Below, one piece after another: positions 1-62,906 of a stretch of DNA of 62,906 nt. The DNA lies in contig JAJRTH010000093.1 of assembly GCA_024278375.1 (NCBI GenBank), positions 1 to 62,906 on the forward strand, given 5' to 3'. The notes beneath the pieces are model-generated. The model did not search any database and was not told where the DNA came from. It saw only the letters and a program-made list of their open reading frames with translations. Source of the stretch: an archaeon (GTDB lineage: Archaea > Thermoplasmatota > Thermoplasmata > WALJ01). The position numbers were made by a program, and so were the translations under genes. Every line of letters starts with the position of its first letter. Position 1 is the stretch's first letter.

Positions 1-172
1 AACGAATTTTTAAACCAGAATTCGAATCAAAGATTCGAAACAGATGCTCGCCGAAACTTCAGGGAACTCGTGGACATACGTCTACGCTTCGCTACGCCCA
101 AATTTTCCTCCGGAAAACTTCGCATGTCCACGAAACCGTTAACCCTAGCGACCTCCAACCTTTTATCCTCTC

Positions 173-1051
173 CTACTCATACCACCATTCCAGAGAACGA
201 TTGAGGAGCGCTTCCACCTGACGGCTGTATGGGGCGTAGTACTCTATCAACTTTTTCCTTATCTTTGCCTTCATCGGCGGATACCCCTCCCGATACAGGA
301 GCCGACCAAAGAACTTCCACACAGGGCTCATGTGGTTCTCCATGAAGAACTTGAACTTCAGACCGGCCCTGTTGTCGAATATGATTTTCTTAACGAGTCT
401 GTCGGCTAGGTCAGATTTCGGGGTTATGCCCACATTGTGCTTTTCATGCCATTTCTCGCTTCTGAAATCCGGATCGACTCCGAGGAACTCGAAGACCTCT
501 CTCATGACCTTCTCGGGATTCTCCCTGAGGTCCCTGTGGATAAGAATGAGAATCTGCTCATCCGGGAAAACTTTTCTGAACCTTTCTATATGCTCCGCAT
601 ATCTTCCTCTAGTGAGGTATGAGAGGCGGACAGCGTCCATTCCCTCCGCATTTCCTCTTTTCTCCGCCTCAAATGCCCTTTTTATGGCCTCCTCGAAGCT
701 CAGTTTCTCCCTCCCGCTCCTGTTGACCTCATGCCAGTACTGCGAATATGCCCTGTCAACGGGATGGCGCAGGATGAATATCAGCTTCGCATCCGGCAGG
801 AGCTTCTTTATCCTTTCCGGTACCTTTTCGTCATACATGTAGGAAGGAGATGCCTCACCGATGGCCTTTGCGCTCCCCGCATTCCTGAACCTTCCTTCGT
901 ACCATTCCACGCCCCTGCCATAGTTCGCAGTGAAGAAATGCAACTCTTTCTCTGTGGAGACCGCTATTTCCGGGTGTTCTTTAAGGAAATTGAAAAGCGC
1001 CGTGGTCCCGGCCTTTTCCGCTCCGCATATGAGAAATGTCGGCAGAGGCAT
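173..1051 (-). CDS. sulfotransferase family protein
   Basis: 292-aa ORF. PAPS-binding loop 'CGAEKAGTTAL' near the N-terminus and 'RHPVDRAYSQY' motif. Ends at TAG (173-175). Confidence 0.75.
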   Translation of the reverse strand: MPLPTFLICGAEKAGTTALFNFLKEHPEIAVSTEKELHFFTANYGRGVEWYEGRFRNAGSAKAIGEASPSYMYDEKVPERIKKLLPDAKLIFILRHPVDRAYSQYWHEVNRSGREKLSFEEAIKRAFEAEKRGNAEGMDAVRLSYLTRGRYAEHIERFRKVFPDEQILILIHRDLRENPEKVMREVFEFLGVDPDFRSEKWHEKHNVGITPKSDLADRLVKKIIFDNRAGLKFKFFMENHMSPVWKFFGRLLYREGYPPMKAKIRKKLIEYYAPYSRQVEALLNRSLEWWYE

Positions 1052-1071
1052 GAAAAACCCTATTGCGCTCC

Positions 1072-2250
1072 CTATAAATCCTTTTCCATGTTCTCATAGA
1101 TTTTCAGGAGCCTTTTCACCATGTTCTCCCAGTTGTACTCCTGTTCCACCAGTCTTCTTCCGTTTTCTCCGAGCCTCTTTCTGAGATTCTCGTCATCCCT
1201 CAGCCTTGCTATGGCCCTCCTTATTTCATCCGGGTCGTCACCATCCACAATCAGGCCTATCTCATGTTTTTTCACGAATTCCGCCGTGAAACCCACATCG
1301 TTCACAATAACCGGTATTCCGCATGCCATGGCCTCGAATATCTTCATGGGTACGCTGTAAAGTATGGGTGCATGGTTCTTAGGATAGACCACATAGAGCG
1401 CGTCTATTGTCCGATATCGCTCCGGAACCTTATCCACGGGCACGAAGCCCCGAATCTCTATGCTGCCATTGCCTCCGGCCATCTCCCTCAGCCTGTCCAT
1501 ATATATCCCCTCTCCACCGATTACCACCCTGACTCTTTCCATGCCTTTCACGGCCCTGAAAAGCATCTCGAAAGGGGCCGTCCACCTTATGTTTCCGAAG
1601 TGACCCACCACAAAGCCATCGTGCTCCTTTCTCACGGGTTTGAACCTGTCCTTCTCCGGGCAGTTGTAGACCACCGTTGTCTTCCTTTTCATACCGTAGT
1701 ACTCACCGAAATAATCGCACGGGACCTTTATCCTGTATGAGAATCTGGCGAGGAAACGGTCCGCCTTTGACAGGGAGCGCCTGAGAAAACCGTCGGGGAA
1801 ATCCAGATAATAGATGTCTAGAACATCAAAGACAAGAGGTTTTCCGTGCAATTTCGACAGAAGAACGCCTATGGGAAGAGTGTACTGGTCATAGCAGTGC
1901 AGGGCATCATAATCCCCGGGTTTCAGGGCTTTCAACAGCCCGAGATAGTACAGGGGCATCCTTGCGAATATCTCCCCCATGCTGCCATAGGGTGCCTTAA
2001 CAGATATGTTCACGACCTTTACGCCTTCCACTGTTTCCATTTCAGGTCTCCTGCCGCTCCTGTCCCATGCGTATATGGTCACATCGTGCCCGGCATCCAT
2101 AAGGCTTTTCGCCTGACGATAGACAGCGGGATGTGGATTGAACTCCTTGGCGAAGAGCATGGCTATTCTTACCATTCGTGGTGTGAATTCTCCCTGCGTA
2201 TTTGTATGTTCCGCATTTCTCTCAAAAACTTCTTTAACCACTTCTCGCAT
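1072..2250 (-). CDS. glycosyltransferase, GT4 (GT-B fold) family
   Basis: 392-aa ORF. C-terminal 'FEAMACGIPVIVNDVG' block typical of group-1 glycosyltransferases. Met-26 (coordinate 2175, 'MVRIAMLF') is a plausible alternative start. TAG stop. Confidence 0.75.
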   Translation of the reverse strand: MREVVKEVFERNAEHTNTQGEFTPRMVRIAMLFAKEFNPHPAVYRQAKSLMDAGHDVTIYAWDRSGRRPEMETVEGVKVVNISVKAPYGSMGEIFARMPLYYLGLLKALKPGDYDALHCYDQYTLPIGVLLSKLHGKPLVFDVLDIYYLDFPDGFLRRSLSKADRFLARFSYRIKVPCDYFGEYYGMKRKTTVVYNCPEKDRFKPVRKEHDGFVVGHFGNIRWTAPFEMLFRAVKGMERVRVVIGGEGIYMDRLREMAGGNGSIEIRGFVPVDKVPERYRTIDALYVVYPKNHAPILYSVPMKIFEAMACGIPVIVNDVGFTAEFVKKHEIGLIVDGDDPDEIRRAIARLRDDENLRKRLGENGRRLVEQEYNWENMVKRLLKIYENMEKDL

Positions 2251-2258
2251 TCATCACC

Positions 2259-3014
2259 GTGAAGATAGTCGCCATAATGACAAGGGATTTCCGCCTGTAC
2301 CACGGTCTTGTCAGAGAGATGAAGAGAGCGGACATGCGATACATAACCCTGGAACCTGGTGAGCCCATACCTCCCTATGTCGGTCTTGTCATAACTTCCG
2401 AAGAAGAGTGCGGTTCCGTTGGTTTCGACAGAAAGATATGCGTCTCCGATCCTGAAAAGGGAGTTAAACAGGCGCTCGTCTACCTTACCGGTACCGAGAA
2501 GTGCAGGAAGCTCATAATCGGCGTTGACCCCGGAAAAAAGCCGGGAATTGCCGTTATCTGCGACGGGAAAATTGTCGAGAGGATGCAGGCCCTGAATCCA
2601 GAGGACTGTCTGAGGGTAATCGAGGATGCGCTCTCCTCCAGGACCTACGATGCAGCCACAATCAGGATAGGGCACGGCGACCTCACGAACAGGAACCGCA
2701 CGATAACCGTTCTCAGAGAGCTTGGACTGAGAATGGAGCTTGTGGACGAGAGCCACACCACGAAGCTCACGAAAAATGCGGATATAGATGCCGCCATAAG
2801 CATAGCGTTCACGGAAGGCGTCAAGATAAGGGAAATGTACGATATTTCACCATCTCCCGGGGAAATAAGGGAGATACAGAGAAGGAGCAGGATGGAGAGC
2901 ATAGGCGCTCTGACAATAGGAAAGGATCTTGCTGACAGCGTTGCGAGGGGGAAAATCACCATGAAAGAAGCGATAGAAGAGCAGAGGAGGAGAAATGAAG
3001 AAAAGAGAGCTTGA
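2259..3014 (+). CDS. conserved archaeal protein, possible RNase H-fold (RuvC/YqgF-like) nuclease
   Basis: 251-aa ORF with GTG start. 'LIIGVDPGKKPGIAV' resembles the first acidic motif of RuvC/YqgF folds. Overlaps the next gene by 20 nt. Family assignment is tentative. Confidence 0.35.
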   Translation: MKIVAIMTRDFRLYHGLVREMKRADMRYITLEPGEPIPPYVGLVITSEEECGSVGFDRKICVSDPEKGVKQALVYLTGTEKCRKLIIGVDPGKKPGIAVICDGKIVERMQALNPEDCLRVIEDALSSRTYDAATIRIGHGDLTNRNRTITVLRELGLRMELVDESHTTKLTKNADIDAAISIAFTEGVKIREMYDISPSPGEIREIQRRSRMESIGALTIGKDLADSVARGKITMKEAIEEQRRRNEEKRA

Positions 3015-3597
3015 GATAAGGCTGCAGAGGCTCGAGAGGTTTGTGCCCGAACATCCCGTGCTCGAGCAGTACGAAACACCGGCAGGTATCGCCGCGGACA
3101 TGCTTTTCTTCGCCTATTCCATGGGAGACATAGAGAACAGGGTTGTATGTGATCTCGGCTGCGGTTCAGGGGTTTTTGCGATAGGTGCCTGTGTTCTCGG
3201 GGCAAAAAGGGTCATCGGCGTCGATGTGGACGGGAAAGCTCTGGACATTGCCATTAAAAATGCGGAATATGAAGGTGTCAGCGTGGATTTCATACTACAG
3301 GATGTGAAAAGCTTTAATATGCAGTGTGATACCGTGATTCAGAATCCGCCTTTTGGCTCTCAGAACAGACATGCGGACCGCCCTTTCATAGATAAGGCCA
3401 TGGAAATCGCGGATGTGGTCTATACCCTGCATCTCGAAAAAACCGCTCTGTTCGTAAGAGAATACGTGGAATCGAAAGGCGGAAAGATAAGCCACGAGCT
3501 CACCTATGAGTTCCCGATCAAACACATGTTCGGCTTCCACAGGAAGGAAGTGATGAAGTTCAATGTAAAGATGTTCAGAATAGAGGTAAACAGATAG
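2995..3597 (+). CDS. class I SAM-dependent N6-adenine methyltransferase, METTL5-like
   Basis: 200-aa ORF. SAM-binding motif 'VCDLGCGSGVFAIGA' and catalytic 'NPPFG'. TAG stop. Confidence 0.7.
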   Translation: MKKRELEIRLQRLERFVPEHPVLEQYETPAGIAADMLFFAYSMGDIENRVVCDLGCGSGVFAIGACVLGAKRVIGVDVDGKALDIAIKNAEYEGVSVDFILQDVKSFNMQCDTVIQNPPFGSQNRHADRPFIDKAMEIADVVYTLHLEKTALFVREYVESKGGKISHELTYEFPIKHMFGFHRKEVMKFNVKMFRIEVNR

Positions 3598-3610
3598 AAG
3601 AGGTGTAAAA

Positions 3611-4180
3611 ATGAGCGATTCGAAGAAAAAAGTGGTATTGCCCGGCGAGGTCGTCGGAACCAGCGAGGAATTCCTTCCGGGTGAGGGAACATTCGAGGAG
3701 GACGGGAAGATAATATCCTCGAACCTCGGCATTGTTAAGTACAACGAGAAGGACATGAGCGTCAGCACGGAACCCCTTAATCCGATTGTCACCGTGGAAA
3801 AGGGAGATATCGTGATAGGCGTGGTCACAGGAGTCAGGGAGACCATGGTCATCGTAGATATAAAGAAGGTGGAGGGAAAAGACAGAGGAATAACAGGAGA
3901 AACCCTAGGAACCATCCATGTCTCCAAGGCTTCACAGGGATATACGAAGGATCTGCGGAAAGAGTTCAGAATAGGAGATGTTCTCAGGGCCAAGGTCATG
4001 CAGGCAAAGCCGTCCATCCAGCTTACCACAGCTTACCCGGAATACGGTGTGGTCAAGGCGCTGTGCACCAAATGCAGAGCCCCGATGCTCAGAAAAGGCA
4101 CGATGATGTACTGTCCGAAGTGCGAGAGAACCGAGACACGGAAGATATCCTCGCTTTACGGGAAAATGATGAGCTTTTAG
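3611..4180 (+). CDS. csl4: exosome complex RNA-binding subunit Csl4
   Basis: 189-aa ORF. SD-like 'GAGGTG' upstream, S1-like core, and C-terminal zinc ribbon 'CTKC...CPKC'. TAG stop. Confidence 0.8.
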   Translation: MSDSKKKVVLPGEVVGTSEEFLPGEGTFEEDGKIISSNLGIVKYNEKDMSVSTEPLNPIVTVEKGDIVIGVVTGVRETMVIVDIKKVEGKDRGITGETLGTIHVSKASQGYTKDLRKEFRIGDVLRAKVMQAKPSIQLTTAYPEYGVVKALCTKCRAPMLRKGTMMYCPKCERTETRKISSLYGKMMSF

Positions 4181-5352
4181 ATGCTTTCCACAGCCATTAT
4201 CATTTTCACTGCTCTGACCGTTTCCCTGACATCATGAGCTCTTATGATGCTCGCTCCTTTTGCCGCAGCCAGAGATGCCATAGCCACTGATGCTTCCAGT
4301 CTCTCTTCCACCGGCAGGTCAAGGGTTTTTCCGATGAAGCTCTTTCTCGAGGCTCCTATGAGCACCGGATATCCCAGAGACCTGAACGCTCCCACCTCCT
4401 TCATTATCTGAAGGTTGTGCTCCACTGTCTTTCCGAACCCTATTCCCGGATCGATGACGATGGATTTCCTTTCTATGCCTGCCTTTACGGCGATCTCCGT
4501 CTGTTTTCTCAGAAATTCGATTACTTCTCCCACCACATCACCGTAGCTGGGATTTTCCTGCATGTTCTCCGGGTCTCCCTGCATGTGCATTATGACGACA
4601 CCGACACCGTGTTCTGCAATGAGCTCTGACATTCCCTCCTTTCTCAACCCGTAGATGTCGTTTATCATATCTGCTCCCGCATCTATCGCCCTCTCCGCGA
4701 CCTCGGGTTTGTAAGTATCAACGGAAATGATGACATCGGTTTCCTCTCTGAGGGCCTCGATCACGGGTATTATTCTTTCCATCTCTTCCGCCGCGCTCAC
4801 TCTCCTGGAGCCCGGTCTGCTGGATTCCCCTCCGATGTCAATGATATCCGCTCCTTCTTTCACCATCTGTTTTCCCCTTTCCACGGCCCTTTCGAAATCA
4901 TGATATTTTCCCCCGTCTGAAAATGAGTCGGGAGTTACATTCAGTATTCCCATGACGGCGGGCAGTCTCATCTTCCTGCCTTGCAGGGCGAAGGCACTCT
5001 CCTTTTCATAGTTCCCAATCGTTTCTCTTATTTCTTCGGCGATTCGCTTTCCGTTGAAGGGCTGATATTCCATCTTCTTCGTCAGGATCTCGATCTGTCT
5101 CTCGGTGAGCAGGAGGACGGCGTCGGTGCTGTCCGTATTCAGCCCCAGAACGGCCCAGCTGAGAGCGCAATCACCGCCCACGGAGAGCGCTTCCTGTTTG
5201 AGTATTATGGCGTCCTTTATGGGCACATTCTCGAGTTTTATGATGTAATGTCTTCCCTTCTTACTCATAAGATCGATGCCTTCGGGGGAAACACCGATGC
5301 TTTCCATGAGGCTTTTCAGCTTTGCTTCGTTTCGTATGTGGGCATTGAACAT
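4177..5352 (-). CDS. folP: dihydropteroate synthase-type pterin-binding enzyme with N-terminal extension
   Basis: 391-aa ORF. DHPS motifs 'GILNVTPDSFSDGG' and 'GADIIDIGGESSRPG'. Carries an extra N-terminal domain of about 125 aa. Confidence 0.75.
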   Translation of the reverse strand: MFNAHIRNEAKLKSLMESIGVSPEGIDLMSKKGRHYIIKLENVPIKDAIILKQEALSVGGDCALSWAVLGLNTDSTDAVLLLTERQIEILTKKMEYQPFNGKRIAEEIRETIGNYEKESAFALQGRKMRLPAVMGILNVTPDSFSDGGKYHDFERAVERGKQMVKEGADIIDIGGESSRPGSRRVSAAEEMERIIPVIEALREETDVIISVDTYKPEVAERAIDAGADMINDIYGLRKEGMSELIAEHGVGVVIMHMQGDPENMQENPSYGDVVGEVIEFLRKQTEIAVKAGIERKSIVIDPGIGFGKTVEHNLQIMKEVGAFRSLGYPVLIGASRKSFIGKTLDLPVEERLEASVAMASLAAAKGASIIRAHDVRETVRAVKMIMAVESI

Positions 5353-5588
5353 CAGAGACCTCCCAGACGCTCCATCATCTCCCTGTATGCATCCATACTT
5401 ATTCTGCCGGCATCCCGCATGACCTTGAACATTTCAATAATAATCTGCTTTATCTCTTCTTTTTCCTCTCCGGCTTCCTCGAGCAAATCCTCAAGTTTCT
5501 CGTGAGCTGTTTCAGCTCCTGCCGCCAGTTCATCCACAAGCTCTTGCAGTTCTTCCTTCAGTGTCTCAACCATCTCTTCTCCGGCCAT
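5352..5588 (-). CDS. small acidic helical protein, unknown function
   Basis: Start moved to 'MAGEEMVETLKEEL'. Its stop (TGA) overlaps the folP ATG (TGATG), suggesting translational coupling. Confidence 0.4.
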   Translation of the reverse strand: MAGEEMVETLKEELQELVDELAAGAETAHEKLEDLLEEAGEEKEEIKQIIIEMFKVMRDAGRISMDAYREMMERLGGL

Positions 5589-5669
5589 GTATGTACATCG
5601 GGGTTGAATTAAAAATCTTTTGGATGGACAATAAACTTTAAGCCCCCTTTCCAATCACCCGCTGATAAC

Positions 5670-6764
5670 ATGAAGAGAACAGCGCTTTATGATGAGCATG
5701 TCAGGCTAGGAGCCAAGATGACGGAGTTCGGCGGCTGGGAGATGCCGGTTATGTACGATAGCATAGTAAAGGAGCACATGGCGGTGAGGGATCATGCGGG
5801 AATCTTCGATGTTTCCCACATGGGCGACCTTTACGTGAAGGGAAAGGATGCCGGGAAATTCCTCAGCCATCTGACAACAGGAAACTTTGAAAGGATGGAT
5901 GTTGGAGATGCGAAGTACGCTCACATTCTCAGCGAGGAGGGGAAAATAAAGGATGACATGATTGCCTATCGCCTTTCTGAAGATGAATATCTCTGCATAC
6001 CGAATGCCGGCCCGACACCCGTGATTGAACAGTGGTTCGAATCGCATATGGGCGGCTTTGACGTGAAGATGGAGAATTACACCGATGACCTTGTCTGCAT
6101 AGCGCTTCAGGGCCCGAATGCTAGAAAGATAATGGAGGGGATATCCCCCGAAGCGGCGAAGGTAAAGTTCTTCAAATCGGGATGGGTTGATCTGGGACTG
6201 AAAAAAGAGAGTTGCAAGGGTTTTCTGGGCCTCTTTTCCGAAAAATCCCTTGTTTCGGGTACCGGATACACCGGCGAGGACGGCTTTGAGATAATAGCTC
6301 TGGGAGAACAGGGTGTGGAACTCTGGAACATGCTCACAGAAAAGGGAGTCCAGCCATGTGGTCTGGGTGCAAGAGATACGCTGAGGCTTGAAAAGGGCTT
6401 TTTACTCTCGGGTCAGGATTTCAACGAGGACCGGACCACCTTGGAAACGGGCTGGGACTTCATAATCGAATGGGACCATGATTTCATAGGAAAAAAGGCG
6501 CTGGAAGAGCAGAAAGAGCTGGGAGAGCACGATCTCTGGACCGGCATAATCCTAGAAAAGGGCATAGCCAGACATGGCTCTGCTGTTTACAAGGACGGAG
6601 AAAGAATCGGTGTTGTCACGAGCGGCACCAGATCGCCGGTTCTCGGAAAAGGGATAGGCATGGCCTATCTGAAAAGAGAGAGTGCTAAAAAAGGAGAGTC
6701 CGTTCTTGTGGACATAAGAGGGAAGATGGCGGAAGGCACTGTGACCAGGCCGCCTTTCGTCTGA
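5670..6764 (+). CDS. gcvT: glycine cleavage system aminomethyltransferase (T protein)
   Basis: 364-aa ORF. 'GWEMPVMYDS', 'IFDVSHMG' and 'GYTGEDGFEI' are typical GcvT blocks. Confidence 0.9.
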   Translation: MKRTALYDEHVRLGAKMTEFGGWEMPVMYDSIVKEHMAVRDHAGIFDVSHMGDLYVKGKDAGKFLSHLTTGNFERMDVGDAKYAHILSEEGKIKDDMIAYRLSEDEYLCIPNAGPTPVIEQWFESHMGGFDVKMENYTDDLVCIALQGPNARKIMEGISPEAAKVKFFKSGWVDLGLKKESCKGFLGLFSEKSLVSGTGYTGEDGFEIIALGEQGVELWNMLTEKGVQPCGLGARDTLRLEKGFLLSGQDFNEDRTTLETGWDFIIEWDHDFIGKKALEEQKELGEHDLWTGIILEKGIARHGSAVYKDGERIGVVTSGTRSPVLGKGIGMAYLKRESAKKGESVLVDIRGKMAEGTVTRPPFV

Positions 6765-6766
6765 TA

Positions 6767-7108
6767 TTATATCTCTTCTATCGTGTTTTTCATATAGCTT
6801 ATTATCTCTTCTTCTTTGTTCTGTGTGTTTACTGCAGCCACCAGGATTCCTTTCATACCCCCCGAGACTATGAATATCTTTATTCCTCCCGTTTCGACGA
6901 CCACGTATTCGGGGTTCGGCTGTCCGAGTTCCGTAGCTGCCGTTCCGGCCGCACCCAGAACGGTCGCACACATTATGCTGAAGGTCTCTGGATATGCACC
7001 CTCCAGCACCTCGAGATATTTCGGCATTCCGTCCCTGGTAATGAATCCCGCTGCAATGACGGGAAATTTCTTTTTCATATCTTCTATTATATTATTTATT
7101 TCAGCCAT
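6767..7108 (-). CDS. Roadblock/LC7 (MglB-like) domain protein
   Basis: 113-aa ORF with the Roadblock pattern 'GFITRDGMP...ETGGIKIFIVSGG'. Confidence 0.7.
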   Translation of the reverse strand: MAEINNIIEDMKKKFPVIAAGFITRDGMPKYLEVLEGAYPETFSIMCATVLGAAGTAATELGQPNPEYVVVETGGIKIFIVSGGMKGILVAAVNTQNKEEEIISYMKNTIEEI

Positions 7109-7114
7109 GTTCTC

Positions 7115-7546
7115 TCACACTCCTTTCCTCTCTAACCTGAACACGCAGTTCTCATCTCCCTTGCTCTCACACTCTATTTCCTCGCAGTTGAAACCGTCAT
7201 TGTAATAGTTTTCATATACTCTCTTTATGATGCCTTTCAGGAGATGACAGCTCTGCGCTCCCTTTCCTTCCTCAACCTCTATTGAGCCGCTTACAACGGC
7301 TTTGTTCTCGGAGAACAGGACCTTCTCGGCCCAACCTCTTCCCGCCAGGAGATTTGCCGCCACTTCAAAGTATTTCTCCTTTTCTCCTTCCGAGCTTTTC
7401 ATCGCTATCTCTGCAATATTGTCCCCGAGAACCTCTCCTTCTCTGAAAAAGAGACCGTGACACGCATAGGACATCACACTCTCGTATATCTTCCGTATGT
7501 CGAGAAGCTCGTCTCTGGAAATCCTTATGGTACGAATCGGCATCAA
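7115..7546 (-). CDS. V4R domain protein
   Basis: 143-aa ORF. C-terminal 'CHLLKGIIKRV...EEIECESKGDENCVFRL' matches the V4R (4-vinyl reductase) cysteine pattern. Lies immediately upstream of the Roadblock gene. Confidence 0.6.
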   Translation of the reverse strand: MMPIRTIRISRDELLDIRKIYESVMSYACHGLFFREGEVLGDNIAEIAMKSSEGEKEKYFEVAANLLAGRGWAEKVLFSENKAVVSGSIEVEEGKGAQSCHLLKGIIKRVYENYYNDGFNCEEIECESKGDENCVFRLERKGV

Positions 7547-7754
7547 AACCTGTATGGACTGGATGTTTATAAAGTTTCCTTATTGGCGGACAATCTTTAC
7601 TGATTCAAGGACTTTTAGAAAATTAGTATTGTCAAAAGAAATCTTTATCTTCATTGATTGATCTGTGTTTCGAAGCCAAGGTTCTGACCCTGGAGACCCT
7701 CTGCGGAACAAAAGCGCGGGAAAATCAGGAGGGCAGTCGCACCTTCTTTCCTTT

Positions 7755-8657
7755 TTACGCCACAAGAACGACCCTACTAGGCCTGTACTCCATAACGACT
7801 TCCCTTCCGGTATGCCCTGCAATCTTTTGCCCGAATTCCCTTATCTCCTCGTGAGAAGGCATGTTGTCCATCGTCATCCTTTCCCTCGAGTAGCCAACGA
7901 AGACGTAGCCTTTTGCCTATATGAAATCTGGGTCCGCTTTCTCGATGAGCTTCGCATATTCTTTTTCGTGGCCTTCCATATTCCAACCTTTTACCAGAGT
8001 ATGCCTTACGACCGTCCTGGTATCGAGCGAAGGGAGGAGTCCAAGGGTCTCGTTAAGTCTTTCCCACCCATCGCTTATCATGGGAACTAGGAGCCGATTG
8101 TAGAGGTCCTCGTTGGGCGCCGCGACGGTGACATAAAGCTGTGTCGGTAGGGGGTCGAGGTTCTCTATGGCCTTCGGGAGGGTTCCGTTGGTGACCAGGA
8201 AGGTCGTCATGCCTCTTCTGTGGGCCAGTTCTATGAACTCCCCGAGTCTGGGATAGAGGGTCGGCTCTCCGCTGAGGGATATGGCTATCTGGCTCGGCTC
8301 GTAGGCCTCATCGAACATCTCTCTCTTCACCCTCGAGTCTCCTTTGAATCCCGAAATCAGTTCTCTCTGCGCTCCGATTAGCCCATCCAGTATGAATTCA
8401 GGGTCGTCGACCTTTTTGAGGGCGGTTTCCGTGAACGCCTGAAATCTCCAGCAGAAAAGGCAGTTCTGTGTGCACTGATTTACGGCGGGAGACATCTGAA
8501 GGCATCTGTGAGACTGTATCTCGTAGAATACCTCCTTGTAGCACGGCCGTCCCCTGACCAGCTTCTCTTTAAGCCAGTGACACAGTTTGACGCCGCTGTG
8601 CCCACCTACGATTCTGTAGTGCTGTTTTTCCAGTATCCTTTTGAGCTCGGGCTCCAT
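7755..8657 (-). CDS. taw1: tRNA 4-demethylwyosine synthase Taw1/TYW1 (radical SAM), interrupted by one in-frame TAG at 7917-7919
   Basis: The track ORF 7917-8657 carries the radical-SAM cluster 'CTQNCLFCWR'. The same frame continues after TAG as 'AKGYVFVGYSRERMTMDNMPSHEEIREFGQK...' to TAA at 7755-7757. The total of 300 codons matches the usual Taw1 length. Confidence 0.8.
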
Positions 8658-8666
8658 CGTATCCTC

Positions 8667-9431
8667 CTACATCTCCGGGTATTTGCCGTTTTTCATGAAC
8701 TGCAGACTCCTTATTCCGTCATCGATTCCTCTGTCCATCTCGAGGACGAGATTTCCTCCGTATCCTCCGAGAGCATTCAGCAGCCTGTCCCAGTCTATGG
8801 TCCCTTCACCAAGGGGAAGGTGCAGGTCCGCCTTTCCGTCATTGTCGTGTAAATGCACGTTTCCGAACATTCTCCTGTGTTCCAGAAATGCCTCCATGGT
8901 GCCCGTCGTGTTGGCGTGTCCCGCATCAAAGCACCACTTTATCTCCAGACCTTCGGTCATCTCCACAATATCTTCCGGCCGCTTGCCGACGGTTATGAAT
9001 GTATCCGGCATGTTCTCCAGAGCAAGGATTATTCCATTGTCCAGAGCGTGTTTCTCAAGGATTTCAAGGCTCTTTTTCGTCTCTTCCCTGACTCTTGGAG
9101 GATCCCTTAAAAGAGGCGTTTTAAAACCGGGATGGATGGTCATGATCTTCACTCCCAATCTTCCCGCGGACTCGATGGCCTTTATTATCTCGTTAAGAGC
9201 GCTCTCCCTCATGAATGGATTTCCTCCCGCGATGTTTATGTCGCTGAGAGGTGCGTGTACCTGTATCTCAAGAGGGCGAGATTCCAGGGCCTCCGCGAGC
9301 TTCTTTTCAATGCCCGGAAGATACAAAGTTCCCTCCGCGGTTATCTCCCATCCTTCGAAGTTCCTCTCTACGAGTTCGAAGACCCTCTCGAAGGGCATGT
9401 TGCAGAACGATGCGCTCGATATCATTATCAT
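8667..9431 (-). CDS. sugar phosphate isomerase/epimerase (xylose isomerase-like TIM barrel)
   Basis: 254-aa ORF. 'HLHDNDGKADLHLPLGEGTIDW' and 'ALENMP' blocks of the AP_endonuc_2/TIM-barrel family. TAG stop. Confidence 0.7.
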   Translation of the reverse strand: MIMISSASFCNMPFERVFELVERNFEGWEITAEGTLYLPGIEKKLAEALESRPLEIQVHAPLSDINIAGGNPFMRESALNEIIKAIESAGRLGVKIMTIHPGFKTPLLRDPPRVREETKKSLEILEKHALDNGIILALENMPDTFITVGKRPEDIVEMTEGLEIKWCFDAGHANTTGTMEAFLEHRRMFGNVHLHDNDGKADLHLPLGEGTIDWDRLLNALGGYGGNLVLEMDRGIDDGIRSLQFMKNGKYPEM

Positions 9432-9809
9432 TCATTCACCTGTGAAGGTCAGCCAGTGGATGAGCTTTGTCGGGTTCTCATCCCTGATTTCTATACCTAT
9501 TTCGCCCAAAGCCGGATTGGTGCCTCCCAGAGATATCTTTCCCATGAATGCGGCCTGCTTGCTTATGCTGAACTTTATCCTGTCTCCCTCAATCTTTCCC
9601 ATGAGAAAGTGCCTTGCGGTGTCCCTTATCCTGAGGTCCCTCAGTATCTCCTGAAATCTGTCCAGGGTGTGTGTCCTCGCCACTATCTTTCCATCCGATT
9701 TTTCGATATCCGCATCCGGAAATATGTTCAGCACAGCCTTTCTCACCTTTTCATCGTCTTCCGTGTTGTGGACCTCTGCTTCTATGCTAACTTCCATGGG
9801 GGTGCGCAT
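9432..9809 (-). CDS. UPF0201 family (COG1931) putative RNA-binding protein
   Basis: Start moved to an internal ATG ('MRTPMEVSIEAEVHNTEDDEKV'); ATG at 9797 is also possible. The upstream 50 codons of the track ORF look non-coding. Confidence 0.55.
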   Translation of the reverse strand: MRTPMEVSIEAEVHNTEDDEKVRKAVLNIFPDADIEKSDGKIVARTHTLDRFQEILRDLRIRDTARHFLMGKIEGDRIKFSISKQAAFMGKISLGGTNPALGEIGIEIRDENPTKLIHWLTFTGE

Positions 9810-9845
9810 CCGTATCCTTATTTTAATCTTCCGTGTCGCAAAACC

Positions 9846-9854
9846 TATTTTATA
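9846..9854. promoter_or_regulatory. TATA-box-like element in the divergent intergenic region
   Basis: 'TATTTTATA' lies between the UPF0201 gene (minus strand) and the M20 peptidase gene (plus strand), about 27-35 nt upstream of the TTG at 9881. Confidence 0.35.
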
Positions 9855-9880
9855 CCCGCCGATTTCCGCACGGTGATTTC

Positions 9881-11101
9881 TTGAATCTCTCCGAAACGGT
9901 CGAATCTCTGAAGGATGAAATGGTAAAGGCGATGGTGGAGATGCTGAGAATAGAGGCAATAAGCCCGGAATCTGGGGGGAAGGGGGAGCTAAAAAGGGCC
10001 GAGTTCCTTGAGAAATGGATGTCTGGATTCGGTTTCGACGAGATAAAGAGATGCGATGCGGAGGACTCCAGAGCGGAGGGAGAGGTCAGGCCGAACATAA
10101 TCGCCACGATATACGGGAAGAACAGAGAGCGCACAATCTGGGTGATAAGTCACATGGACACCGTTCCCGTGGGGGACATCTCCAAATGGGAAACCGACCC
10201 GTTCGACCCCGTAGTCAGGGACGGGAAAATATACGGCAGGGGAGCGGAGGACAACGGACAGTCCCTGATAGCGTCCATGTACGCTGCAAAGGCTATAATC
10301 GATTCCGGAATGAAACCGGATTACAATTTCTCTGTGGCGTTTGTCTCGGACGAGGAGACTGGAAGCAAGTACGGGATACAGCACCTTGTGAAGCTCGGAC
10401 TCTTCAAAAAGGACGACCTCGTGGTGGTTCCTGATCACGGTGTGCCGGAGGGAAATGAGATAGAGATAGCCGAGAAATCTATTTACTGGGTCAAAGTTAC
10501 GACATACGGAAAACAGACGCATTCCAGCATACCACATACGGGAATCAATGCGCTCCGTGCCGGCTCCAGATATCTCGTTGAGGTTGATAGAGCCCTACAC
10601 GAAAGGTTCTCCGAAAGGAATGAGCTGTTCAGTCCGCCTATATCCACCTTCGAGCCTACGAAAAAGGAGGAAAATCAGCCCAACATAAACGCCGTTCCCG
10701 GTGAGGATGTTTTCTACTTCGATATGCGCATAATACCGGAGCACAATATAGCCGACATAATGGGTCTGATGAACGAGGTCGCCGAAAGGGTTTCGAAGGA
10801 GACCGGCGCCAGGATAGTCCCGGAGGTTTACAGGGGAGAGCAATCGCCACCGCCTACACCCCCCGATTCCGAGGTTGTGATGAGGCTGAGCAGGGCCATA
10901 GAAAAGGTTAGAGAGATAAAGCCCAAATTGGTCGGCATAGGTGGGGGAACCTGTGCGGCATACATAAGGCAGGCCGGAATCCCTGCGGCGGTGTGGAGCA
11001 CGATAGATGAGACCATGCATCAGGCTAACGAGTACTGCAAGATAGAGAACCTGGTTAACGATGCGAAGGTGTTTGCGCTCCTCGGGTTTCGGCAGATCTG
11101 A
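9881..11101 (+). CDS. M20 family metallopeptidase (ArgE/DapE-like)
   Basis: 'ISHMDTVPVGD', 'GRGAEDNGQSL' and 'VSDEETGS' metal-ligand motifs. Start moved from the GTG at 9833 to the in-frame TTG at 9881, because a TATA-like box lies inside the longer ORF. Confidence 0.75.
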   Translation: MNLSETVESLKDEMVKAMVEMLRIEAISPESGGKGELKRAEFLEKWMSGFGFDEIKRCDAEDSRAEGEVRPNIIATIYGKNRERTIWVISHMDTVPVGDISKWETDPFDPVVRDGKIYGRGAEDNGQSLIASMYAAKAIIDSGMKPDYNFSVAFVSDEETGSKYGIQHLVKLGLFKKDDLVVVPDHGVPEGNEIEIAEKSIYWVKVTTYGKQTHSSIPHTGINALRAGSRYLVEVDRALHERFSERNELFSPPISTFEPTKKEENQPNINAVPGEDVFYFDMRIIPEHNIADIMGLMNEVAERVSKETGARIVPEVYRGEQSPPPTPPDSEVVMRLSRAIEKVREIKPKLVGIGGGTCAAYIRQAGIPAAVWSTIDETMHQANEYCKIENLVNDAKVFALLGFRQI

Positions 11102-11136
11102 GGGAAATTTTTTTAAACCGTAGCGGATGCATCGCC

Positions 11137-11799
11137 ATGGCAAGAAGAAGGCACGAGAAGGAAGAAGAGGAGGAGAAAGAGGTCTTCACTCCTCCGGAGT
11201 TCGACGAAAAGGAGTATATACACAAGGAGGTCAACAAATCAAAAGCCAGCATAGCGATAGTCTTTCTCGGTCTGATTTTTGCCGTGCTGTCCACCGTTGT
11301 TTTTCTCAGCACCCTCTCATGGGCTTACGGCGCTCTGATTGGCCTTTCCGGCTTCTTTTTCTTCAAGTTCGTATACCCTCTGTTCAGGGTCGATGTTTTC
11401 ATTCTGGAAAAGAAGGACTATCTCGCACATGGCTTCGTCTATCTCTTCACATGGCTTGCAATCTTCATACTCTGCATAAACATGCCGTTCGCAGACCTTA
11501 CCGGCCCTTCGATATATGACGTGCATCTCCAGGGATATCACAACGATACATGGCTGCCCTACAACACCACCGGAGATTTCTCGGCCTACAGGATAGTCGC
11601 CACCGTGACCGACAACTCCGACATAGTCTCCGTTGAAATCAGGGAGTTCAACAACGACAGCTGGGCTGAGATGGAGAAACTGGACGATATCAGATATTAC
11701 TTCTCGGTGCCGTCTCCGCCGGAAACTTCCATGAAGTACTACATAAAGGCCACAGACGCCAACGGACACGAGACCACCATATCCTGGAAAATGGCCTGA
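11137..11799 (+). CDS. membrane protein with C-terminal beta-rich domain, unknown function
   Basis: 220-aa ORF with an acidic N-terminus, about 3 hydrophobic helices, and a C-terminal Ig-like-looking segment. Confidence 0.4.
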   Translation: MARRRHEKEEEEEKEVFTPPEFDEKEYIHKEVNKSKASIAIVFLGLIFAVLSTVVFLSTLSWAYGALIGLSGFFFFKFVYPLFRVDVFILEKKDYLAHGFVYLFTWLAIFILCINMPFADLTGPSIYDVHLQGYHNDTWLPYNTTGDFSAYRIVATVTDNSDIVSVEIREFNNDSWAEMEKLDDIRYYFSVPSPPETSMKYYIKATDANGHETTISWKMA

Positions 11800-11841
11800 T
11801 CTGGCCAGAAAAGTATAAATTTATGTTGAAGATGACGCTCT

Positions 11842-12138
11842 ATGCCAACAGAAGAAGAGATTATGGAAGCTCTTAAAGAGGTCTATGACCCGGAGATAGG
11901 GCTGAATGTGGTCGAGCTCGGGCTCATATATGGTGTTAAAGTCGAAGGAAAGAAGGTAAAGGTAACCATGACCCTGACCGTCCCCGGCTGTCCCCTCGCA
12001 CAGACTATAACAGAGTATGTGGGCAGGAGAATCCATCAGATGGAAGATGTGGAAGATGTGGATGTCGAACTTACCTTCGACCCGCCATGGAGCTTGGAAA
12101 GGATGACTCCGGAAGCGAGGAAGAAGATAGGACTGTAA
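11842..12138 (+). CDS. Fe-S cluster assembly protein, DUF59/MIP18 (SufT-like)
   Basis: 98-aa ORF. 'EVYDPEIGLNVVELGLIY...TLTVPGCPL' is the canonical DUF59 signature. Confidence 0.75.
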   Translation: MPTEEEIMEALKEVYDPEIGLNVVELGLIYGVKVEGKKVKVTMTLTVPGCPLAQTITEYVGRRIHQMEDVEDVDVELTFDPPWSLERMTPEARKKIGL

Positions 12139-12168
12139 GTTTTATATTCCCTATTTCCATCCTGTTCC

Positions 12169-12684
12169 ATGCCTGAATTCGTGGACGAGGACCTGAAAGT
12201 AGAAGCCGCTCTCTTTTCCGCAGGTAAGCCTCTGAGCATCGCCGAGATAGAAAGAATAACCGGCGTAGGAAGGAGAAAGGTTAGAAAGGCTCTAGATTTT
12301 CTGATGGAGGAGTATGCTTCGAGGGATACGGCCATAGAGATAGTCAAGATAGGCAACAAGTACTCCATGCAGCTGAAGGAGAAATATGCGGGCATAGCAA
12401 TGGAGGTCGTTCCGATGGAGCTTCCCAAGGAGGTTCTCAAGACCGCTGCGCTCATAGGCTATCATCAGCCGGTCAAGCAGGCGATGCTGGAGGAAATGGT
12501 GGGATCAAGGGTGCTGGAGCACATAAAAATCCTCGAGGATATGGGTCTGATAAAGAAAAAAAGGGAAGGGAGATATATGGTCGTCCACATCACGCCGAAG
12601 TTTGCGGAGTACTTCGGGCTGGAAGGTGCGAAACCCGAGGACATAAAGAGAATACTGGCTGAGAGGGCTGGACTAGATGGGTAG
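12169..12684 (+). CDS. scpB: segregation and condensation protein B
   Basis: 171-aa ORF with an 'EAALFSAGKPLSIAEI' winged-helix N-terminus typical of ScpB. TAG stop. Confidence 0.7.
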   Translation: MPEFVDEDLKVEAALFSAGKPLSIAEIERITGVGRRKVRKALDFLMEEYASRDTAIEIVKIGNKYSMQLKEKYAGIAMEVVPMELPKEVLKTAALIGYHQPVKQAMLEEMVGSRVLEHIKILEDMGLIKKKREGRYMVVHITPKFAEYFGLEGAKPEDIKRILAERAGLDG

Positions 12685-13267
12685 GCTTCCGGAGAACGGA
12701 GTTGCCTATGAGACGATAGTCATCACGGAAAACAGACATACGAATGCCACAGCGCTCTCCGCAACCAGAAAAGGCGAGCACATACTCCTGCGCTCCTTCA
12801 AAGGCTCCAACACCTTCGAGAACCTGAGAAAAACGGAAAAATTCTCGGTAAATTACATCTCTTCGGAAAACAAGGAGGCGTTCATAAAGGCCGCCGTGAA
12901 GGGCTGGGGGGACGAGGAAAGAGAATTCTCAGATGAGGAAATATCCAAGAGATACGGGTTTCCTGTCCTGAAGATCGCCTCGGGTGTTGCTATATGCACT
13001 GTTGAAGACAGAGAGCTTGAAAGGGTGGAGGACGAGATAGGAGAAACCGAGGTTCTGAAGGTCAGAGGAAGAATTGTGCTCTGGGAAGGGGGCGCGGAGA
13101 ATGCCATAAAAGTGGGTGAGGACAGGAACATAATGGCTCTTGTCGCATACACGAGATACCTTATATCTGAGGGAGAAGTGAGGGGAAAGTACCGGAAAAG
13201 AGCCATGGAGTTGGCAGATGATAGGGATGTGGTGGGAAAGTGGGTGATTAGAAACCTACAGCCCTAA
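12677..13267 (+). CDS. DUF447-like split-barrel protein
   Basis: 196-aa ORF whose ATG overlaps the scpB stop. The call rests on overall resemblance to archaeal DUF447 proteins and is tentative. Confidence 0.4.
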   Translation: MGRLPENGVAYETIVITENRHTNATALSATRKGEHILLRSFKGSNTFENLRKTEKFSVNYISSENKEAFIKAAVKGWGDEEREFSDEEISKRYGFPVLKIASGVAICTVEDRELERVEDEIGETEVLKVRGRIVLWEGGAENAIKVGEDRNIMALVAYTRYLISEGEVRGKYRKRAMELADDRDVVGKWVIRNLQP

Positions 13268-13291
13268 TAGTGTACACTCTTTCTTTTTCTT

Positions 13292-14098
13292 TTACTTTTT
13301 AAAAACATGCCCACAATACGGGCAGAATTTTGAATTTAATGGTATTTTCTTTCCGCAATCTGGGCAAAGTTTGGCTACCGCTTTTTTCTTTTTGGTTTTA
13401 GATTCTTTTCTTTTTTCTGTAACAAAGTCTGTGGTATCATCTTCCATATTTTCATCGCCGGTCATAAAGTCCTCTGTTTCATACTCCTCGAACTCTTCTT
13501 CAGGGATTGTTAAATCAATGTCAAAATCGTCATAGTGTTCGTTTGTATTTTGCTCAAAATTCTTATATGTTTGTGGAATTACTTTCATATGAACCTTGTT
13601 TTTAGGTTTATTTGATACAACATAAGAATTTTTATATCTGATTTCTTTTATCTCTCTAAGTTCCTTTTCTCTTCGGTAATCTTCTCTCATTTTTCTATGA
13701 AGTGCTTCTCTTTCTTCTTTATTATTAATTATATCTATATAAATAGATATAACTATCGATAAAATGAATCCTAGAGATACTATACTTGGTCCAACACCTA
13801 TTATCCATTCTAAAGAGTCTGGAATATTTTGTTTTATAGATAAAATTATATTTCCATTAATATATAGTCCTATTATAGAAACTATTATGCAAAAACTAAC
13901 CCTTTTTATTTGGACTGTGAATAATAACATTAACGCTAGTATAACTATCACTAAATATGCAATAGCGCCTATGTTATATTTCCAAATGAGATCTATACCA
14001 TTCACAGAGTACATTTCTGGAATTACAAACCATGGTAGAAACACCCCAAAAAGCGAAATTATGCTGCTAAACACACCTGCCAAGTATCTAGGTTTCAC
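13292..14098 (-). CDS. membrane protein with charged linker and C-terminal zinc ribbon
   Basis: 268-aa ORF in an AT-rich islet. About 4 TM helices, a Glu/Lys-rich linker, and a 'CPDCG...CPYCG' ribbon. Confidence 0.5.
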   Translation of the reverse strand: MKPRYLAGVFSSIISLFGVFLPWFVIPEMYSVNGIDLIWKYNIGAIAYLVIVILALMLLFTVQIKRVSFCIIVSIIGLYINGNIILSIKQNIPDSLEWIIGVGPSIVSLGFILSIVISIYIDIINNKEEREALHRKMREDYRREKELREIKEIRYKNSYVVSNKPKNKVHMKVIPQTYKNFEQNTNEHYDDFDIDLTIPEEEFEEYETEDFMTGDENMEDDTTDFVTEKRKESKTKKKKAVAKLCPDCGKKIPLNSKFCPYCGHVFKK

Positions 14099-14174
14099 AG
14101 AAGAGCATCGAATTCTTATATTTAGATTTTTCGTTATTTCTAGCAGTATTACAATTTACAAATCACCTAGAATC

Positions 14175-14771
14175 TTATATCGAGAGAAACACCGATATCA
14201 GCACAGGCACAGCCATGCTCAGCACAGAGCCGTTGTAAAGCCCCCACAAAATCGCCTCCTTTCCCGAGAATCTGGTTATCAATGGCAGTGTGGTGTCCAT
14301 AGCGGTGGCTCCTCCCATCGCTATGGAAACCTCCGAGGGGGCGCGCTCTCCGATGAGCGGCACCGTGAGATAGGTCATTATCTCCCTGCCTATGTTTGAG
14401 AGGAAACCGAGAGCGCCGTAAATCGGTGACACAACTGATATCATGGGGCCTGCGAGGGAATACCAGCCGAGGCCTCCGGCAACAGCGAGGGAGAATTTCA
14501 GCGGGACTCCTGTCACTGCGCCTGCGGCAATCCCACCCAGGAGCGCCCCCGATATGGAAAACACAGGCAACAGCAGCGGCGATTTCCTTCCGCTCTTAAG
14601 GGCCTTCTTTATCGGTTCCGGATTGTATCCAACCGCAATTCCTATGAGAAGCATCAGGATGTAGAGGAATGCCATGCCGGATTGTGAGTAAAACAGAGAA
14701 TGCTCCGGCAGGAGATATCCGACTAAAATGCCCGAGAGCAGCGCTCCCCCCGTATACCTAATCACGGGCAA
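14175..14771 (-). CDS. LysO/DUF340 family membrane protein (large part)
   Basis: 198-aa polytopic ORF with TTG start. Overlaps the upstream small DUF340-like ORF by 14 nt. Confidence 0.5.
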   Translation of the reverse strand: MPVIRYTGGALLSGILVGYLLPEHSLFYSQSGMAFLYILMLLIGIAVGYNPEPIKKALKSGRKSPLLLPVFSISGALLGGIAAGAVTGVPLKFSLAVAGGLGWYSLAGPMISVVSPIYGALGFLSNIGREIMTYLTVPLIGERAPSEVSIAMGGATAMDTTLPLITRFSGKEAILWGLYNGSVLSMAVPVLISVFLSI

Positions 14772-15021
14772 GCCTCCTGAGAATCACAGCTCCCAGAATG
14801 GAGCCGAGAACAGTGAGAACCGCAAAAATCACCGACTGATAACCTATCAGAAGAGCACTGCCCCTAACGCCGGGGCTTGCGCCTATGGATGCACCCATGA
14901 AGAATATCAGAAGAATAAGAGGCAGTGTTATGGAGCGCTCGTCTCTGAATTTCACGCCCGTTTTCCTGAGGAGAGCTCCGAGAAGAGCGCCGAACAGAAG
15001 CGTAAGAACCAGATAAAGCAT
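14758..15021 (-). CDS. LysO/DUF340 family membrane protein (small part)
   Basis: 87-aa ORF with 3 TM helices. TAG stop. Arrangement is typical of split archaeal DUF340 pairs. Confidence 0.45.
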   Translation of the reverse strand: MLYLVLTLLFGALLGALLRKTGVKFRDERSITLPLILLIFFMGASIGASPGVRGSALLIGYQSVIFAVLTVLGSILGAVILRRLARD

Positions 15022-15050
15022 GGGAGCGAATGAGCGAAGGTATTTTTCTT

Positions 15051-16298
15051 TTACCCGTAGAACCTCTCAGCCATCTCCCTCGCCCTCCTAATGGCCTCCT
15101 CCTCGCCGTCTATCCTCCTGTTCCTCATCAATGTCCTTCCGTCACAGATGACCGTGTCCACAGCGCTCCCATTGGCAGCATAGACCGCACTCGATTCCCA
15201 GTTATGCATCGGCGTCATCTCAGGAATGTCTGATCTTATGAGGATTATGTCCGCCAGATATCCTTCTTCTATCTTTCCGGCGTTGAACCCGAGGGCCTGA
15301 GTGCCCCATTCCGTTGCCATCTTTAGGGCCTCGTGGGCAGGCAGAGCCGTCGGGTCTCCGGATAATTTCTGCAAGAGCGCTGCCGTTTTCATCTCCTCGA
15401 GCATGTCGAGATTGTTGTTGCTCGCCGCTCCGTCTGTGCCTAAAACGGGTTTTATTCCGTGCTTCCTCATCCGGGAATAGGGCATTGCCCTACCAACAGC
15501 GAGCTTCATATTGGATGCCGGATTGTGCGAAGGCCAGACACCTCTTTTCGCGTAAATCTCAATGTCCCTGTCATCGAGCCATACGGAATGCGCGGCGATT
15601 ACATCGCTTCCCAGGAACCCCATGGAATCGAGGTATTTCACCGGGCTCATGCCATGCTGCTCAAATGAATCTTTTACCTCCTTTTCTGTCTCAGAGACAT
15701 GGGTATGGAGCCTGAGCCCTTTTTCTCTGGCAAATTCGGCGCTCCACTCCAATCCTTCTCTGGAAACGGTGTAGATGGCATGAGGGGCGACCGCTGCCTT
15801 TATTCTGGGATTGTTCATGGTTTCAACGAATCTCACGAATTTTTCCGTCTCCTTTATCTCGTTCTCCCTCTTTTCCTCATCGAAAAGGTCGATGAAACCG
15901 TAGCCGAGGAGAGCCCTTACTCCCGAATCCTGGACAGCCCTTGCGACATCCTCCATGAAGAAGTACATATCGTTGAAGGCCGTTGTTCCCGACTTTATCA
16001 TCTCGATTATGGCCAATCTTGTTCCCCAGTAGACCATCTCTCCGTCCAGTTTTGCCTCGGCGGGCCATATCCTGTTCTGAAGCCATTCATGGAGCGGCAT
16101 ATCATCCCCGTAACCTCTGAGAAGAGTCATCGCAGCATGGGTGTGGGTGTTCACCAGACCCGGCATGGCAATCGTATTCGCCCCGTCTATTACCTCATCC
16201 GCCTCCGTAATCCTTCCAATCTCTGAAATCCTGTTTTCTTCGATGTATATATGAGATTCCTTACCACCGAGGAGCGTGTTTTTTATCAAAATTGACAT
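15051..16298 (-). CDS. mtaD: 5'-methylthioadenosine/S-adenosylhomocysteine deaminase (amidohydrolase)
   Basis: 'GLVNTHTHAAMTLLRGYGDDMPLHEWL' and 'HVSETEKE' motifs. Start moved to 'MSILIKNT'. Confidence 0.8.
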   Translation of the reverse strand: MSILIKNTLLGGKESHIYIEENRISEIGRITEADEVIDGANTIAMPGLVNTHTHAAMTLLRGYGDDMPLHEWLQNRIWPAEAKLDGEMVYWGTRLAIIEMIKSGTTAFNDMYFFMEDVARAVQDSGVRALLGYGFIDLFDEEKRENEIKETEKFVRFVETMNNPRIKAAVAPHAIYTVSREGLEWSAEFAREKGLRLHTHVSETEKEVKDSFEQHGMSPVKYLDSMGFLGSDVIAAHSVWLDDRDIEIYAKRGVWPSHNPASNMKLAVGRAMPYSRMRKHGIKPVLGTDGAASNNNLDMLEEMKTAALLQKLSGDPTALPAHEALKMATEWGTQALGFNAGKIEEGYLADIILIRSDIPEMTPMHNWESSAVYAANGSAVDTVICDGRTLMRNRRIDGEEEAIRRAREMAERFYG

Positions 16299-16396
16299 GA
16301 TTATGGCAGAGATTAACGGTATATGAAGATTTTGGATTGCTCCCTCCATTCCTTAGCCCTACACAGAAAGCATATAATACAAAAAGAATTGAGGCT

Positions 16397-17041
16397 ATGA
16401 TGCGTATAAAGGTCGCTACCGATTCGGAAACCCTCATAATCGCACCCTTTCTCCTAGGCCTTACATGGTTAGGTCTCGGGCTCATATCCTGGCCTGATGC
16501 CTTCTGGATTCATCTTTTTGCCTTCCTTTTACTGATCGCCGTCTCTGTCTTTTTTCTGCTCTTTTTCCGGGACCCTGAGAGGGTAGCGCCCACCGAAGGC
16601 ATTGTTTCTCCCGCAGACGGGGTTGTGAAGCACATAAAAAACGATGGTGGGGCCGTCAGGATTGCCGTGTTCATGAACGTTCACAACGTACACGTTAACC
16701 GCGCTCCGATGGACGGAAGAATCACGGATATCAGGCATGTCTTCGGCGGATACCTCCCTGCGTTCAAAAAGGAGTCCGAAAGAAATGAGAGAACCTACAT
16801 AACCATGGACACCGAAATCGGAAGGATTGAGATTGTGCAGATTGCCGGAGCCATGGTAAGAAGGATAGTGACCTATGTCAGAGAAGGAGATGAAGTGAGG
16901 AAGGGGCAGAGGATAGGCATGATACGGTTCGGTTCGAGGGTGGATCTGATACTGCCCGGGAAAAAGGTTAAAGTGATGGTAAAGTTAGGAGATAAAGTGA
17001 AGGCAGGTGAAAGTGTAATTGCGCTCCTCACTGAAGTTTAA
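16397..17041 (+). CDS. psd: phosphatidyl/archaetidylserine decarboxylase proenzyme
   Basis: 'FFRDPER', 'SPADG' and the self-cleavage region 'IRFGSRVDL'. Start moved to the ATG-ATG at 16397. Confidence 0.75.
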   Translation: MMRIKVATDSETLIIAPFLLGLTWLGLGLISWPDAFWIHLFAFLLLIAVSVFFLLFFRDPERVAPTEGIVSPADGVVKHIKNDGGAVRIAVFMNVHNVHVNRAPMDGRITDIRHVFGGYLPAFKKESERNERTYITMDTEIGRIEIVQIAGAMVRRIVTYVREGDEVRKGQRIGMIRFGSRVDLILPGKKVKVMVKLGDKVKAGESVIALLTEV

Positions 17042-17762
17042 CAGAATCTCCGCGGCGGATGCCATATCCGCACTAAACGGCCTTTCCGGCTTCATAGCCG
17101 TGATTTTCTTCGTGAACGATCTCATACTGGCCGGTTCGCTGTTCGTTGCGCTCTCGGTCCTTCTGGACGGTTTCGACGGCGTGGCCGCAAGAAAGTACGG
17201 AGTACGCCATGAAAAGGGGCCTCAGATAGATTCCATAGCCGACACCGTATCCTTCTGTGTTGCACCAGCCACGGCCCTCTATTCCGCCTTTTACGTACCC
17301 GGTGCCCCCTATTCTCCGCTATCCCTTCTTACGGTTCTCGCCTCAGCTCTGATAGTTTTCATGGGCATAGTTAGGCTAGGAACCTTCTGCGACGAGGGAC
17401 ATCTCATAGACCATTTCAGCGGCCTTCCCACCCCTGCTGCGGCCATGGTGGTGCTCTCCTCCATCCTAGTTTTCAGAGAAAAAGGTATCGTGCACTCTCC
17501 CTATACAGGTGTGGGTCTGGCTGTTGTTATCTCCATGGCAATGGTCCTGAAAATCGATTATCCCAAGGCTCGCGGAAGACTGGCCCTGATATCGGGTCTC
17601 GTCCTCTCTTACTTCATCATATCCGCGCTTCTCCTTCTGGAAGGTGTTGAGAGCGTGTTCCTGTCCGTTTCCCCTGTTTTTCTTCTGCTAAGCACAGCTC
17701 TCTATGCCGTGCTCGGACCCGTGTACTGCTCAAGAATCAGGGATAAATCCTCCTGCCCATAG
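17019..17762 (+). CDS. pssA: CDP-alcohol phosphatidyltransferase (archaetidylserine synthase-like)
   Basis: 'DGFDGVAARKYG...G...DSIADTV' signature. TTG start overlapping psd by 23 nt. TAG stop. Confidence 0.75.
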   Translation: MRSSLKFNRISAADAISALNGLSGFIAVIFFVNDLILAGSLFVALSVLLDGFDGVAARKYGVRHEKGPQIDSIADTVSFCVAPATALYSAFYVPGAPYSPLSLLTVLASALIVFMGIVRLGTFCDEGHLIDHFSGLPTPAAAMVVLSSILVFREKGIVHSPYTGVGLAVVISMAMVLKIDYPKARGRLALISGLVLSYFIISALLLLEGVESVFLSVSPVFLLLSTALYAVLGPVYCSRIRDKSSCP

Positions 17763-18309
17763 CCTCCACGGAATTATAGTATATCTCCATTATCCGCATG
17801 AGGTATGCCGGGCCCCACCTCTCTCTTTTTCCGTGAAAGACATCGTGGAGTGCGTTTACAAATTCAAAATACGGGCCGTCCTCATGTATCTCTGCCTTGC
17901 ACCGTACTTCGTAGCTTATGGAGGTCGGCATGTAGTACAGGAGAGTTATGTCGCTCCCCGCCCTTACATTCTCGTATGTGTGCTTTTTTGCAAGCTCCAG
18001 GCTCGTCAGAAGGGAAAAATCGATCTTCTCCTCATCGTATATTTCATCTCTGAGAAATCTGGCGACTTCGGCCATCCTCGGTGTGCCGACAAGCCTCTCC
18101 TTCATCTTTTCAAGGGTTTCTTCGAGAAATTCCTCCCTGTGGACGTATCCGATCCCCTTTATCGAGCCGTTGAGACCTGCAGGGCCGTCGGTTATGAATG
18201 CCGGGTTGTGTCTTGTGAAACCTATCGTGAAGTCGAAGCTGTCTGCCCTGCCCTGTATAATTCTGTCAAGGAGCGCTCTTCTCTCGAAAAATGCCCATCC
18301 GTGAAAACT
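17737..18309 (-). CDS. conserved-looking hypothetical protein without a canonical start codon
   Basis: The track ORF (17737-18105) starts at 'MKERL'. The frame stays open and protein-like for 68 more codons upstream ('SFHGWAFFERRALLDRIIQGRADSFDF...') up to a TAA at 18310-18312, with no ATG/GTG/TTG in that stretch. Confidence 0.4.
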   Translation of the reverse strand, partial: SFHGWAFFERRALLDRIIQGRADSFDFTIGFTRHNPAFITDGPAGLNGSIKGIGYVHREEFLEETLEKMKERLVGTPRMAEVARFLRDEIYDEEKIDFSLLTSLELAKKHTYENVRAGSDITLLYYMPTSISYEVRCKAEIHEDGPYFEFVNALHDVFHGKRERWGPAYLMRIMEIYYNSVEAMGRRIYP

Positions 18310-18384
18310 TTACATTCCGGGGTGCATGTTCCTCCATCCCAAAACGATATAAAGCATTTGTTTATCGGTTGGAGCAGTGATATT

Positions 18385-20010
18385 ATGGTCGAGACGATAG
18401 GAGATTTGCTGAAAAAGCAGGCTGAGAGATTCCCGGACAGGTTGGCGGTGAAGTTCGGCGAAAGGGAGATCACCTATGCCGAGCTGGATGAGATGGTGAA
18501 CCGCCTCGCATACGCACTTTTCAAGATGGGTGTAAAGAAAGGAGACAAGGTTGGTCTCTGGTTGCAGAACATCCCTGAATGGGTGGTCGGCTGGTTCGCT
18601 GTTCCCAGGATAGGAGGCGTGGTCGTTCCCATGGACACCTGGTACAAGGCCTCCGAGGCTGAATACATACTCGGTCATTCGGAATCCGTTGCCGTGATAA
18701 CCTCCGAGAGGCACGGGAAAATAGATTTTGCGAAGATGTTGGGGGAAATAAGATCAAACCTTCCAGACCTGAAAAATGCCATATTTGTCGGAAATGCCCC
18801 GGAATGGGGCATGAGCTTCGAGGATGCCCTGAAGATGGGTGAGGAATGGGAGAAGGACGAGGGATATGAGAAAAGAAGGAGGTCTCTGAGCCTGGATGAT
18901 GTCACCTTCATCCTCTACACCTCCGGAACAACTGGAAAACCGAAAGGCGCCATGCTCACCCACTACAACATAGTTCAGAATGCGCTGGACACCGCCAACA
19001 ACCTGAGGGCCACCGAGGAGGACAGATATCTCGTTCAGGTGCCGTTCAGCCACTGCTTCGGCTGCGTTCTAGGCATAACCGCCGCGGTCAACAAGGCGTC
19101 CGCCATAATTCCCCTGCCCGTGTTCACACCAGAGAACAGCCTGAAAGCCATAGAGGAGAACAGGGCGACGATAGTCCACGGTGTGCCTACGATGTTCATA
19201 AGGATGCTCGAAATACTCAAGACAAAGAAGTACGACATGAGCAGTATGAGAACGGGCATAATGGCAGGAGCACCGTGCCCCGTGGAGGTCGTCAAGGCGG
19301 TCAAGACCGAGATGAACATGGACATACTCATTGCCTATGGATTGACCGAGGCATCTCCCGTGATAACGATGACGAGCTTCGATGACAGCGACGAGCTCAA
19401 GGCGGAAACCGTTGGAAAAACCATACCCGGAGTATGTGTCAAGATGGTGGATGACGAGCATAAGGAGGTTCCCATGGGAGAGATGGGAGAGCTTGCCTGC
19501 AGAGGATACAACGTGATGGTCGGATACTACAAGAGGCCCGAGGCCACTGCGGAAGCGATAGACGAGGAAGGCTGGCTTTACACCGGCGATCTGGCCACGA
19601 TAGACAAGTACGGCTACGTGCGAATAGTGGGAAGAAAGAAGGAGATGATAATAGTCGGCGGATTCAATGTATATCCAAGAGAGATAGAGGAGTATATCAG
19701 GGAGTTCGACAAGGTTCAGGATGTTGCGGTCGCCGCCGTTCCCGATGCCGAGCTCGGTGAGGTGGTGGGTGCGGCCATAATTCCGAGAGAGGGCGTTACA
19801 ATCGAACCCGTTGAGATCGTGGACTTCTGCTACGGAAAGATAGCGAGCGCCAAGGTTCCGAGATATGTCATAATCGTCAACGAGCTGCCGATAAGCGGAA
19901 GAGGAAAGGTTCAGAAGTTCCGCCTGACGGAGATGTTCAAGGAAAAACTGGAGAAAGGCGAGATGGAGAAGCTGGTACCGACCGCGGTTAAGAACAAAAA
20001 GAAAAGCTGA
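18385..20010 (+). CDS. AMP-dependent acyl-CoA synthetase/ligase
   Basis: 'ILYTSGTTGKPKGAML' AMP-binding motif. True start is 'MVETIGDLLKKQAERFPDRLAV' at 18385. The 227 upstream codons of track ORF 17704-20010 are spurious. Confidence 0.85.
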   Translation: MVETIGDLLKKQAERFPDRLAVKFGEREITYAELDEMVNRLAYALFKMGVKKGDKVGLWLQNIPEWVVGWFAVPRIGGVVVPMDTWYKASEAEYILGHSESVAVITSERHGKIDFAKMLGEIRSNLPDLKNAIFVGNAPEWGMSFEDALKMGEEWEKDEGYEKRRRSLSLDDVTFILYTSGTTGKPKGAMLTHYNIVQNALDTANNLRATEEDRYLVQVPFSHCFGCVLGITAAVNKASAIIPLPVFTPENSLKAIEENRATIVHGVPTMFIRMLEILKTKKYDMSSMRTGIMAGAPCPVEVVKAVKTEMNMDILIAYGLTEASPVITMTSFDDSDELKAETVGKTIPGVCVKMVDDEHKEVPMGEMGELACRGYNVMVGYYKRPEATAEAIDEEGWLYTGDLATIDKYGYVRIVGRKKEMIIVGGFNVYPREIEEYIREFDKVQDVAVAAVPDAELGEVVGAAIIPREGVTIEPVEIVDFCYGKIASAKVPRYVIIVNELPISGRGKVQKFRLTEMFKEKLEKGEMEKLVPTAVKNKKKS

Positions 20011-20081
20011 TTAACCTAACTCCAGCTCTCTTTCATTATTTTTGTGCCCGTTCTGCTTTTGCCTGTGGAAAGTCTGTCTTT

Positions 20082-21266
20082 TCACAGTTCTTCGAACTCC
20101 GCTCCGCATGCTATACATATCTCAGCATCGTCGTCGTTAATAGCGCCGCATACGGGACATTTCTTCTTTCCTTCCGGCACATCGCCTTCTTTCTTCTTTC
20201 TGCCCCTTCTGCCCTTCTTATCTTCAGACGGAGGGGGCTCCTCCGGTTTCTTCTCCGGCTCAGGCTCCGGTTCGGGTTCCACATGCTTCTCCGGCTCCGG
20301 TCTTCGATCCTCTTCGGCAGACACCGGCACTTCTGAACTCAGGGTTATGTTGACATTGACATTTTCCGGTTTCTCGTCCTCTTCTTCCTCCCCCTCATCC
20401 TCTATTATAACCGTCTTCTTCGTGTTCGCCCGCGGTATCACGGAGCCCTTTATAGAGACATTGGCACCGGTAGAGAGCGCTCCGTAGTACTCGACATTCT
20501 CCTCCACGGTTACTCCGTCTTCAAGAATGACGTCCCCGCCCGCGGATATACCCAGGACGTTGCAGTGTCTCCCGACCTTGACCTTTCCGTCCGCTACGAT
20601 CTCCTCGACGTTGCACTTTGCGCTCAGATGTACGTCTCCCTTTGAAATCACGTATCCTGCGACCTCGGTTCCGCTGGACAGCTTGACGGAGCCTTCGGCC
20701 TGTATAACTCCCTTTATCATTCCTTTGCTTCCAACGACTATGTCTTCTTTGGAGATTATATCGCCGTTGACCTCCACTTTCGTGCCGAGCACTATGCTCT
20801 TTTCAGATTCTATGGTGCCCTCGACCTGGGTCTCGTCCGGTATTGCGAGTTCTCCTCCTTTGACAATAAGGGCGCTCTTAACGCTCCTCTCCCTCATTAG
20901 TTTCTGGAGCTCTATATTCTCCTCTTTGAGCCGGTTTATCTCCTCCTGACAGTGGATTATCTCCCTTCTGAGCCTTGATATCTCCTCCTCCCTCTGCTTC
21001 TGTCTCTCCAGCAGGGCCTCGTCCTTTTCACCTCCTTCCCTTATCTTCTTCTGTAGAAAGGATATCCTTCTCTTTAGTTTGACTATCTCCTCGTCCTTTT
21101 CCTTTATCCTCTCCCACTTCTCCTTCAACATAACCTTCTTCTCGTTTTCGAGCCTTTTGACCTCCGTCCGGAGCCTGGCCTCGTTTTCTTTCAGTTTTTT
21201 AACAAGAGCAGCGTACTTTTTGAGCCTTCTTCTCAGATATTCTATATGCTCGGCTTCTTTCGCCAT
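20082..21266 (-). CDS. coiled-coil / bactofilin-like beta-helix / zinc-ribbon protein
   Basis: 394-aa ORF. It has about 130 aa of heptad-rich N-terminus, then a bactofilin-type repeat region ('VEVNGDIISKEDIVVGSKGMIKGVIQAEGSVKLSSGTEVAGYVISKGDVHL...'). An acidic/PEPE linker follows, and the C-terminus is 'CPVCG...CIACG'. Confidence 0.6.
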   Translation of the reverse strand: MAKEAEHIEYLRRRLKKYAALVKKLKENEARLRTEVKRLENEKKVMLKEKWERIKEKDEEIVKLKRRISFLQKKIREGGEKDEALLERQKQREEEISRLRREIIHCQEEINRLKEENIELQKLMRERSVKSALIVKGGELAIPDETQVEGTIESEKSIVLGTKVEVNGDIISKEDIVVGSKGMIKGVIQAEGSVKLSSGTEVAGYVISKGDVHLSAKCNVEEIVADGKVKVGRHCNVLGISAGGDVILEDGVTVEENVEYYGALSTGANVSIKGSVIPRANTKKTVIIEDEGEEEEDEKPENVNVNITLSSEVPVSAEEDRRPEPEKHVEPEPEPEPEKKPEEPPPSEDKKGRRGRKKKEGDVPEGKKKCPVCGAINDDDAEICIACGAEFEEL

Positions 21267-21324
21267 TTATTCACCTCTGTATGCCCGTACATCCCCCACA
21301 CAATATATAATATTTGCCCTCCGA

Positions 21325-22158
21325 TTACAAAACACAGCAGGTTTCTCTGGTTTCCCATTCATATCCATTCTCCTCCGCCCATTTTCTTGTTCTCTGTATG
21401 GGGAGAACTATGCCCGAAAAGCCTCTTTCTATGGCATGCTTCTCAATTTCCCAGTACTCTCCGGTTCTGGGCCTCATGCAACCGATTACTCTCTCCCCCC
21501 TGAACCCTTCCGTATAATCGATTATCTTCTTTATTTCCTCGATTGCAGGCGGCGTTATGTTCTCCATGGGGGTTCCCTCCGTGGGAATGATTATGTCTAT
21601 CACCATCTTTATGGCATTGCTCTCCTTTATCGCATCTATCGCCCTGTATTCGCCGAGTATTTTCCCGTGATGCAGACCTATGGTCACATGCGGGGAGTGC
21701 GGAATTCCCTCCTTGTCCAGGATTTTCAGTGCGTTCAGGTACTCATCCGCTCTCCTCTCCAGATGGTAGACGTCCCTGAGGGTCTCGTCCGCACCCACAA
21801 CATCCAGGGAAACCGTATCCGGACGCATTGTCTTAAGGGCATCTATGGTGCTCTCTCTGAGGAGGCCGACGTGCACGTTGATTTTGAAATTCGAGTATAT
21901 CCTCACCTTCCTTATGAGGTCTGCGAAGGGCTCTATCGGAACGCTGCCATCATCCCTTGCCCCCCCGCTCAGGAGAAAACCCTCCGCACCTTCGTCGGAT
22001 ATCATACAGAGAGCATCTATGAGCTGTTCCGGGGTTTCCGCCGGAATCATTCCCTTGAGATAGTGACGGGAACAGTGAGCGCAGTTGAGAGCGCAGTAGG
22101 CACCGGTCACGGAGATGGAAGGGAACTTCCTGCCAGGGACGTGTGCTTTGAGCTTCAT
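21325..22158 (-). CDS. radical SAM protein (BioB/LipA-like)
   Basis: 277-aa ORF with a 'CALNCAHC' CxxxCxxC cluster near the N-terminus and a C-terminal 'CCVL'. Confidence 0.65.
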   Translation of the reverse strand: MKLKAHVPGRKFPSISVTGAYCALNCAHCSRHYLKGMIPAETPEQLIDALCMISDEGAEGFLLSGGARDDGSVPIEPFADLIRKVRIYSNFKINVHVGLLRESTIDALKTMRPDTVSLDVVGADETLRDVYHLERRADEYLNALKILDKEGIPHSPHVTIGLHHGKILGEYRAIDAIKESNAIKMVIDIIIPTEGTPMENITPPAIEEIKKIIDYTEGFRGERVIGCMRPRTGEYWEIEKHAIERGFSGIVLPIQRTRKWAEENGYEWETRETCCVL

Positions 22159-22230
22159 GCAGGGGAATGTGCGGAAATATTTACCTTTATCTCTCTTCCC
22201 TGCGAAAAATTTATATCCTCATAAACATAT

Positions 22231-22590
22231 ATGGCTTCCGTGAGATGCTCCTGGGTGCTTTATCTGCTAAGAAACGTGGGGATCTGGACATGCATCATTG
22301 CGGGGATTCTGGCGCTCCTCTCCTTACTGGCCGATCCGAATCACTTCATTTATGCTTTCAAGGGCTCGCTGTTCTATTTCGGCCTCTTCCTGATAGTCGC
22401 CGGGGGACTCGTGGGTGCGGGGTTCTCCGAGGCCGTATACTACAACAGCGGACTTTACAGGGTCTCGAACCTATACATGGACACAATAAACAAAGGCAGA
22501 CCGGAGAGAAGAGACCGGCAGTTCTCGTTCACCGTTTATGCGCTCCTCGTGGGATTTATACTGATATTCCTGGCGTTTGCTCTGCCTTAA
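22231..22590 (+). CDS. small membrane protein, unknown function
   Basis: 119-aa ORF with about 3 TM helices. TATA-like 'AAATTTATAT' lies 15-24 nt upstream, so the transcript may be leaderless. Confidence 0.4.
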   Translation: MASVRCSWVLYLLRNVGIWTCIIAGILALLSLLADPNHFIYAFKGSLFYFGLFLIVAGGLVGAGFSEAVYYNSGLYRVSNLYMDTINKGRPERRDRQFSFTVYALLVGFILIFLAFALP

Positions 22591-22645
22591 GGGTTAGTTT
22601 AAAGTCCATAGAAAATTTTATATAGTCAGATTGATATCTATTCCT

Positions 22646-23035
22646 ATGAAGCGCCGTAAAGCGCGATTTCTAAGGAAAGCTGGCTTTTACACTCTGCTGG
22701 AGGCACTTATACTGGTTGGCCTTACCCTCGTTTCGTGGGGCCTCGATACAGTAACCGTCAATGTGCTGGCTGCCGCATTCCTGTTTGCGGGAATCTACGT
22801 CCTTGTAGGTTCTCTGGCTTTTTCGGGGCTTTTCCGGAAACCATCCTCTCCCCCCGCATTCGGCATGGGAGGTGTACAGAACCCGTATCTGGTAACGAGG
22901 GTTTATTCCCGTGGTGCCGGGGTGCTGCTCGGAGAAAGAATCGTAGAAAATGAAAGTGAGCCCGCCTCTTCACTCTACGGCTATTTCATGGGAACCGTTC
23001 TGTTCCTTCTCGGGCTTATGTTGGTCATGGTGTGA
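22646..23035 (+). CDS. small membrane protein, unknown function
   Basis: Start moved to the ATG 'MKRRKARF'. Contains 3-4 TM helices. Confidence 0.4.
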   Translation: MKRRKARFLRKAGFYTLLEALILVGLTLVSWGLDTVTVNVLAAAFLFAGIYVLVGSLAFSGLFRKPSSPPAFGMGGVQNPYLVTRVYSRGAGVLLGERIVENESEPASSLYGYFMGTVLFLLGLMLVMV

Positions 23036-23069
23036 GTGAAACCTAATATAACTCCGGTTATCAGCTCCC

Positions 23070-23699
23070 ATGCCCTCCAAGGGAGAGCTCGTCATGGAGC
23101 GCCTCATGCACCTGCATGAAGGCAGATTCGTCGGGCTTAAGCACGAAAATGTCTTCCAGCTTACCGTTGCCACAATACTTTCGGCGCAGACGACCGATGC
23201 CTCGGTGAACAGGGTAACGCCGGAGTTCTTCGGAAGGTTCCCGGATGCGAAAAGTCTGGCAGAGGCTGATGTTGAAGAAGTCAAGAAGTACATAAAGAGC
23301 ATAGGACTGTACAACACGAAGGCGAAGAACATCGTGGGGCTGGCGAGGATTCTGGTGGAGAGGTACGGTGGTAAGGTGCCAGATAACATGGAAGAACTCA
23401 CTGCGCTCCCGGGAATAGGGAGGAAGACCGCCAACATAATCCTATCAGTTGGATTCGATAAGACAGAGGGAATTGCGGTGGACACGCATGTCTTCCGCAT
23501 TGCCAGAAGGATAGGACTTTCAAACGGAAAAACTCCGTTGCAGGTGGAAAAGGACCTTCTCAGAGAGATTCCGAGAAAGTACTGGAAGTATGTCAATCAC
23601 ATACTGATAACCCACGGGAGGGCAGTATGCACGGCCAGGAATCCAAAGTGCGATGAATGCGATATAAGTGACCTGTGCGGGAGGAATGGGGTGGAATAG
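23070..23699 (+). CDS. nth: endonuclease III
   Basis: HhH-GPD core ('LTALPGIGRKTANI') and a C-terminal 4Fe-4S loop 'CTARNPKCDECDISDLC'. TAG stop. Confidence 0.85.
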   Translation: MPSKGELVMERLMHLHEGRFVGLKHENVFQLTVATILSAQTTDASVNRVTPEFFGRFPDAKSLAEADVEEVKKYIKSIGLYNTKAKNIVGLARILVERYGGKVPDNMEELTALPGIGRKTANIILSVGFDKTEGIAVDTHVFRIARRIGLSNGKTPLQVEKDLLREIPRKYWKYVNHILITHGRAVCTARNPKCDECDISDLCGRNGVE

Positions 23700-23736
23700 C
23701 AGGTGTCTTTTTTATATCTGAACTCGTTGCACTCCC

Positions 23737-24120
23737 GTGCCTCAGATAGTCGTCTTCGATGCCAATGCCCTGCTCATGCCCTTCCAGTTCGGGATAAACA
23801 TAGATATGGATATCGAAAGACTTGTTGGTGAGTTTCACGGGGTCGTGCCGAGCCCGATACTGGGCGAGATAAGAAAGTGCGGCGGAAGATGGGCAAAGGT
23901 AGCGCTCTCCCTTGCGAAGAAGTACGAAATTACGAGGACTGAGAACACGGGTGATAAGGCGGTGATAGAGATTGCCGAGAAACTCAATGGAATCGTGGTA
24001 ACGAACGATGAGGAACTCCAGAGAAAGCTCAGATTGAATGGAATACCTTATATCTATCTGAGAAGCAGACACAGGCTGGAGATGTGGAACAGGGAGGAAA
24101 TTGGATACATCAGACCATAG
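23737..24120 (+). CDS. PIN-domain nuclease, Fcf1/Utp24-like (COG1412 type)
   Basis: 127-aa ORF with GTG start. 'VVFDANALLMPFQF' N-terminal PIN acidic motif and 'VVTNDEELQRKL'. TAG stop. Confidence 0.6.
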   Translation: MPQIVVFDANALLMPFQFGINIDMDIERLVGEFHGVVPSPILGEIRKCGGRWAKVALSLAKKYEITRTENTGDKAVIEIAEKLNGIVVTNDEELQRKLRLNGIPYIYLRSRHRLEMWNREEIGYIRP

Positions 24121-24141
24121 ATTCTAGGTGTTCTCGCTACC

Positions 24142-24151
24142 ATTATATATA
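24142..24151 (+). promoter_or_regulatory. TATA-box-like element upstream of the R-M pair
   Basis: 'ATTATATATA' lies about 65 nt upstream of the TTG at 24216, which has an 'AGGAGG' SD 7 nt upstream. Confidence 0.3.
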
Positions 24152-24215
24152 GATAGAACATAGGGCCATATGTGATGCTAATTGATGGTTGTCTGGGTTC
24201 TCAGGAGGAAAAACG

Positions 24216-24845
24216 TTGTCAAGCAGATTGAGTGAGATATTCAAGGACGAGAAACTCGTAAACCGGATTAAAACGAAACTGCCTTATCTCTTTCAGCTTG
24301 CGGAGCTGGAAAGCTCTAGAGCTGGAAAGATAGGAATGGAAGTGGGCTCTCTAAGAGAGAGAATCCTCATAGCGCTCCTGATATACAAGTTCGGGGAGGC
24401 CAATGTGGAGATCCGGGCGATAACGGAACCGGAAGTCGATGTCTGGCTCTTTGGGAATCCGATTTCCATAAAGACGATAACCGGTAAGAGCCTCGGAGGT
24501 GTTAAACTAATATGGACCGTAGACGCACAGAAGGCTGCTGAGTTCAGAAGATATTATGTACCTTCGTGCGATATTCTGCTTGTTCGGATAAACTGGGGAG
24601 GCCTAGGTGGGTTTTACTACATCCCTCTAGAGGCCCAGAGGAAACTTCTCGAAGAGATAGGGAGAGAACGATATATCAAACTGCCCAAACCGGGGACAAA
24701 TCCGAGGGGAGTGGAGATAAGCAAAGAAGCCCTTAATGCTCTGGTAGATGATGGGCTCTCAGACTACATAGAGATAAGATGGGAGAAAAAAGAAATCGAT
24801 TATAATGCCTATAAAAGATGGGTGGAATACTGGGGGGAGGATTGA
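24216..24845 (+). CDS. putative type II restriction endonuclease (PD-(D/E)XK-like)
   Basis: Start moved to the TTG preceded by 'AGGAGG'. 'EPEVDVWLFGNPISIKT' fits an E/D...(S/E)xK nuclease core. Its stop lies immediately before the methyltransferase ATG (GAT TGA ATG). Confidence 0.5.
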   Translation: MSSRLSEIFKDEKLVNRIKTKLPYLFQLAELESSRAGKIGMEVGSLRERILIALLIYKFGEANVEIRAITEPEVDVWLFGNPISIKTITGKSLGGVKLIWTVDAQKAAEFRRYYVPSCDILLVRINWGGLGGFYYIPLEAQRKLLEEIGRERYIKLPKPGTNPRGVEISKEALNALVDDGLSDYIEIRWEKKEIDYNAYKRWVEYWGED

Positions 24846-25799
24846 ATGAAAAAGAATGGAAAGAGAAAAGGAACCGAAACCAGCAAATTCGGCGTTCCAG
24901 GCAGGATAAATCACGATTCCAGCAAGTTCTATTCGGGAAGGCTTTACGAGGGCCTGCCATCGGAAAAAAAGGTTGAGTACCATGAAAACGAGATTCCGGA
25001 AGAGAATCTGGACAGGATATTCTGCAAATCCAGCGAAAAAATGGAGGAATTGCCGGATGAGAGCGTGCATCTCATGGTAACTTCTCCGCCGTATAATGTT
25101 GGAAAGGAGTATGACGAGAATCTTACGCTTCAGGAATACAGGGATTTTCTGAAAAGAGTTTGGGCGGAAACATATAGGGCCCTAGTTCCTGGGGGAAGGG
25201 TTTGCATAAATGTAGCAAATCTTGGAAGGAGACCCTATATTCCTCTCAATTCTTTCATTATTCAGGATATGCTCGAACTGGGATTTCTCATGCGCGGGGA
25301 GATAATATGGGATAAAGGTTCGAGCGCCAGTCCATCCACGGCATGGGGGAGCTGGATGTCTGCCAAAAATCCGGTATTGAGGGATGTTCATGAGTACATC
25401 CTGGTGTTTTCAAAAGATACTTTCACCCGCGATAGTCTCAAATCATCCAGAAGCACCATTTCCAGGGAGGAATTTCTGGAGTTAACAAAAAGCGTATGGT
25501 CTTTTCCCGCTGTTTCGGCGAAGAAAATAGGGCATCCCGCACCCTTCCCTGTTGAGCTGCCCTACCGGTGCATACAGCTCTATACATTCAAAGAAGATGT
25601 GGTCCTCGACCCTTTCATGGGTAGCGGACAGACCGCAATAGCGGCCATAAAAACCGGAAGGCACTATATTGGTTATGAGATAAACGAGGAGTATGTGAGG
25701 AGCGCTCAAAAGAGGATCAGAGAATTTCTGATAGAGTTCAGATCGCCCAAACTAATAGATTACATAGATGGAAAAAACGATGCGAAAGAGGGGGTTTAG
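24846..25799 (+). CDS. DNA methyltransferase, N4-cytosine/N6-adenine beta class
   Basis: Catalytic 'TSPPYN' motif precedes the SAM-binding 'VLDPFMGSGQTAIAA' (beta-class order). TAG stop. Confidence 0.8.
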   Translation: MKKNGKRKGTETSKFGVPGRINHDSSKFYSGRLYEGLPSEKKVEYHENEIPEENLDRIFCKSSEKMEELPDESVHLMVTSPPYNVGKEYDENLTLQEYRDFLKRVWAETYRALVPGGRVCINVANLGRRPYIPLNSFIIQDMLELGFLMRGEIIWDKGSSASPSTAWGSWMSAKNPVLRDVHEYILVFSKDTFTRDSLKSSRSTISREEFLELTKSVWSFPAVSAKKIGHPAPFPVELPYRCIQLYTFKEDVVLDPFMGSGQTAIAAIKTGRHYIGYEINEEYVRSAQKRIREFLIEFRSPKLIDYIDGKNDAKEGV

Positions 25800-25852
25800 G
25801 TCCGAGGCATGTGATTTAGCATTCTTTTAAATCTCTGTGCTGTTTTGCGCCT

Positions 25853-26731
25853 GTGTCTTCCCGCTCCGCCTATCTCTATGCTCTCTCCGCCGTGTTGTTG
25901 TGGTCCACGGTAGCATCAGCGTTCAAGCTCTCGCTGAGATACATGGAGCCGCTGGCTCTGCTGTTCTATTCCTCTCTCATCAGCCTTTTAGTTCTTTTTC
26001 TGGTGCTGTTGTTTCAGGGAAGGCTCGGTTTTCTGAAAGGGCTCTCGAGATCGGACTGTCGCCACTATGCGCTCCTCGGACTCCTGAATCCCTTTGTTTA
26101 CTATCTCGTCCTTTTCAAGGCCTATGATATTCTGCCTGCTCAGGAAGCACAGCCGCTGAATTACACGTGGCAGATGGTGCTCTCTGCGCTCTCCATCTTC
26201 GTACTGAAGCAGAGGATGGGGCTGCGGAATGCTTCGGCTATAGGCATAAGCTTCCTTGGCATAGTGATGGTCTCCAGCAGAGGTTTCATGCTTCACTTCT
26301 CAGACCCCCTCGGCGTAGGCCTTGCGCTGGGGAGCGCCTTCGTCTGGGCATCGTTCTGGATACTCAACCTCAAAGATGGCAGGAATGCCGTGGAGAAACT
26401 CTTCATGTGCTTTCTCTTCGGTTCCGCCTATATCGGAGCGCTCTTCCTCCTCATGGGACCTTATGCGCCTCCTATCGAGGGTTTAATGGGTGCCGCATAT
26501 GTCGGTCTCTTCGAGATGGGTTTGACCTTCATACTCTGGCTCAGAGCCCTTGAGCTTTCGGAGAAAACCGCAGAGGTGAGCATGCTGATATATCTGGCTC
26601 CCTTCATATCTTTTGTGATAATTCACATCTTCGTCGGTGAAGAAATCCTCCTGTCCACAGTTGCGGGCACGATTCTGATCGTCTCAGGGGTCATTCTGGG
26701 CACCTGGAAGAGCAGTGCTAGAAACGGGTAG
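25853..26731 (+). CDS. EamA/DMT family transporter
   Basis: 292-aa, 10-TM ORF with duplicated EamA-like halves. GTG start about 25 nt after the TATA-like 'TTCTTTTAAATC'. TAG stop. Confidence 0.75.
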   Translation: MSSRSAYLYALSAVLLWSTVASAFKLSLRYMEPLALLFYSSLISLLVLFLVLLFQGRLGFLKGLSRSDCRHYALLGLLNPFVYYLVLFKAYDILPAQEAQPLNYTWQMVLSALSIFVLKQRMGLRNASAIGISFLGIVMVSSRGFMLHFSDPLGVGLALGSAFVWASFWILNLKDGRNAVEKLFMCFLFGSAYIGALFLLMGPYAPPIEGLMGAAYVGLFEMGLTFILWLRALELSEKTAEVSMLIYLAPFISFVIIHIFVGEEILLSTVAGTILIVSGVILGTWKSSARNG

Positions 26732-26735
26732 TGGG

Positions 26736-26760
26736 AGACCCCTTCATTTCGTGTGGAAAC
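26736..26760 (+). repeat. 25-nt dispersed repeat, copy A (AGACCCCTTCATTTCGTGTGGAAAC)
   Basis: Exact match to the reverse complement of 37095-37119. Begins 6 nt after the EamA TAG stop. Confidence 0.9.
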
Positions 26761-26828
26761 TTCTCGGGGTTCGCGCTATGGATTGCTCAATAAGCACGTT
26801 TTCCCTTAAAATCATGCGATATGGTGGG

Positions 26829-26834
26829 TTTTTT
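26829..26834 (+). terminator. T-run, possible archaeal terminator after the EamA gene
   Basis: 'GGTGGGTTTTTTG' lies about 100 nt downstream of the stop. Confidence 0.3.
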
Positions 26835-26863
26835 GTTTCAAGGCCCCGCTCCTCTTTTTATCC

Positions 26864-26878
26864 AAAAAGTCTATAAAG
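26864..26878 (+). promoter_or_regulatory. BRE/TATA-like element upstream of the coiled-coil gene
   Basis: 'AAAAAGTCTATAAAG' lies about 28-40 nt upstream of the GTG at 26906. Confidence 0.35.
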
Positions 26879-26905
26879 AATGGATGTTATGCCGGCGGGG
26901 ATACC

Positions 26906-28402
26906 GTGAAGAGCGCTACACATCGAAGCACGAAAAGCCTGATTATAAAAGGGCTCAAGGACCTCTCCGAAAACAAGGAAGCGAGGAGAAAAGTGGATGA
27001 GAGTTATTTCAAGGAGCTGAAAGGCAAGGAACACTGGATGCTTTACCTGCTGATGTATGCCATTGACAATATGGAGAATGAGCTCTTCAGTGCCATTGAG
27101 GGACTTTCCAACGAGCAGAAGAGGTTCGAAGCCCAGACGTTCAAGGCCATAAAGGAGGAGAGAGAGGCACTTATAAAGGTTAGGAAATCCATAGAGAACA
27201 ACCTCAGAACATTCGAGGAGAAGATGGCGGAACTACTGGACAGACGCATGGCGGAGCAGAAAGAGGAGATTGCCAAGGAGTTAGAGAACCTCCTGGAAGG
27301 CACGCTGAACAAATCGCTCAGGGAAATCGACGAATCGATTTCCGATCTGTCCACAACAATCCAGAACATGTCCTCGGGATTTTCCGACACCTACAAACTG
27401 GTATCACACAATCAGAGCATGATTGCCAAGATCGGTAAAAAACTCGAGGAGATAAGCGAGGACATCTCCGCTCTCGACGAGAGGATCGGTATCGAAATAT
27501 CGAGAATACCGGGTGCGGAGGGCGCTGCAAAGGCCATGAAGGAGCTTGAAAGGAGCATCGAATCCATGAAGGCCATATCCGGAGATGTGGAAAAGATAAA
27601 AGCCGCTCTGGAAGGGCTTGAGGGGCTTGACAAAATATCACGGTTCTCGGATGTGGTGGAGGGGCTTGAAAAAGAGGTCGAAGAGGTCAAGAACGGGCTG
27701 GATTCCCTCAATTCCGTGATGTCCGAGAAAATCGCTGAGGCCATGAGGAGCGCGGGTGCATCGGCGGAACTCTAGAGAAGAATCAAGGAGTTGGGTGACA
27801 AGGTAGATTCCATAAACATAGACCGTATCTCCGAATCGTTGAAGGGGCTCGAAGGCCTCGATCAGATAGCCTCCCAGGTCGAGGATGTCAGGAAAAGGCT
27901 GGGATCTTTTGAGGAGCTGGGGGATTTCTACGGCGAAATAGACGATTTGAGAAAGAAACTGGAAAGCATAAAGACCATAGAGGACGAAGTTAAAAGAGAC
28001 ATGGACGTTCTGAGGAGGGTTGTCGGGGAATTCGAGGAGGTGGCCTCTCTGACCGAGATGCTGGGAGAGATGTCTTCCAGAGTCAAGAAAGTGGAAGAGT
28101 TCGGTGAAAAACTGAGTTCCATCGATATCCAAGGCCTTAAAGACAAAATCGAATCCGCCGGTATTGCTTCGTTCGACCCCGCTCTGATTGAGAAACTCGA
28201 TTCCATAGGCGCTCTAGCTGAAGAAATCGAGACCCTTAAACCGATAAAGAAAGAGGTTGCTTCCCTCCAGGAGAAGGTTATGGAGATAGAGAAAAAGGTG
28301 GATATGATACTGAAATCCACGAACAAACATCTTGATGTAGTGGAAAAGAACCTCAAAGCGGAGATTGCGAAGTTAAGGGGAGAGGGTGGTGGAAGTGGAT
28401 AG
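26906..28402 (+). CDS. long coiled-coil protein; two same-frame ORFs joined by a single in-frame TAG (27773-27775)
   Basis: ORFs 26906-27775 and 27791-28402 are in the same frame, with only TAG plus 5 sense codons between them ('...AGASAEL*RRIKELGDKVDSI...'). Both halves carry the motif L(E/K)GLEGLD(K/Q)I. The second half has only a TTG start, with no properly spaced SD. Confidence 0.55.
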
Positions 28403-28425
28403 AGGGGTTTATAGGGGATTCTAGG

Positions 28426-28830
28426 ATGGTTAGATGTGAGAATTGTGGGGAGATAATTTCAATACATAATGATGTCTGCCCTTACTGTGGAGCGCTGCAG
28501 AGACGAGGCAAAAAGATTGGTGAGAAAACATCTGGCATAGCTATATTCAAGGCGCTGATTGTTGGTCTTTCATTAATGTTTCTTGGTATGGTTTTAGGCT
28601 TATTCACCTTTGGTCTTTTAGGAATGGGCATAGGTACTCTTTCCGGTTTATCTCTAGGGCTATGCCTCGGTACAAAAATGTATTTACCCAATCAATCAAA
28701 AACCCCCACAAAAACACCAATAACCTCTGTTCTTATTCTTCTTATAGTCTTCTTCGTTACTTTCATTTTAATATTTTTGGTCTTCTCTATGACTCCGTAT
28801 CAACCGCCTAAAAAAAGAAACATTTTGTAG
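28426..28830 (+). CDS. N-terminal zinc-ribbon membrane protein
   Basis: 134-aa ORF. 'CENCG...CPYCG' ribbon followed by about 3 TM helices. AT-rich region. TAG stop. See the A7 run at 28810-28816. Confidence 0.5.
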   Translation: MVRCENCGEIISIHNDVCPYCGALQRRGKKIGEKTSGIAIFKALIVGLSLMFLGMVLGLFTFGLLGMGIGTLSGLSLGLCLGTKMYLPNQSKTPTKTPITSVLILLIVFFVTFILIFLVFSMTPYQPPKKRNIL

Positions 28831-29018
28831 AAGTCTATGTTTATTATGATGATAATTGGGAGGGCGTACTTGGGTGGGGGGAGAGTACAAGCTCTGAAAG
28901 TGGATATGGAAATGCAAAATTTTGGGGAAACTTATCTGATGGGGATTTTGTTTATATCTCCACCCAGAAATGGGATGAGAGCAATAAGGAAATAAGAGTA
29001 GAGAGAGATATATGTTGA
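28812..29018 (+). other. start-less ORF in the -1 frame that would extend the zinc-ribbon membrane gene
   Basis: 68 codons with no ATG/GTG/TTG ('KKKHFVEVYVYYDDNWEGVLGWGESTSSESGYGNAKFWGNLSDGDFVYISTQKWDESNKEIRVERDIC'). It opens inside the A7 run of the upstream gene. Confidence 0.35.
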
Positions 29019-29102
29019 TGGAGTTCTTAAGAGAATTGCTTCTACAGAATCCCCTTATGGAATAGCCTCAACATATATGACTATTTAGTGCTCTTTTTTA
29101 CT

Positions 29103-30098
29103 TTACAGCCTCACTCTTTTTATCTTCAGATATCTCGGTTTTTCTGAGGCCTCCGCCAGCAGAAAGTTCTTCTTCACCCCATGGGCTAGCCTAACCCCTC
29201 TGCTTATCTCGGGCCATGTGCCGACATAGTTCTCAGGGACTGCGTGGACAAGATATGGGGCGTGGTGTTCTATGTCTCTCACATAAACCCTGAAATGCGT
29301 GCCGTATTTGAAACCGGTTTTCACGATCAGCCCTCTGTCCCTGAGATCGGAGTATATTCTGATTTTCCGTTCAAACTCAGGGTCACTCACACACATTTCC
29401 TTTATTATACCCTCCGCAGATCTGGTTTTTCCCCCCACATCCTTTATTTCAGTGATGCCTTTCCTCTCCAAATATACACATTCTATGGCGGAAAGATGCA
29501 GATTCTTTTCTATTATTTTCCCGTAGAACCCTTTTTTATGGATGCCTCCGAAATCCTCCGCGAACCCCATCTCGCCCAGAAACATCACGTATACGTTCTC
29601 CTCGGACCGCAGTTTCAGGGGCCCCCAGGGATCCTCTCTTTCAATTGAGTAGTAAGTTAGGTCCCCATCGCCGTCAACGACCGCGAATATTCTTTTACCA
29701 TCTCCCACCTTCTCGAATATATCGTCGAATGAAAAAGTCACCCTCTCATAAACAGGCACTATAAGATATTCGTTCTCCTCTACCCCCCGTACTGCCTTTA
29801 TGTGCCCGTTCTCTCTCACCATGAATCCTCTCTTCCTTAAATCGCGATATACCAGGTACCTAACCTCAAAATCATGGGTTCTCTCAACAGCGTATCTGAG
29901 AAACTCGCTGAGAGTTAAATTCTCGACAGTTAGTTTTCCCTCATTCATGAGATAAAATGCTTCCACGAACGTGAGAGAGAGAGCGCCGCCTTTTATGAAC
30001 TCTCCGGTCTGGCCTTTGCTGTGAATCTTTCCCGCCTCTACAACATCTCTGACAATAACCCTCCCATCACTAATGATGCCTGTGAAGGACTCCCTCAA
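29103..30098 (-). CDS. endA: tRNA-splicing endonuclease (two-repeat type)
   Basis: 331-aa ORF. Catalytic C-terminal unit 'GLIVKTGFKYGTHFRVY...HAPYLVHAV' plus a degenerate N-terminal copy. Confidence 0.85.
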   Translation of the reverse strand: MRESFTGIISDGRVIVRDVVEAGKIHSKGQTGEFIKGGALSLTFVEAFYLMNEGKLTVENLTLSEFLRYAVERTHDFEVRYLVYRDLRKRGFMVRENGHIKAVRGVEENEYLIVPVYERVTFSFDDIFEKVGDGKRIFAVVDGDGDLTYYSIEREDPWGPLKLRSEENVYVMFLGEMGFAEDFGGIHKKGFYGKIIEKNLHLSAIECVYLERKGITEIKDVGGKTRSAEGIIKEMCVSDPEFERKIRIYSDLRDRGLIVKTGFKYGTHFRVYVRDIEHHAPYLVHAVPENYVGTWPEISRGVRLAHGVKKNFLLAEASEKPRYLKIKRVRL

Positions 30099-30119
30099 AA
30101 TCCCACCTTAATAGGACTC

Positions 30120-30461
30120 TCAGGTGCTCTCCATAAGTTTTTCGCCACCTTTCTTCACAGAGACCCTCTTCGGGAAATATCGCAGTATGATGATATCACC
30201 TATGGCCTGAACCCATCTGTAGGGGACGTTCACGGACATAGAGTCCTCTACGAGAAGGGGGTTCGTATCGCCTATAAACAGGCCGTAGACCTTCTGGGTA
30301 TCAAGGTCCAGGACAACGTTGTCGACATTGCCCAGAAAGATTCCGTCTGAGGTGTATACCTGAAGTCCTATGAGTTCCGATATCTCTTCGAGCATGATTT
30401 TTTCCTCCTTGGAGTTTTCACCGTTATTACATATCTCGTCTATATACTTTTTGTCTCTCAC
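30120..30461 (-). CDS. PRC-barrel domain protein
   Basis: 113-aa ORF. 'LIGLQVYTSDGIFLGNVDNVVLDLDTQKVYGL' is a typical PRC barrel. Confidence 0.65.
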   Translation of the reverse strand: MRDKKYIDEICNNGENSKEEKIMLEEISELIGLQVYTSDGIFLGNVDNVVLDLDTQKVYGLFIGDTNPLLVEDSMSVNVPYRWVQAIGDIIILRYFPKRVSVKKGGEKLMEST

Positions 30462-30507
30462 GAGCGGCGGGGCGGAGAATGCCCCACTCTCCAGAGTAGA
30501 TGCAGGG

Positions 30508-31461
30508 TCAGTCCGTGATTCCCTCTTCCATTATTCTCAGGACAGCTTCGCCCTCGGGAAGGTTCGGTGAATCTATGAGTCTGGCGATTCTCTTGTCTCC
30601 CTTTGATTTTCTGAGATATACCCTGAACGTTGCTGTGTGTCCGACTATGTGCCCTCCTATCGGCCTTGTCGGATCCCCGAAGAAGGCATCCGGCTTTGCA
30701 GCGACTTGGTTGGTCACACATATGGCGGCATTGTTCAGCGTTGCGAACTTCAGGAGTTTGTGCATGTGCTGGTTCAATAGCTGCTGCCTTTCCGCAAGAG
30801 CACCTCTTCCGACATATTCCGCCCTGAAATGAGCGGTCAGGGAATCCACTATGACAAGCTTTATAGGCCTTTCCTTTGCAATCTCAAACAGTTTGTCCAC
30901 AAGAAGTATCTGATGACTTGAGTTGTATGCTCTGGCAACATGTATCTTCTAGAGCACGTCTTCCGGATTTATGTCTATACCCAGCCTCTTCGCAGTACCT
31001 TCCACCATCTGCACTATTCTTTCCGGTCTGAAGGTGTTCTCCGTATCTATCATGGCAACCTCTCCTTCCAGGCCCCCGTATTCCTTTGAGAGAGTGGTAT
31101 TCACGGCCAGCTGATGCATGACCTGCGTCTTTCCGGACCCGAACTCGCCGAAGAACTCGGTTATGGACTCTGTCTCGACGCCCCCACCCAGGAGGTCATC
31201 GAAGGCTTTCGAGCCCGTGGTAACCTTCCTTATCTCCTTCCTTCTCTCCATTATCTCGGTACCGCTCTCAAAATCTCCGATATCGGCGGCCCTTTTAGCC
31301 GCATTTATTATCTTCGCAGCTATCCCCTCTCCTATCTCTGCGATTTCCGCAAGATTTCTCGGGGATTCCACGGCTATTGCCATTATGCTGTCATATCCTG
31401 CGTCTTTGAGCTTCTCGGCGGTCGCAGGCCCCACGCCGGGTAATTTTTCTATTTCATCCAT
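30508..31461 (-). CDS. radA: DNA repair and recombination protein RadA, interrupted by one in-frame TAG at 30949-30951
   Basis: The N-terminal ORF (30949-31461) has the HhH domain and Walker A 'GEFGSGKTQ'. The same frame continues after TAG as '[49 protein letters not shown]...' to TGA at 30508. The total of 318 codons matches the usual RadA length. Confidence 0.9.
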
Positions 31462-31515
31462 TTTGTCACCGCACAGTGATTCGTAAGGTGATTTATAAAA
31501 CTATTTAGGAGGTGA

Positions 31516-31764
31516 GTGAAAGTGAAACACTGGAAGTCTGTCAGAACTTTAAGGAAAGAAATATCGTGCTTTCATATATGGCACCGAGGAAGCAAGTTAA
31601 CATCATTGACATTACCGAACAACATAAATATAACCTATGCATATCTTCCAAATAGTGATAGAATTATGAGGGACAACAGAGATGTAATACTTCATCAATC
31701 CTATGAGGAGAAAGAGATGCCCTTCAATACAGACGGCCTATTTGGTAAAGAGGCGAGTGAATGA
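31516..31764 (+). CDS. hypothetical small protein (doubtful)
   Basis: 82-aa GTG ORF preceded by a strong SD 'AGGAGGTGA' (31507-31515). Its stop overlaps the next ATG (ATGA). Composition is not obviously protein-like. Confidence 0.2.
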   Translation: MKVKHWKSVRTLRKEISCFHIWHRGSKLTSLTLPNNINITYAYLPNSDRIMRDNRDVILHQSYEEKEMPFNTDGLFGKEASE

Positions 31765-32942
31765 GGAGGACGAAGATTGTCACGGTCACGATTCTTCTTT
31801 CGATGCTGTTCTTTACCATGCCTTTTTTGGTGGTCAGTGCTAAGGAATGGGAACCCAGAGAGCCGATAGAGATCCATAGAGGAGCAGTGAATGAAAGCAC
31901 AAAGTGGTATGATTATGGGATTTCTTGGTCCTCAGATGGGGAATATTTTGCATTTAGATGTATGTGCGAGCCAAAGCTTACGGTTGTGAATACAGACAAT
32001 GGCAAGATTGTGTTCTCAAAAAATTATTCTCCCTGTTTTGACTTAGCGGCCTTGAAATTTTCACCGGACGGAAGATATTTGGCTGTCGGCTCATCGAAAA
32101 CTCTAGAAATCTTTAATACAGATGGCTGGGGACTTGTAAAAAATTATAGTGCTTATGCATATTCTCTTTCTTGGAGCCCGAACGGAAGATATTTGGCCTA
32201 TCCAGCAACTATGGGCGGCAATATTGGAATAATAGACACCAGAAACTGGGAGATATCTCATGAATTCAAAAATAAGTCGGGGATTGTGTCTTGGTCTTCA
32301 GATGGGAAATATATCGCATATGCTTCTTCGGGATATGTAGGCATAATAAATGCCTTGACCTGGAATGAAACCCTATTGTTGAGGCTTCCTTCGATGTTGT
32401 CTGTGGTCGAATGTCTCGAATGGTCACCTGATTCTAGATATCTGGTTGCAGGAGAACTTGGAGGCTCTCTTCAGATCTGGAATACAAGCACATGGCATAT
32501 CGAGAATACTGTGGAGTTTGCACACGGAATACCTTTTTCTCTCTCATGGAATCCCAATAAGCCCATTCTTGCTGTTGGTTTGGACTCGAATATGCTGGCT
32601 GAGGATTCGATTCCAAAGCTATATCTCATAGACACGGAAAACTGGAGTATAGAGATAGAAATGAAACCCATAAATGAAACTGACCTTGCCTCTCTTAATA
32701 AAGACCCCAACTGGATAAATTTTTATTCTGTTGCTTGGTCTCCAGACGGAAATTCTCTTGCTGTCGGTTATAAAGACGTTATAGTTTATACAACGGAGAG
32801 AGGGCTCTTCGAACCCGAAGAGACAACAATGCTAGACACTTATTTATGGGCCCCTCTCGCTATGGTAATGCTAGTAGCGATTTCCGGCGGAGCAATATGG
32901 TACTGGAAGAAGGGAAGAAGCAAAACTAAAGATAAAAAATAG
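31761..32942 (+). CDS. secreted/anchored WD40-like beta-propeller repeat protein
   Basis: 393-aa ORF with a signal-like N-terminus and 7 repeats of the type 'SWS(P/S)DG(R/K)Y(L/I)A'. C-terminal TM helix plus a Lys-rich tail. TAG then TGA tandem stops. Confidence 0.65.
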   Translation: MRRTKIVTVTILLSMLFFTMPFLVVSAKEWEPREPIEIHRGAVNESTKWYDYGISWSSDGEYFAFRCMCEPKLTVVNTDNGKIVFSKNYSPCFDLAALKFSPDGRYLAVGSSKTLEIFNTDGWGLVKNYSAYAYSLSWSPNGRYLAYPATMGGNIGIIDTRNWEISHEFKNKSGIVSWSSDGKYIAYASSGYVGIINALTWNETLLLRLPSMLSVVECLEWSPDSRYLVAGELGGSLQIWNTSTWHIENTVEFAHGIPFSLSWNPNKPILAVGLDSNMLAEDSIPKLYLIDTENWSIEIEMKPINETDLASLNKDPNWINFYSVAWSPDGNSLAVGYKDVIVYTTERGLFEPEETTMLDTYLWAPLAMVMLVAISGGAIWYWKKGRSKTKDKK

Positions 32943-32973
32943 TGACTTTAGAACAGTTCTTATGAACACAATC

Positions 32974-33408
32974 TTAGAATTCCCTCTTTATCGGGCTCCA
33001 GAAGGTGGAATGACATTTCTCGCAGTATGTTGCATCCTTTTCCACCTCCGCACCGCATTCAGGGCAGAAATATCTCTCCTTTCCGGTAAAGAATGTCGTT
33101 CCGCAGTTAGGGCACACCTCCTCATCAGCAGATACCCTCTCACCACAGTTCCCGCATACATAGATCCCTATCAGAAAGTGTGCTCCGCAGCCGGGACATC
33201 TGGAACTTGTGGCGTCCACCTCCGCGCCACACTTAGGGCACATAAACGGCAGAATCCTTTTACTCTCGGGTTTTATGATGGTTAGTGCCTTCTTCAGGAT
33301 TTCTTTCACGGCCGTGAAAGCCTCTCTTTTTATAAATATTTCCCGCCCTCGCCTATGGTCGAATCCGCAAAAGGAAATGGCACTATGAGTGACAAGCAAT
33401 AGCCTCAT
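32974..33408 (-). CDS. multi-zinc-ribbon protein
   Basis: Repeated CxxC pairs ('CPKCG..CPGCG', 'CGNCG..CPNCG', 'CPECG..CEKC'). Its ATG overlaps the RFC stop (ATGA). Met-56 (33243) is an alternative start. Confidence 0.5.
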   Translation of the reverse strand: MRLLLVTHSAISFCGFDHRRGREIFIKREAFTAVKEILKKALTIIKPESKRILPFMCPKCGAEVDATSSRCPGCGAHFLIGIYVCGNCGERVSADEEVCPNCGTTFFTGKERYFCPECGAEVEKDATYCEKCHSTFWSPIKREF

Positions 33409-34814
33409 CCTCGGTTGCTTCCACCGAAACTGAAAAGTGTCACTTGGGAACTCCTTCTCTCTTTGTGAGGGGCTCTACCTTTCATAGCTTCTTTAACGGC
33501 ATATTTTGCCTTTGCGGAATCCCCTATCAGATATTCTACCTCCTCCTCTTCCAGTCTCAGGGAATATATAATTTCATACATGAAATCCTCGTCCCTGTTG
33601 AACATTATCTGAAAATAGGGGAGAACGTCGTGGAGCGCTCTTTCCGTGGTCGTGTGCATGTGTTTTGCCATCTTAATGGCCAGGGACTTCCTGACTTTTC
33701 TGACTCCTCTGCTCCGTCCCATGCTCAGTATCCACTGTGGAAAAAAACTGGAAGGAAAGCGCTCTTTCTCCTTCATGAATATCAGGGACGCACCCATCTC
33801 TTCGGTGGCATAGGTCCATAGAGAGTACTGCCCTCTTCTGTATACTCGAGAAAGATGTATTTCCGCATTTGACAGATGCCTGTATCCTCTGAACAGATCG
33901 GTCCTGGAAGCGGCCAATCGGGGGAGAACCTCATCTATCCATGTGAGCAATGTGTTCGGATCCTCGCCTATGTCCATAAGGGCCCTCCTGGCATCCTTTA
34001 TTTTTCCCGAGAATGCGGCGGTTTTTATACCCTCCCGGATGTCCACCTCTCTGTCCCTGGCACCGGCATCTGCGGCATTCTCGGCGGACAGTCCCGAATA
34101 TGCGAACGACTGCAAGTCATTGACAGCCCCCCTAACATCCCCTCGGGCACGATAGGCAATCTCCGCTATGAGTTTTCTATCGACCTCGAGCCCTTCTTTT
34201 TGCGCTATCTCCAGAAGTACCTTCTCTATGTCCTTTTCATCCGGTTTTCTGAACTTCACAACGGTGGCGGGGGAGCGTTTTCCCTTGAAAACAGAGGATC
34301 TTTTCTGGAGGGCATAGAGGTCATTGACTATCAAAATCATGGGCTGCGAGCCCTTTCTTATGGCCTCTACTATGGCCTGCACGCCTCCTCTGTCCTCTCT
34401 GCCCGAGAGATTGTCCGCTTCATCAAGAATTATGAGCTTCCGCTCACCATCTCTCGAGAGCGTGAAACTGCCATCTTCCCTGAATCCCTCTGTCATCGCA
34501 CCTGCCAGGACGATTTCCCTGACGATTTCCCCGCTCCTTTTGTCAGAGGCGTTGAGCTCTATCACGCTCCACCCGAGTTCGTTGGCAAGTGCAAGGGCGC
34601 TCGTGGTTTTCCCAACACCCGGGGGTCCGGCGAGAATGAGAGCCTTCTTTCTCATTATCTCGTCCTTTGCTTCCGCACCCTTCTTAAGCGGTATCCCTTC
34701 TATCCAACCCTTGGCCCAGAGTTTCATCTTCCGTATGGCATCCCTGTTACCAACGACCTCATCCAGTGTTCGGGGCCTGTACTTCTCTGTCCATTCTATG
34801 GAATCAGTGCTCAC
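33405..34814 (-). CDS. rfcL: replication factor C large subunit
   Basis: 469-aa ORF. Walker A 'AGPPGVGKTT', 'IILDEADN', and AAA+ clamp-loader layout. Confidence 0.85.
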   Translation of the reverse strand: MSTDSIEWTEKYRPRTLDEVVGNRDAIRKMKLWAKGWIEGIPLKKGAEAKDEIMRKKALILAGPPGVGKTTSALALANELGWSVIELNASDKRSGEIVREIVLAGAMTEGFREDGSFTLSRDGERKLIILDEADNLSGREDRGGVQAIVEAIRKGSQPMILIVNDLYALQKRSSVFKGKRSPATVVKFRKPDEKDIEKVLLEIAQKEGLEVDRKLIAEIAYRARGDVRGAVNDLQSFAYSGLSAENAADAGARDREVDIREGIKTAAFSGKIKDARRALMDIGEDPNTLLTWIDEVLPRLAASRTDLFRGYRHLSNAEIHLSRVYRRGQYSLWTYATEEMGASLIFMKEKERFPSSFFPQWILSMGRSRGVRKVRKSLAIKMAKHMHTTTERALHDVLPYFQIMFNRDEDFMYEIIYSLRLEEEEVEYLIGDSAKAKYAVKEAMKGRAPHKERRSSQVTLFSFGGSNRG

Positions 34815-34885
34815 GATAGCACATAGCTTCCATGATTAAAAGGTTTTTCAAAAGCACAGAATGAGAGCAGTCAAAAATAATAAAT

Positions 34886-35434
34886 ATGAAACTTCCGTTA
34901 TACTCTTTAATGAAAAATGATAAGAGATATGCAGTTGCTCTTATACTCTTCATAGTCATATCCGTCTCTTTGCTGTTCTTTGTAGCCGGTGTATTTTATC
35001 TGAGAGAGAATCCTCTTTTTGAATCTGAAAAATCAGAAGGACGCATAAAGGAGATAGATACAAATGAAATACAAATCAGTACCAAAGAGTTTATGAAAAT
35101 AAATTTTACTTCTTTGAAATACAATATGAATCAGGCAGGCTTTGATTGGAGAAATTTTACTTATGGAAACAAAACAGGATATATCGCAGAAAAGCAGATT
35201 GTAGATGACGGTTTTCTAGTCATCGAAATATACCTAAACAATAGCACCAACACCTCATATCTCGTAGGATATTACAGTCTCACATGCTCAAAACCACAAT
35301 ATTTTCTTCAAGAGAAAGAAAATTCCATCAAGGAAAGCATGGAAAAAGTGGCAGAAATATGCGGTATATCAGTGGATATAGGCTCAATAGAATGGACTGT
35401 GTACTACACTTCCTCATGGCCAACCGATTGCTGA
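34886..35434 (+). CDS. N-terminally anchored extracytoplasmic protein, unknown function
   Basis: 182-aa ORF in an AT-rich islet. One N-terminal TM helix and several N-x-S/T sequons. Confidence 0.4.
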   Translation: MKLPLYSLMKNDKRYAVALILFIVISVSLLFFVAGVFYLRENPLFESEKSEGRIKEIDTNEIQISTKEFMKINFTSLKYNMNQAGFDWRNFTYGNKTGYIAEKQIVDDGFLVIEIYLNNSTNTSYLVGYYSLTCSKPQYFLQEKENSIKESMEKVAEICGISVDIGSIEWTVYYTSSWPTDC

Positions 35435-35507
35435 TGCCTCATTATGTTCTATGTCATTATATCGTCTCTATAGATACCTACTTACTGCAATTCATAGCCC
35501 GCACTCC

Positions 35508-35927
35508 TTATCTTTTCCTGTATGGTTCAGTCACATTTTCGTTTTTTACCACCCATTTATGTTTTTCATGCATTATCCTATCCTTTCCTTTCTCCGTTTT
35601 ATGGGCCTCTGATTTCGTTTCCTCAGATAGTGGAGTATCCTCCCATTTTTTCACTATTTCTCTGGCTTTCTCCCTCTCTTCCCTGCTCACAAGCAGGTTC
35701 TTCCAGGAGAATACGAAATATATCACATATAAGAGCGCCCCTATGAACGGCACCGCAAAGGCAAGAAAGGCCCAGACCATTGGAGGCTCTATCCCGCTGA
35801 TAAGGGCATGAAAATAGACGATTGATGCGAGGACAAGACTCATAGCGTATAGATATCCGTACTTCAGCATGAAGTCATACACTGCGGCATACATGTTCAG
35901 GGGAACGACGCTCGGAGAGCACATCAT
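35508..35927 (-). CDS. membrane protein, unknown function (PLDc_N-like helices)
   Basis: 139-aa ORF. Two or three TM helices ('FIGALLYVIYFVFSW'), then a charged tail. Confidence 0.4.
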   Translation of the reverse strand: MMCSPSVVPLNMYAAVYDFMLKYGYLYAMSLVLASIVYFHALISGIEPPMVWAFLAFAVPFIGALLYVIYFVFSWKNLLVSREEREKAREIVKKWEDTPLSEETKSEAHKTEKGKDRIMHEKHKWVVKNENVTEPYRKR

Positions 35928-35960
35928 GAATATATCGTTTCATATAGTTATATAAAAAAT

Positions 35961-37016
35961 TTACGGACCTTTCCTTTTCAATATAAGTATGGTCGCTGCA
36001 AACACCGAGAGGATGGCGGCAGCGAGGAGGGGCAGAGGGGAAACCGCCTTGGCACTGGAAGGGATGACACTTGATTCCTGTATTTCCTCTATGGTAAGAA
36101 CCCTATCGGAGAAATGTGGTATGTATACCGCTATCCCGAGTCCGTCACCTGTCTTGGTGCAGTTCCAGAGCGCTTCGCTGCCCGTGGAGAACAGAGCATC
36201 GTAATAACTCCCTTCTCTTACAGGAACTCCGTCGAGAAGAACGCTTATATTGGTGAAATTTGCGGAAGACAGGTGCAGAAATAGGGATTTTCCCGAAGAA
36301 TCGTTGGAAGCGACGGACAACACAACCCTGTCGTCCTCCAGCTCCACGGGTCTGATGGACAGATTGTTGTAGGAAACGGAGGAGAATTCCTTGCCCTTTA
36401 GATACCCTTCGGCACCCAGTCTGTGGAGGGACACGGCATTGGAAAGAGCGCAGTGCAGTTCGTCCGAATCATCTTCGGAACCCTCTAAAGAAAAGGAGAA
36501 ACGAATCAGAAGGACATCTCCGCCTTTCAGAGACACCTCTATGTTCCCACCGGTGAGGGTTATCTCCCCACCCGCGGTTATTTCACCGGATATGCCGTCC
36601 TTTTCGAGAGTTATGCCGGAATCGCTTTTTTCTATGGCCACCCCATGACCGACCTCTATCTTCAGAGAAGAGTCTACCATGGACCTGTAAACTATGCTGG
36701 GAGAGGAGAAATCGCTGACCGTCAGGTTGTACGCCGAAGCGGATATGCCGAACGAAGAGCGCTCATAACGAAAATCATATGGCAGGACATAGGGCAGGTC
36801 GATTCTTTCGAGCATAAGAACATCATGCACATAGACATCATACATGCTCCACTCTCCCGCATCAAACGAGAAGCGGATGTTCTCGCCCTCGAAACCCCCC
36901 ACGGGCCCGGGCATCTCTCCACCGAAATCCTCGCCACCTAGGCCGAGAACTCCCGCGGTGCCGCCTACGAGCAAGCTGAGAACCGCAACGGTGAGAAAGA
37001 CTTTCTTAAGTGCCAT
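35961..37016 (-). CDS. secreted, C-terminally anchored protein of unknown function
   Basis: Start moved to 'MALKKVFLTVAVLSLL' (signal-like), about 30 nt after the TATA-like 'GTATATATTA'. Has a C-terminal TM helix. Confidence 0.45.
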   Translation of the reverse strand: MALKKVFLTVAVLSLLVGGTAGVLGLGGEDFGGEMPGPVGGFEGENIRFSFDAGEWSMYDVYVHDVLMLERIDLPYVLPYDFRYERSSFGISASAYNLTVSDFSSPSIVYRSMVDSSLKIEVGHGVAIEKSDSGITLEKDGISGEITAGGEITLTGGNIEVSLKGGDVLLIRFSFSLEGSEDDSDELHCALSNAVSLHRLGAEGYLKGKEFSSVSYNNLSIRPVELEDDRVVLSVASNDSSGKSLFLHLSSANFTNISVLLDGVPVREGSYYDALFSTGSEALWNCTKTGDGLGIAVYIPHFSDRVLTIEEIQESSVIPSSAKAVSPLPLLAAAILSVFAATILILKRKGP

Positions 37017-37094
37017 CAAGAGATATGCTCTCTTTCTGTAATATATACTCTTTGGTACAAACATAAGACCCGATTAGATGACTCCGCCTCCATC

Positions 37095-37119
37095 GTTTCC
37101 ACACGAAATGAAGGGGTCT
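37095..37119 (-). repeat. 25-nt dispersed repeat, copy B (same sequence as 26736-26760, opposite strand)
   Basis: Exact reverse-complement match. Begins 6 nt after the TAG stop of the small membrane ORF 37124-37285. Confidence 0.9.
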
Positions 37120-37123
37120 TCCC

Positions 37124-37285
37124 CTACGCCTGATCTTCAGATACGGATACGAAAAAGACCCCGAAGCCGAGCCATGTGAGAAGGAGAACCAGAAAAAGCA
37201 CATTCCCACCGGTTAGCACATTAACTGCCACCAGGACGGTGGGGAGAACCATCCAGAATATCAGGGACAGTAAGAACTCTCTCAT
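37124..37285 (-). CDS. small two-TM membrane protein (below the track length cut-off)
   Basis: 53-aa ORF 'MREFLLSLIFWMVLPTVLVAVNVLTGGNVLFLVLLLTWLGFGVFFVSVSEDQA', translated by hand. TAG stop. Confidence 0.35.
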   Translation of the reverse strand: MREFLLSLIFWMVLPTVLVAVNVLTGGNVLFLVLLLTWLGFGVFFVSVSEDQA

Positions 37286-37324
37286 AGTGCAGCGAAAGAG
37301 AAGAAGTATTAAAAAGATTGCTGA

Positions 37325-38593
37325 TTAAAGCCTCTCTAGCAGGTCCATCATCGTCGTGCCGGAAACCATCTTCGGATAGAAGTCCGTGCTCTTCTCAGGC
37401 ATCCTCTCCCCGTTCTTCGCAACCGCCAGAACCTGTTCGGCTCCTGTGGGGTTCATCAGAAATGCCACCCTAGCATCTCCTGCATCCACGCTTTTAACAG
37501 CATCGTCCACCCAGCGCTCGTAGGCTATGCTCTCATCTATCTTCAGGTCTTTAGCGCCCATTATCCCCTCGAATATGACATCCCTGAGAACAACGACATC
37601 CAGCTCTCTGTAATCCTCGCTGTACTCAGGTTTGAAGAATCCCTGTATGGAATCGGAATCCATGAGAACCATACCGAGGTATCTGCGTCCATCATAGGCA
37701 ACGAACGCCTTTCTCTCCCTGTTCTTTTCCAGAAATTCCTCAACATCCTTCCTCTCAAGCTCCTGAACCTCGAAGTACCTCTCAATCTCCTTCAAATGCT
37801 CCTCTCTGAGCTCATGCTTCAGGAGAAGCCTGTGGGTCGGCAGAACAACCAGTCCCTCATCCTGTATCGGGACCATAAGGGTCATGCGGAAATTGAATCC
37901 CTCATCCCCTGTGAAATCAGGGTTTGCGGAGCGCATCTCATCCCTGAATGTAACCGCTGTTTCATACCTGTGGTGCCCATCCGCTATTACCACCTGTTCA
38001 GGCCCTATGACATCTTGTATCGCTCTTATATCATCTGGATCTGTGAGCATCCATATCCTGTTCCTGACTCCGTATTCATCCACCACGTCTATCACAGGTT
38101 CGCCTTTTGCGGCTTTTTCTAGGATATCGATGGTCTTCTTTTCAACATCTGGATACAGCATGAAGCCCGCCTCAAGGTTCTTCTTCGTTGCCCTGAGCAT
38201 GTTCAGCCTGTCTATCTTCGGTCCCTTATGGGTCTTTTCATGGGGCAGCACCACCTTTTCCTCAAATGGATGGAGTTTTACGGCAGAGATGAAGCCCTTT
38301 CTTGTGTATTTCCTTCCAAGAACCTCGAAGTCTTGGAAATAGACATATATTGCGCTCTCCTCATCCTTAGCCAGTATGTCAGATGAAATCCACTCATCGA
38401 CCCTTTTCTTCGCCACTTCGTACCTGTTTTCCTCCTTGGGGAGTATGAGCCGGCAGTAGTTGTATTCGCTCTTTTCATAGTATCTCTCCTGCATATCAGG
38501 GCTTATTTTGTCATAGGGCTGGGTAATCAGGTCCTCCATATTTCCCGCTTTATCCGTGTATCTGATGGCTCTGAAAGGCCTTATCTCTACCAT
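37325..38593 (-). CDS. DUF1015 family protein
   Basis: 422-aa ORF with 'MVEIRPFRAIRY' N-terminus and 'IADGHHRYETA' signature. Confidence 0.75.
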   Translation of the reverse strand: MVEIRPFRAIRYTDKAGNMEDLITQPYDKISPDMQERYYEKSEYNYCRLILPKEENRYEVAKKRVDEWISSDILAKDEESAIYVYFQDFEVLGRKYTRKGFISAVKLHPFEEKVVLPHEKTHKGPKIDRLNMLRATKKNLEAGFMLYPDVEKKTIDILEKAAKGEPVIDVVDEYGVRNRIWMLTDPDDIRAIQDVIGPEQVVIADGHHRYETAVTFRDEMRSANPDFTGDEGFNFRMTLMVPIQDEGLVVLPTHRLLLKHELREEHLKEIERYFEVQELERKDVEEFLEKNRERKAFVAYDGRRYLGMVLMDSDSIQGFFKPEYSEDYRELDVVVLRDVIFEGIMGAKDLKIDESIAYERWVDDAVKSVDAGDARVAFLMNPTGAEQVLAVAKNGERMPEKSTDFYPKMVSGTTMMDLLERL

Positions 38594-38602
38594 TGCCTCA
38601 CC

Positions 38603-39673
38603 TCAGAGTCCCCAGATGTCCTCTATATGCCAGAGAACCTCCTTTATTTCCCCGAGGGTCCATTCGCCCATATGGGCTATCCTGAAGGTTTTTTCCTTGA
38701 GGTCTCCGTAGCCATTGGATATGGCCATACCTCTCTTTGCCAGCTCTTTATTCAGCTCTGCAACGCTCTTTCCCAGAGTGTTCTTTATGGTAGAAACGGT
38801 AACGGATTCATAACCCGGTTCGGGGAACATCTCGAAGTGCTTCTTCGCCCATCCCCTCACCGTATTCGCCATGGCAAGGTGCCTTTCATATCTACCTTCA
38901 GGGGTCTCCTTCAGCATCCTGTCCAGCTGATAGTCGAGGGCATACATCAGCGAGATGTTCGGTGTCGCCGGATTCTGTTTCTTCTTGGCATAGTAATCGA
39001 ATATCACGGGCAGGCTGGTATAATGCCCCTTTCCCGGAATCTCTCTGGACCTCTCTATGGCCGCATCCGAGACGATGCCTATGGAAAGGCCGGGAGGTAG
39101 TGCAAACGCCTTCTGAGAGCTTGTGAACATGATGTCCGTCTGCATCTTATCTGGCTCTAAAAGGTCTCCTCCGGCGGAGGAAACGGCGTCCACGACATAC
39201 ATGACGTCAGGGTACTCCTTCTTTATCGCCTTCCCTATCTCTTTTGCGGGACTCCTCACTCCCGTGGAGGTCTCGTTCTGGGCAAGAGCGACAACGTCGT
39301 AATCTCCCTGTTCCAGAGCCTTCAGAACAAGGTCGGGTTTCGATGCGGTTCCCCACTCGAGGTCAAGTATGTCCACCTCTTTTCCGCACTCCCGAATGGT
39401 CGTGAACATCCTCTTTGAGAACGCACCGTTCACAACGGCCAGGGCCTTCTTTTTTACCAGATTCCTTGCGGTTATGTCCATCCAGAGCGTGCCTGAGGAG
39501 GTAATCACGGTTATGTTCTGCTCGGTTTTGAAGTACTTTCCGAGATTGTCTATTACTCCTGTGTAGAGCGCGGTATATTCCGCCATCCTGTGTCCTATCA
39601 TGGGCTTTGCCTGAGCCATCAGAACCTGAGGGTCAACTTCCGTGGGTCCGGGTATGAACAATCTTTTATGCAT
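38603..39673 (-). CDS. class V aminotransferase (serine-glyoxylate/phosphoserine aminotransferase-like)
   Basis: 356-aa ORF with the PLP-lysine region 'FTSSQKAFALPPG'. Confidence 0.8.
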   Translation of the reverse strand: MHKRLFIPGPTEVDPQVLMAQAKPMIGHRMAEYTALYTGVIDNLGKYFKTEQNITVITSSGTLWMDITARNLVKKKALAVVNGAFSKRMFTTIRECGKEVDILDLEWGTASKPDLVLKALEQGDYDVVALAQNETSTGVRSPAKEIGKAIKKEYPDVMYVVDAVSSAGGDLLEPDKMQTDIMFTSSQKAFALPPGLSIGIVSDAAIERSREIPGKGHYTSLPVIFDYYAKKKQNPATPNISLMYALDYQLDRMLKETPEGRYERHLAMANTVRGWAKKHFEMFPEPGYESVTVSTIKNTLGKSVAELNKELAKRGMAISNGYGDLKEKTFRIAHMGEWTLGEIKEVLWHIEDIWGL

Positions 39674-39705
39674 ATTATCACCACTTCTCCATCTGCCCTA
39701 TGTAT

Positions 39706-40221
39706 TTAATCTTTCTTCCAAATCTCATGCTTTCCGGCCTTATGCTCGTCCCTCAGCCTGTGATACACCGAGGCATTCTTCACGCACGCTTCCCTGAACT
39801 TCTCGCCGCTCTCATCTGTTTTTATTACCTTTCCAGGAACGCCAAGAACAAGGCTGTTAGGCGGGACCTTCATGCCCGATGTCACAAGTGCATTGGCGCC
39901 TATTATCGAGTTATCGCCTATCTCCGCACCGTCCAGAACCGTCGCGTTTATCCCTATTATCACATTGTTTCCGATCTTCGCGCCGTGCACCATGGCGAGA
40001 TGCCCGACGGAAACGTTCTCTCCGATCTCCACATCGTTCTCGGGACTCACATGGATGATACAGTTGTCCTGTATGTTGCTTCCCTTTCCTATTCTTATCG
40101 GCTTCAGGTCAGCCCTTATCACCGCTCCGTACCATATCCCACATCCTTCGCCTATCTCGACATCCCCGATTATCGTGGCATTCGGAGCCACAAAACACGA
40201 CTCATGGATTTTCGGCTTCAT
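39706..40221 (-). CDS. gamma-class carbonic anhydrase-like hexapeptide-repeat protein
   Basis: Left-handed beta-helix repeats ('IIGDVEIGEGCGIWYGAVIRAD...IQDNCIIH'). Start moved to 'MKPKIHES'. Confidence 0.75.
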   Translation of the reverse strand: MKPKIHESCFVAPNATIIGDVEIGEGCGIWYGAVIRADLKPIRIGKGSNIQDNCIIHVSPENDVEIGENVSVGHLAMVHGAKIGNNVIIGINATVLDGAEIGDNSIIGANALVTSGMKVPPNSLVLGVPGKVIKTDESGEKFREACVKNASVYHRLRDEHKAGKHEIWKKD

Positions 40222-40268
40222 GCACAGGGCACAAATGGACCACTTTAAAGGGTTTTGGGGCAACAGGT

Positions 40269-40610
40269 TTATCTCTGCATTTCCTTGCTTATCTTCTCCT
40301 GCAGTGCGGCATATCTGTCCTTTATGCGGCTCTCCTGTCTTTCGAGCGCTTTTAGCCTTATCTCGAGCGATTCTTTCTTCTCCTCAAGCTCCTTTTTCAG
40401 GGCATCCACATCCTTCACTCTGAAGGACAGGTTTCCCACGTTCTTGTAAACCGGAGTGTCTCTGTCTATCCGGTCGAGCTCTTCGAGAGTGACCTCTATC
40501 TCCTTTTTCTGGGTCTCGAACTGGTATCTCTGTGTCGCTATGCTCTGGAGCTGCTGCTGAAGCTGCTGTGCTTCCATCAATTCGTTCTGCATCTTTGGAC
40601 TTAATTCCAT
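40269..40610 (-). CDS. pfdB: prefoldin beta subunit
   Basis: 113-aa coiled-coil/beta-hairpin/coiled-coil layout ('VYKNVGNLSFRV'). Confidence 0.8.
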   Translation of the reverse strand: MELSPKMQNELMEAQQLQQQLQSIATQRYQFETQKKEIEVTLEELDRIDRDTPVYKNVGNLSFRVKDVDALKKELEEKKESLEIRLKALERQESRIKDRYAALQEKISKEMQR

Positions 40611-40611
40611 G

Positions 40612-40839
40612 TTATTCCTCCATTGCTTCTTTTGCTGAAAGGGCGGCCGAAAGCCACCTGAGATAGGAAGAAAGCGAGGCCCTTAAAGCGGTGGTGTCCT
40701 CGGCTTTTATCTCGATCACGAGGGCATCTCCCTCCGTCCTAAGGGATACCTCAGAGCGCGGTATTTTTTCCTCAATCTCAGGAAGCAGGGCCCTCTCGAT
40801 GCTGGAAATACCATCCACTACGAGGAGCGCGGAATGCAT
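40612..40839 (-). CDS. pcc1: KEOPS complex subunit Pcc1
   Basis: Start moved to the ATG 'MHSALLVVDG'. 'LVIEIKAEDTTALRASLSSYLRWL' is the Pcc1 pattern. Canonical position next to rpoP/L37ae/pfdB. Confidence 0.6.
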   Translation of the reverse strand: MHSALLVVDGISSIERALLPEIEEKIPRSEVSLRTEGDALVIEIKAEDTTALRASLSSYLRWLSAALSAKEAMEE

Positions 40840-40840
40840 C

Positions 40841-40984
40841 TTACCTCGCAATCAGTCTTTTTCTTATGTTCGGCCTTTTCTTATAGAATATCTTCGAACC
40901 GCAGTAGCTGCACTGCATGCCGACGCGGTTTATTGCCGTGTCCTCGAGGTCCCTCTTGCATTTGGCACAGATGTATTCGCTCAT
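40841..40984 (-). CDS. rpoP: DNA-directed RNA polymerase subunit P (Rpo12)
   Basis: 47-aa ORF translated by hand: 'MSEYICAKCKRDLEDTAINRVGMQCSYCGSKIFYKKRPNIRKRLIAR'. Zinc ribbon. Its ATG overlaps the L37ae stop. Confidence 0.75.
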   Translation of the reverse strand: MSEYICAKCKRDLEDTAINRVGMQCSYCGSKIFYKKRPNIRKRLIAR

Positions 40985-41241
40985 ATGCTCTCCTCCTTAA
41001 CCTCCTTTTTCCACGATTCCTTCGTGAACGGATAGTATGCGCCACCTGCAAATGTATATCCGCATTTCTTGCATTTCCATATGCCTGTGCTTATCCTCCT
41101 TACGGTGTTGTGGTTGCATCTCGGGCAGGTGTATTTCCGGGATTTCATCCTCGCTACCTTTCCAAGGCTCCTTCGGACCTTAACCCCGTATCTGGGACCG
41201 TATATCCCCGCGGGACCGACTTTCTTCGTTTTTTTAGACAT
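40981..41241 (-). CDS. rpl37ae: 50S ribosomal protein L37Ae
   Basis: 86-aa ORF with 'YGPRYG...YTCPRC...WKCKKCG' zinc ribbon. Confidence 0.85.
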   Translation of the reverse strand: MSKKTKKVGPAGIYGPRYGVKVRRSLGKVARMKSRKYTCPRCNHNTVRRISTGIWKCKKCGYTFAGGAYYPFTKESWKKEVKEESI

Positions 41242-42037
41242 CGGAAGCGCCTCCTTTCACGGCATCCATGAGGATTTCTCTGAGTTCCTTTCCTTTCTCT
41301 TCGGCCGTTTTCACGATATCCTTCACTTCCTCGTAGGTAAAGCCACCACTTAAACCTTTCTGCATTGCTCTCACATGCCCGTCTTGGTCCGTGTAGACGG
41401 AAAGGCGCGCATCGGCGACCTTCTCCTCATCCAGAGCGGGATCCACGAGAACGACATCCTTTATCTTCACGAATGTGGTCATTACAGGCCAGTTCTTTAT
41501 CGGCAGACGGAAGTCGTCTCCAAGTTCGTACTGGGATGCAGGAACCGTCGTACTGGCCAGAGCGGCTACGGAAGCGAGAGCGGCAGCATCGAACAGATTG
41601 CCGTCGTAATCCAGAATATGCAGGTCCAGGAACATGATCCAGACCTTTTCTCCCGGCTCTATGCAGAGCTTTGTCAGGTCAACGACCTCGCCTTCCCGGA
41701 GACCTCTGTCAACGACCCTCGAGAGCTCTATGGAATTCGCATCCGGAGGGCCAGCCTCGAAATAGGGCGAGGCCATGGGAATCAGCTCGGCATTGGTGGT
41801 AAGAACACCCACATCGGGAGTATCCGGAAAAGGCTCTCCGATGCTCATCTTGATGCCTGCGAGAACATCCGTGCTTCCAAGATGGACTCTGGCGGAGCCC
41901 TCCGCCACCTCTATGACGTTCGGCTCTATCGTTATCTTTCTGTATTTATAAAGATCCCTCCCGTCAGGCCTCTTATTTTCCATGAGGCTCTTGTATATGT
42001 AATCTCTCAATATCTGGGCTACTGTTTCCTGGCTCAT
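41234..42037 (-). CDS. rrp42: exosome complex component Rrp42
   Basis: 267-aa RNase PH-like ORF ('RPDGRDLYKYRKITIE...EGSARVHLGSTDVLAGIK'). Confidence 0.85.
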   Translation of the reverse strand: MSQETVAQILRDYIYKSLMENKRPDGRDLYKYRKITIEPNVIEVAEGSARVHLGSTDVLAGIKMSIGEPFPDTPDVGVLTTNAELIPMASPYFEAGPPDANSIELSRVVDRGLREGEVVDLTKLCIEPGEKVWIMFLDLHILDYDGNLFDAAALASVAALASTTVPASQYELGDDFRLPIKNWPVMTTFVKIKDVVLVDPALDEEKVADARLSVYTDQDGHVRAMQKGLSGGFTYEEVKDIVKTAEEKGKELREILMDAVKGGASDV

Positions 42038-42813
42038 TACTCTTCCTCCTTTATCTCTTCCATGCTGGCAATCTCCTCCTTTTCCTCCTCCGCCACGATG
42101 GCGTATCTCCTGCGCAGAGCCTCCTTCTGGAGCTCGTATATTCTGAGAGAAGCGTCCTTGGCCATATCTATCGCATTGAAAAGCTCCTCCCGGGTCATGT
42201 CTCCGTCCATTTGAAGGAGAACTATCTCTCCGGTCCTGGGAATTATTGCGAGAGGGACATCGGCCTGACCGAAGTTGTCCTCTTCCTTTCCCAGGTCAAG
42301 CACAACCGTGCCCTCCACCTTTCCGGCGGCACATCCGACCACCAGGTCCTTCATGGGAATCCCGGCATCAGCGAGCGCCACCGATGCCGCAGTCAGTCCG
42401 GCGCATCTGGTGCCGGCATTGGCCTGGAGAACCTCTATGAATACGTCTATCGAAGACCGAGGGAACAGCTCGGTCAGTATGACACTCTCCAGAGCTTCGG
42501 ATATTATTTTCGATATCTCCACGGATCTCCTGTCCGGCCCGGGCCTCTTTCTATCACCAACGGAAAAAGGAGCCATGTTGTACCTGCACTGAACTATGGC
42601 CTTCGCGGAGTCCTGCAAATGCCTCGGATGCGCCTCTCGAGGGCCATAAACAGCGGCCAACACTTTGTTTTTTCCCCATTCAAGATAGGCGGACCCGTCC
42701 GCCCGTTTAAGAACACCAGCTTCTATCTTTATGGGTCTCAACTGATCAGGCTTTCTTCCGTCTATCCTCACGCCCTTGTCATCTATCAATTTAATATCTG
42801 TCTTCATACTCAT
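42037..42813 (-). CDS. rrp41: exosome complex exonuclease Rrp41
   Basis: 258-aa RNase PH ORF ('[32 protein letters not shown]'). Confidence 0.9.
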
Positions 42814-42814
42814 T

Positions 42815-43510
42815 TCATTGCCTCCTTATCTTTTTACTCTCTTTCTCAAGAAATTCCTTTATCTTGTCGGTAAGTCCTATGGTCTGCGCCTCCTCGTCTA
42901 TCTTTTTTATTGCCCTTATTGCGAGGGCTATGCCGTCAACATCTCCGTCTATCCATATTCTTCCATTCTGGCCCACGAATATCCTGCACTCGGTGTATTC
43001 TTTAAGCAGGTTTATCATCGAACCGCCCTTTCCTATCACACGCGGCACCTTCGAGGCCGGAATCTCAATTATATTTCCTCCGGAGAGCTTCCTAAGCCCC
43101 TGGTCCTTCATGCTAACTCTCACATGCTTGGCCTCATCCACACCGTCCACTTTCACCAGAACGGTGTCACCGACCTTAAGATATGAGGGCGTATCTCCGA
43201 AATTCACTTTCCAGGGCACATCGTTGACGTGGAGAGGGGCGGGATACGGAGAGTTTATATCGACGAGCCAAGACGTGGCGCCGGCCTCCGTGATTATTCC
43301 TATGACTTTGTCCCCGTACCGGGGTATGTATCTCCCGTTCAGGGGAAAGACGTTCACATAGTTCTTGCTTATGTTCTTTATTCCGAGCTGTGCGGCATAT
43401 ATAATACCGTTCTCGGCATATGTGCCCACTCCGGGTCTGAGGCCGGTGGTATCGACGACCTCCCCGGGAAGCACAAGTTCCCTGATCACATTAGGTTTTT
43501 CCTCATTCAT
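42815..43510 (-). CDS. rrp4: exosome complex RNA-binding subunit Rrp4
   Basis: 231-aa ORF with S1 and KH ('[14 protein letters not shown]') domains. Confidence 0.85.
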
Positions 43511-43528
43511 TCTATCACGCTCTAAAAA

Positions 43529-44227
43529 TTAACTATTTAACAGTTTTGTTTCCACATCTCCTTTTGTTTTTTTATTGAGGTGGTCAAAAAATTCAATCTG
43601 CACACCGGCCGGAATCTCGACAACCCCTATCCAAGACCCATCTTTTTGCCATTCTTCTTTTATTATCTGTCCGTATGAGACAAGGTCTCCGTACACTTTT
43701 CCGTAGTTCTCTCCGGAGAGTCGGATGGCAACCCTTACCTTCTCGAACCTTATTGGGATTATCGGCCTGAGGGCATCCAGGACCTTCTGGACCTGCTGCT
43801 CCGCTGGTTTGAACGGGTCTATATGCACATGTGCCTCTTCCATGGCCGCCTCTATTCTCTGCGGAGGATGCGGTGTCTTTGTCTGGGGGTTTATGGCGTT
43901 TTTCGCTATTTCCGCCACTATTTTCCTTCTCTTTTCCTCCTGCATCTTCCTTCTCTGCTCCGTTGTTAGCTGAACCTCTCCCTTCTTTACGATATGGAGG
44001 GCGACCTCATTTATGTCCTCGGTACCGAAGACTTTTCTTATGGATTCTTCGGAGGCCCGATCTCCCTTTCTGGCATCCTTAAAAACGTCTTCCACGGCAA
44101 GGAACTCTCTGATATCTTTCACCTCTCCGGAATGGACCTTCTCCACGATATCCGGGTCTATGAGAATTTCGAAGCGCTCTCCGTGAGATTCGAGTCTGGC
44201 TATTACGGCATCGTCGAGGCTTACCAT
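43529..44227 (-). CDS. sdo1: ribosome maturation protein SBDS/Sdo1
   Basis: '[26 protein letters not shown]' is a typical SBDS N-terminus. Start moved to the ATG at 44227, 1 nt after the psmA stop. Confidence 0.85.
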
Positions 44228-44228
44228 C

Positions 44229-44963
44229 TCAATCTCCCTTGAGTTCGGCACCCAGGAACTTGCTTATGCTCTTCTTTATCTCATCATCCTTCAATTTCCT
44301 GAATCTCTTTCCTTTCTGGACCACGCCTATCTCAACAGATATTGGGTTCAGCGGCTCTTCGTTGGCCTTCTGAAGGGCCCTCAATCCGAGGGAAAGGGCG
44401 TCTTCTCTGCTCATCCCGTCCTTGTGTTCGGCCTCCAGCATCTCCATCACAACGTCCTTTCCCGCCCCTATGCTCGTCGCTTTGTATGCGAAGAGAGCGC
44501 CGCTGGGGTCTGTCTCGAACAGATGCGGTCCCTTTTCGTCGTGTCCCGCGATGAGGAGCGCTATTCCGAAGGGCCTGACACCTCCGTACTGAGTATACTG
44601 CTGCTTGTAATCACATATCTTCTTTGCGAGCGCCTCCACCAGAATGGGCTCGTCATAGGTGACACGATTTATCTGTGCCAGCACCCGTGCATAGTCGATT
44701 ATTATTCTCGCATCGGCCACCAGTCCCGAGGTGGAGACGCCTATGTGCTCATCCACTTCATATATCTTCTCAACAGAATCCGCCTCAATCAATTTCGAAC
44801 TGAGTCTCTTGTCCGCTATCAGCACGACACCGTCCTTGAATTTCAGACCTATGGTTGTCGTACCTCTGGTGACGGCCACCCTTGCATATTCAACCTGAAA
44901 CAGGCGCCCGTCTGGAGAGAACACAGTTATAGCTCTATCATACGCCATCTGACCTGGTTGCAT
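44229..44963 (-). CDS. psmA: proteasome alpha subunit
   Basis: '[20 protein letters not shown]' signature. Confidence 0.9.
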
Positions 44964-45039
44964 TCAAATTCACCGCTCCGCTATCACACATTCGCATATA
45001 AAGGTTTGCGAAAAATGATTACAAAAGAAGCGATTATAA

Positions 45040-46493
<1,454 letters not shown>

Positions 46494-46527
46494 GGAAAGA
46501 ATAATCTACATCCGGCAATCACCGAAC

Positions 46528-47346
46528 ATGCGCTCCATAATAATCTCCACGGAGGACATCGCAAGCAGGAACATCCGGGACAGGCTTCTGGAGGCGGAAG
46601 ATTGGGAGGAAATCGGAGAATTCCGTTCGTTCCCTGCCTACAGATGGAAGGACTATGTAATCTTGCAGCATGAGAAGCCCCACATATATGCAGAGGGCAT
46701 TGACGTCGAGGTGGAGAGCTTTATCGGAGAAAGACCGGAATTCCTTGTTTTTGCATCAAAACACAAAAGCGAGTCCGGAAAGAGAGCGCTGACCGTGCAT
46801 GCTGTCGGAAACTATGGAAAGGCAGAATATGGGGGAAAGGAGGGCACTCTCTCAGCGTCATGTCCCATACTGATGACCGAAGCCCTGAGGCTTGTAAATA
46901 AACACAACCGCCTCGGGGATTTCTCTGTTTCATATGAGGTGACCCACCATGGCCCTTATCTCGAAACCCCTTCATTTTTCATCGAAATCGGTAGTACGGA
47001 GGAGGAGTGGAGGAACATAACGGCGGGGGAGGCGATAGCAAAAGCCATTCTCGAACTCGGAGAAATCAGAGAAAGCAAGGACAAGATTGCCATAGGAATC
47101 GGCGGAGGGCACTATGCCCCGAGGTTCTCGGAGCTGGCACTGGAAAAAGCGATAAGTTTCGGTCATATGGCCCCAAGATATGCAGTGGAAAATCTGGATA
47201 GAAGGATGCTGGGGCAGATGGTCGAAAAGAGCGGAGCCGAATACGTTTATTTTTACAAGGTCGGCCTTAAGAGGTCCCAGATAACGGAGATGAGGAAGAT
47301 ACTGGAGGATATGGGAGTCAGGAGAATAAAGAGCGACGAGATGTAG
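46528..47346 (+). CDS. dtdA: D-aminoacyl-tRNA deacylase, archaeal type (DtdA)
   Basis: 272-aa ORF. 'VFASKHKSESG', 'EVTHHGP' and 'GIGGGHYAPRF' blocks. TAG stop. Confidence 0.65.
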   Translation: MRSIIISTEDIASRNIRDRLLEAEDWEEIGEFRSFPAYRWKDYVILQHEKPHIYAEGIDVEVESFIGERPEFLVFASKHKSESGKRALTVHAVGNYGKAEYGGKEGTLSASCPILMTEALRLVNKHNRLGDFSVSYEVTHHGPYLETPSFFIEIGSTEEEWRNITAGEAIAKAILELGEIRESKDKIAIGIGGGHYAPRFSELALEKAISFGHMAPRYAVENLDRRMLGQMVEKSGAEYVYFYKVGLKRSQITEMRKILEDMGVRRIKSDEM

Positions 47347-47384
47347 GGAAACCGGCGAAGGAAAAATACCGGAAATTAAGGGGG

Positions 47385-48644
47385 TTAGAGGTCGACAAGC
47401 TCCTCGTAGTCGTACATCCTCGTGCCTTCCTTGAAGCAATAGTGTATTGCCTGGAAGTCCTCTTTGAAGGCCTTTACATCCTCTCCTACTTTCTTCGGGT
47501 CTTCCTTGTCTATGACCACACGCTTCATGAACTCCGCAACATCCTGCATGTCATTCTCTTTCATGCCTATCCTTGTGAGTTCCTGTGTACCTAGCCTTAA
47601 ACCGCTCGGATCGAGGGCCGTATTCACATCATCCCAGGGCAGGAGATTCTTGTTAACTATTATGTATGCCTCCTCCAAGGCCTCGGCCGCGAACTTTCCG
47701 CCCCCGTGCTCTCTTACATCAACGACCAGGGTGTGCGATTCGGTGAACCCTTTCTTCTCCGCAAGAACCTTGAATCCACGCTCGTAAAGGGCCTGACCCA
47801 GAGCCTTCGAATTCCTGACTATCTGCTCGGCGTACCTCTCGCCGAACTGAATGTGCTCGGCCAGGGCAACTCCCAGCGCGGCCATCGCATTCAGGTGGTG
47901 GTTGCTAAGAACTCCGGGGAAAACGCCGTATATCAGTTTTCTCTCCGTTTTCTCATCCCGGGGATTGGCGACAATCATGCCGTGCTGCGGTCCCGGTAGG
48001 GTCTTGTGAGTGCTCATCGTCATCACTTCGACACCCTCTCTGAGAGGGTCCTGGAACTTTCCTCCCGCTATGAGACCTGCAACATGTGCGGCATCGTACC
48101 ATACATGGGATCCAACCTCTTCAAAAGCGTCCCGGAATTCCTTCAAAGGCGTGGGAAAGAGATAAACGGACTGGCCGAATAGAGCGAGCTTCGGCCTCAC
48201 TTCCTTTATCACCTTTATGGTTCCGTCTATGTCCAGGTTCATCTCCTCGACGTCAAAGGGATACTCTATTGGTTGAAGACCCCTAAGGCCGACAGCGCCG
48301 AACTTCGCACTACTTATATGCGCTCCAGCCGCAACTCCCGGCACAGTGATCATGTCTCCGGGCTTCGTAAGGGCAAAGAGGACACCCATGTTCGCATTGG
48401 TTCCCGAAACGGGCCTGACATCCGCATAATTCGCTCTGAAAAGTTTCTTAGCAAGTTCCTGAACCTTCAATTCTATCAGATCCACGAACTCGTTTCCCTG
48501 ATAATAGCGCTCTCCCGGAAGCCCTTCGGCATATCTGTTGTGCAGGTCCGTTACCATGAGTTCTCTCGCAAGAGGGCTCAGGAGATTCTCGGAAGCTATC
48601 ATCGGGATGGAATTTCTGAAGAGTTCCGTATGCTTTTTCGCCAT
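47385..48644 (-). CDS. glyA: serine hydroxymethyltransferase
   Basis: 419-aa ORF with PLP-lysine region 'MSTHKTLPGPQHG'. Confidence 0.9.
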   Translation of the reverse strand: MAKKHTELFRNSIPMIASENLLSPLARELMVTDLHNRYAEGLPGERYYQGNEFVDLIELKVQELAKKLFRANYADVRPVSGTNANMGVLFALTKPGDMITVPGVAAGAHISSAKFGAVGLRGLQPIEYPFDVEEMNLDIDGTIKVIKEVRPKLALFGQSVYLFPTPLKEFRDAFEEVGSHVWYDAAHVAGLIAGGKFQDPLREGVEVMTMSTHKTLPGPQHGMIVANPRDEKTERKLIYGVFPGVLSNHHLNAMAALGVALAEHIQFGERYAEQIVRNSKALGQALYERGFKVLAEKKGFTESHTLVVDVREHGGGKFAAEALEEAYIIVNKNLLPWDDVNTALDPSGLRLGTQELTRIGMKENDMQDVAEFMKRVVIDKEDPKKVGEDVKAFKEDFQAIHYCFKEGTRMYDYEELVDL

Positions 48645-48768
48645 TCTCTGATATACATAGATTCATCAAGCATCGTATCACCTTGAGACAGTATCCCAAA
48701 ACGGTTTAAAAGCCTTCGCACGAACAAAACAGGAAACGCACATCAAAAATATTAAGTGGTTTGGACAC

Positions 48769-49029
48769 TCAGAGTGTCCTTATCATCTCGGCCACGAATT
48801 CTCTTGTTTCGGCATCGTCGGGGATTGTCAGTGACTTCTTGTACTTCTTTGTGCCGTCCTGTGCGTAGTATCCTCTTGTTATGGAGAGAAACTCGTTGGA
48901 CTCTCCGTCTTCGTTCGTGGCTTTCTTTTTTGCTACCTCTATAAAGTTGTTTCTTCCGAAATCCTTTATCTCGGCTTTTATGGTCTCGAACGAGACCTTT
49001 CCATTTCCGTTTTCGCTCATTTCATACAC
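48769..49029 (-). CDS. PC4/YdbC-like small ssDNA-binding-type protein (tentative)
   Basis: 86-aa ORF. 'FIEVAKKKA...EFLSITRGYYAQDGTKKYKKSLTIP' resembles the PC4-like fold pattern. Confidence 0.4.
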   Translation of the reverse strand: MYEMSENGNGKVSFETIKAEIKDFGRNNFIEVAKKKATNEDGESNEFLSITRGYYAQDGTKKYKKSLTIPDDAETREFVAEMIRTL

Positions 49030-49252
49030 CTCTTTTTTCGTTGTTTATCTGTTTTTGCGGTGTCGACGGGCACATAACCCGTCCGCCTCTTTTTTCGAGG
49101 CGCTCGAACCATCTCCACATAAAGTATAAGAATTGTTGTTGCATATAACAGGAGACAACAGAGGCACATCTCTGCCCGAAACCCGCCTCTTATGATGCCG
49201 CTCTCCATCGCTATCTATTAATACACCTCTTTCATACAGTCAGGCGATATTC

Positions 49253-49510
49253 ATGATATTCAGGAAGAAGGATGAGCAGGTGTCCGAGAAAGAGTCCGCA
49301 CTTGTCGGTCCTAAGAAGGGCAAGGTCAAAACGTGCGATGTCAGCGGGTGCTCCGAACCTTCTGTCAGAACAGTTTCCGGGGAGAAGGCCAGGAAAGGAG
49401 GATTGGCCGTATCCGAAGGTCTTAGAAAGGTTCATCTGTGCAAAAAGCACTACAAGGAATACAAGAAGGCCACGAAGAAGGACAGAGAACTCGAGAGAAT
49501 GGGGTGGTGA
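49253..49510 (+). CDS. small basic Cys-containing protein, conserved-archaeal-looking
   Basis: 85-aa ORF. 'CDVSGC...HLCKKHYKEYKKATKKDRELERMGW'. Confidence 0.4.
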   Translation: MIFRKKDEQVSEKESALVGPKKGKVKTCDVSGCSEPSVRTVSGEKARKGGLAVSEGLRKVHLCKKHYKEYKKATKKDRELERMGW

Positions 49511-49529
49511 GCTGGAGGAGAAGACGGAG

Positions 49530-49829
49530 ATGGAAAACGGGGAAAGAGCGGCTCAGAGGAGAGCTCTCCTCGAGAGCATAATAGAGAACCGGAAGATGGA
49601 GGCCTATGTCGAGCACAAGACCAGAGAAATGCACGTCTGCTTCATGTGCGGCGGGATATTCTACAAAAAGCCCGGTAAGGACATAGGTAAAAAATGGATA
49701 TGCATAGATTGCCTGCGCTCCCTGAAAGAGATTCTCGATGGACTGGACCAGTGGGAAGCCGAGCTCGCCATAGAAAAGGAGTTCAACGAGCGCTATGAGA
49801 GGGCTCTTAAAGGCGCTCACGAACCGTGA
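49530..49829 (+). CDS. small zinc-ribbon protein, unknown function
   Basis: Start moved to 'MENGERAAQ'. 'CFMCG...CIDC' ribbon. The 3' end overlaps the convergent PLD gene by 13 nt. Confidence 0.4.
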   Translation: MENGERAAQRRALLESIIENRKMEAYVEHKTREMHVCFMCGGIFYKKPGKDIGKKWICIDCLRSLKEILDGLDQWEAELAIEKEFNERYERALKGAHEP

Positions 49830-52444
49830 CCTTTTTTCTTTTCCTTATTGCCGGATATCTTAATGGCAGACAGCAGGATTACTATCGAAGGCACCACGAG
49901 CAGATATTGCAATGTGTTCGGGTCCGAGGAACCCCCATGTGAGACCGCTTCCTCCGGTATTCCTGACTCTTTTATGTTATTATGTGCGCTATCGTTATCC
50001 GTACGGGGGTTTTCCACAAAAACAGAAGGTGAAACAGCCTGTTCATCGCGCTCGGGAAGAACCGAGCGAGACTCTTCGGGGATTATGCATATGTTAACAC
50101 AGGCCGAATCCTCATTCCCATCAGCATCTCTGACCGTCAGGACCAGTTCGTGCTCGCCGGGATATGCGAAACTGAGAACAAGCGTTGTGTTGTCGGATAT
50201 TGTGTCGCCGTCGAGAAGCCACTCATAGTCCGAGATACCGGAATCGTCGTACGAAGAAAGAGCATCGAAGGTACAGGTCTCGTTAACCCTGAGAATACGC
50301 TTTCCGTTTATCGCGGCCACGGGCAGAGTGAAATCGGATTTCCAGTCGTCCATGAACAGAGTCGTGAGATACTCCGCCACACCTCTGTTTTCTATCAGCA
50401 CCGCAAGTTCCCTGTTATTCGTGAACGAGTTCTGCGCCCAATTGAAGCTGGATATTAGCGACATATTCCCGTCTATAATCATCCCTTTGTTGTGAACCTT
50501 TACAAGCCCATGTCTGCCAAGGTCAATAACCCTTGCTTCAAGATCCACGGAATGCTCTGCAGCAAAGCAGTTCAGAAATTCCGCGAGTTCGTCGTTGTCA
50601 TCACCACCGTCCGTATTATAGTAAGAGCCGTCGAGGAGAACCTTGACCTCGCAGCCTCTGAGCGATGCGTTGAGGAGTGCGCTTACGAGAGGATTCCGGA
50701 ACTCCCCGCTCCCGCACTTCCATTCCGGTGTTATATAGAACTGTTCGACATAGATGGATTTCTCCGCAGAGCTTATGGCACCTATTATCTCATCCAACCC
50801 GGCATCCGGGCCGGGAAGCAGGGTTATACTGAAATTTCCCTCGAAATCCGCAGGTTCGGAACCTTTTGCCGGAAACGGGGTCCAGTCCGAATCCGCAACT
50901 TCGAAATCCAGAGAATCGAAGGGAACGATGTCCGAGAAGTTAAGGTCGGAGTCCGTGAAAAACAGCCTCCTCATGTATCCGGCGGCGCTCTTGTTCCTTA
51001 TCACCACACCCCATCCTCTGTTTCCGTTCTTCCCGTCAGTTTTCATGGCATCTCCGTTGAAGTTCTCCGAGGATATGATCAGCGCCTCAGAATCCACGAC
51101 CATATACTTGGCGTGGTCGTATCTGTATCTCTCAAAGTTTCCTGCGCTCTCGTTGTTCATCTCGAGTCTGACATCCGCTCCCGAATTCGAAAGCACCTCC
51201 AGCACCTTCATCTCATCTTCCGGCATTCCTCCAACAGGATTGCCTTCCACAAGGATTTTCACCTCCACTCCTCTCGCAATGGCTCCGAGGATTTCCTGCG
51301 CTATTTCCTGACTTCTGAACTCGTAGACATTTATCAGAATCTCCCTGTCAGCGGCTTTTATCTCGTTTTTCACGGCCTTTAGGGCGGATTCCGGTGCCGA
51401 GAAAAGGGTCACTGATCCGCTGAACGAGATATTAAGCGGAGAAAGAGAAGAGCGCCCTATTTTTCTGACCTTCCATCCGTTTTCATCGTAATATACCTCT
51501 CCTTTCCGGGGAGCGCTCAGCTCTCCATTCTCTCCGTAAGAGACAGAGAAAAGCATACTGCCAGAAGGCGAGCAGAACAGGATTTCGTCTCCCGCGTTTG
51601 CAAACTGAGGATAGCTCGAAGGCGTGTAGCAGTCGCCATAGCTCAATGTCGGGGCAAAACCCATCTCGCCCAGGAATCCCGTGTAATTCTGTGTCACATA
51701 TATGCTCGAATTAGCCTCGAGGACCGTTCCGGAAGGCAGGTATGCATATCCCTCGCCATCCGTTATATAGCATCCGGAAACATCCATGTCGGAATTCGAG
51801 GGATTCCTTATCTCCACAAATTCGTCGGAGGCTCTGGCACAGGGATAAAAGGATGAGATCACAACCCCCGTTCCGGAATTCATGTCCGGGTTTCTTTTCC
51901 CGGGCGTCGGCATGGCGTTGAACCATTCCCCGGTATCCGAGGAGCGAGCCATTGCCATCCCTGTTTCCGTCTCGATTTTTTCATCCCATTCGATTCCTTC
52001 CGGAGGTGCATCCACCATGCTCCCGCCCCCATAGGCCAGATAATCCACGGTGTTTCCAGCATCATCCAGCAAAAGAAGGTCGTCTCCACCGTTGTTCAGC
52101 ATGGATGTACTCTTCCACATGTGGAAATAGAACACACCGTTCTCCGTCCTGTTCTCACCCGGACCGACGTAAATCACCACTCTATCGCCGGGCTCTATAA
52201 GTATGTCGGGAAAAACGAAGTCCGTCGCTCCGTCCTGGTCGCTCAGTGACCAGTTCAGCATATCCACAGCACTGTTTCCGAGGTTCATTATCTCTATGAA
52301 CTCTCCCTCAAGGTCGGAGCCGACAGGGTCGGGCAGCAGCTCCGTTATTCTTATACCGCTTTCGACAGGGCCGACATCCGCGTTTCCGGGCAACATTGGA
52401 AATGCCAGGAAGAGCGCAAGAAGTAAGGGAATCATCCGTTTCAT
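49817..52444 (-). CDS. secreted, membrane-anchored LTD-LTD-PLD-PLD-PKD protein (PLD-superfamily nuclease/phospholipase)
   Basis: 875-aa ORF with a signal peptide and two lamin-tail-like domains ('ITELLPDPVGSDLEGEFIEIMNLG', 'SDEFVEIRNPSNSDMDVSG'). Two HKD motifs ('HAKYMVVD...SSENF', 'HNKGMIID...SSFNW'). A PKD-like domain and a C-terminal TM helix follow. Confidence 0.7.
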   Translation of the reverse strand: MKRMIPLLLALFLAFPMLPGNADVGPVESGIRITELLPDPVGSDLEGEFIEIMNLGNSAVDMLNWSLSDQDGATDFVFPDILIEPGDRVVIYVGPGENRTENGVFYFHMWKSTSMLNNGGDDLLLLDDAGNTVDYLAYGGGSMVDAPPEGIEWDEKIETETGMAMARSSDTGEWFNAMPTPGKRNPDMNSGTGVVISSFYPCARASDEFVEIRNPSNSDMDVSGCYITDGEGYAYLPSGTVLEANSSIYVTQNYTGFLGEMGFAPTLSYGDCYTPSSYPQFANAGDEILFCSPSGSMLFSVSYGENGELSAPRKGEVYYDENGWKVRKIGRSSLSPLNISFSGSVTLFSAPESALKAVKNEIKAADREILINVYEFRSQEIAQEILGAIARGVEVKILVEGNPVGGMPEDEMKVLEVLSNSGADVRLEMNNESAGNFERYRYDHAKYMVVDSEALIISSENFNGDAMKTDGKNGNRGWGVVIRNKSAAGYMRRLFFTDSDLNFSDIVPFDSLDFEVADSDWTPFPAKGSEPADFEGNFSITLLPGPDAGLDEIIGAISSAEKSIYVEQFYITPEWKCGSGEFRNPLVSALLNASLRGCEVKVLLDGSYYNTDGGDDNDELAEFLNCFAAEHSVDLEARVIDLGRHGLVKVHNKGMIIDGNMSLISSFNWAQNSFTNNRELAVLIENRGVAEYLTTLFMDDWKSDFTLPVAAINGKRILRVNETCTFDALSSYDDSGISDYEWLLDGDTISDNTTLVLSFAYPGEHELVLTVRDADGNEDSACVNICIIPEESRSVLPERDEQAVSPSVFVENPRTDNDSAHNNIKESGIPEEAVSHGGSSDPNTLQYLLVVPSIVILLSAIKISGNKEKKKGHGS

Positions 52445-52550
52445 GTGGGGCTCTCATTATTGAATATTTTAAAGAGAGACGGTTTCATGTAACAGAGATG
52501 CAACACGGGTGCACCAAAAATACTAATAAGGCAGACCTGAATAGAGAGCC

Positions 52551-53327
52551 GTGGACATCTCGGAAACCATAGCGAAAACAGCGTATCATGCCTATGAAAA
52601 GAGCCTCCTGAACGAGGTGAAATCCGGCCCGATTCCCAACCATATCGCCATCATCATGGACGGCAACAGAAGATTCGCCAGAGAGCTGTTTCTTCCGCCC
52701 ACGGAGGGACACAAGGAGGGCAGGAGCAAGCTGGAGGAGGTCATGGAGTGGGGAAGAGAGATAGGTGTGAGGATTCTCACGGTCTATGCATTTTCCACCG
52801 AGAACTTCCGAAGAAGCAGGGGAGAGGTGGAGGAGCTAATGAGGCTTTTCGCAGAGAACTTCAGGAAGGCTGCGGATGACGAGAGAGTTCACAAATATGG
52901 AATAAGGATTAAAGCCATAGGAAAAAGGGAACTTCTTCCGGAGAACGTCCGCAGTGCCATAGAATATGCGGAAGAAAGAACAAAGGATTATGATAATTTT
53001 ATCTACAACATAGCGGTTGCATACGGAGGAAGGGAGGAGATAGTGGATGCCATAAGAAAGATCGCCGAGGACGTCAAGGAGGGAAGGCTGAAAATCTCGG
53101 AAATAAGCGAAAAAAAGGTCTCAGAATACATGTACACGGGAGACGTCCCTGACCCCGACCTGATTCTGAGAACTTCGGGGGAAGAGAGAATTTCCAACTT
53201 CCTTCTCTGGCAGCTGGCATACTCGGAGCTCTATTTCACGGATGTCTACTGGCCGGGTTTCAGAAAAATAGATTTTCTGAGGGCAATAAGAGATTATCAG
53301 AGAAGACAGAGAAGGTTTGGAAAATAA
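52551..53327 (+). CDS. uppS: undecaprenyl/polyprenyl diphosphate synthase (cis-prenyltransferase)
   Basis: 'HIAIIMDGNRRFA' and 'RTSGEERISNFLLWQLAYSELYF' motifs. GTG start. Confidence 0.85.
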   Translation: MDISETIAKTAYHAYEKSLLNEVKSGPIPNHIAIIMDGNRRFARELFLPPTEGHKEGRSKLEEVMEWGREIGVRILTVYAFSTENFRRSRGEVEELMRLFAENFRKAADDERVHKYGIRIKAIGKRELLPENVRSAIEYAEERTKDYDNFIYNIAVAYGGREEIVDAIRKIAEDVKEGRLKISEISEKKVSEYMYTGDVPDPDLILRTSGEERISNFLLWQLAYSELYFTDVYWPGFRKIDFLRAIRDYQRRQRRFGK

Positions 53328-53366
53328 GTTAAGGGGTTAAGAGGTTTATTTTTTGCATATGCTCGG

Positions 53367-53906
53367 TCATTCCACATTTATGTCTTCCATCACCAGGGGT
53401 GTCGGGGTGCCGACCGATTCCACGTTTATCTCTTCCATCACCAGAGGAATCAGCGGATTGCCAGCGGATTCCACATTTATGTCTTCCATCACCAGTATCA
53501 CAGGCACACCCACGGATTCCACATTTATGTCTTCCATCACCAGAGGAAGAAGGTCCTCGCATGCGAGCATCTCAAGTATGTCGGCCGCGCCTTCCACGGT
53601 TATCTCGTCCATAACGGATATCGTCACCCCGCCGGCGGACTCGATGGTAATTTCCTCCATAACCAATGGAATCAGGTCTTCCAGACCAAGTTCCTCCAGA
53701 ATATCCGCAACGGTCTCGACATTTATCTCTTCCATCACCAGGATAATCGTTCCGTCCGCGACTTCCACATTTATCTCTTCCATCACATCAGTGACGGGTA
53801 CCGAAGTTTCTTCGGCCATTCCTCTCTCCATCGGGACCATCCCCATGATGAGGACAAGTCCCAGCACAGCCATAGCATACGCTCCCACATTATTTCTTTT
53901 TTGCAT
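53367..53906 (-). CDS. secreted acidic protein built from 8 copies of the octapeptide VM[ED][ED]I[NT][VI]E
   Basis: 179-aa ORF with SD 'GGGAGG' 9 nt upstream and a signal-like N-terminus 'AYAMAVLGLVLIMGMV'. Repeats alternate with 8-9-aa and 17-aa spacers. The protein ends exactly on a repeat. Confidence 0.6.
   Translation of the reverse strand: MQKRNNVGAYAMAVLGLVLIMGMVPMERGMAEETSVPVTDVMEEINVEVADGTIILVMEEINVETVADILEELGLEDLIPLVMEEITIESAGGVTISVMDEITVEGAADILEMLACEDLLPLVMEDINVESVGVPVILVMEDINVESAGNPLIPLVMEEINVESVGTPTPLVMEDINVE
53370..53786 (-). repeat. in-frame tandem repeat array (about 48- and 75-nt periods) inside CDS 53367-53906
   Basis: Recurring 'TCCAC(A/G)TTTAT(G/C)TCTTCCATCACCAG'-type units are visible on the plus strand. 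Confidence 0.8.
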
Positions 53907-54031
53907 TTTTTATGCCTCCCTATTGTCCGAAGACATCGAAAAAAGTAGGGGGTGATATTTAACATTAACTCTGTATTTTACAATATTGCAGGATTGTTAC
54001 GGTTGGTATCTCTCAAAGTAAAATATAATAT

Positions 54032-54349
54032 TCAGCCCATTCCCAGTCGAATAACGCCGCCAACTTTGGCGATTTCGTCAACAACCATGCCCAGTGCCAT
54101 GATACCCTGTGCCATAACTGTCGGAGCATAAGATTCTCTGTTCTCCATATCCTCCTCTTCAAAGCTCTGTTCTCCGGGGTATCTTTCCGCACCATCATGG
54201 AAAGATTTTCGAGATTCCAGTATCCCACAGCCTATCTTTGTGCTTGTGTCCACATCTCTGCTTATGTCTTCAGCTACCGCACCTTCCGGAATCAGGAGCA
54301 CCATTAGAGCACAGCAGCAGACCAGCACCACCCACATCTCTGTTCTCAT
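54032..54349 (-). CDS. small secreted protein, unknown function
   Basis: Start moved to 'MRTEMWVVLVCCCALMVLL' with SD 'GGGAGGTGA' 5 nt upstream. Lies directly upstream of the repeat-protein gene on the same strand. Confidence 0.45.
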   Translation of the reverse strand: MRTEMWVVLVCCCALMVLLIPEGAVAEDISRDVDTSTKIGCGILESRKSFHDGAERYPGEQSFEEEDMENRESYAPTVMAQGIMALGMVVDEIAKVGGVIRLGMG

Positions 54350-54497
54350 TTTTCTCACCTCCCGTAACAATTTCAGATAGAAGATTGCCATATACTTCTA
54401 TTTAATCCTATCTCTTTACTTTACCCTCTTGGGCAATTCTTATATACCGAGGCCCTAATACCCCAATATAATATTCAAGAAATCCCGAGGTGAATAA

Positions 54498-55601
54498 ATG
54501 AAATCGATAATCGAAGAAGCACTTTCAAGAAAGGAAAAAGCCCCTTCTGCATTTGAAAACATGGAAATGATATCAGACGAGGATAAAGAACTGGAAGAAA
54601 TCCTCAGAGGGTTGAGAACCAAGATAGTCATAATCGGTTTGGGCGGTGCAGGATCGAACACCGTGAACAGGATGATGGAGGAAGGGATCACAGGGGCCGA
54701 GCTTGTCGCGGCGAACACAGATGCCCAGCATCTTCTTACAATAAGGGCTCAGAGAAAGATACTGCTCGGAAGAAAGACCACGAGAGGTCTGGGGGCCGGT
54801 GCAGTTCCGATGATAGGCGAAAAAGCGGCGAAAGAGGCCGAAGACGAGCTAAGAGAAGTAATAAAAGGTGCGGACATGGTATTCGTTACCTGCGGACTGG
54901 GCGGCGGAAGCGGAACCGGCTCTGCGGGCTTCGTCGCCCAGATGGCCAGAGAGGAGGGCGCTCTGACAATCGCCGTCGTCACGACTCCGTTCAGGGCCGA
55001 AGGCGCTGCGAGGATGAAGAACGCCCAGTGGGGTCTGGAGAGGCTGAGAAGAGTGGCGGATACCGCAATCGTCATACCCAACGACAAACTCATAGAGCTG
55101 GTGCCCAGACTGCCTCTGAATGCGGCCTTCAAGGTTGCCGATGAGGTGCTTATGAGGTCCATAGGGGGAATAACCGAGATAATAACAAAACCCGGCCTTG
55201 TAAACCTCGATTTCAACGACCTCAAGACAATAATGAAGGGCAGCGGAGTGGCGATGATAGGCATAGGGGAATCGGAGGCTATGGGAGACAACAGAGCGCT
55301 CGAAGCGCTGGAAGAGGCCATAAATTCGCCACTCATCGAAGCGGATATAAGTGATGCCACCGGAGTGCTTGTCAATGTCACGGGCAGCATGGATATGACG
55401 GTCACAGAGGCCCAGAAAGTGGCCGAGGAGATACAGAAGAGGGTCAGGAAGGACGCCAGGATAATATGGGGCGCCTCCATAGACCCGAGCCTCGAACACA
55501 AATTGAAGGTGATGGTCGTCATAACAGGTGTCAAATCCAGACATATCGTCGGCAAGGGAGACCTCGAAGTAAACACAGAGGGCATTGATGTAGTTGCATA
55601 A
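54498..55601 (+). CDS. ftsZ: cell division protein FtsZ
   Basis: 'GLGGAGSNTVNRM' and 'GGGSGTGSAGFVA' tubulin-signature motifs. SD 'GAGGTGA' upstream. Confidence 0.95.
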   Translation: MKSIIEEALSRKEKAPSAFENMEMISDEDKELEEILRGLRTKIVIIGLGGAGSNTVNRMMEEGITGAELVAANTDAQHLLTIRAQRKILLGRKTTRGLGAGAVPMIGEKAAKEAEDELREVIKGADMVFVTCGLGGGSGTGSAGFVAQMAREEGALTIAVVTTPFRAEGAARMKNAQWGLERLRRVADTAIVIPNDKLIELVPRLPLNAAFKVADEVLMRSIGGITEIITKPGLVNLDFNDLKTIMKGSGVAMIGIGESEAMGDNRALEALEEAINSPLIEADISDATGVLVNVTGSMDMTVTEAQKVAEEIQKRVRKDARIIWGASIDPSLEHKLKVMVVITGVKSRHIVGKGDLEVNTEGIDVVA

Positions 55602-55602
55602 C

Positions 55603-56442
55603 ATGGTCAGGATATTCGATGGAAAAGAGCTCTCTGGAGCAATCGAGAAAGAGATAAAGAGGAGATTGGCGGCTCTGGGAAACCCGGAGCTTCATCTTCA
55701 TACCATTTTGATAGGAGATAACGAGGGTTCGGAGATATACATAAGGATGAAGGAGAGGAGTCTGAAAAGGATCGGCGGGAAGATTTTCGTCCACAGATTT
55801 CCCTCCTCATCAACCGTGGCCGAAATAGTCCAGCACATCCGAAAACTGAATTCCGACCCCGAGGTCCACGGAATAATGATGGAACTTCCCCTGCCCGGCG
55901 GATTCGAGGTTTCCGATTTTTCGTCAGAAATCGATCCCGCAAAGGACATAGATTGTTTTCATCCTGAGAATGTCGGACTTGTTCTCCAGGGAAATCCCCG
56001 ATTCTCGCCACCGACTCCGTCTGCTGTAATGAGGGTCATAAGGGAATCCGGCACAGAACCGAAGGGTGCGGAGGTCTGCGTGGTGAATCACAGCCCGTCC
56101 GTGGGAAGGCCGCTGGCAATGCTCCTCCTCAATGAAAACGCCACCGTTCACATCTGCCACGTATTCACGAAAAACTTGAAGAAACACACGGAAGAGGCGG
56201 ATGTCATCGTGGTTGCTGCGGGCGTTCCGGGATTGATAAAGGCGGAGATGGTGAAAGAGGGAGCAGTCGTTGTGGATGTGGGGATGAACAGGGTGAACGG
56301 AAAGGTGGTTGGTGACGTGGATTTCAACGCGGTCTCGGAAAAAGCCCACTTCATAACACCGGTTCCCGGAGGGGTCGGACCCGTGACAAGATACACACTC
56401 CTTGAGAACCTTGTAAAGGCCTATGAGTCGGGGATGAAATGA
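55603..56442 (+). CDS. folD: bifunctional methylenetetrahydrofolate dehydrogenase/cyclohydrolase
   Basis: FolD layout ('ILIGDNEGSEIYIRMK', 'VVNHSPSVGRPLAMLL', 'TPVPGGVGPVT'). Start moved to 'MVRIFDGK'. Confidence 0.9.
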   Translation: MVRIFDGKELSGAIEKEIKRRLAALGNPELHLHTILIGDNEGSEIYIRMKERSLKRIGGKIFVHRFPSSSTVAEIVQHIRKLNSDPEVHGIMMELPLPGGFEVSDFSSEIDPAKDIDCFHPENVGLVLQGNPRFSPPTPSAVMRVIRESGTEPKGAEVCVVNHSPSVGRPLAMLLLNENATVHICHVFTKNLKKHTEEADVIVVAAGVPGLIKAEMVKEGAVVVDVGMNRVNGKVVGDVDFNAVSEKAHFITPVPGGVGPVTRYTLLENLVKAYESGMK

Positions 56443-56657
56443 TAGACTGCAGGATAGTCCTGGAATACGGAAACGAATATATCGCCAGGGCGGTGTTTGG
56501 ATCGGTAGAACTTGACAATAAGGGGTTTATTTCCGGAAAAGTGGAGGATAAGAGGATTGTTTTCGAAATATCGAGCGAAAATCCGATGTCTCTCTCGCAC
56601 ACAGTAAATGACCTTCTGGCATGTGTGAAGGCAGCAGAAAGCTCTCTGGCGCTCTAA
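56439..56657 (+). CDS. Pcc1-like small protein (possible second KEOPS Pcc1 paralogue)
   Basis: 72-aa ORF whose ATG overlaps the folD stop (ATGA). 'RIVFEISSENPMSLSHTVNDLLACVKAAE' parallels 'LVIEIKAEDTTALRASLSSYLRWLSAAL' of the pcc1 gene at 40612-40839. Confidence 0.4.
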   Translation: MIDCRIVLEYGNEYIARAVFGSVELDNKGFISGKVEDKRIVFEISSENPMSLSHTVNDLLACVKAAESSLAL

Positions 56658-57346
56658 AGTCTCTTTGAAGTGCTGACTCCGCCTGTGGTTTTACCTTCCA
56701 TCCGGTCTGCTCTAAGGGTATATTCCCTGGCCTCTCTCTCATGATACTTCACTTTCTCGAGAAGTTCAGCGGCCTTTTCCCGGTAGCCAAGGGCCTTTTC
56801 TCTCAAATCCGCTGCCTTTGCCTTGTGTGCCTCGGCTTTTGAAAGGAGTTTTGTCCTCTTTGCCTCGTATTTTGCAGCCTTGGCCTCGAGCCTGTTGGCC
56901 TTGGAACCTTCCTCTATTTTAGCCTCCTCCGCCAATTCCTGGGACTTCTCAAGGGCCTCCTCCGCTTTTTCCTCGAGTTTTTTGGCCTTTTCCTCGTGTT
57001 TCACCGCTTTGGCTATAAGCGACTTCGCCTTGGCCTCGTATTTTCTGTTCTTCGCCCTGTACTTCGACGCCTTCTTCGTGGCAATGGCGGCGAGCTTCCT
57101 CATCTTGGCCACATCCCGCGTCTCCTGGATTATGAATTTTTCCTGATGTGCCTCCTCCAGCGTCTTCTTTTCCTCATACAGGGGCTTCCTGTCCTCTTCG
57201 GCGGATCTTTCAGGAACCACATCCTCATCGAGTATGGAGGAGACATCCTCATCCTCAACAAAATCATCCTCTCCACCTATTTTCTCATCTTCGAGTCTCT
57301 TTAATCTCGCAGAATCCTTTTTTATGACCATGAAATCACCGGGCAT
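56654..57346 (-). CDS. Lys/Glu/Ala-rich coiled-coil protein, unknown function
   Basis: 230-aa ORF with long 'KAKxLxEKAxE' repeats. Met-6 (57331) is an alternative start. TAG stop. Confidence 0.45.
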   Translation of the reverse strand: MPGDFMVIKKDSARLKRLEDEKIGGEDDFVEDEDVSSILDEDVVPERSAEEDRKPLYEEKKTLEEAHQEKFIIQETRDVAKMRKLAAIATKKASKYRAKNRKYEAKAKSLIAKAVKHEEKAKKLEEKAEEALEKSQELAEEAKIEEGSKANRLEAKAAKYEAKRTKLLSKAEAHKAKAADLREKALGYREKAAELLEKVKYHEREAREYTLRADRMEGKTTGGVSTSKRL

Positions 57347-57363
57347 ACATAGACATCATAGAT

Positions 57364-58086
57364 TTAAGCCTTTTTATTGTACAGGCACATCTCTTTAAGC
57401 GGACATCCCCTGCAATCCGGTCTTTTCCTGCAATGTCTCTTACCCAGTTCAACGAGGAGCGCATGATATTCGTTGTATGGCTCATGGTCCTCGGGCATAC
57501 CGTTCTCGAAGAGTTCCTGTACGGCATCGTAATCTCTCTTTTCGATTAAACCGAGCCTCTCAAAAATACGGAAAGTGTAGGCATCCACCACGAACTTCGG
57601 TTTTTTGGCCGCATAGAGTATTATCGAATCCGCAGTTTCCTTTCCGATGCCTTTCACCGAAAGAAGAGCCTTTCTCAGGTTTTCCGTGTCGAGGGAAAAC
57701 AGGCTCTCCAAGTTGCCGTAGTTCTCAAGAACAAAGCACGAAAAATCCTTCAACCGCATGGATTTCTGCCGGAAATAGCCAGAAGATCGTATGATTTTCT
57801 GCAGAATCTCAATATCAATCTCCGCAATCGCCTTCAGGTCCAGAAGACTCTCTTCCATGAGGGCAAAAAGCGCCTTTTCCACATTTTTCCATGAACTCTG
57901 CTGTGTCAGTATTGCTCCGAAGGCAATCTCTATTCTCTGAGTTTCGGTCCGGGGGTATGAAAAATCATCCGGATGATATCCCTGACCACCATCTGAATAT
58001 ACTGGCCACCATCCCTGAGGTCCGAAGGAGGAGCGCAGTTTTTCGTATATGTAGATTACTGGGTTGATTCTATTGCTATCCTGCAT
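57364..58086 (-). CDS. HhH-GPD superfamily DNA glycosylase (endonuclease III-related)
   Basis: 240-aa ORF. 'LLSVKGIGKETADSIILY' HhH motif and a C-terminal 'CRKRPDCRGCPLKEMC' Fe-S loop. Overlaps the L10e 3' end by 31 nt. Confidence 0.7.
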   Translation of the reverse strand: MQDSNRINPVIYIYEKLRSSFGPQGWWPVYSDGGQGYHPDDFSYPRTETQRIEIAFGAILTQQSSWKNVEKALFALMEESLLDLKAIAEIDIEILQKIIRSSGYFRQKSMRLKDFSCFVLENYGNLESLFSLDTENLRKALLSVKGIGKETADSIILYAAKKPKFVVDAYTFRIFERLGLIEKRDYDAVQELFENGMPEDHEPYNEYHALLVELGKRHCRKRPDCRGCPLKEMCLYNKKA

Positions 58087-58562
58087 GGTGTCGGCATCTT
58101 CATGGATGCTTTTTTGAGAGCCTTCTTCGCAGATTCCACACTCTCCCTGTTCACGAAGACGGAAACCACCTTCTGGCCCGGCTTCACCCTTGCGGCAGTG
58201 CCTATCGGAGAACCGAAGGACCTCCTCATTCCCTGAGAAACCCTATCTGCTCCGGCCCCAGTGGCCTGCTTGTTCTCTCTGAGCACATGATGCGGATATA
58301 TCCTTATCTTCATCCGGTAATTGGCACTCCCGACATTTTTGTTCAGGAATCGGTTGGCGGATATACGGGCTGCTTCCAGGGCAGTATGTCTGATCTGGCA
58401 TGCCTCTTCCACTATAAGGGAAACCTCAACCTGAAAGTCGGCCGACAGATTGCCCAGGTCAAACTGGGTTATCCTGGGATTGGGTATTCCACCCATGTAT
58501 TCTTTTCTCGTATATGCAGGACCGGATATCTTTGTGTACATTCTACCGGGTTTTCGGGCCAA
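58056..58562 (-). CDS. rpl10e: 50S ribosomal protein L10e (uL16)
   Basis: 168-aa ORF with N-terminus 'MARKPGRMYTKISGPAYTRKEYMGGIP'. Confidence 0.9.
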   Translation of the reverse strand: MARKPGRMYTKISGPAYTRKEYMGGIPNPRITQFDLGNLSADFQVEVSLIVEEACQIRHTALEAARISANRFLNKNVGSANYRMKIRIYPHHVLRENKQATGAGADRVSQGMRRSFGSPIGTAARVKPGQKVVSVFVNRESVESAKKALKKASMKMPTPCRIAIESTQ

Positions 58563-58833
58563 TAAATCACCTCAGCCCTCCCCCATCTACGAACCCTATT
58601 TATACGTTTTGTTTCGGCATACGGTTTTTTCGATGCAAATAGCAGACACCAATGATATGATAATTAAGGAACGGATGTAAGGTGTCGGGACGAGTGAAAT
58701 TCCGCAGGAATTTCACGAGTTAGACTCTTTTCACGGAAAGAGTAATAGACATACGCATGTGGCCGAAAGGAGCAAGCGGGTATCGGGAGGAGCAAAACAC
58801 CGGGTATTTTGTGATTATGTCTTTTTACACAGT

Positions 58834-58866
58834 AAAAAACCTGTGGGCGCCTGCACTTGAGCAGGC
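58834..58866 (-). terminator. hairpin plus T6 run downstream of tRNA-Gly
   Basis: On the minus strand, GCCTGC-TCAAGT-GCAGGC (58849-58866) is followed by TTTTTT (58834-58839). Confidence 0.4.
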
Positions 58867-58872
58867 CGAAAG

Positions 58873-58946
58873 TGCGGGTGCCGGGATTTGAACCCGGGTT
58901 AGAAGCTTGGCAAGCTCCAGTGATAACCAGACTACACTACACCCGC
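58873..58946 (-). tRNA. tRNA-Gly (anticodon GCC)
   Basis: 74-nt cloverleaf folded by hand. Acceptor stem GCGGGTG/CACCCGC. Anticodon stem GGAGC/GCTTC with loop TTGCCAA. T-arm CCGGG-TTCAAAT-CCCGG. Discriminator A. No encoded CCA and no intron. Confidence 0.85.
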
Positions 58947-58998
58947 ATCTGGCCTGAGGGCATAAAAGAAAGGGGTTTAAAAGACTTTCTTACAGGCA

Positions 58999-59541
58999 TC
59001 ATCTGGGACCCATCTCTATTTCTCCTCTTCTGAGCTTTTTTGCCTCAGTCAGGCTCAAAACCTCCTTCCGCGCCTTTTTTGAGAGAATGGCGCTGTTCCC
59101 GTATGGGTCTTCAATAATCACGGTGAATCGCACGGAGCCCTTCCTTGCCTCATCGATTTTCTTTATTCTTTTTCTGACCTCTTCCTCGTTTTCATACTCC
59201 AATCCCTGGAGGACCTCCCTAACCCTCATAAGGACACCTTCTATGTTGTAAACAAAAGATTCCGACGCGGGTCCGGGCTCTATGGTTATTCCCAGTTCAG
59301 GTATTCTGATGGTTCCAGAGGTGGAGCGCACGATACGCGCATCGATATCTTCCCTGCATTCCACCTCCATAATGTATCTCACCGGCTCATTCTGTTCAAG
59401 CAGGATTATATCCGCCCGCTTGAATCCGCATTCCGGGCACTTTATCGTGGTTTCCATGGCCTCCCCGAGCATGGGTATGTCGAGTACCGCCACGATGCTT
59501 TCGAGGGGATGAGAGCCACAGGCCGGACATTCCTGCGGCAC
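58999..59541 (-). CDS. ZPR1-type zinc-finger protein
   Basis: 180-aa ORF. 'CPACG...CPECG' followed by the ZPR1 beta-rich domain ('IVRSTSGTIRIPELGI'). Confidence 0.7.
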   Translation of the reverse strand: MPQECPACGSHPLESIVAVLDIPMLGEAMETTIKCPECGFKRADIILLEQNEPVRYIMEVECREDIDARIVRSTSGTIRIPELGITIEPGPASESFVYNIEGVLMRVREVLQGLEYENEEEVRKRIKKIDEARKGSVRFTVIIEDPYGNSAILSKKARKEVLSLTEAKKLRRGEIEMGPR

Positions 59542-59742
59542 CTTTGTTTCGGTGACCTTCTTTATTATGGGTGACTACGATTCCATATCCGGAGATAGGT
59601 GCAGCGGATATAACTCATTCGCCAAGGCGAATATAATCAGAATATTTTTATATTTTTAAACTTGCCAGAGATAATAGAAAAATATAAATATTATAAAGCC
59701 TATTGCTGGATGGAGAAATCATTCTGCAAAGGAGGAAAAGGT

Positions 59743-59964
59743 ATGGTCATGGAAGAAATAAACGTGGAAACCGCAAAGAAAATATGCAGTGAAAAGGGAT
59801 TGAAACCAGCTAAGGTAAAGGGAACAATGGGGATACAGTTCACGAAGGGAAATAATCCGAGGCTCGAGGTAATTGACTGGGACGAGTTTGAGAAACTTCT
59901 GAAAGAGCGCGGTCTTGCAATATACGAGAGCAACGGCTGGATGAAGATCATGAAGAAGAAATAA
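59743..59964 (+). CDS. small protein starting with the VMEEINVE motif
   Basis: Start moved to the ATG with SD 'GGAGG' 7 nt upstream. 73 aa: 'MVMEEINVETAKKICSEKGLKPAKVKGTMGIQFTKGNNPRLEVIDWDEFEKLLKERGLAIYESNGWMKIMKKK'. Confidence 0.5.
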   Translation: MVMEEINVETAKKICSEKGLKPAKVKGTMGIQFTKGNNPRLEVIDWDEFEKLLKERGLAIYESNGWMKIMKKK

Positions 59965-60033
59965 ACCTATTAACTAATTTTATATTTTTTCTATAAAAGA
60001 AAGGTTTTTAATCCATGGTGCGATGGTGTGCGG

Positions 60034-61677
60034 ATGCCGACCATAAATTTCAGCAAAAACGACCTTCTAGACCTCCTCGGAGGGCGCGACGATTTCCCGG
60101 ATATCCTGCCCCTTACAGGCATCCAGATAGAGGCAATCGAAGAGGATGACATGGCGGTTGAGATCGAAGCCAACAGACCCGACATGTTCTCAGTGGAAGG
60201 GATAGCCAGGTATCTGAAGGGATTTCTCGGCATAGAGAAGGGATTTGTCGAATATCCTGTTGTCGAAGGCGACTTCACTGTCTATGTGGACAGAACTGTG
60301 GAAAAAGTGAGGCCGTATATAGGCGCTGCCCACATATCCGGGATACGGATGGATGATCGTCTCATAAAGAGCCTCATGGATCTCCAGGAGAAGCTCCATG
60401 CCACCGTCGGGCGGAAGAGAAAGAAACTGGCCATAGGCGTCCATGATTCGGCGAGAATCGGAAGGGAGATAATATATAAGGCGGTACGACCAGAAGAAAT
60501 CAGCTTCGTGCCACTCGCAAAGGAAGAAGAGATGAACCTGAGGGAAATCCTCGAAAAGCACGAAAAAGGCAGGGAATACGCCCATCTTCTGGAAGGAAAA
60601 GAGAGGTGGCCTATATTGATGGACTCGGAGGAGAACGTACTTTCTTTCCCACCTGTCATCAACGGCCAGCTGACAGCCTTGAACAAAGAAACAAACGAGA
60701 TATTCATAGACATGACGGGCACCGACCTGAAAGTCATAAAGTCGGCCCTAGCGATATTCTGTGCGGCTCTTGCCGACAGGGGCGGGCGAATAGAGAGCGC
60801 TCTGCTGAGATATCCGGATATGGAACTCGAGATGCCCGATATGGTCGGCGAGGAGATGGACGTTTCACTGGATTATGTTTCCACCCTTATAGGGGTGAAA
60901 ATCCCCGAGAACGACGCCATCGAACTGCTAGAAAAGGCCAGATTCTCGGCAGAGGTCTTGGATAGGGCCATACGGGTGAGAATTCCGCCTTACAGAGTGG
61001 ATGTGTTGCACCCGGTCGATATCGCCGAGGAAATAGCTATCGCCCACGGCTATCGAAACCTCGCCCCAGAACTCCCGAAAAGTGTAACGTTCGGCAGGAG
61101 ATTGGAAGAGCACAGACTGAAAGAGGCGTTTAAGGAGAGCCTCATCGGCCTGGGCTTCAACGAGATAGTGACCCTCACGCTAACCAACAACGGAGATCAG
61201 TTTGAAAAGATGGGAATCCGTGAGGGAGAGGCGGTCAGAATAAGAAATCCGATAACGGAATTTCACACATCGGTCAGAAGGTGGCTGCTCCCGTCGATAA
61301 TGTCGACGCTCTCGAAGAACCGGCACAGGGACCTGCCCCAGAGGATATTTGAATTGGGAGCCGTGGTTTACGACGACGGAAAAAACAGAACCCATCTGGC
61401 AGGTGCGGTCATGGATGACAGGGCCTCGTTCACCTTGATAAAGTCGGTAGTGGAGCGCATCATGGAAGACACGGGCAACAAACTCACTGTCTCGGAAAAA
61501 GAGCACCCTTCATTTATAGATGGCAGATGCGCTTCAATAATTGTCGAGGACAGGGAAGCGGGATTCTTCGGCGAAGTATCTCCACGAATTCTGGCAAATT
61601 TCGAACTCGAGCATCCGGTATCCGCGTTCGAGATTTTTTTCGATGCCATCGGACCACGAAACCACTTTCTGGGATAA
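60034..61677 (+). CDS. pheT: phenylalanine--tRNA ligase beta subunit
   Basis: About 547-aa archaeal PheT layout (B3/4 and B5 domains; 'MPTINFSKNDLLDLLG' N-terminus). Confidence 0.9.
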   Translation: MPTINFSKNDLLDLLGGRDDFPDILPLTGIQIEAIEEDDMAVEIEANRPDMFSVEGIARYLKGFLGIEKGFVEYPVVEGDFTVYVDRTVEKVRPYIGAAHISGIRMDDRLIKSLMDLQEKLHATVGRKRKKLAIGVHDSARIGREIIYKAVRPEEISFVPLAKEEEMNLREILEKHEKGREYAHLLEGKERWPILMDSEENVLSFPPVINGQLTALNKETNEIFIDMTGTDLKVIKSALAIFCAALADRGGRIESALLRYPDMELEMPDMVGEEMDVSLDYVSTLIGVKIPENDAIELLEKARFSAEVLDRAIRVRIPPYRVDVLHPVDIAEEIAIAHGYRNLAPELPKSVTFGRRLEEHRLKEAFKESLIGLGFNEIVTLTLTNNGDQFEKMGIREGEAVRIRNPITEFHTSVRRWLLPSIMSTLSKNRHRDLPQRIFELGAVVYDDGKNRTHLAGAVMDDRASFTLIKSVVERIMEDTGNKLTVSEKEHPSFIDGRCASIIVEDREAGFFGEVSPRILANFELEHPVSAFEIFFDAIGPRNHFLG

Positions 61678-61708
61678 GATTATTATTGTATGATGTTATC
61701 CTGGACCG

Positions 61709-62716
61709 ATGGCCATCGTTTATCATCCGGAATATGCCACCCATATCCAGTTCAGACATCATCCGGAATCACCCGAAAGACTCGAGTACATAATGAGGAA
61801 AATCGCCGGCCTGAAACTATCTCAGGAGATAACGACACCGGAGCCAGCCACCGAGGAAGACATCCTCACGGTGCACACAGAGAAATATCTGAATTTCATA
61901 AAGAACTTCGGCACCGGATATCTTGATGGCGACACTTACATAAGGGAGGGGACCTACGAAGTCGCACTTCTTGCTGTCGGGGGCGCAATAAGCGGTGTAA
62001 GCGAAAGTTTTTTCGGGAACAAACCGGTATTTTCCATTGTCAGGCCACCGGGGCACCACGCCGGACCGGACCACGGAGGAGGGTTCTGCTATTTCAACAA
62101 TGCCGCCATCGGTGCGAAGAGAGCGCTCAAGATGTCGGAGAGGGTGGCGATATTGGACATAGATGCCCACCACGGTAACGGCACGCAGGAGATATTCTAC
62201 GAGAGTCCGGAGATACTCTATATCTCACTACACGAGTGGGGGATATTCCCGGGTACGGGGTTCCACACTGAGGTCGGTGCAGGCAGAGGGAAGGGATATA
62301 CCGTGAACATACCACTTCCGGCCCGCAGCGGAGATTCGACATATGAGGAGGCATTCAACACCATAGTCATGCCGATTCTGGAGCAGTTTATGCCCAACAT
62401 AGTGGTTGTAAGCATCGGTGTGGATGCACATTACAAGGACATAATGACCGGCCTGGATCTGTCCAGCGCAGGTTATCTGTCCATAGCCAGGAAACTCCTG
62501 GAATTCTCGGAGGAATATTGTAACAGAAGGCTCGTTTACGTGCTCGAAGGCGGATATAACGGACTCGCCCTATCGGAGGTTGTGGGGGGTGTGATTTCCA
62601 TGTTCGAGGGGAAGGACATACCTCTTCAGTACGAGGATGTCCGCGATACAAGCATAAAGGGTAAAGAATATATAGAAAAATCTAAAAAAATTCTTTCGAA
62701 ATACTGGAAATTATGA
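61709..62716 (+). CDS. histone deacetylase/acetoin utilization (AcuC) family deacetylase
   Basis: 'RPPGHHA', 'FCYFNN' and 'DIDAHHGNGTQEIF' zinc/active-site motifs. Confidence 0.85.
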   Translation: MAIVYHPEYATHIQFRHHPESPERLEYIMRKIAGLKLSQEITTPEPATEEDILTVHTEKYLNFIKNFGTGYLDGDTYIREGTYEVALLAVGGAISGVSESFFGNKPVFSIVRPPGHHAGPDHGGGFCYFNNAAIGAKRALKMSERVAILDIDAHHGNGTQEIFYESPEILYISLHEWGIFPGTGFHTEVGAGRGKGYTVNIPLPARSGDSTYEEAFNTIVMPILEQFMPNIVVVSIGVDAHYKDIMTGLDLSSAGYLSIARKLLEFSEEYCNRRLVYVLEGGYNGLALSEVVGGVISMFEGKDIPLQYEDVRDTSIKGKEYIEKSKKILSKYWKL

Positions 62717-62830
62717 TTTTTTAATATTTTTCATATCTTATCGCATAAAACCACCTTTTCCCCTCTGTTTTTCGGGTCTAAAAGCGAAAAGTTTAAAAAC
62801 CCCCTTGTAATAGGGGTGGCGGTGACAAAA

Positions 62831-62906
62831 ATGATCATCAAGAAGTCCGAAGTCAAAGCACTGGTCGGGGACGAGTACAGAATCTCCCAGGATTTCTATG
62901 ACAGGC
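62831..62906 (+). CDS. partial CDS (5' end only), unknown function
   Basis: ATG preceded by 'GGTGGCGGTGA'. 'MIIKKSEVKALVGDEYRISQDFYDR...' runs off the window. Confidence 0.3.
   Translation, partial: MIIKKSEVKALVGDEYRISQDFYDR

Follow-up and report, generated by a model that had tools for sequence, protein, structure and literature searches.

The taw1 (TYW1) gene of an uncultured archaeon, encoded on the minus strand of the 62,906-nt (62.9-kb) stretch of DNA analysed here (the window), is interrupted by an in-frame TAG at codon 247, a position occupied by an invariant glutamate in its homologues. We tentatively read this TAG as a recent and untranslated nonsense allele that would leave taw1 inactive; we prefer this explanation while giving it somewhat less than an even chance, and we weigh it below against partial read-through of UAG, an error in the assembled sequence and a gene that works as written.

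The interrupted taw1 gene and its ancestral state

As written on the minus strand, taw1 runs from an ATG (8655-8657) through 246 sense codons to the TAG (7917-7919), which is followed by 53 further sense codons and a TAA (7755-7757). Direct reading confirmed the stretch with its in-frame TAG as quoted in the sequence-only reading that preceded this work. The features of the locus are as follows.

7725 to 8657, minus strand: ancestral taw1 (TYW1) frame, 310 codons plus TGA (ATG 8655-8657, TGA 7725-7727), colinear and ungapped against the intact 310-residue Taw1 of the nearest relative, L013
8520 to 8522, minus strand: codon 46, which reads GAG (Glu) five residues past Lys41, at a column where every homologue has Gly (leave-one-out conservation test)
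8451 to 8474, minus strand: radical-SAM CxxxCxxC motif (C62, C66, C69), intact (translation, aligned with PDB 2z2u and 6djt)
7917 to 7919, minus strand: in-frame TAG (codon 247), early in the Wyosine_form domain PF08608 (direct reading and homologue column)
7758 to 7916, minus strand: the 53 codons past the TAG, AKGYVFVGYSRERM...PSRVVLVA, a conserved C-terminal block, intact, with all invariant residues kept
7755 to 7757, minus strand: second premature stop, TAA, codon 301, which removes the last nine residues KGKKVRLPS (7728-7754); L013 has GAG there

The product read through the TAG matched the family profile TIGR03972 (rSAM_TYW1) with 392.7 bits over profile positions 2-296 of 297, and it aligned with TYW1 of P. 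horikoshii (PDB 2yx0; taw1 residues 3-299, across the TAG, E = 1e-107) and of M. jannaschii (2z2u, 6djt; E = 1e-65), bearing out the first assignment of the gene as taw1. The 246-residue product scored 324.8 bits over profile positions 2-243 of 297 (curated equivalog cut-off, 317.95 bits). Both halves fall within a single Taw1/TYW1 alignment, so that the 246-residue ORF is, as had been proposed, the cut-off part of a longer gene. Pfam placed Radical_SAM (PF04055) at residues 60-230 and Wyosine_form (PF08608) at residues 240-300 of the read-through protein, and the block 3' of the TAG is indeed the conserved C-terminal part that the first reading had seen in it. Upstream of the TAG, the CxxxCxxC sequence CTQNCLFC (C62-x3-C66-x2-C69) is invariant in the homologue alignment, and the auxiliary-cluster cysteines (Cys26, Cys39 and Cys52) together with Lys41 are all present ahead of it and aligned with 2z2u and 6djt; K41 of M. 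jannaschii is the lysine that forms a Schiff base with pyruvate (PMC7761594). An in-frame stop with family-specific conserved sequence on both sides is a genuine feature of the sequence record and not a chance occurrence. By its sequence the gene belongs to the Taw1/TYW1 family, yet its frame does not run intact through PF08608, being interrupted there by the TAG at codon 247 and again by a stop at codon 301.

A gene interrupted in this way might be functional as written, if the 246-residue Taw1 were active or if a C-terminal piece started at the ATG at 7875-7877 assembled with it as a split enzyme. A 40-codon ORF (7755-7877) does begin 13 codons past the TAG, and the downstream sequence is conserved, but the truncated protein has lost PF08608 (residues 240-300), which is found in all 132 homologues, and a protein begun anew at Met261 would in addition lack the invariant K249, V252-G255, R258 and R260. 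No homologue in our searches was naturally split or so short (close relatives, 305-344 residues), and we consider either arrangement highly improbable.

The aligned column at the TAG is Glu in 120 of 120 homologues, as well as in 12 further cluster members and three PDB chains, within a run of columns that are themselves conserved (F, I/V, E, x, K in the 120 homologues). This supplies the residue that the first reading had proposed to look up in orthologues, namely an invariant Glu; none of the literature searched described a role for it (E248 in M. jannaschii numbering, counted from the PDB alignment). A TAG on an invariant Glu, and not at a tolerant position, speaks against a recoded residue that does no harm, unless the residue put in is Glu or Gln. 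At the DNA level the codon is GAG or GAA in 12 of 12 related copies, drawn from four GTDB species and from JGI, Logan and NCBI contigs. The nearest relative, from the same genus (P0262/L013; JAJRVK010000085.1, GCA_024277315.1), is syntenic with window positions 7006-15491 and 92.6% identical to the window over 6,240 nt with zero gaps (94% amino-acid identity for Taw1), and has GAG at codon 247. The proposal that the TAG lies one G-to-T step from GAG is borne out by this ancestral codon, and the alignment places the change, a single G-to-T substitution, after the split from L013. Other assemblies of the same species were sought by exact protein look-ups and codon-degenerate DNA scans (GTDB genomes, JGI metagenomes), which returned only other species, all with GAG or GAA. 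The truncated products of the window are singletons among about 15 billion proteins, each found only on the NCBI contig that the window spans in full.

Two further changes mark this copy of taw1. The gene had been described as one of 300 codons ending naturally at the TAA, and this has to be corrected: codon 301 is GAG in L013, whose gene extends nine codons further (KGEKVRLHS) and stops at a TGA that aligns with 7725-7727 of the window, Taw1 of all 17 close relatives measures 309-313 residues, and the ancestral length is 310 codons, so that the TAA is premature. In a leave-one-out test over 95 highly conserved columns, the window Taw1 departed from its homologues at two, G46E and E247stop (none or one in each of the 16 closest relatives), and G46E is derived on the window branch.

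Despite these changes, the 53 codons past the TAG differ from L013 by four non-synonymous and 18 synonymous substitutions (dN/dS = 0.035), compared with a dN/dS of 0.10 for taw1 upstream of the TAG and 0.04-0.14 for neighbouring genes, and the constraint on these codons also equals that in intact, more distant relatives. Since the block past the TAG is under normal purifying selection, the TAG is either very recent or translated. Relaxed selection on taw1 was considered and rejected: dN/dS on both sides of the TAG resembles that of the neighbours, and derived changes number ten on the window branch and eight on the L013 branch, with no clear acceleration. The idea that the TAG marks a recombination breakpoint or chimeric join was likewise rejected, given that a divergent patch (about 7106-8205) encloses the TAG rather than having it at its edge. 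Identity between the window and L013 forms a mosaic of 81-99% patches, and dS against L013 rises from 0.23 to 0.94 within taw1; neither lineage is clearly recombinant.

TAG as a terminator and the search for recoding machinery

TAG ends 19 of the approximately 73 called ORFs of the window; three of these are internal cases and 16 are natural gene ends. When ten of the 16 TAG-ended genes were read through and submitted to Pfam, every domain stopped before the TAG and the extensions matched nothing. Hypothetical read-through would moreover create at least three same-strand, out-of-frame overlaps with neighbouring genes (71, 92 and 159 nt). One such natural terminator lies immediately upstream of taw1.

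8667 to 8669, minus strand: TAG ending the xylose-isomerase-like gene (8667-9431) that lies upstream; the ATG of taw1 follows 9 nt further on, in frame with this TAG; PF01261 ends before it

L013 has the identical TAG and the same spacing to taw1, and read-through of this codon would fuse the xylose-isomerase-like protein to Taw1; TAG thus works as a terminator at the taw1 locus itself. L013 also ends genes at TAG, and TAG and TAA stops have been interchanged in both directions between the window and L013. TAG makes up 23-26% of the stops in the window, a share equal to the median of Pyl-negative archaea (22%) and unlike that of Pyl-positive ones (5%) (PMC12626013), and the distance to a backup stop in window genes is not shorter after TAG than after TAA or TGA. 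Judged by these gene ends, TAG is not globally reassigned in the window; global reassignment of TAG, or of TAA and TAG to Glu, was rejected, as most genes end naturally at TAA or TAG.

A weaker form of recoding would be compatible with terminating TAGs. Under amber suppression, or ambiguous decoding of UAG, a UAG-reading tRNA would give partial read-through while the release factor still terminated at many TAGs, and full-length Taw1 would be made together with the full-length products of two other interrupted genes described below, radA and a coiled-coil protein gene. The suppressor could be a tRNA-Pyl with its pyl genes, or a tRNA-Gln (CUG to CUA) or tRNA-Glu (CUC to CUA), which would place Gln or Glu at the Taw1 glutamate. 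We consider this unlikely, though the most probable of the rival readings. In its favour, UAG is known to serve as both stop and sense codon in Methanosarcina acetivorans, TAG can account for as much as 27% of stops in Pyl-positive archaea (PMC12626013), and the Pyl machinery has spread sporadically by lateral transfer (PMC12626013; 10.1101/2024.09.30.615893). On the other side, the window holds no component of any suppression system in its 62.9 kb, its TAG stops are undepleted with at least three read-throughs running out of frame into neighbours, and its backup stops lie no nearer after TAG than after the other two stops. Pyrrolysine at the invariant Glu would probably inactivate Taw1 anyway. 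In addition, the Thermoplasmatota that use Pyl are methanogens of the Methanomassiliicoccales (10.1101/2024.09.30.615893), whereas the lineage of the window belongs to a different, vent-associated clade.

The components themselves were sought directly. Pfam on all genes found no pyl genes in the 62.9-kb window. ARAGORN and Rfam, permissive thresholds included, gave tRNA-Gly only and no tRNA-CUA in the window, and the related loci that were scanned contained no tRNA genes. Methylamine methyltransferases (mtmB, mtbB, mttB) were absent from the window and from about 130 kb of related loci; the window does contain folate-type C1 genes. No PYLIS-like stem-loop was found 3' of the internal TAGs when 110 nt after each was folded (z = -0.98, +1.45 and +0.76 against shuffles). 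We also considered and rejected the idea that the TAGs mark a restriction or methylation motif, since CTCGAG, CTCTAG and TCTAGA occur at expected frequencies and the taw1 context differs; CTCTAGA is common to the TAG sites of radA and the coiled-coil gene.

Other interrupted genes and the origin of the stops

Several genes of the window, taw1, radA and the coiled-coil gene, carry a single internal TAG between homologous halves.

30949 to 30951, minus strand: in-frame TAG, codon 171 of radA (gene 30508-31461); PDB 1pzn aligns across it (E = 1e-118)
27773 to 27775, plus strand: in-frame TAG, codon 290 of the coiled-coil protein gene (26906-28402), spanned by homologues of 463-495 residues

The settings of these TAGs differ from that in taw1. 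The radA column is hypervariable (K, Q, S, R, G, E, N or A, with AGG or TCC as the relatives' codons) and RadA of the window departs at none of 114 conserved columns. The coiled-coil gene, for which the nearest homologue (L022) has GAG at the TAG site, also terminates at a TAG (28400-28402) where its homologues end. On its own, taw1 shows an unremarkable amber lesion, placed on an invariant Glu, and the case for recoding comes from the radA and coiled-coil TAGs rather than from taw1.

It is these other genes that lend amber suppression its appeal. It would provide one cause for three in-frame TAGs in 63 kb, radA included; every mid-gene interruption in the window is a TAG; normal purifying selection is seen 3' of each internal TAG; the radA and coiled-coil TAGs fall on hypervariable columns, as expected of a codon translated under selection; and the ancestral GAG of taw1 with the GAG of the nearest coiled-coil relative would fit a suppressor that inserts Glu or Gln. 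Against this, the approximately 87 genes of relatives, the sister species included, contain no internal TAG, and the TAG-only pattern is statistically weak. With the observed mutation spectrum and the codon usage of the window, a random coding substitution creates a stop in 2.4% of cases and TAG makes up 54% of the stops so created, so that three TAGs among three internal stops would arise by chance with p = 0.16. Suppression would also require an undescribed state, combining the TAG frequency of a Pyl-negative genome with a density of internal-TAG (Category 1) genes like that of recoded genomes. The more specific proposal, that a non-methanogenic Thermoplasmata lineage of hydrothermal vents translates UAG in part (through a laterally acquired Pyl system or a Gln or Glu tRNA-CUA) while a quarter of its genes still end at TAG, and so represents an early "ambiguous intermediate" of reassignment in which TAG has reached housekeeping genes (taw1, radA), we hold to be a little less probable again, at roughly one chance in four.

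Mid-gene splits by TAA, TGA or frameshift were not found in the window, where Pfam on essentially all other genes gave complete domains and the called genes were screened against relatives. The two non-TAG lesions of the window, the taw1 TAA and a deletion in glyA, both lie no more than ten codons from a gene end, a place where they can be tolerated. In glyA, a 1-nt deletion in an A-run (48644-48645) takes the first ten codons, together with the ancestral start (48671-48673), out of the reading frame, whereas this start region is in frame in five of five relatives. Relatives carry lesions of their own: crcB of L001 and L002 has an in-frame TGA at a conserved Gly, and radA is split by a frameshift on one ENA contig. 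Related metagenome contigs also include two that are 99% identical and differ by 2 nt in a stop codon. In all, three of 73 genes are interrupted in the window and about one of 87 in the relatives (Fisher p = 0.25), the relatives being counted on called genes only, as an all-against-all tblastn was dropped for the noise from non-coding frames.

Such defects raise the question of whether the organism has GAG after all, the T at 7919 and the other in-frame TAGs being consensus or assembly errors of a single MAG contig (low coverage or a strain-mixed consensus). The sequences do come from one assembly, and every window protein that was checked occurs on the contig of the window alone. Errors would be "infinitely recent", in keeping with the intact downstream sequence; the identity mosaic against L013 could stem from mixed-strain assembly or consensus; a hypervariable multi-nucleotide codon such as that of radA (AGG, TCC or AAG) could yield a chimeric TAG by per-base consensus; the glyA defect is a homopolymer-length change; and the frameshift-split radA and the 2-nt stop-codon difference are evident defects of related contigs. 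The numbers, however, fit poorly. Four stops at 2.4% would imply a substitution error rate of about 0.3%, far above that of a short-read or HiFi consensus, and error-prone long reads would leave many indels, while about 70 genes are in frame and the 6,240 nt shared with L013 are gapless. No common sequencing platform combines such a rate with so few indels. At the taw1 codon itself a chimeric-codon consensus could not produce TAG, because relatives have only GAG or GAA there. Among the differences from L013, 52 are C>A/G>T and 73 run the opposite way, so that G-to-T changes are not in excess, which speaks against error; on the same counts a G-to-T damage or mutator signature was rejected as a general feature. 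We judge an error of this kind improbable, at somewhat over one chance in five.

A nonsense allele fits many of these observations. It is favoured because TAG behaves as a normal terminator in the window (16 of about 70 genes); because a translated TAG at an invariant Glu would be selected against unless Glu or Gln were inserted; because taw1 has two more odd changes, G46E and a unique premature TAA at codon 301; because the TAG is private to the window contig, with 12 of 12 related copies having GAG or GAA; and because no recoding component or structure was seen in the window. The mutational expectation points the same way, as 54% of random stop gains would be TAG and three of three is unremarkable at p = 0.16, and so do the other kinds of lesion in the lineage (the glyA deletion, a relative's crcB TGA and a relative's radA frameshift) and the tolerance of wyosine loss in some archaea (PMC7761594). 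The sequence-only reading had kept a point lesion open for taw1 taken alone, and this judgement is upheld: a single G-to-T step suffices, and a recent nonsense allele is what we prefer.

Several observations count against a nonsense allele. Three interrupted genes in 73 is a high number, and one is radA, a gene that can seldom be lost. The three lesions all appear young, with conserved sequence downstream, and it is odd for steady-state gene decay that the window contains no older, decayed pseudogene. There are no mid-gene splits by TAA, TGA or frameshift beside the TAGs and no mutator-like G-to-T excess, and genome-wide selection looks efficient to judge from dN/dS values of 0.04-0.14. A nonsense allele therefore explains the coincidence with the radA and coiled-coil TAGs only weakly.

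On the preferred explanation, a GAG-to-TAG substitution, recent and confined to this lineage, would have introduced an ordinary stop codon into a genome that uses the standard code. The allele would be real in the sampled population and not read through, and the product would be a 246-residue protein with both Fe-S cluster motifs and Lys41, without the whole C-terminal Wyosine_form domain. This truncated Taw1 is predicted to be inactive and not to make 4-demethylwyosine, which would leave tRNA-Phe at m1G37, as in Haloferax volcanii, which has m1G37 only (PMC7761594).

Should the TAG in taw1 be no more than a nonsense allele, there is little unusual in the finding: an uncultured archaeon probably without wyosine on tRNA-Phe, and perhaps without RadA, and a caution that gene calls are broken at several places in this MAG contig. 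If UAG is instead read through, the window would represent a natural ambiguous intermediate of stop-codon reassignment outside the methanogens known for Pyl recoding, with stop-codon usage still untouched, and would bear on how genetic codes change.

Comparison with known systems

Anticodon-mutant suppressor tRNAs, such as E. coli supE (a tRNA-Gln with anticodon CUA), would let TAG nonsense alleles persist in a standard-code genome by inserting Gln (or Glu). We know of no natural archaeal tRNA of this type, and there is none among the tRNA genes of the window.

Pyl archaea with ambiguous UAG (M. acetivorans, PMC12626013; Group A and B genomes of Kivenson et al., 10.1101/2024.09.30.615893) resemble the window in having internal-TAG "Category 1" genes beside TAG-terminated genes, and their ambiguous decoding needs no PYLIS-like structure (PMC12626013; 10.1101/2024.09.30.615893). 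The window differs from them in that no Pyl machinery or methylamine methyltransferase was seen in it, its TAG stops are not reduced, its lineage is no known Pyl lineage and its taw1 TAG falls on an invariant Glu. In Genetic Code 34, used by Methanomethylophilus, Methanococcoides and others, all TAG codons are read as Pyl; such genomes have few or no TAG read-throughs that overlap neighbours (Category 4, out-of-frame overlaps of more than 60 nt) and mostly 5% TAG stops or fewer (10.1101/2024.09.30.615893). Internal TAGs in housekeeping genes are common to these genomes and the window. In contrast, TAG is the natural end of 16 genes in the window, and read-through of at least three would run into neighbours; since the defining feature of the class is that TAG does not terminate, and TAG does so here, the window falls outside it.

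Haloferax volcanii, with m1G37 only (PMC7761594), illustrates that archaeal life without Taw1 activity is possible and makes a loss-of-function allele plausible. There, however, the pathway is absent as a trait of the lineage, whereas the relatives of the window, the sister species included, all keep an intact taw1. An ordinary amber allele or young pseudogene offers another parallel: one base has changed, turning GAG into TAG, in a conserved gene that is otherwise intact, the change is confined to a single lineage, and the genome terminates genes at TAG. The window departs from this picture in that two more genes within 63 kb, radA among them, hold fresh TAGs, and in that it has neither decayed pseudogenes nor mid-gene lesions by TAA, TGA or frameshift.

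Unusual codons in taw1, radA and a coiled-coil protein gene

Besides the internal TAG of taw1, two further genes carried an in-frame TAG, and taw1 itself departed from its homologues at a second position:
8520-8522, minus strand: codon 46 of taw1, GAG (Glu); Gly in 132 homologues
30949-30951, minus strand: in-frame TAG at codon 171 of radA (gene 30508-31461)
27773-27775, plus strand: in-frame TAG at codon 290 of a 498-codon coiled-coil protein gene (gene 26906-28402)

Glu46 of taw1 lay five residues past the catalytic Lys41. The radA TAG was the only one in its gene and fell in an alignment column that is hypervariable; elsewhere the window RadA was perfectly conserved, with deviations at 0 of 114 conserved columns. 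In the coiled-coil protein gene, the TAG site was covered by homologues of 463-495 aa, the nearest of which had GAG at that position, and the gene itself ended at a second TAG (28400-28402).

Broken or variant genes in related contigs

A relative's radA, on one 5,034-nt ENA contig, was called as two fragments (P0281 and P0285, of 99 aa and 203 aa), at whose junction the frame appears to shift, within the Walker A region; thus, other metagenome contigs of the clade also contain a broken radA. In a related species, crcB (fluoride channel; L001/L002 4197-4586, minus strand) had an in-frame TGA in place of the Gly conserved in the VNxxGxF motif, present in both a JGI and an NCBI assembly, behind which the same reads possibly stand. 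Two related contigs that are 99% identical differed by a dinucleotide at the stop of a zinc-ribbon gene (L015 584-1009 versus L016 567-902; TAG versus TGT), so that in one of them this gene gained 30 residues, reaching into the start of radA.

Other window genes and mosaic identity to the closest relative

Four further loci were recorded:
47385-48644, minus strand: glyA (serine hydroxymethyltransferase), with an A lost in region 48642-48673 by comparison with five relatives
14175-15021, minus strand: LysO-family exporter as two overlapping ORFs (small, 87 aa; large, 198 aa)
53367-53906, minus strand: 179-aa protein of repeated ...VMEEINVE... units
24189-25799, plus strand: ThaI-type restriction endonuclease gene (PF15514), with a gene for an N4/N6 DNA methylase directly after it

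Across the whole window, GATC was three-fold under-represented (96 versus 288 expected) and CTAG was also low (46 versus 78 expected).

In glyA, GAGAAATGG was short by one A, so that the ancestral start (48671-48673) and the opening ten codons (MLDESMYIRE) lay in a different frame from the remainder; both were in frame in all five relatives. The VMEEINVE-repeat protein had no Pfam match and looks secreted, and the opposite strand, open for ~207 codons, is probably a by-product of the repeat.

The split LysO layout is not a lesion, since the same two-gene arrangement occurred in JAJRVK010000085.1 (GCA_024277315.1), the closest, same-genus contig, syntenic with window 7006-15491. Between the two contigs no indels were found in 6.2 kb (window 7006-13245), and patches of 81-89% identity alternated there with patches of 95-99%, a patchwork that suggests frequent homologous recombination or mixed-strain assembly.

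What the first reader, a model, noticed from the sequence alone, without database searches (positions are those of the whole stretch)
26906..28402. Two coiled-coil ORFs are one frame joined by a TAG
ORF 26906-27775 and ORF 27791-28402 are in the same frame and are separated only by TAG plus 5 sense codons ('...MRSAGASAEL*RRIKELGDKVDSINIDRISESLKGLEGLD...'). The intervening codons look like coiled-coil sequence.

Both halves share the unusual motif L(E/K)GLEGLD(K/Q)I plus a similar Glu/Lys/Leu composition. The second ORF has only a TTG start, and its 'AAGGAG' abuts that TTG with no spacer. This looks like either a single protein of about 498 aa read through UAG, or a short/long isoform pair set by readthrough efficiency. 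Function is unknown and no enzymatic motif is visible.
Basis: seen in the sequence. Interest (0 to 1): 0.65.

Follow-up and report, generated by a model that had tools for sequence, protein, structure and literature searches.

The report
One coiled-coil gene with in-frame TAG
The two ORFs are one conserved archaeal gene interrupted by a TAG codon, and two housekeeping genes on the same contig (RadA and a tRNA-modification enzyme) also carry an in-frame TAG, so this uncultured vent archaeon probably reads TAG as an amino acid (most likely pyrrolysine) at least part of the time.

Summary
ORFs 26906-27775 and 27791-28402 share a frame and are separated by TAG plus five sense codons.

Every relative found encodes one uninterrupted protein of 463-525 aa. 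The closest relative (L001, 91% aa identity) and contigs of run X1 have GAA (Glu) where the window has TAG. The supposed TTG start and AAGGAG are ordinary codons (K-E-L) and are not conserved in L001.

The TAG is not an isolated case. RadA (TAG at 30949-51, minus strand) and Taw1/TYW1 (TAG at 7917-19, minus strand) each carry one in-frame TAG inside a single Pfam domain. No gene has an internal TAA or TGA, and no frameshift was seen in 63 genes.

TAG also ends 17 of 63 genes. Reading through four of those would create long out-of-frame overlaps, and backup stops are not enriched after TAG.

Best reading: UAG is ambiguous here, both sense and stop, most likely through a Pyl-type suppressor. That would give a 498-aa protein plus a 289-aa truncated form. 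No pyl gene or tRNA(CUA) lies in the window, so the inserted amino acid is inferred, not shown.

This is a new case of a known kind of recoding, in a hydrothermal Thermoplasmata lineage. The protein belongs to a small, uncharacterised coiled-coil family.

The parts
26850..26905 (+). Conserved promoter and 5' region, with TATA-like elements TTTTTATCC (26854-62) and TCTATAAAG (26869-77) about 30 nt upstream of the GTG. This suggests a short-leader or leaderless mRNA.
   Evidence: about 55 nt upstream of the start are nearly identical to L001, although synonymous divergence in the CDS exceeds 1. No comparable element lies before 27791.
26906..28402 (+). One gene for a 498-codon coiled-coil protein of an uncharacterised archaeal family, with codon 290 = TAG.
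   Evidence: every relative is a single ORF. dN/dS against L001 is 0.019 upstream and 0.047 downstream of the TAG. The conserved C-terminal motif IEKKVDMILKSTNKHLD lies downstream of the TAG.
27773..27775 (+). In-frame TAG, inferred to be decoded as an amino acid (probably Pyl) in competition with termination.
   Evidence: L001 and a run X1 contig have GAA (Glu) here. Distant homologues have Lys. The site is in a poorly conserved linker next to a 16-residue indel. No stable RNA structure follows it (z = 0.41).
27785..27793 (+). AAGGAG + TTG. These are ordinary sense codons (K-E-L), not a start signal.
   Evidence: There is no spacer between AAGGAG and TTG. L001 has AGAGAA CTG at the same place.
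28400..28456 (+). Gene end: TAG (28400-02), a second in-frame TAG (28412-14), then TAA (28454-56) inside the next gene.
   Evidence: The terminal TAG is conserved in L001, and the second TAG is TGG in L001. The extension has a negative coding score.
30508..31458 (-). RadA recombinase with one in-frame TAG at 30949-30951.
   Evidence: The Pfam Rad51 domain matches in one stretch across the TAG (residues 73-317, E = 2.6e-85). Fifteen relatives at 83-91% identity are uninterrupted, and the column is hypervariable. The X1 relative has TCA (Ser).
7755..8654 (-). Taw1/TYW1 radical-SAM tRNA 4-demethylwyosine synthase with one in-frame TAG at 7917-7919.
   Evidence: The Pfam Wyosine_form domain spans the TAG. 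The aligned residue is Glu in PDB 2yx0 and 2z2u. The X1 relative has GAG, and the five differences downstream of the TAG all fall at third codon positions.

Best explanation
Positions 26906-28402 are a single gene for a ~498-aa coiled-coil protein. Its codon 290 mutated from Glu (GAA/GAG) to TAG in this lineage. The organism's translation apparatus decodes UAG as an amino acid, so full-length protein is still made.

The most likely agent is a pyrrolysyl-tRNA(CUA)/PylRS system encoded elsewhere in the genome, which needs no cis element. Suppression would compete with aRF1, so UAG is ambiguous. Internal UAGs (this gene, RadA, Taw1) would yield a full-length and a truncated form, here 498 and 289 aa. 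The 17 genes that end in UAG would mostly terminate, with occasional short extensions.

Shown: the two ORFs are one gene in all relatives, three internal TAGs lie inside conserved genes, and TAG is still used as a terminal stop. Inferred: that readthrough happens, that the inserted residue is Pyl, and that decoding is ambiguous rather than complete.
For: 1. All seven homologues, plus L001 and L006, are single ORFs across the junction, with Glu or Lys at the TAG column.
2. Two more conserved genes in the same 63 kb have a single in-frame TAG inside one Pfam domain: RadA and Taw1.
3. No gene has an internal TAA or TGA, and none of 63 genes looks frameshifted. The LysO pair is the usual two-gene arrangement.
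4. The part downstream of the TAG is under strong purifying selection (dN/dS 0.047). It carries the family's most conserved C-terminal motif, which is also present in short family members.
5. The sites are tolerant or varied. The RadA column holds S/K/R/G/E/N/A in close relatives. The ancestral codons differ between sites (GAA, TCA, GAG), which argues against reassignment to one canonical amino acid.
6. No PYLIS-like structure follows any of the three TAGs. This fits context-independent Pyl insertion (PMC12626013).
7. Precedent exists. In-frame TAGs in non-methyltransferase genes occur in Pyl archaea, and TAG use in Pyl+ genomes ranges from 1 to 27% (bioRxiv 10.1101/2024.09.30.615893; PMC12626013).
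Against: - No pylT, pylS, pylBCD or methylamine methyltransferase lies in the window. The only tRNA is Gly-GCC.
- TAG ends 17 of 63 genes (27%), which is closer to Pyl-minus genomes (median 22%; PMC12626013).
- Readthrough of four terminal TAGs would give out-of-frame overlaps of more than 60 nt.
- In-frame backup stops are not enriched after TAG (p = 0.57).
- About 60 kb from related genomes shows no internal TAG, and the relatives have sense codons at all three sites.
- Three of three nonsense codons being TAG is only p ~ 0.10-0.14 given the codon usage.
- Non-methanogenic clades basal to Methanomassiliicoccales were reported to lack pyl genes (10.1101/2020.03.09.984617).
- No reads from this organism could be found to confirm the base calls.
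Confidence: 0.6

Rival explanations
1. These are recent nonsense mutations or consensus errors. The TAGs are true stops, so the gene makes only a 289-aa truncated protein, and RadA and Taw1 are likewise inactivated. The cause would be a decaying genome, a defective strain, or an assembly or polishing artefact.
For: Relatives have sense codons at all three sites. TAG is a normal, frequent terminal stop here with no backup-stop signature. TAG-only is not statistically compelling with n = 3. No Pyl machinery was seen, and no reads were available to verify the bases.
Against: Three null alleles in 63 genes, including RadA, extrapolates to roughly 100 per genome. Yet there are no frameshifts, no internal TAA or TGA, and no truncated genes. 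Substitution errors frequent enough to create three stops would imply about 0.1% consensus error, which normally comes with indels. The regions downstream of the TAGs are fully intact (where differences are only at third positions).
Confidence: 0.2
2. UAG is read through without pyrrolysine. Either a suppressor tRNA(CUA) charged with a canonical amino acid does it, or near-cognate tRNAs decode UAG at low levels.
For: No pyl genes are visible. Two of the three sites were Glu in relatives. The lineage is not a recognised Pyl clade.
Against: No natural non-Pyl UAG suppressor system or code is established in Archaea (10.1101/2024.09.30.615893). The RadA site was Ser or hypervariable, not Glu. Glu and Lys codons are simply the commonest one-step precursors of TAG here (GAG 992, AAG 701). 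Near-cognate readthrough of a few percent is unlikely to sustain RadA.
Confidence: 0.12
3. The locus is a genuinely split gene. Two polypeptides are made independently, the second starting at TTG 27791, and they may reassemble as a coiled-coil complex.
For: A TTG preceded by AAGGAG exists. Gene callers have deposited the 203-aa product as a separate protein (P0129).
Against: There is no spacer between AAGGAG and TTG. Neither element is conserved in the 91%-identical L001. No promoter-like or terminator-like site lies between the halves. No relative is split. Splitting does not explain the TAGs inside RadA and Taw1, where no restart codon follows.
Confidence: 0.05

Closest known systems
Ambiguous UAG decoding in Pyl-encoding archaea (Methanosarcina acetivorans RdmS; PMC12626013)
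   Same: An in-frame TAG sits in a non-methyltransferase gene at a non-catalytic position. No cis element is needed. Long and short protein forms are expected, and TAG also serves as a genuine stop in other genes.
   Different: No Pyl machinery has been demonstrated for this organism. TAG stop usage is much higher here (27% against about 5-8%). The lineage is an uncultured hydrothermal Thermoplasmata, not a methanogen of known physiology.
Genetic Code 34, all TAG = Pyl (Kivenson et al., bioRxiv 10.1101/2024.09.30.615893), e.g. the JDFR-19 genome with 13% TAG genes and 191 predicted Pyl proteins
   Same: There are 'Category 1' genes, with homology on both sides of an internal TAG, including housekeeping enzymes. 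The density is high, about three per 63 kb.
   Different: Most TAG-bearing genes here are not Category 1 (3 of 20). At least four are 'Category 4', where readthrough gives an out-of-frame overlap of more than 60 nt. The pattern therefore resembles the paper's transitional Groups A/B, not the fully recoded Group C.
Coiled-coil families that score weakly (Pfam Baculo_PEP_C PF04513, DUF1664 PF07889; NCBIfam archaeal SMC-related ASRP, Rad50 coiled coil)
   Same: Long, Glu/Lys/Leu-rich, all-helical sequence.
   Different: The matches look compositional, with zero or one individually significant stretch, and the NCBIfam scores are far below their cut-offs. The real family is small and undescribed. 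It is defined by the motifs RRKVDESYFKELKGKEHW, ALDERIGIEISRIPG and IEKKVDMILKSTNKHLD.

Membership tests
Pyrrolysine-decoding archaeon (Pyl machinery) | tRNA-Pyl (pylT, anticodon CUA) encoded in the genome | tested here: inconclusive
   ARAGORN and Rfam find only tRNA-Gly(GCC) in the 63-kb window. The rest of the genome is not available.
Pyrrolysine-decoding archaeon (Pyl machinery) | pylS and pylBCD genes | tested here: inconclusive
   None of the 63 window genes resembles them by inspection or in partial Pfam/NCBIfam scans. Absence from one contig says nothing about the genome.
Pyrrolysine-decoding archaeon (Pyl machinery) | Pyl-containing methylamine methyltransferases (mtmB/mtbB/mttB with in-frame TAG) | not testable with these tools
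   There is no such gene in the window, and other contigs of the organism could not be retrieved.
Pyrrolysine-decoding archaeon (Pyl machinery) | In-frame TAG in conserved genes with homology on both sides ('Category 1') | tested here: met
   The target gene, RadA and Taw1 all qualify.
Genetic Code 34 (complete TAG-to-Pyl reassignment) | Most TAG codons are internal, and few or no readthroughs cause large out-of-frame overlaps | tested here: not met
   Three TAGs are internal and 17 are terminal. Readthrough of 1072-2247(-), 2998-3597(+), 14758-15066(-) and 23073-23699(+) gives out-of-frame overlaps of 71-241 nt.
Genetic Code 34 (complete TAG-to-Pyl reassignment) | Proteomic detection of Pyl at TAG positions genome-wide | not testable with these tools
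   The organism is uncultured, and no proteome or reads were found.
Ambiguous UAG (sense and stop) decoding | The same genome uses TAG both inside conserved ORFs and as the natural end of genes | tested here: met
   Three internal TAGs coexist with 17 terminal TAGs whose extensions have negative coding scores. The target's terminal TAG is conserved in L001.
Cis-element-programmed stop-codon recoding (PYLIS/SECIS-like) | A stable, conserved RNA structure just 3' of the recoded stop | tested here: not met
   The 108 nt after each TAG fold no better than shuffles (z = 0.41, 1.50, -0.68).
Pfam Baculo_PEP_C / DUF1664 (protein family of the product) | A domain match above the gathering score with a significant individual stretch | tested here: inconclusive
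   Whole-protein scores are just above cut-off (45.7 against 38, and 37.0 against 34.6), but with 0 and 1 significant stretches. This is typical of coiled-coil composition.

The most novel reading that the evidence does not exclude
This would be a hydrothermal-vent Thermoplasmata lineage outside the recognised Pyl clades that only recently began decoding UAG as sense. It would have done so by lateral gain of a Pyl cassette or through a non-Pyl suppressor tRNA. UAG codons have already entered housekeeping genes such as RadA, while UAG still terminates about a quarter of all genes. That would be a very early, highly ambiguous stage of a stop-codon reassignment.
Probability: 0.3. Interest if true: 0.75.

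Novelty: new member of a known kind. Interest (0 to 1): 0.5.

Why it matters
First, it corrects the annotation. Public protein collections hold this gene as two proteins (P0005 and P0129), and RadA and Taw1 would also be called as fragments.

Second, if UAG suppression is confirmed, this genome combines a high density of internal TAGs in essential genes with Pyl-minus-like TAG stop usage and no backup-stop adaptation. Models of stop-codon reassignment predict such a state as an early 'ambiguous intermediate', but it is rarely seen. Close relatives at about 90% identity have sense codons at all three sites, so the pair would allow the order of events in a code change to be dated and dissected.

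Tried and rejected
- Structure route: AlphaFold2 on the 8-sequence alignment gave pLDDT 48.6 (all helices). I did not run a fold search because the matches would be meaningless.
- Family route: Pfam and NCBIfam give only compositional coiled-coil hits. The 1.84-billion-protein profile search shows a tiny family (3 representatives below 1e-30), plus short relatives and generic coiled coils. The genomic context of the short relatives was uninformative.
- Read support: no run holds the window. One run (X1) holds only a ~90% relative.
- Metagenome scan: it returned only two loci already known.
- Exact-protein look-ups of window proteins found nothing on record.
- Supplementary tables of the two key papers are not held.
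- TAG = Glu reassignment: rejected as the leading idea, because the RadA site is Ser or hypervariable and Glu/Lys codons dominate the one-step precursors of TAG.
- Frameshift or pseudogene signs: searched for and not found.
- Backup-stop enrichment after TAG: tested, negative.
- PylS search: I ran no further search on a PylS query, because hits could not be linked to this organism.

Full report
**Observation.**
The window reads exactly as described.
- A GTG-started ORF (26906-27775, 289 aa) and a TTG-started ORF (27791-28402, 203 aa) lie in the same + frame.
- They are separated by TAG (27773-75) and five sense codons (RRIKE).
- AAGGAG abuts the TTG with no spacer.
- Both halves carry an L-x-GLEGLD-x-I motif. 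BLASTP between the halves gives 16/43 identities, E = 7e-4.
- Codon-usage coding scores are equally high on both sides of the TAG.

**One gene, not two.**
- A search of 5.8 billion proteins with the fused sequence found seven relatives: P0001-4 at 67-70% identity and P0006-8 at about 42%. All are single proteins of 463-525 aa covering 99% of the fused query.
- In the alignment, the column of the TAG holds Glu in the close relatives and Lys in the distant ones. It sits in a weakly conserved linker beside a 16-residue indel.
- The species-representative genome scan gave L001, a MAG from a Southwest Indian Ridge black-smoker chimney (PMC9769843). It is 91% identical, has one ORF, and has GAA where the window has TAG.
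- A Logan contig of run X1 shows the same GAA.
- L006 (GCA_054002815.1) keeps the neighbourhood RFC-RadA-PRC-EndA next to a 495-aa gene on the opposite strand, in the position the target occupies in the window. I take it to be the single-ORF orthologue.
- The supposed start signal is not conserved: L001 has AGAGAA-CTG in place of AAGGAG-TTG.
- By contrast, about 55 nt upstream of the GTG at 26906, including TATA-like elements, are almost identical between the window and L001, even though dS in the coding region exceeds 1.
- dN/dS against L001 is 0.019 before the TAG and 0.047 after it.
- The family's best-conserved motif, IEKKVDMILKSTNKHLD, lies after the TAG. It recurs at the C-terminus of some short (250-340 aa) family members. 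A product truncated at residue 289 would lack it.

**The TAG belongs to the genome, not the gene.**
- RadA (30508-31458, minus strand) has one in-frame TAG at 30949-51. The Pfam Rad51 domain matches in a single stretch across it (E = 2.6e-85).
- Fifteen RadA relatives at 83-91% identity are uninterrupted 317-aa proteins. The aligned column is hypervariable (S, K, R, G, E, N, A). The X1 relative has TCA there.
- Taw1/TYW1 (7755-8654, minus strand) has one in-frame TAG at 7917-19 inside the Wyosine_form domain. The aligned residue is Glu in PDB 2yx0 and 2z2u.
- The X1 relative has GAG at the Taw1 site, and the five differences downstream of it are all at third codon positions.
- A census of 63 genes gives terminal stops TAA 24, TGA 22 and TAG 17. 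Internal stops are TAG 3, TAA 0 and TGA 0.
- Same-frame neighbours joined by TAA or TGA all show an obvious new start and are separate genes. No frameshifted gene was seen. The two LysO ORFs are the normal small-plus-large pair.

**Limits of that evidence.**
- Given this codon usage, 47-52% of one-step nonsense mutations would create TAG. Three out of three is therefore only p ~ 0.10-0.14.
- The stronger argument is biological. Three otherwise intact genes with nonsense codons, RadA among them, on a contig with no other lesions do not look like gene decay or sequencing error.
- TAG is clearly also a terminal signal. The extensions after the 17 terminal TAGs have negative coding scores. Four readthroughs would overlap the next gene out of frame by 71-241 nt.
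- In-frame backup stops are no closer after TAG than after TAA or TGA (p = 0.57).
- About 60 kb from related genomes shows no internal TAG.
- No stable RNA structure follows any of the three TAGs.
- The window holds no pyl gene, no methylamine methyltransferase and no tRNA(CUA).

**Mechanism.**
The best-supported reading is that this archaeon suppresses UAG with an amino acid. Pyrrolysine is the only natural archaeal system known to do this, and it needs no cis element (PMC12626013).

The window's mix of three internal TAGs, four large out-of-frame overlaps on readthrough and 27% TAG stops does not fit the fully recoded Group C of Kivenson et al. (10.1101/2024.09.30.615893). It looks like their transitional Groups A/B, and like the dual stop/sense reading shown for M. 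acetivorans RdmS, where long and short forms coexist (PMC12626013). Pyl+ genomes with up to 27% TAG stops are on record.

For this gene the prediction is therefore a 498-aa protein carrying one Pyl in a linker, plus a 289-aa truncated form. The ratio would be set by the supply of Pyl-tRNA against aRF1. This is inferred, not shown.

**Rivals.**
- Nonsense mutations or errors (0.2).
- Non-Pyl suppression (0.12).
- A truly split gene (0.05).

The ancestral codons at the three sites differ (GAA, TCA, GAG). That argues against reassignment to a single canonical amino acid.

**Who carries it.**
RadA is 83-91% identical to a small clade known only from hydrothermal metagenomes. It is about 72% identical to Thermoplasmata and Methanomassiliicoccales MAGs. 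The relatives that carry names are labelled Thermoplasmata archaeon. Clades basal to Methanomassiliicoccales were reported to lack pyl genes (10.1101/2020.03.09.984617). If this lineage does have a Pyl system, it probably acquired it sporadically.

**The protein.**
It is all-helical (AlphaFold2 pLDDT 48.6, too low for a fold search). Family matches are only compositional. The family is tiny. Its cellular function remains unknown. From the sequence, it is a soluble coiled-coil protein with conserved N- and C-terminal motifs and a variable number of internal repeats.

**Verdict.**
The finding is a new example of a known kind of recoding. Its interest lies in the unusual genomic state and the lineage, and it depends on confirming the suppressor machinery.

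Noticed in passing
window 30508-31458 (-), TAG at 30949-30951: RadA recombinase carries an in-frame TAG inside the Rad51 domain. Close relatives are uninterrupted, and the aligned column is hypervariable. The X1 relative has TCA.
   Followed up: yes
window 7755-8654 (-), TAG at 7917-7919; 8667-9428 (-): Taw1/TYW1 carries an in-frame TAG where homologues have Glu. The upstream xylose-isomerase-like TIM-barrel gene ends in TAG and is in frame with Taw1, with four codons before Taw1's ATG. Readthrough would fuse the two proteins.
   Followed up: partly
window 1072-2247 (-), 2998-3597 (+), 14758-15066 (-), 23073-23699 (+): These genes end in TAG, and reading through it would overlap the next gene out of frame by 71-241 nt. 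This argues that TAG still works as a stop.
   Followed up: yes
window 28400-28414; 1060-1074 (-); 32940-32945: Tandem stops follow terminal TAGs. The target gene and the glycosyltransferase 1072-2247 each have a second TAG three codons later, and the WD40 gene ends TAG-TGA. These are anecdotal, because backup stops are not enriched overall.
   Followed up: partly
window 29103-30095 (-) versus L004, L005, L006, L009: The tRNA-splicing endonuclease EndA ends ...KRVRL-TAG in four relatives but ends in TAA in the window. This is a single possible case of a TAG stop being replaced.
   Followed up: no
window 24192-25799 (+): A ThaI-type restriction endonuclease (PF15514, E = 3e-92) sits next to a DNA methyltransferase, two genes upstream of the target. 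The restriction-modification pair appears to be absent upstream of the L001 orthologue: ORF sizes there differ (356 and 422 aa), but those ORFs were not translated or annotated.
   Followed up: no
window 53367-53903 (-): A 178-aa protein with a signal-like N-terminus is built of repeats resembling 'LVMEEINVE(S/T)', about 18 aa each. It has no Pfam match.
   Followed up: no
window 20082-21263 (-): A 394-aa protein combines an N-terminal coiled coil, a bactofilin domain, an acidic Pro/Glu-rich tail and a C-terminal zinc ribbon.
   Followed up: no
window 49817-52441 (-): An 874-aa secreted or anchored protein has two lamin-tail domains, two PLD-like domains and a PKD domain.
   Followed up: no
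window 26850-26905 versus L001 3678-3732: About 55 nt upstream of the target's GTG are almost identical between genomes whose coding regions are saturated at synonymous sites. This is a strongly constrained promoter or 5' element.
   Followed up: partly
P0130, P0131 (database proteins): Two database proteins join a fragment of this family to fumarate hydratase or to methylmalonyl-CoA mutase sequence. They are probably chimeric short contigs.
   Followed up: no

Follow-up and report, generated by a model that had tools for sequence, protein, structure and literature searches.

Whether an archaeon can make the RadA recombinase from a gene with a stop codon in its middle is the question raised by one minus-strand gene of the window, that is, of the whole 62,906-bp contig analysed here. 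An uninterrupted RadA reading frame of ~317 aa is missing from this locus because of a TAG at codon 171. The frame runs from the ATG at 31461 to the TGA at 30508..30510, 318 codons with one internal stop, and the minus-strand codons around that stop (GGT ATA GAC ATA AAT CCG GAA GAC GTG CTC TAG AAG ATA CAT GTT GCC) were found on re-reading to be just those quoted in the original prediction, with exactly one in-frame TAG. Under the standard code the gene gives a 170-aa ORF (30949..31461) and a 130-aa ORF whose earliest start is the GTG at 30900 (codon 188), 16 codons past the TAG, and the two halves are separately called genes in the NCBI record of the contig. Comparisons are made below with a number of related loci and with a sister genome, the MAG GCA_024277315.1, which was reached by cluster look-ups and is represented by loci L085-L087 (~23 kb). 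The radA features are as follows.

30508..31461, minus strand: radA, full frame of 317 sense codons (the TAG position included) plus TGA, assigned by an end-to-end RadA structure match
30949..30951, minus strand: in-frame TAG, radA codon 171; TCA (Ser) in the sister and in four metagenome relatives
30508..30900, minus strand: C-terminal radA fragment of 130 aa given by standard-code gene calling, with a GTG start; Walker B present, residues 172-187 missing

When read through the TAG, the product is collinear with known RadA structures along its whole length (1pzn at E=1.4e-118, its residues 36-349 corresponding to residues 3-317 of the product; also 2bke, 3etl and 1t4g), which bears out the expectation that RadA homology runs across the stop. 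The N-terminal HhH domain and RecA-fold ATPase core that are hallmarks of RadA are in place, as are both Walker A (GEFGSGKT) and Walker B (LVIVDS), and the relatives of the gene carry Pfam HHH_5 and Rad51. Its total length is also normal, as had been proposed: 318 codons, the RadA of relatives being 317 aa. Fifteen relatives at 83-91% identity have an intact RadA of this length in every case, the next tier (~72%) is of Thermoplasmata/Methanomassiliicoccales, and the nearest species-level genome is a hydrothermal Thermoplasmata MAG. Amino acid identity to the sister RadA (P0123) is 97.5%, in one frame and with zero gaps. The gene order AAA ATPase - radA - PRC barrel - tRNA-splicing endonuclease (EndA) is kept in the related loci L081-L085. 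Given the full-length structure match and the conserved neighbourhood, the gene is the organism's normal, orthologous recombinase gene; the contig has no radA or radB paralogue. A second intact radA and decay in relatives had been named in the original prediction as the signs of a dying copy; the contig holds no second radA, and the gene is intact, with no lesions, in all relatives.

Between radA and the AAA ATPase lies a WD40/PD40 beta-propeller gene (31761..32942, plus strand) that relatives do not have at this position; its protein begins with a signal-like segment and has a transmembrane segment at the C-terminus, and the gene ends in a tandem TAG-TGA stop.

The position of the TAG within RadA deserves a more exact description than "conserved", the word first applied to it. 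In a 23-sequence alignment the window retains all invariant residues (100+ columns are invariant among relatives), and the TAG is flanked by conserved residues (L170 on one side, K172-I173-H174 on the other), but its own column, 171, is hypervariable, being S/K/R/G/E/N/A/P/Q in 22 relatives and K, N or D in characterised RadAs; it is the most variable and most substitution-tolerant column of its RadA block. The 16 codons between the TAG and the next start do belong to the ATPase core, as was stated, and residues 172-187 are absent from the C-terminal ORF, so that two split RadA polypeptides would miss core residues.

The TAG had been viewed as a feature of radA, but at least two further conserved genes on the contig hold an in-frame TAG, and with at least three such genes the question moves from one broken gene to the organism's handling of UAG. 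The additional genes and their stops, with one further candidate, are these.

26906..28402, plus strand: coiled-coil protein gene of 498 codons, the second with an in-frame TAG, assigned by relatives' single genes; its TAG terminator (28400..28402) is kept in the sister
27773..27775, plus strand: in-frame TAG, coiled-coil codon 290; GAA (Glu) in the sister, Lys in distant relatives
7725..8657, minus strand: Taw1/TYW1 (tRNA 4-demethylwyosine synthase) gene, to an ancestral TGA common with the sister, the third with an in-frame TAG, assigned by Pfam and PDB
7917..7919, minus strand: in-frame TAG, Taw1 codon 247, in place of a conserved Glu (F-I/V-E-x-K); GAG in the sister
7755..7757, minus strand: TAA, Taw1 codon 301; GAG (Glu) in the sister alignment
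28426..28995, plus strand: Zn-ribbon/membrane ORF, candidate fourth TAG gene, with a TAG at 28828..28830 and the frame open for 54 more codons to a TAA

The coiled-coil ORF 26906..27775 stops at its TAG and the same frame carries on into ORF 27791..28402; residues 1-492 of the read-through product align to single genes of 477-495 aa at the syntenic position in L081-L084, and the product also aligns to the sister P0125. In Taw1 the Pfam domains are Radical_SAM and Wyosine_form, the latter (residues 240-300) spanning the TAG, and an alignment to a Methanosarcinaceae homologue likewise spans it; the protein matches PDB 2yx0 at E=1e-107 and the sister P0133 at 93% amino acid identity in a single frame. 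At the column of the Taw1 TAG, every cluster relative shown has Glu, as do L065 and the PDB entries 2yx0 and 2z2u. The TAA at codon 301 is 10 codons short of the TGA common to both genomes and trims a variable tail. It is also the second Glu-to-stop change within this one gene.

With off-frame shadow ORFs removed, the TAGs of radA, the coiled-coil gene and Taw1 are the only stops in the window that homologue alignments span; the confirmed cases are 3 of ~77 contig genes, none of them a methyltransferase. All three fall in Category 1 of Kivenson et al., which comprises genes whose internal TAG has, before and after it, >30% identity to known proteins, with an extension of >15 aa. An automated interrupted-gene baseline over 84 loci was left out, being swamped by off-frame shadow ORFs of conserved genes. 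An apparent TAA "interruption" of the tRNA endonuclease gene was rejected as alignment run-on, since the best alignment ends at the TAA. Past the TAG of the candidate Zn-ribbon ORF 48/50 aa match a sister gene fragment, but the sister segment is 98% identical in nucleotides and coding constraint therefore cannot be read from this part.

A segment at ~28560..29140 is 93-100% nucleotide-identical to the sister, with flanks at 60-90%, and the sister contigs L085 and L086 both end within it. Neither an Rfam match nor a repeat elsewhere was found for the segment, which is possibly a recent exchange between co-occurring populations or an unrecognised conserved element.

The sister's DNA is 83-92% identical to the window. 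Each of about 30 sister genes could be aligned to the window in a single frame, with no frameshift and no internal TGA, and the only stop among them besides the TAGs is the TAA near the Taw1 end. Between window and sister, dN/dS is 0.028 upstream and 0.007 downstream of the TAG in radA, 0.019 and 0.047 in the coiled-coil gene, and 0.10 and 0.054 in Taw1; the segments past all three TAGs stay under strong purifying selection. For radA past the TAG, dN is 0.0075 against a dS of ~1.1, from which the TAG, if it were a null allele, would be very young and would have arisen in roughly the last 1% of the divergence from the sister. The Taw1 tail is equally variable between relatives without the TAG. 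In the coiled-coil protein identity to the sister is 95.2% in the upstream half and 86.5% in the downstream half, for which window and sister are about equally far from outgroups.

Divergence from the sister is uneven along the genome, and this suggests recombination between the two lineages: a 6.2-kb block shared by L087 and window positions 7006..13245 is 92.6% identical and without gaps, while other shared blocks are at 74-85%.

TAG is at the same time a working terminator on this contig. It terminates ~15-16 of the ~77 genes (~20%), a count from which two minus-strand "TAG-ending" ORFs, 3295..4029 and 22167..22625, were discarded as shadows of real genes. Two of the TAG-terminated genes are these.

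23070..23699, plus strand: Endonuclease III with a true TAG terminator; domains complete, nothing recognisable after the TAG
8667..9431, minus strand: AP_endonuc_2-family gene, TAG terminator at 8667..8669, TAG in the sister alignment too

At least ten genes have complete domains that end just before a TAG, with nothing recognisable beyond. Endonuclease III is accompanied in this by a DNA methylase (24846..25799), ScpB (12169..12684) and D-Tyr-tRNA deacylase (46528..47346), and the same pattern is seen in EamA (25853..26731), a sulfotransferase (173..1051), GT1 (1072..2250) and PIN (23737..24120). Homologue alignments finish 2-5 residues ahead of the TAG in three genes, and TAG terminators are common to window and sister in at least five. 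Terminator changes between the two genomes go both ways (TAG>TAA, TAG>CAG, TAA>TAG), and no enrichment of backup stops was found after the TAG terminators. Read-through of TAG would give out-of-frame overlaps of >60 nt, reaching ~240 nt where 1072..2250 would run into 173..1051. The AP_endonuc_2 TAG is three codons upstream of the Taw1 start and in frame with it, so that UAG read-through of this gene would yield an AP_endonuc_2-Taw1 fusion protein.

The explanation tentatively favoured here, although its chance is put at somewhat under one half, is an ambiguous decoding of UAG that involves Pyl or some other amber suppressor and allows full-length RadA to be made. The archaeon would translate through UAG at a useful frequency by means of a tRNA with a CUA anticodon that competes with aRF1, and full-length RadA (~35 kDa) would be made beside the truncated 170-aa product; the tRNA may be Pyl-tRNA(Pyl), encoded by a pyl cassette that was acquired, or a different amber suppressor. 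UAG is taken as ambiguous rather than reassigned in this model because TAG still ends ~20% of the genes. Ambiguous decoding is the favoured explanation of why three constrained genes tolerate a TAG. From three independent conserved genes with one in-frame TAG each and homology continuous across it, from the lack of frameshifts and internal TGA in the genes aligned to the sister, from the strong constraint past the TAGs, from the lack (below) of any sign of a mutation burst or of methylation-linked miscalling, and from the placing of the radA TAG in the most tolerant column of its block, we infer read-through and with it some inserted residue. The literature offers precedents. Pyl archaea decode UAG both as stop and as Pyl with no cis element required, and span genomes with >15% TAG genes and few internal TAGs to the fully recoded Code 34 (bioRxiv 10.1101/2024.09.30.615893); in M. 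acetivorans UAG is read both as stop and as Pyl (PMC12626013), and in Archaea stop-codon read-through has been demonstrated for Sec and Pyl only (PMC8211752). On the contig the 120 nt past each TAG fold no better than shuffled sequence (z = +2.0, -0.1, -0.2), giving no PYLIS-like structure.

Several observations speak against read-through, beginning with the decoding machinery. The contig encodes one tRNA (Gly) and has no other Rfam match, and on its 62.9 kb neither pylTSBCD, nor tRNA(CUA), nor a methylamine methyltransferase gene (mtmB/mtbB/mttB) was found; its C1 genes are of the folate type (FolD, SHMT, GcvT, a pterin-binding enzyme) and the rest is ordinary Thermoplasmata housekeeping. A search for PylRS, which weighs neither way, returned only gut, Methanomethylophilaceae/Methanomassiliicoccaceae-type sequences with no link to this clade. 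For the share of TAG stops, medians of 22% in Pyl-minus and 5% (range 1-27%) in Pyl-plus archaea are given in PMC12626013; the ~20% of this contig is close to the Pyl-minus median and shows none of the reduced TAG terminator use that is typical, though not universal, of Pyl users. The known Pyl users in the phylum of the Thermoplasmata, Thermoplasmatota, are Methanomassiliicocci, and non-methanogenic Thermoplasmata clades basal to Methanomassiliicoccales are without pyl genes (bioRxiv 10.1101/2020.03.09.984617). Read-through would moreover bring the large overlaps and the fusion protein described above, and part of the TAG terminators are common with the sister. In Taw1 the TAG stands where Glu is conserved, and the bulky Pyl would fit poorly there. 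Close relatives do not have these TAGs and no independent assembly confirms them.

The main competing account takes the TAGs for real nonsense mutations of very recent origin that have become fixed in the population and are not read through; radA, taw1 and the coiled-coil gene would then be early pseudogenes whose loss is tolerated. This is judged rather unlikely, and is kept in serious consideration because of the unreduced TAG terminators, the lack of a decoder on the contig, the lineage, and the conserved Glu that was struck in Taw1. It is consistent with relatives that lack the TAGs and with TAG being otherwise an ordinary terminator at a share typical of Pyl-minus archaea. The TAG and TAA in Taw1, two Glu-to-stop changes in one gene, are what is expected of a dead gene, and the greater divergence of the coiled-coil downstream half from the sister is in keeping with the same view. 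Codon usage makes TAG the commonest nonsense outcome here, expected for 53% of random nonsense mutations, so that three TAGs out of three have P ~0.15 and the exclusive occurrence of TAG is weakened as evidence for decoding. Against recent nonsense stands the requirement that three losses in ~30 conserved genes, with no frameshift, TGA or relaxed constraint, must all be extremely recent, most acutely in radA with its very low downstream dN. The relaxed selection and further lesions that are the hallmark of pseudogenes are not seen, with the one exception of the Taw1 TAA; the contig is gene-dense and free of other decay, and has no second radA or radB to compensate.

No mark of a mutator episode is seen, in missense changes or in G>T. 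The substitution spectrum against the sister is symmetric (330 G:C>T:A, 300 in reverse), as are the single-step missense changes (38 and 43 in 6,075 codons), and oxidative damage or a mutator burst was rejected on this balance. A process yielding four Glu/Ser-to-stop changes should leave ~30 extra G>T missense changes, and none are in excess.

The same counts bear on the improbable alternative that the stops are consensus errors of the metagenome, from low coverage, damaged template or polishing, the true codons being Glu GAG in Taw1 and the coiled-coil gene and Ser TCG or similar in radA. An error rate that gave four stops would have left the ~30 missense changes just mentioned, and the alignment of ~6,000 codons to the sister has zero frameshifts and a balanced G>T. 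The Taw1 TAG is one G>T step, the signature of oxidative damage, from the sister GAG, and in three of the four stop changes the ancestral codon was one for Glu; the radA TAG (TCA in relatives) and the coiled-coil TAG (GAA) are, however, two steps from the relatives' codons. Coverage was presumably reasonable for a contig of 63 kb. In favour of error, the TAGs are confined to this one contig. An exact-fragment cluster look-up in a 15-billion-protein collection found the same gene fragments in no other assembly, an exact-flank metagenome scan for the TAG allele gave nothing, and a degenerate-motif metagenome scan gave four clade members, all TCA at the radA site and with no TAG copy; the accessions were not found mentioned in the literature. 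Two of the TAGs have the context CTC-TAG-A, where a GAG codon would create a CTCGAG site, and the contig has a DNA methylase. Methylation-linked miscalling was nevertheless rejected, since CTCGAG shows no depletion, with 32 sites where 32.7 are expected; the endonuclease adjacent to the methylase is of the ThaI type (CGCG).

This endonuclease gene (PF15514, E=3e-92) is directly upstream of the N6_N4 DNA methylase gene, the two occupying 24189..25799 of the window, and they are likely a CGCG-specific restriction-modification pair. CGCG is under-represented in the window (observed/expected 0.47) and in relatives, and GATC is strongly avoided in window, sister and relatives alike (observed/expected ~0.33). 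Avoidance of CTAG is weaker in the window, where its 46 sites give an observed/expected of 0.59 against 0.30 for the sister and other relatives; these sites cluster at 12-17 kb and 24-38 kb.

Full reassignment of TAG to sense (Genetic Code 34, with all TAG as Pyl, or similar) would account for three Category 1 genes with homology on both sides of an internal TAG but is highly improbable and is contradicted by the window data, as complete domains end before TAG in at least ten genes, alignments stop just short of it in three, the terminator is conserved in the sister in at least five, and read-through would create large out-of-frame overlaps (Category 4). That RadA is a naturally split recombinase of two separately translated polypeptides is equally far-fetched, for although both halves are open reading frames the C-terminal one can start only at GTG codon 188 with the loss of 16 conserved core residues, all relatives have a single 317-aa RadA, and the like interruption of two unrelated genes would be left unexplained.

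Within the preferred reading of ambiguous UAG decoding the nature of the decoder may be carried one step further, although only as a doubtful proposal: a non-methanogenic, hydrothermal Thermoplasmata would read UAG as sense in housekeeping genes while keeping its terminator role, and the decoder might be a suppressor that inserts a standard amino acid. Glu would be the best fit, since it is the ancestral residue at both the Taw1 and the coiled-coil TAG and is conserved in Taw1, and Glu is found in one relative at the radA column. Such decoding, if true, would make the organism a natural "ambiguous intermediate" in a lineage not among the known Pyl users, and read-through that inserts Glu would be a new archaeal code variant.

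More generally, if read-through is real, amber decoding would occur in a lineage and lifestyle where none has been described, and would affect core DNA-repair and tRNA-modification genes rather than methylamine methyltransferases, with TAG terminators unreduced; it would represent the early ambiguous stage that is postulated by codon-reassignment models and rarely caught. Should the TAGs prove to be true null mutations, RadA would be lacking from the dominant population of the sample, which is relevant to archaeal genome maintenance but of much less general interest. Standard-code annotation has split radA, Taw1 and the third gene into fragments in the public record, and since the gene is fragmented such MAGs would be scored as without RadA. 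Finding several TAG-only interruptions on one contig is thus an inexpensive way to spot recoding or a faulty assembly.

The RadA described here resembles the RadA/Rad51 proteins of P. furiosus (1pzn), S. solfataricus (2bke) and M. voltae (1t4g) in being full-length and collinear with them, and differs in the UAG at residue 171. To our knowledge no characterised RadA needs stop-codon read-through. The interrupted genes are like early nonsense pseudogenes in that a single premature stop, absent from relatives, lies in an otherwise intact gene, and unlike them in that three genes are hit at once, by TAG only and without frameshifts or relaxed constraint, on a contig that is otherwise free of decay. 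With Genetic Code 34 (Methanomethylophilus, Methanococcoides and others) they share the occurrence of TAG inside essential or conserved genes, but that code is defined by having no TAG terminators, whereas here TAG ends ~20% of genes and the overlaps are large. Unlike known Pyl users, the host is an apparently non-methanogenic, hydrothermal Thermoplasmata, with no pyl or methylamine methyltransferase genes on the contig. In Group A genomes internal TAGs are confined to a single gene or very few, for the most part methyltransferase genes, in contrast to 3 of ~77 on this one contig, none a methyltransferase, and one TAG here replaces a conserved Glu, unlike the situation in the ambiguous-UAG Pyl archaea. 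With these archaea (Methanosarcina acetivorans; Groups A/B, Kivenson et al. 2024) the contig nevertheless shares the retention of TAG as a terminator, the independence of a downstream structure (none is found here) and the occurrence, in housekeeping genes, of internal TAGs that are flanked by homology before and after; a high share of TAG genes is also reported for some Pyl-plus genomes.
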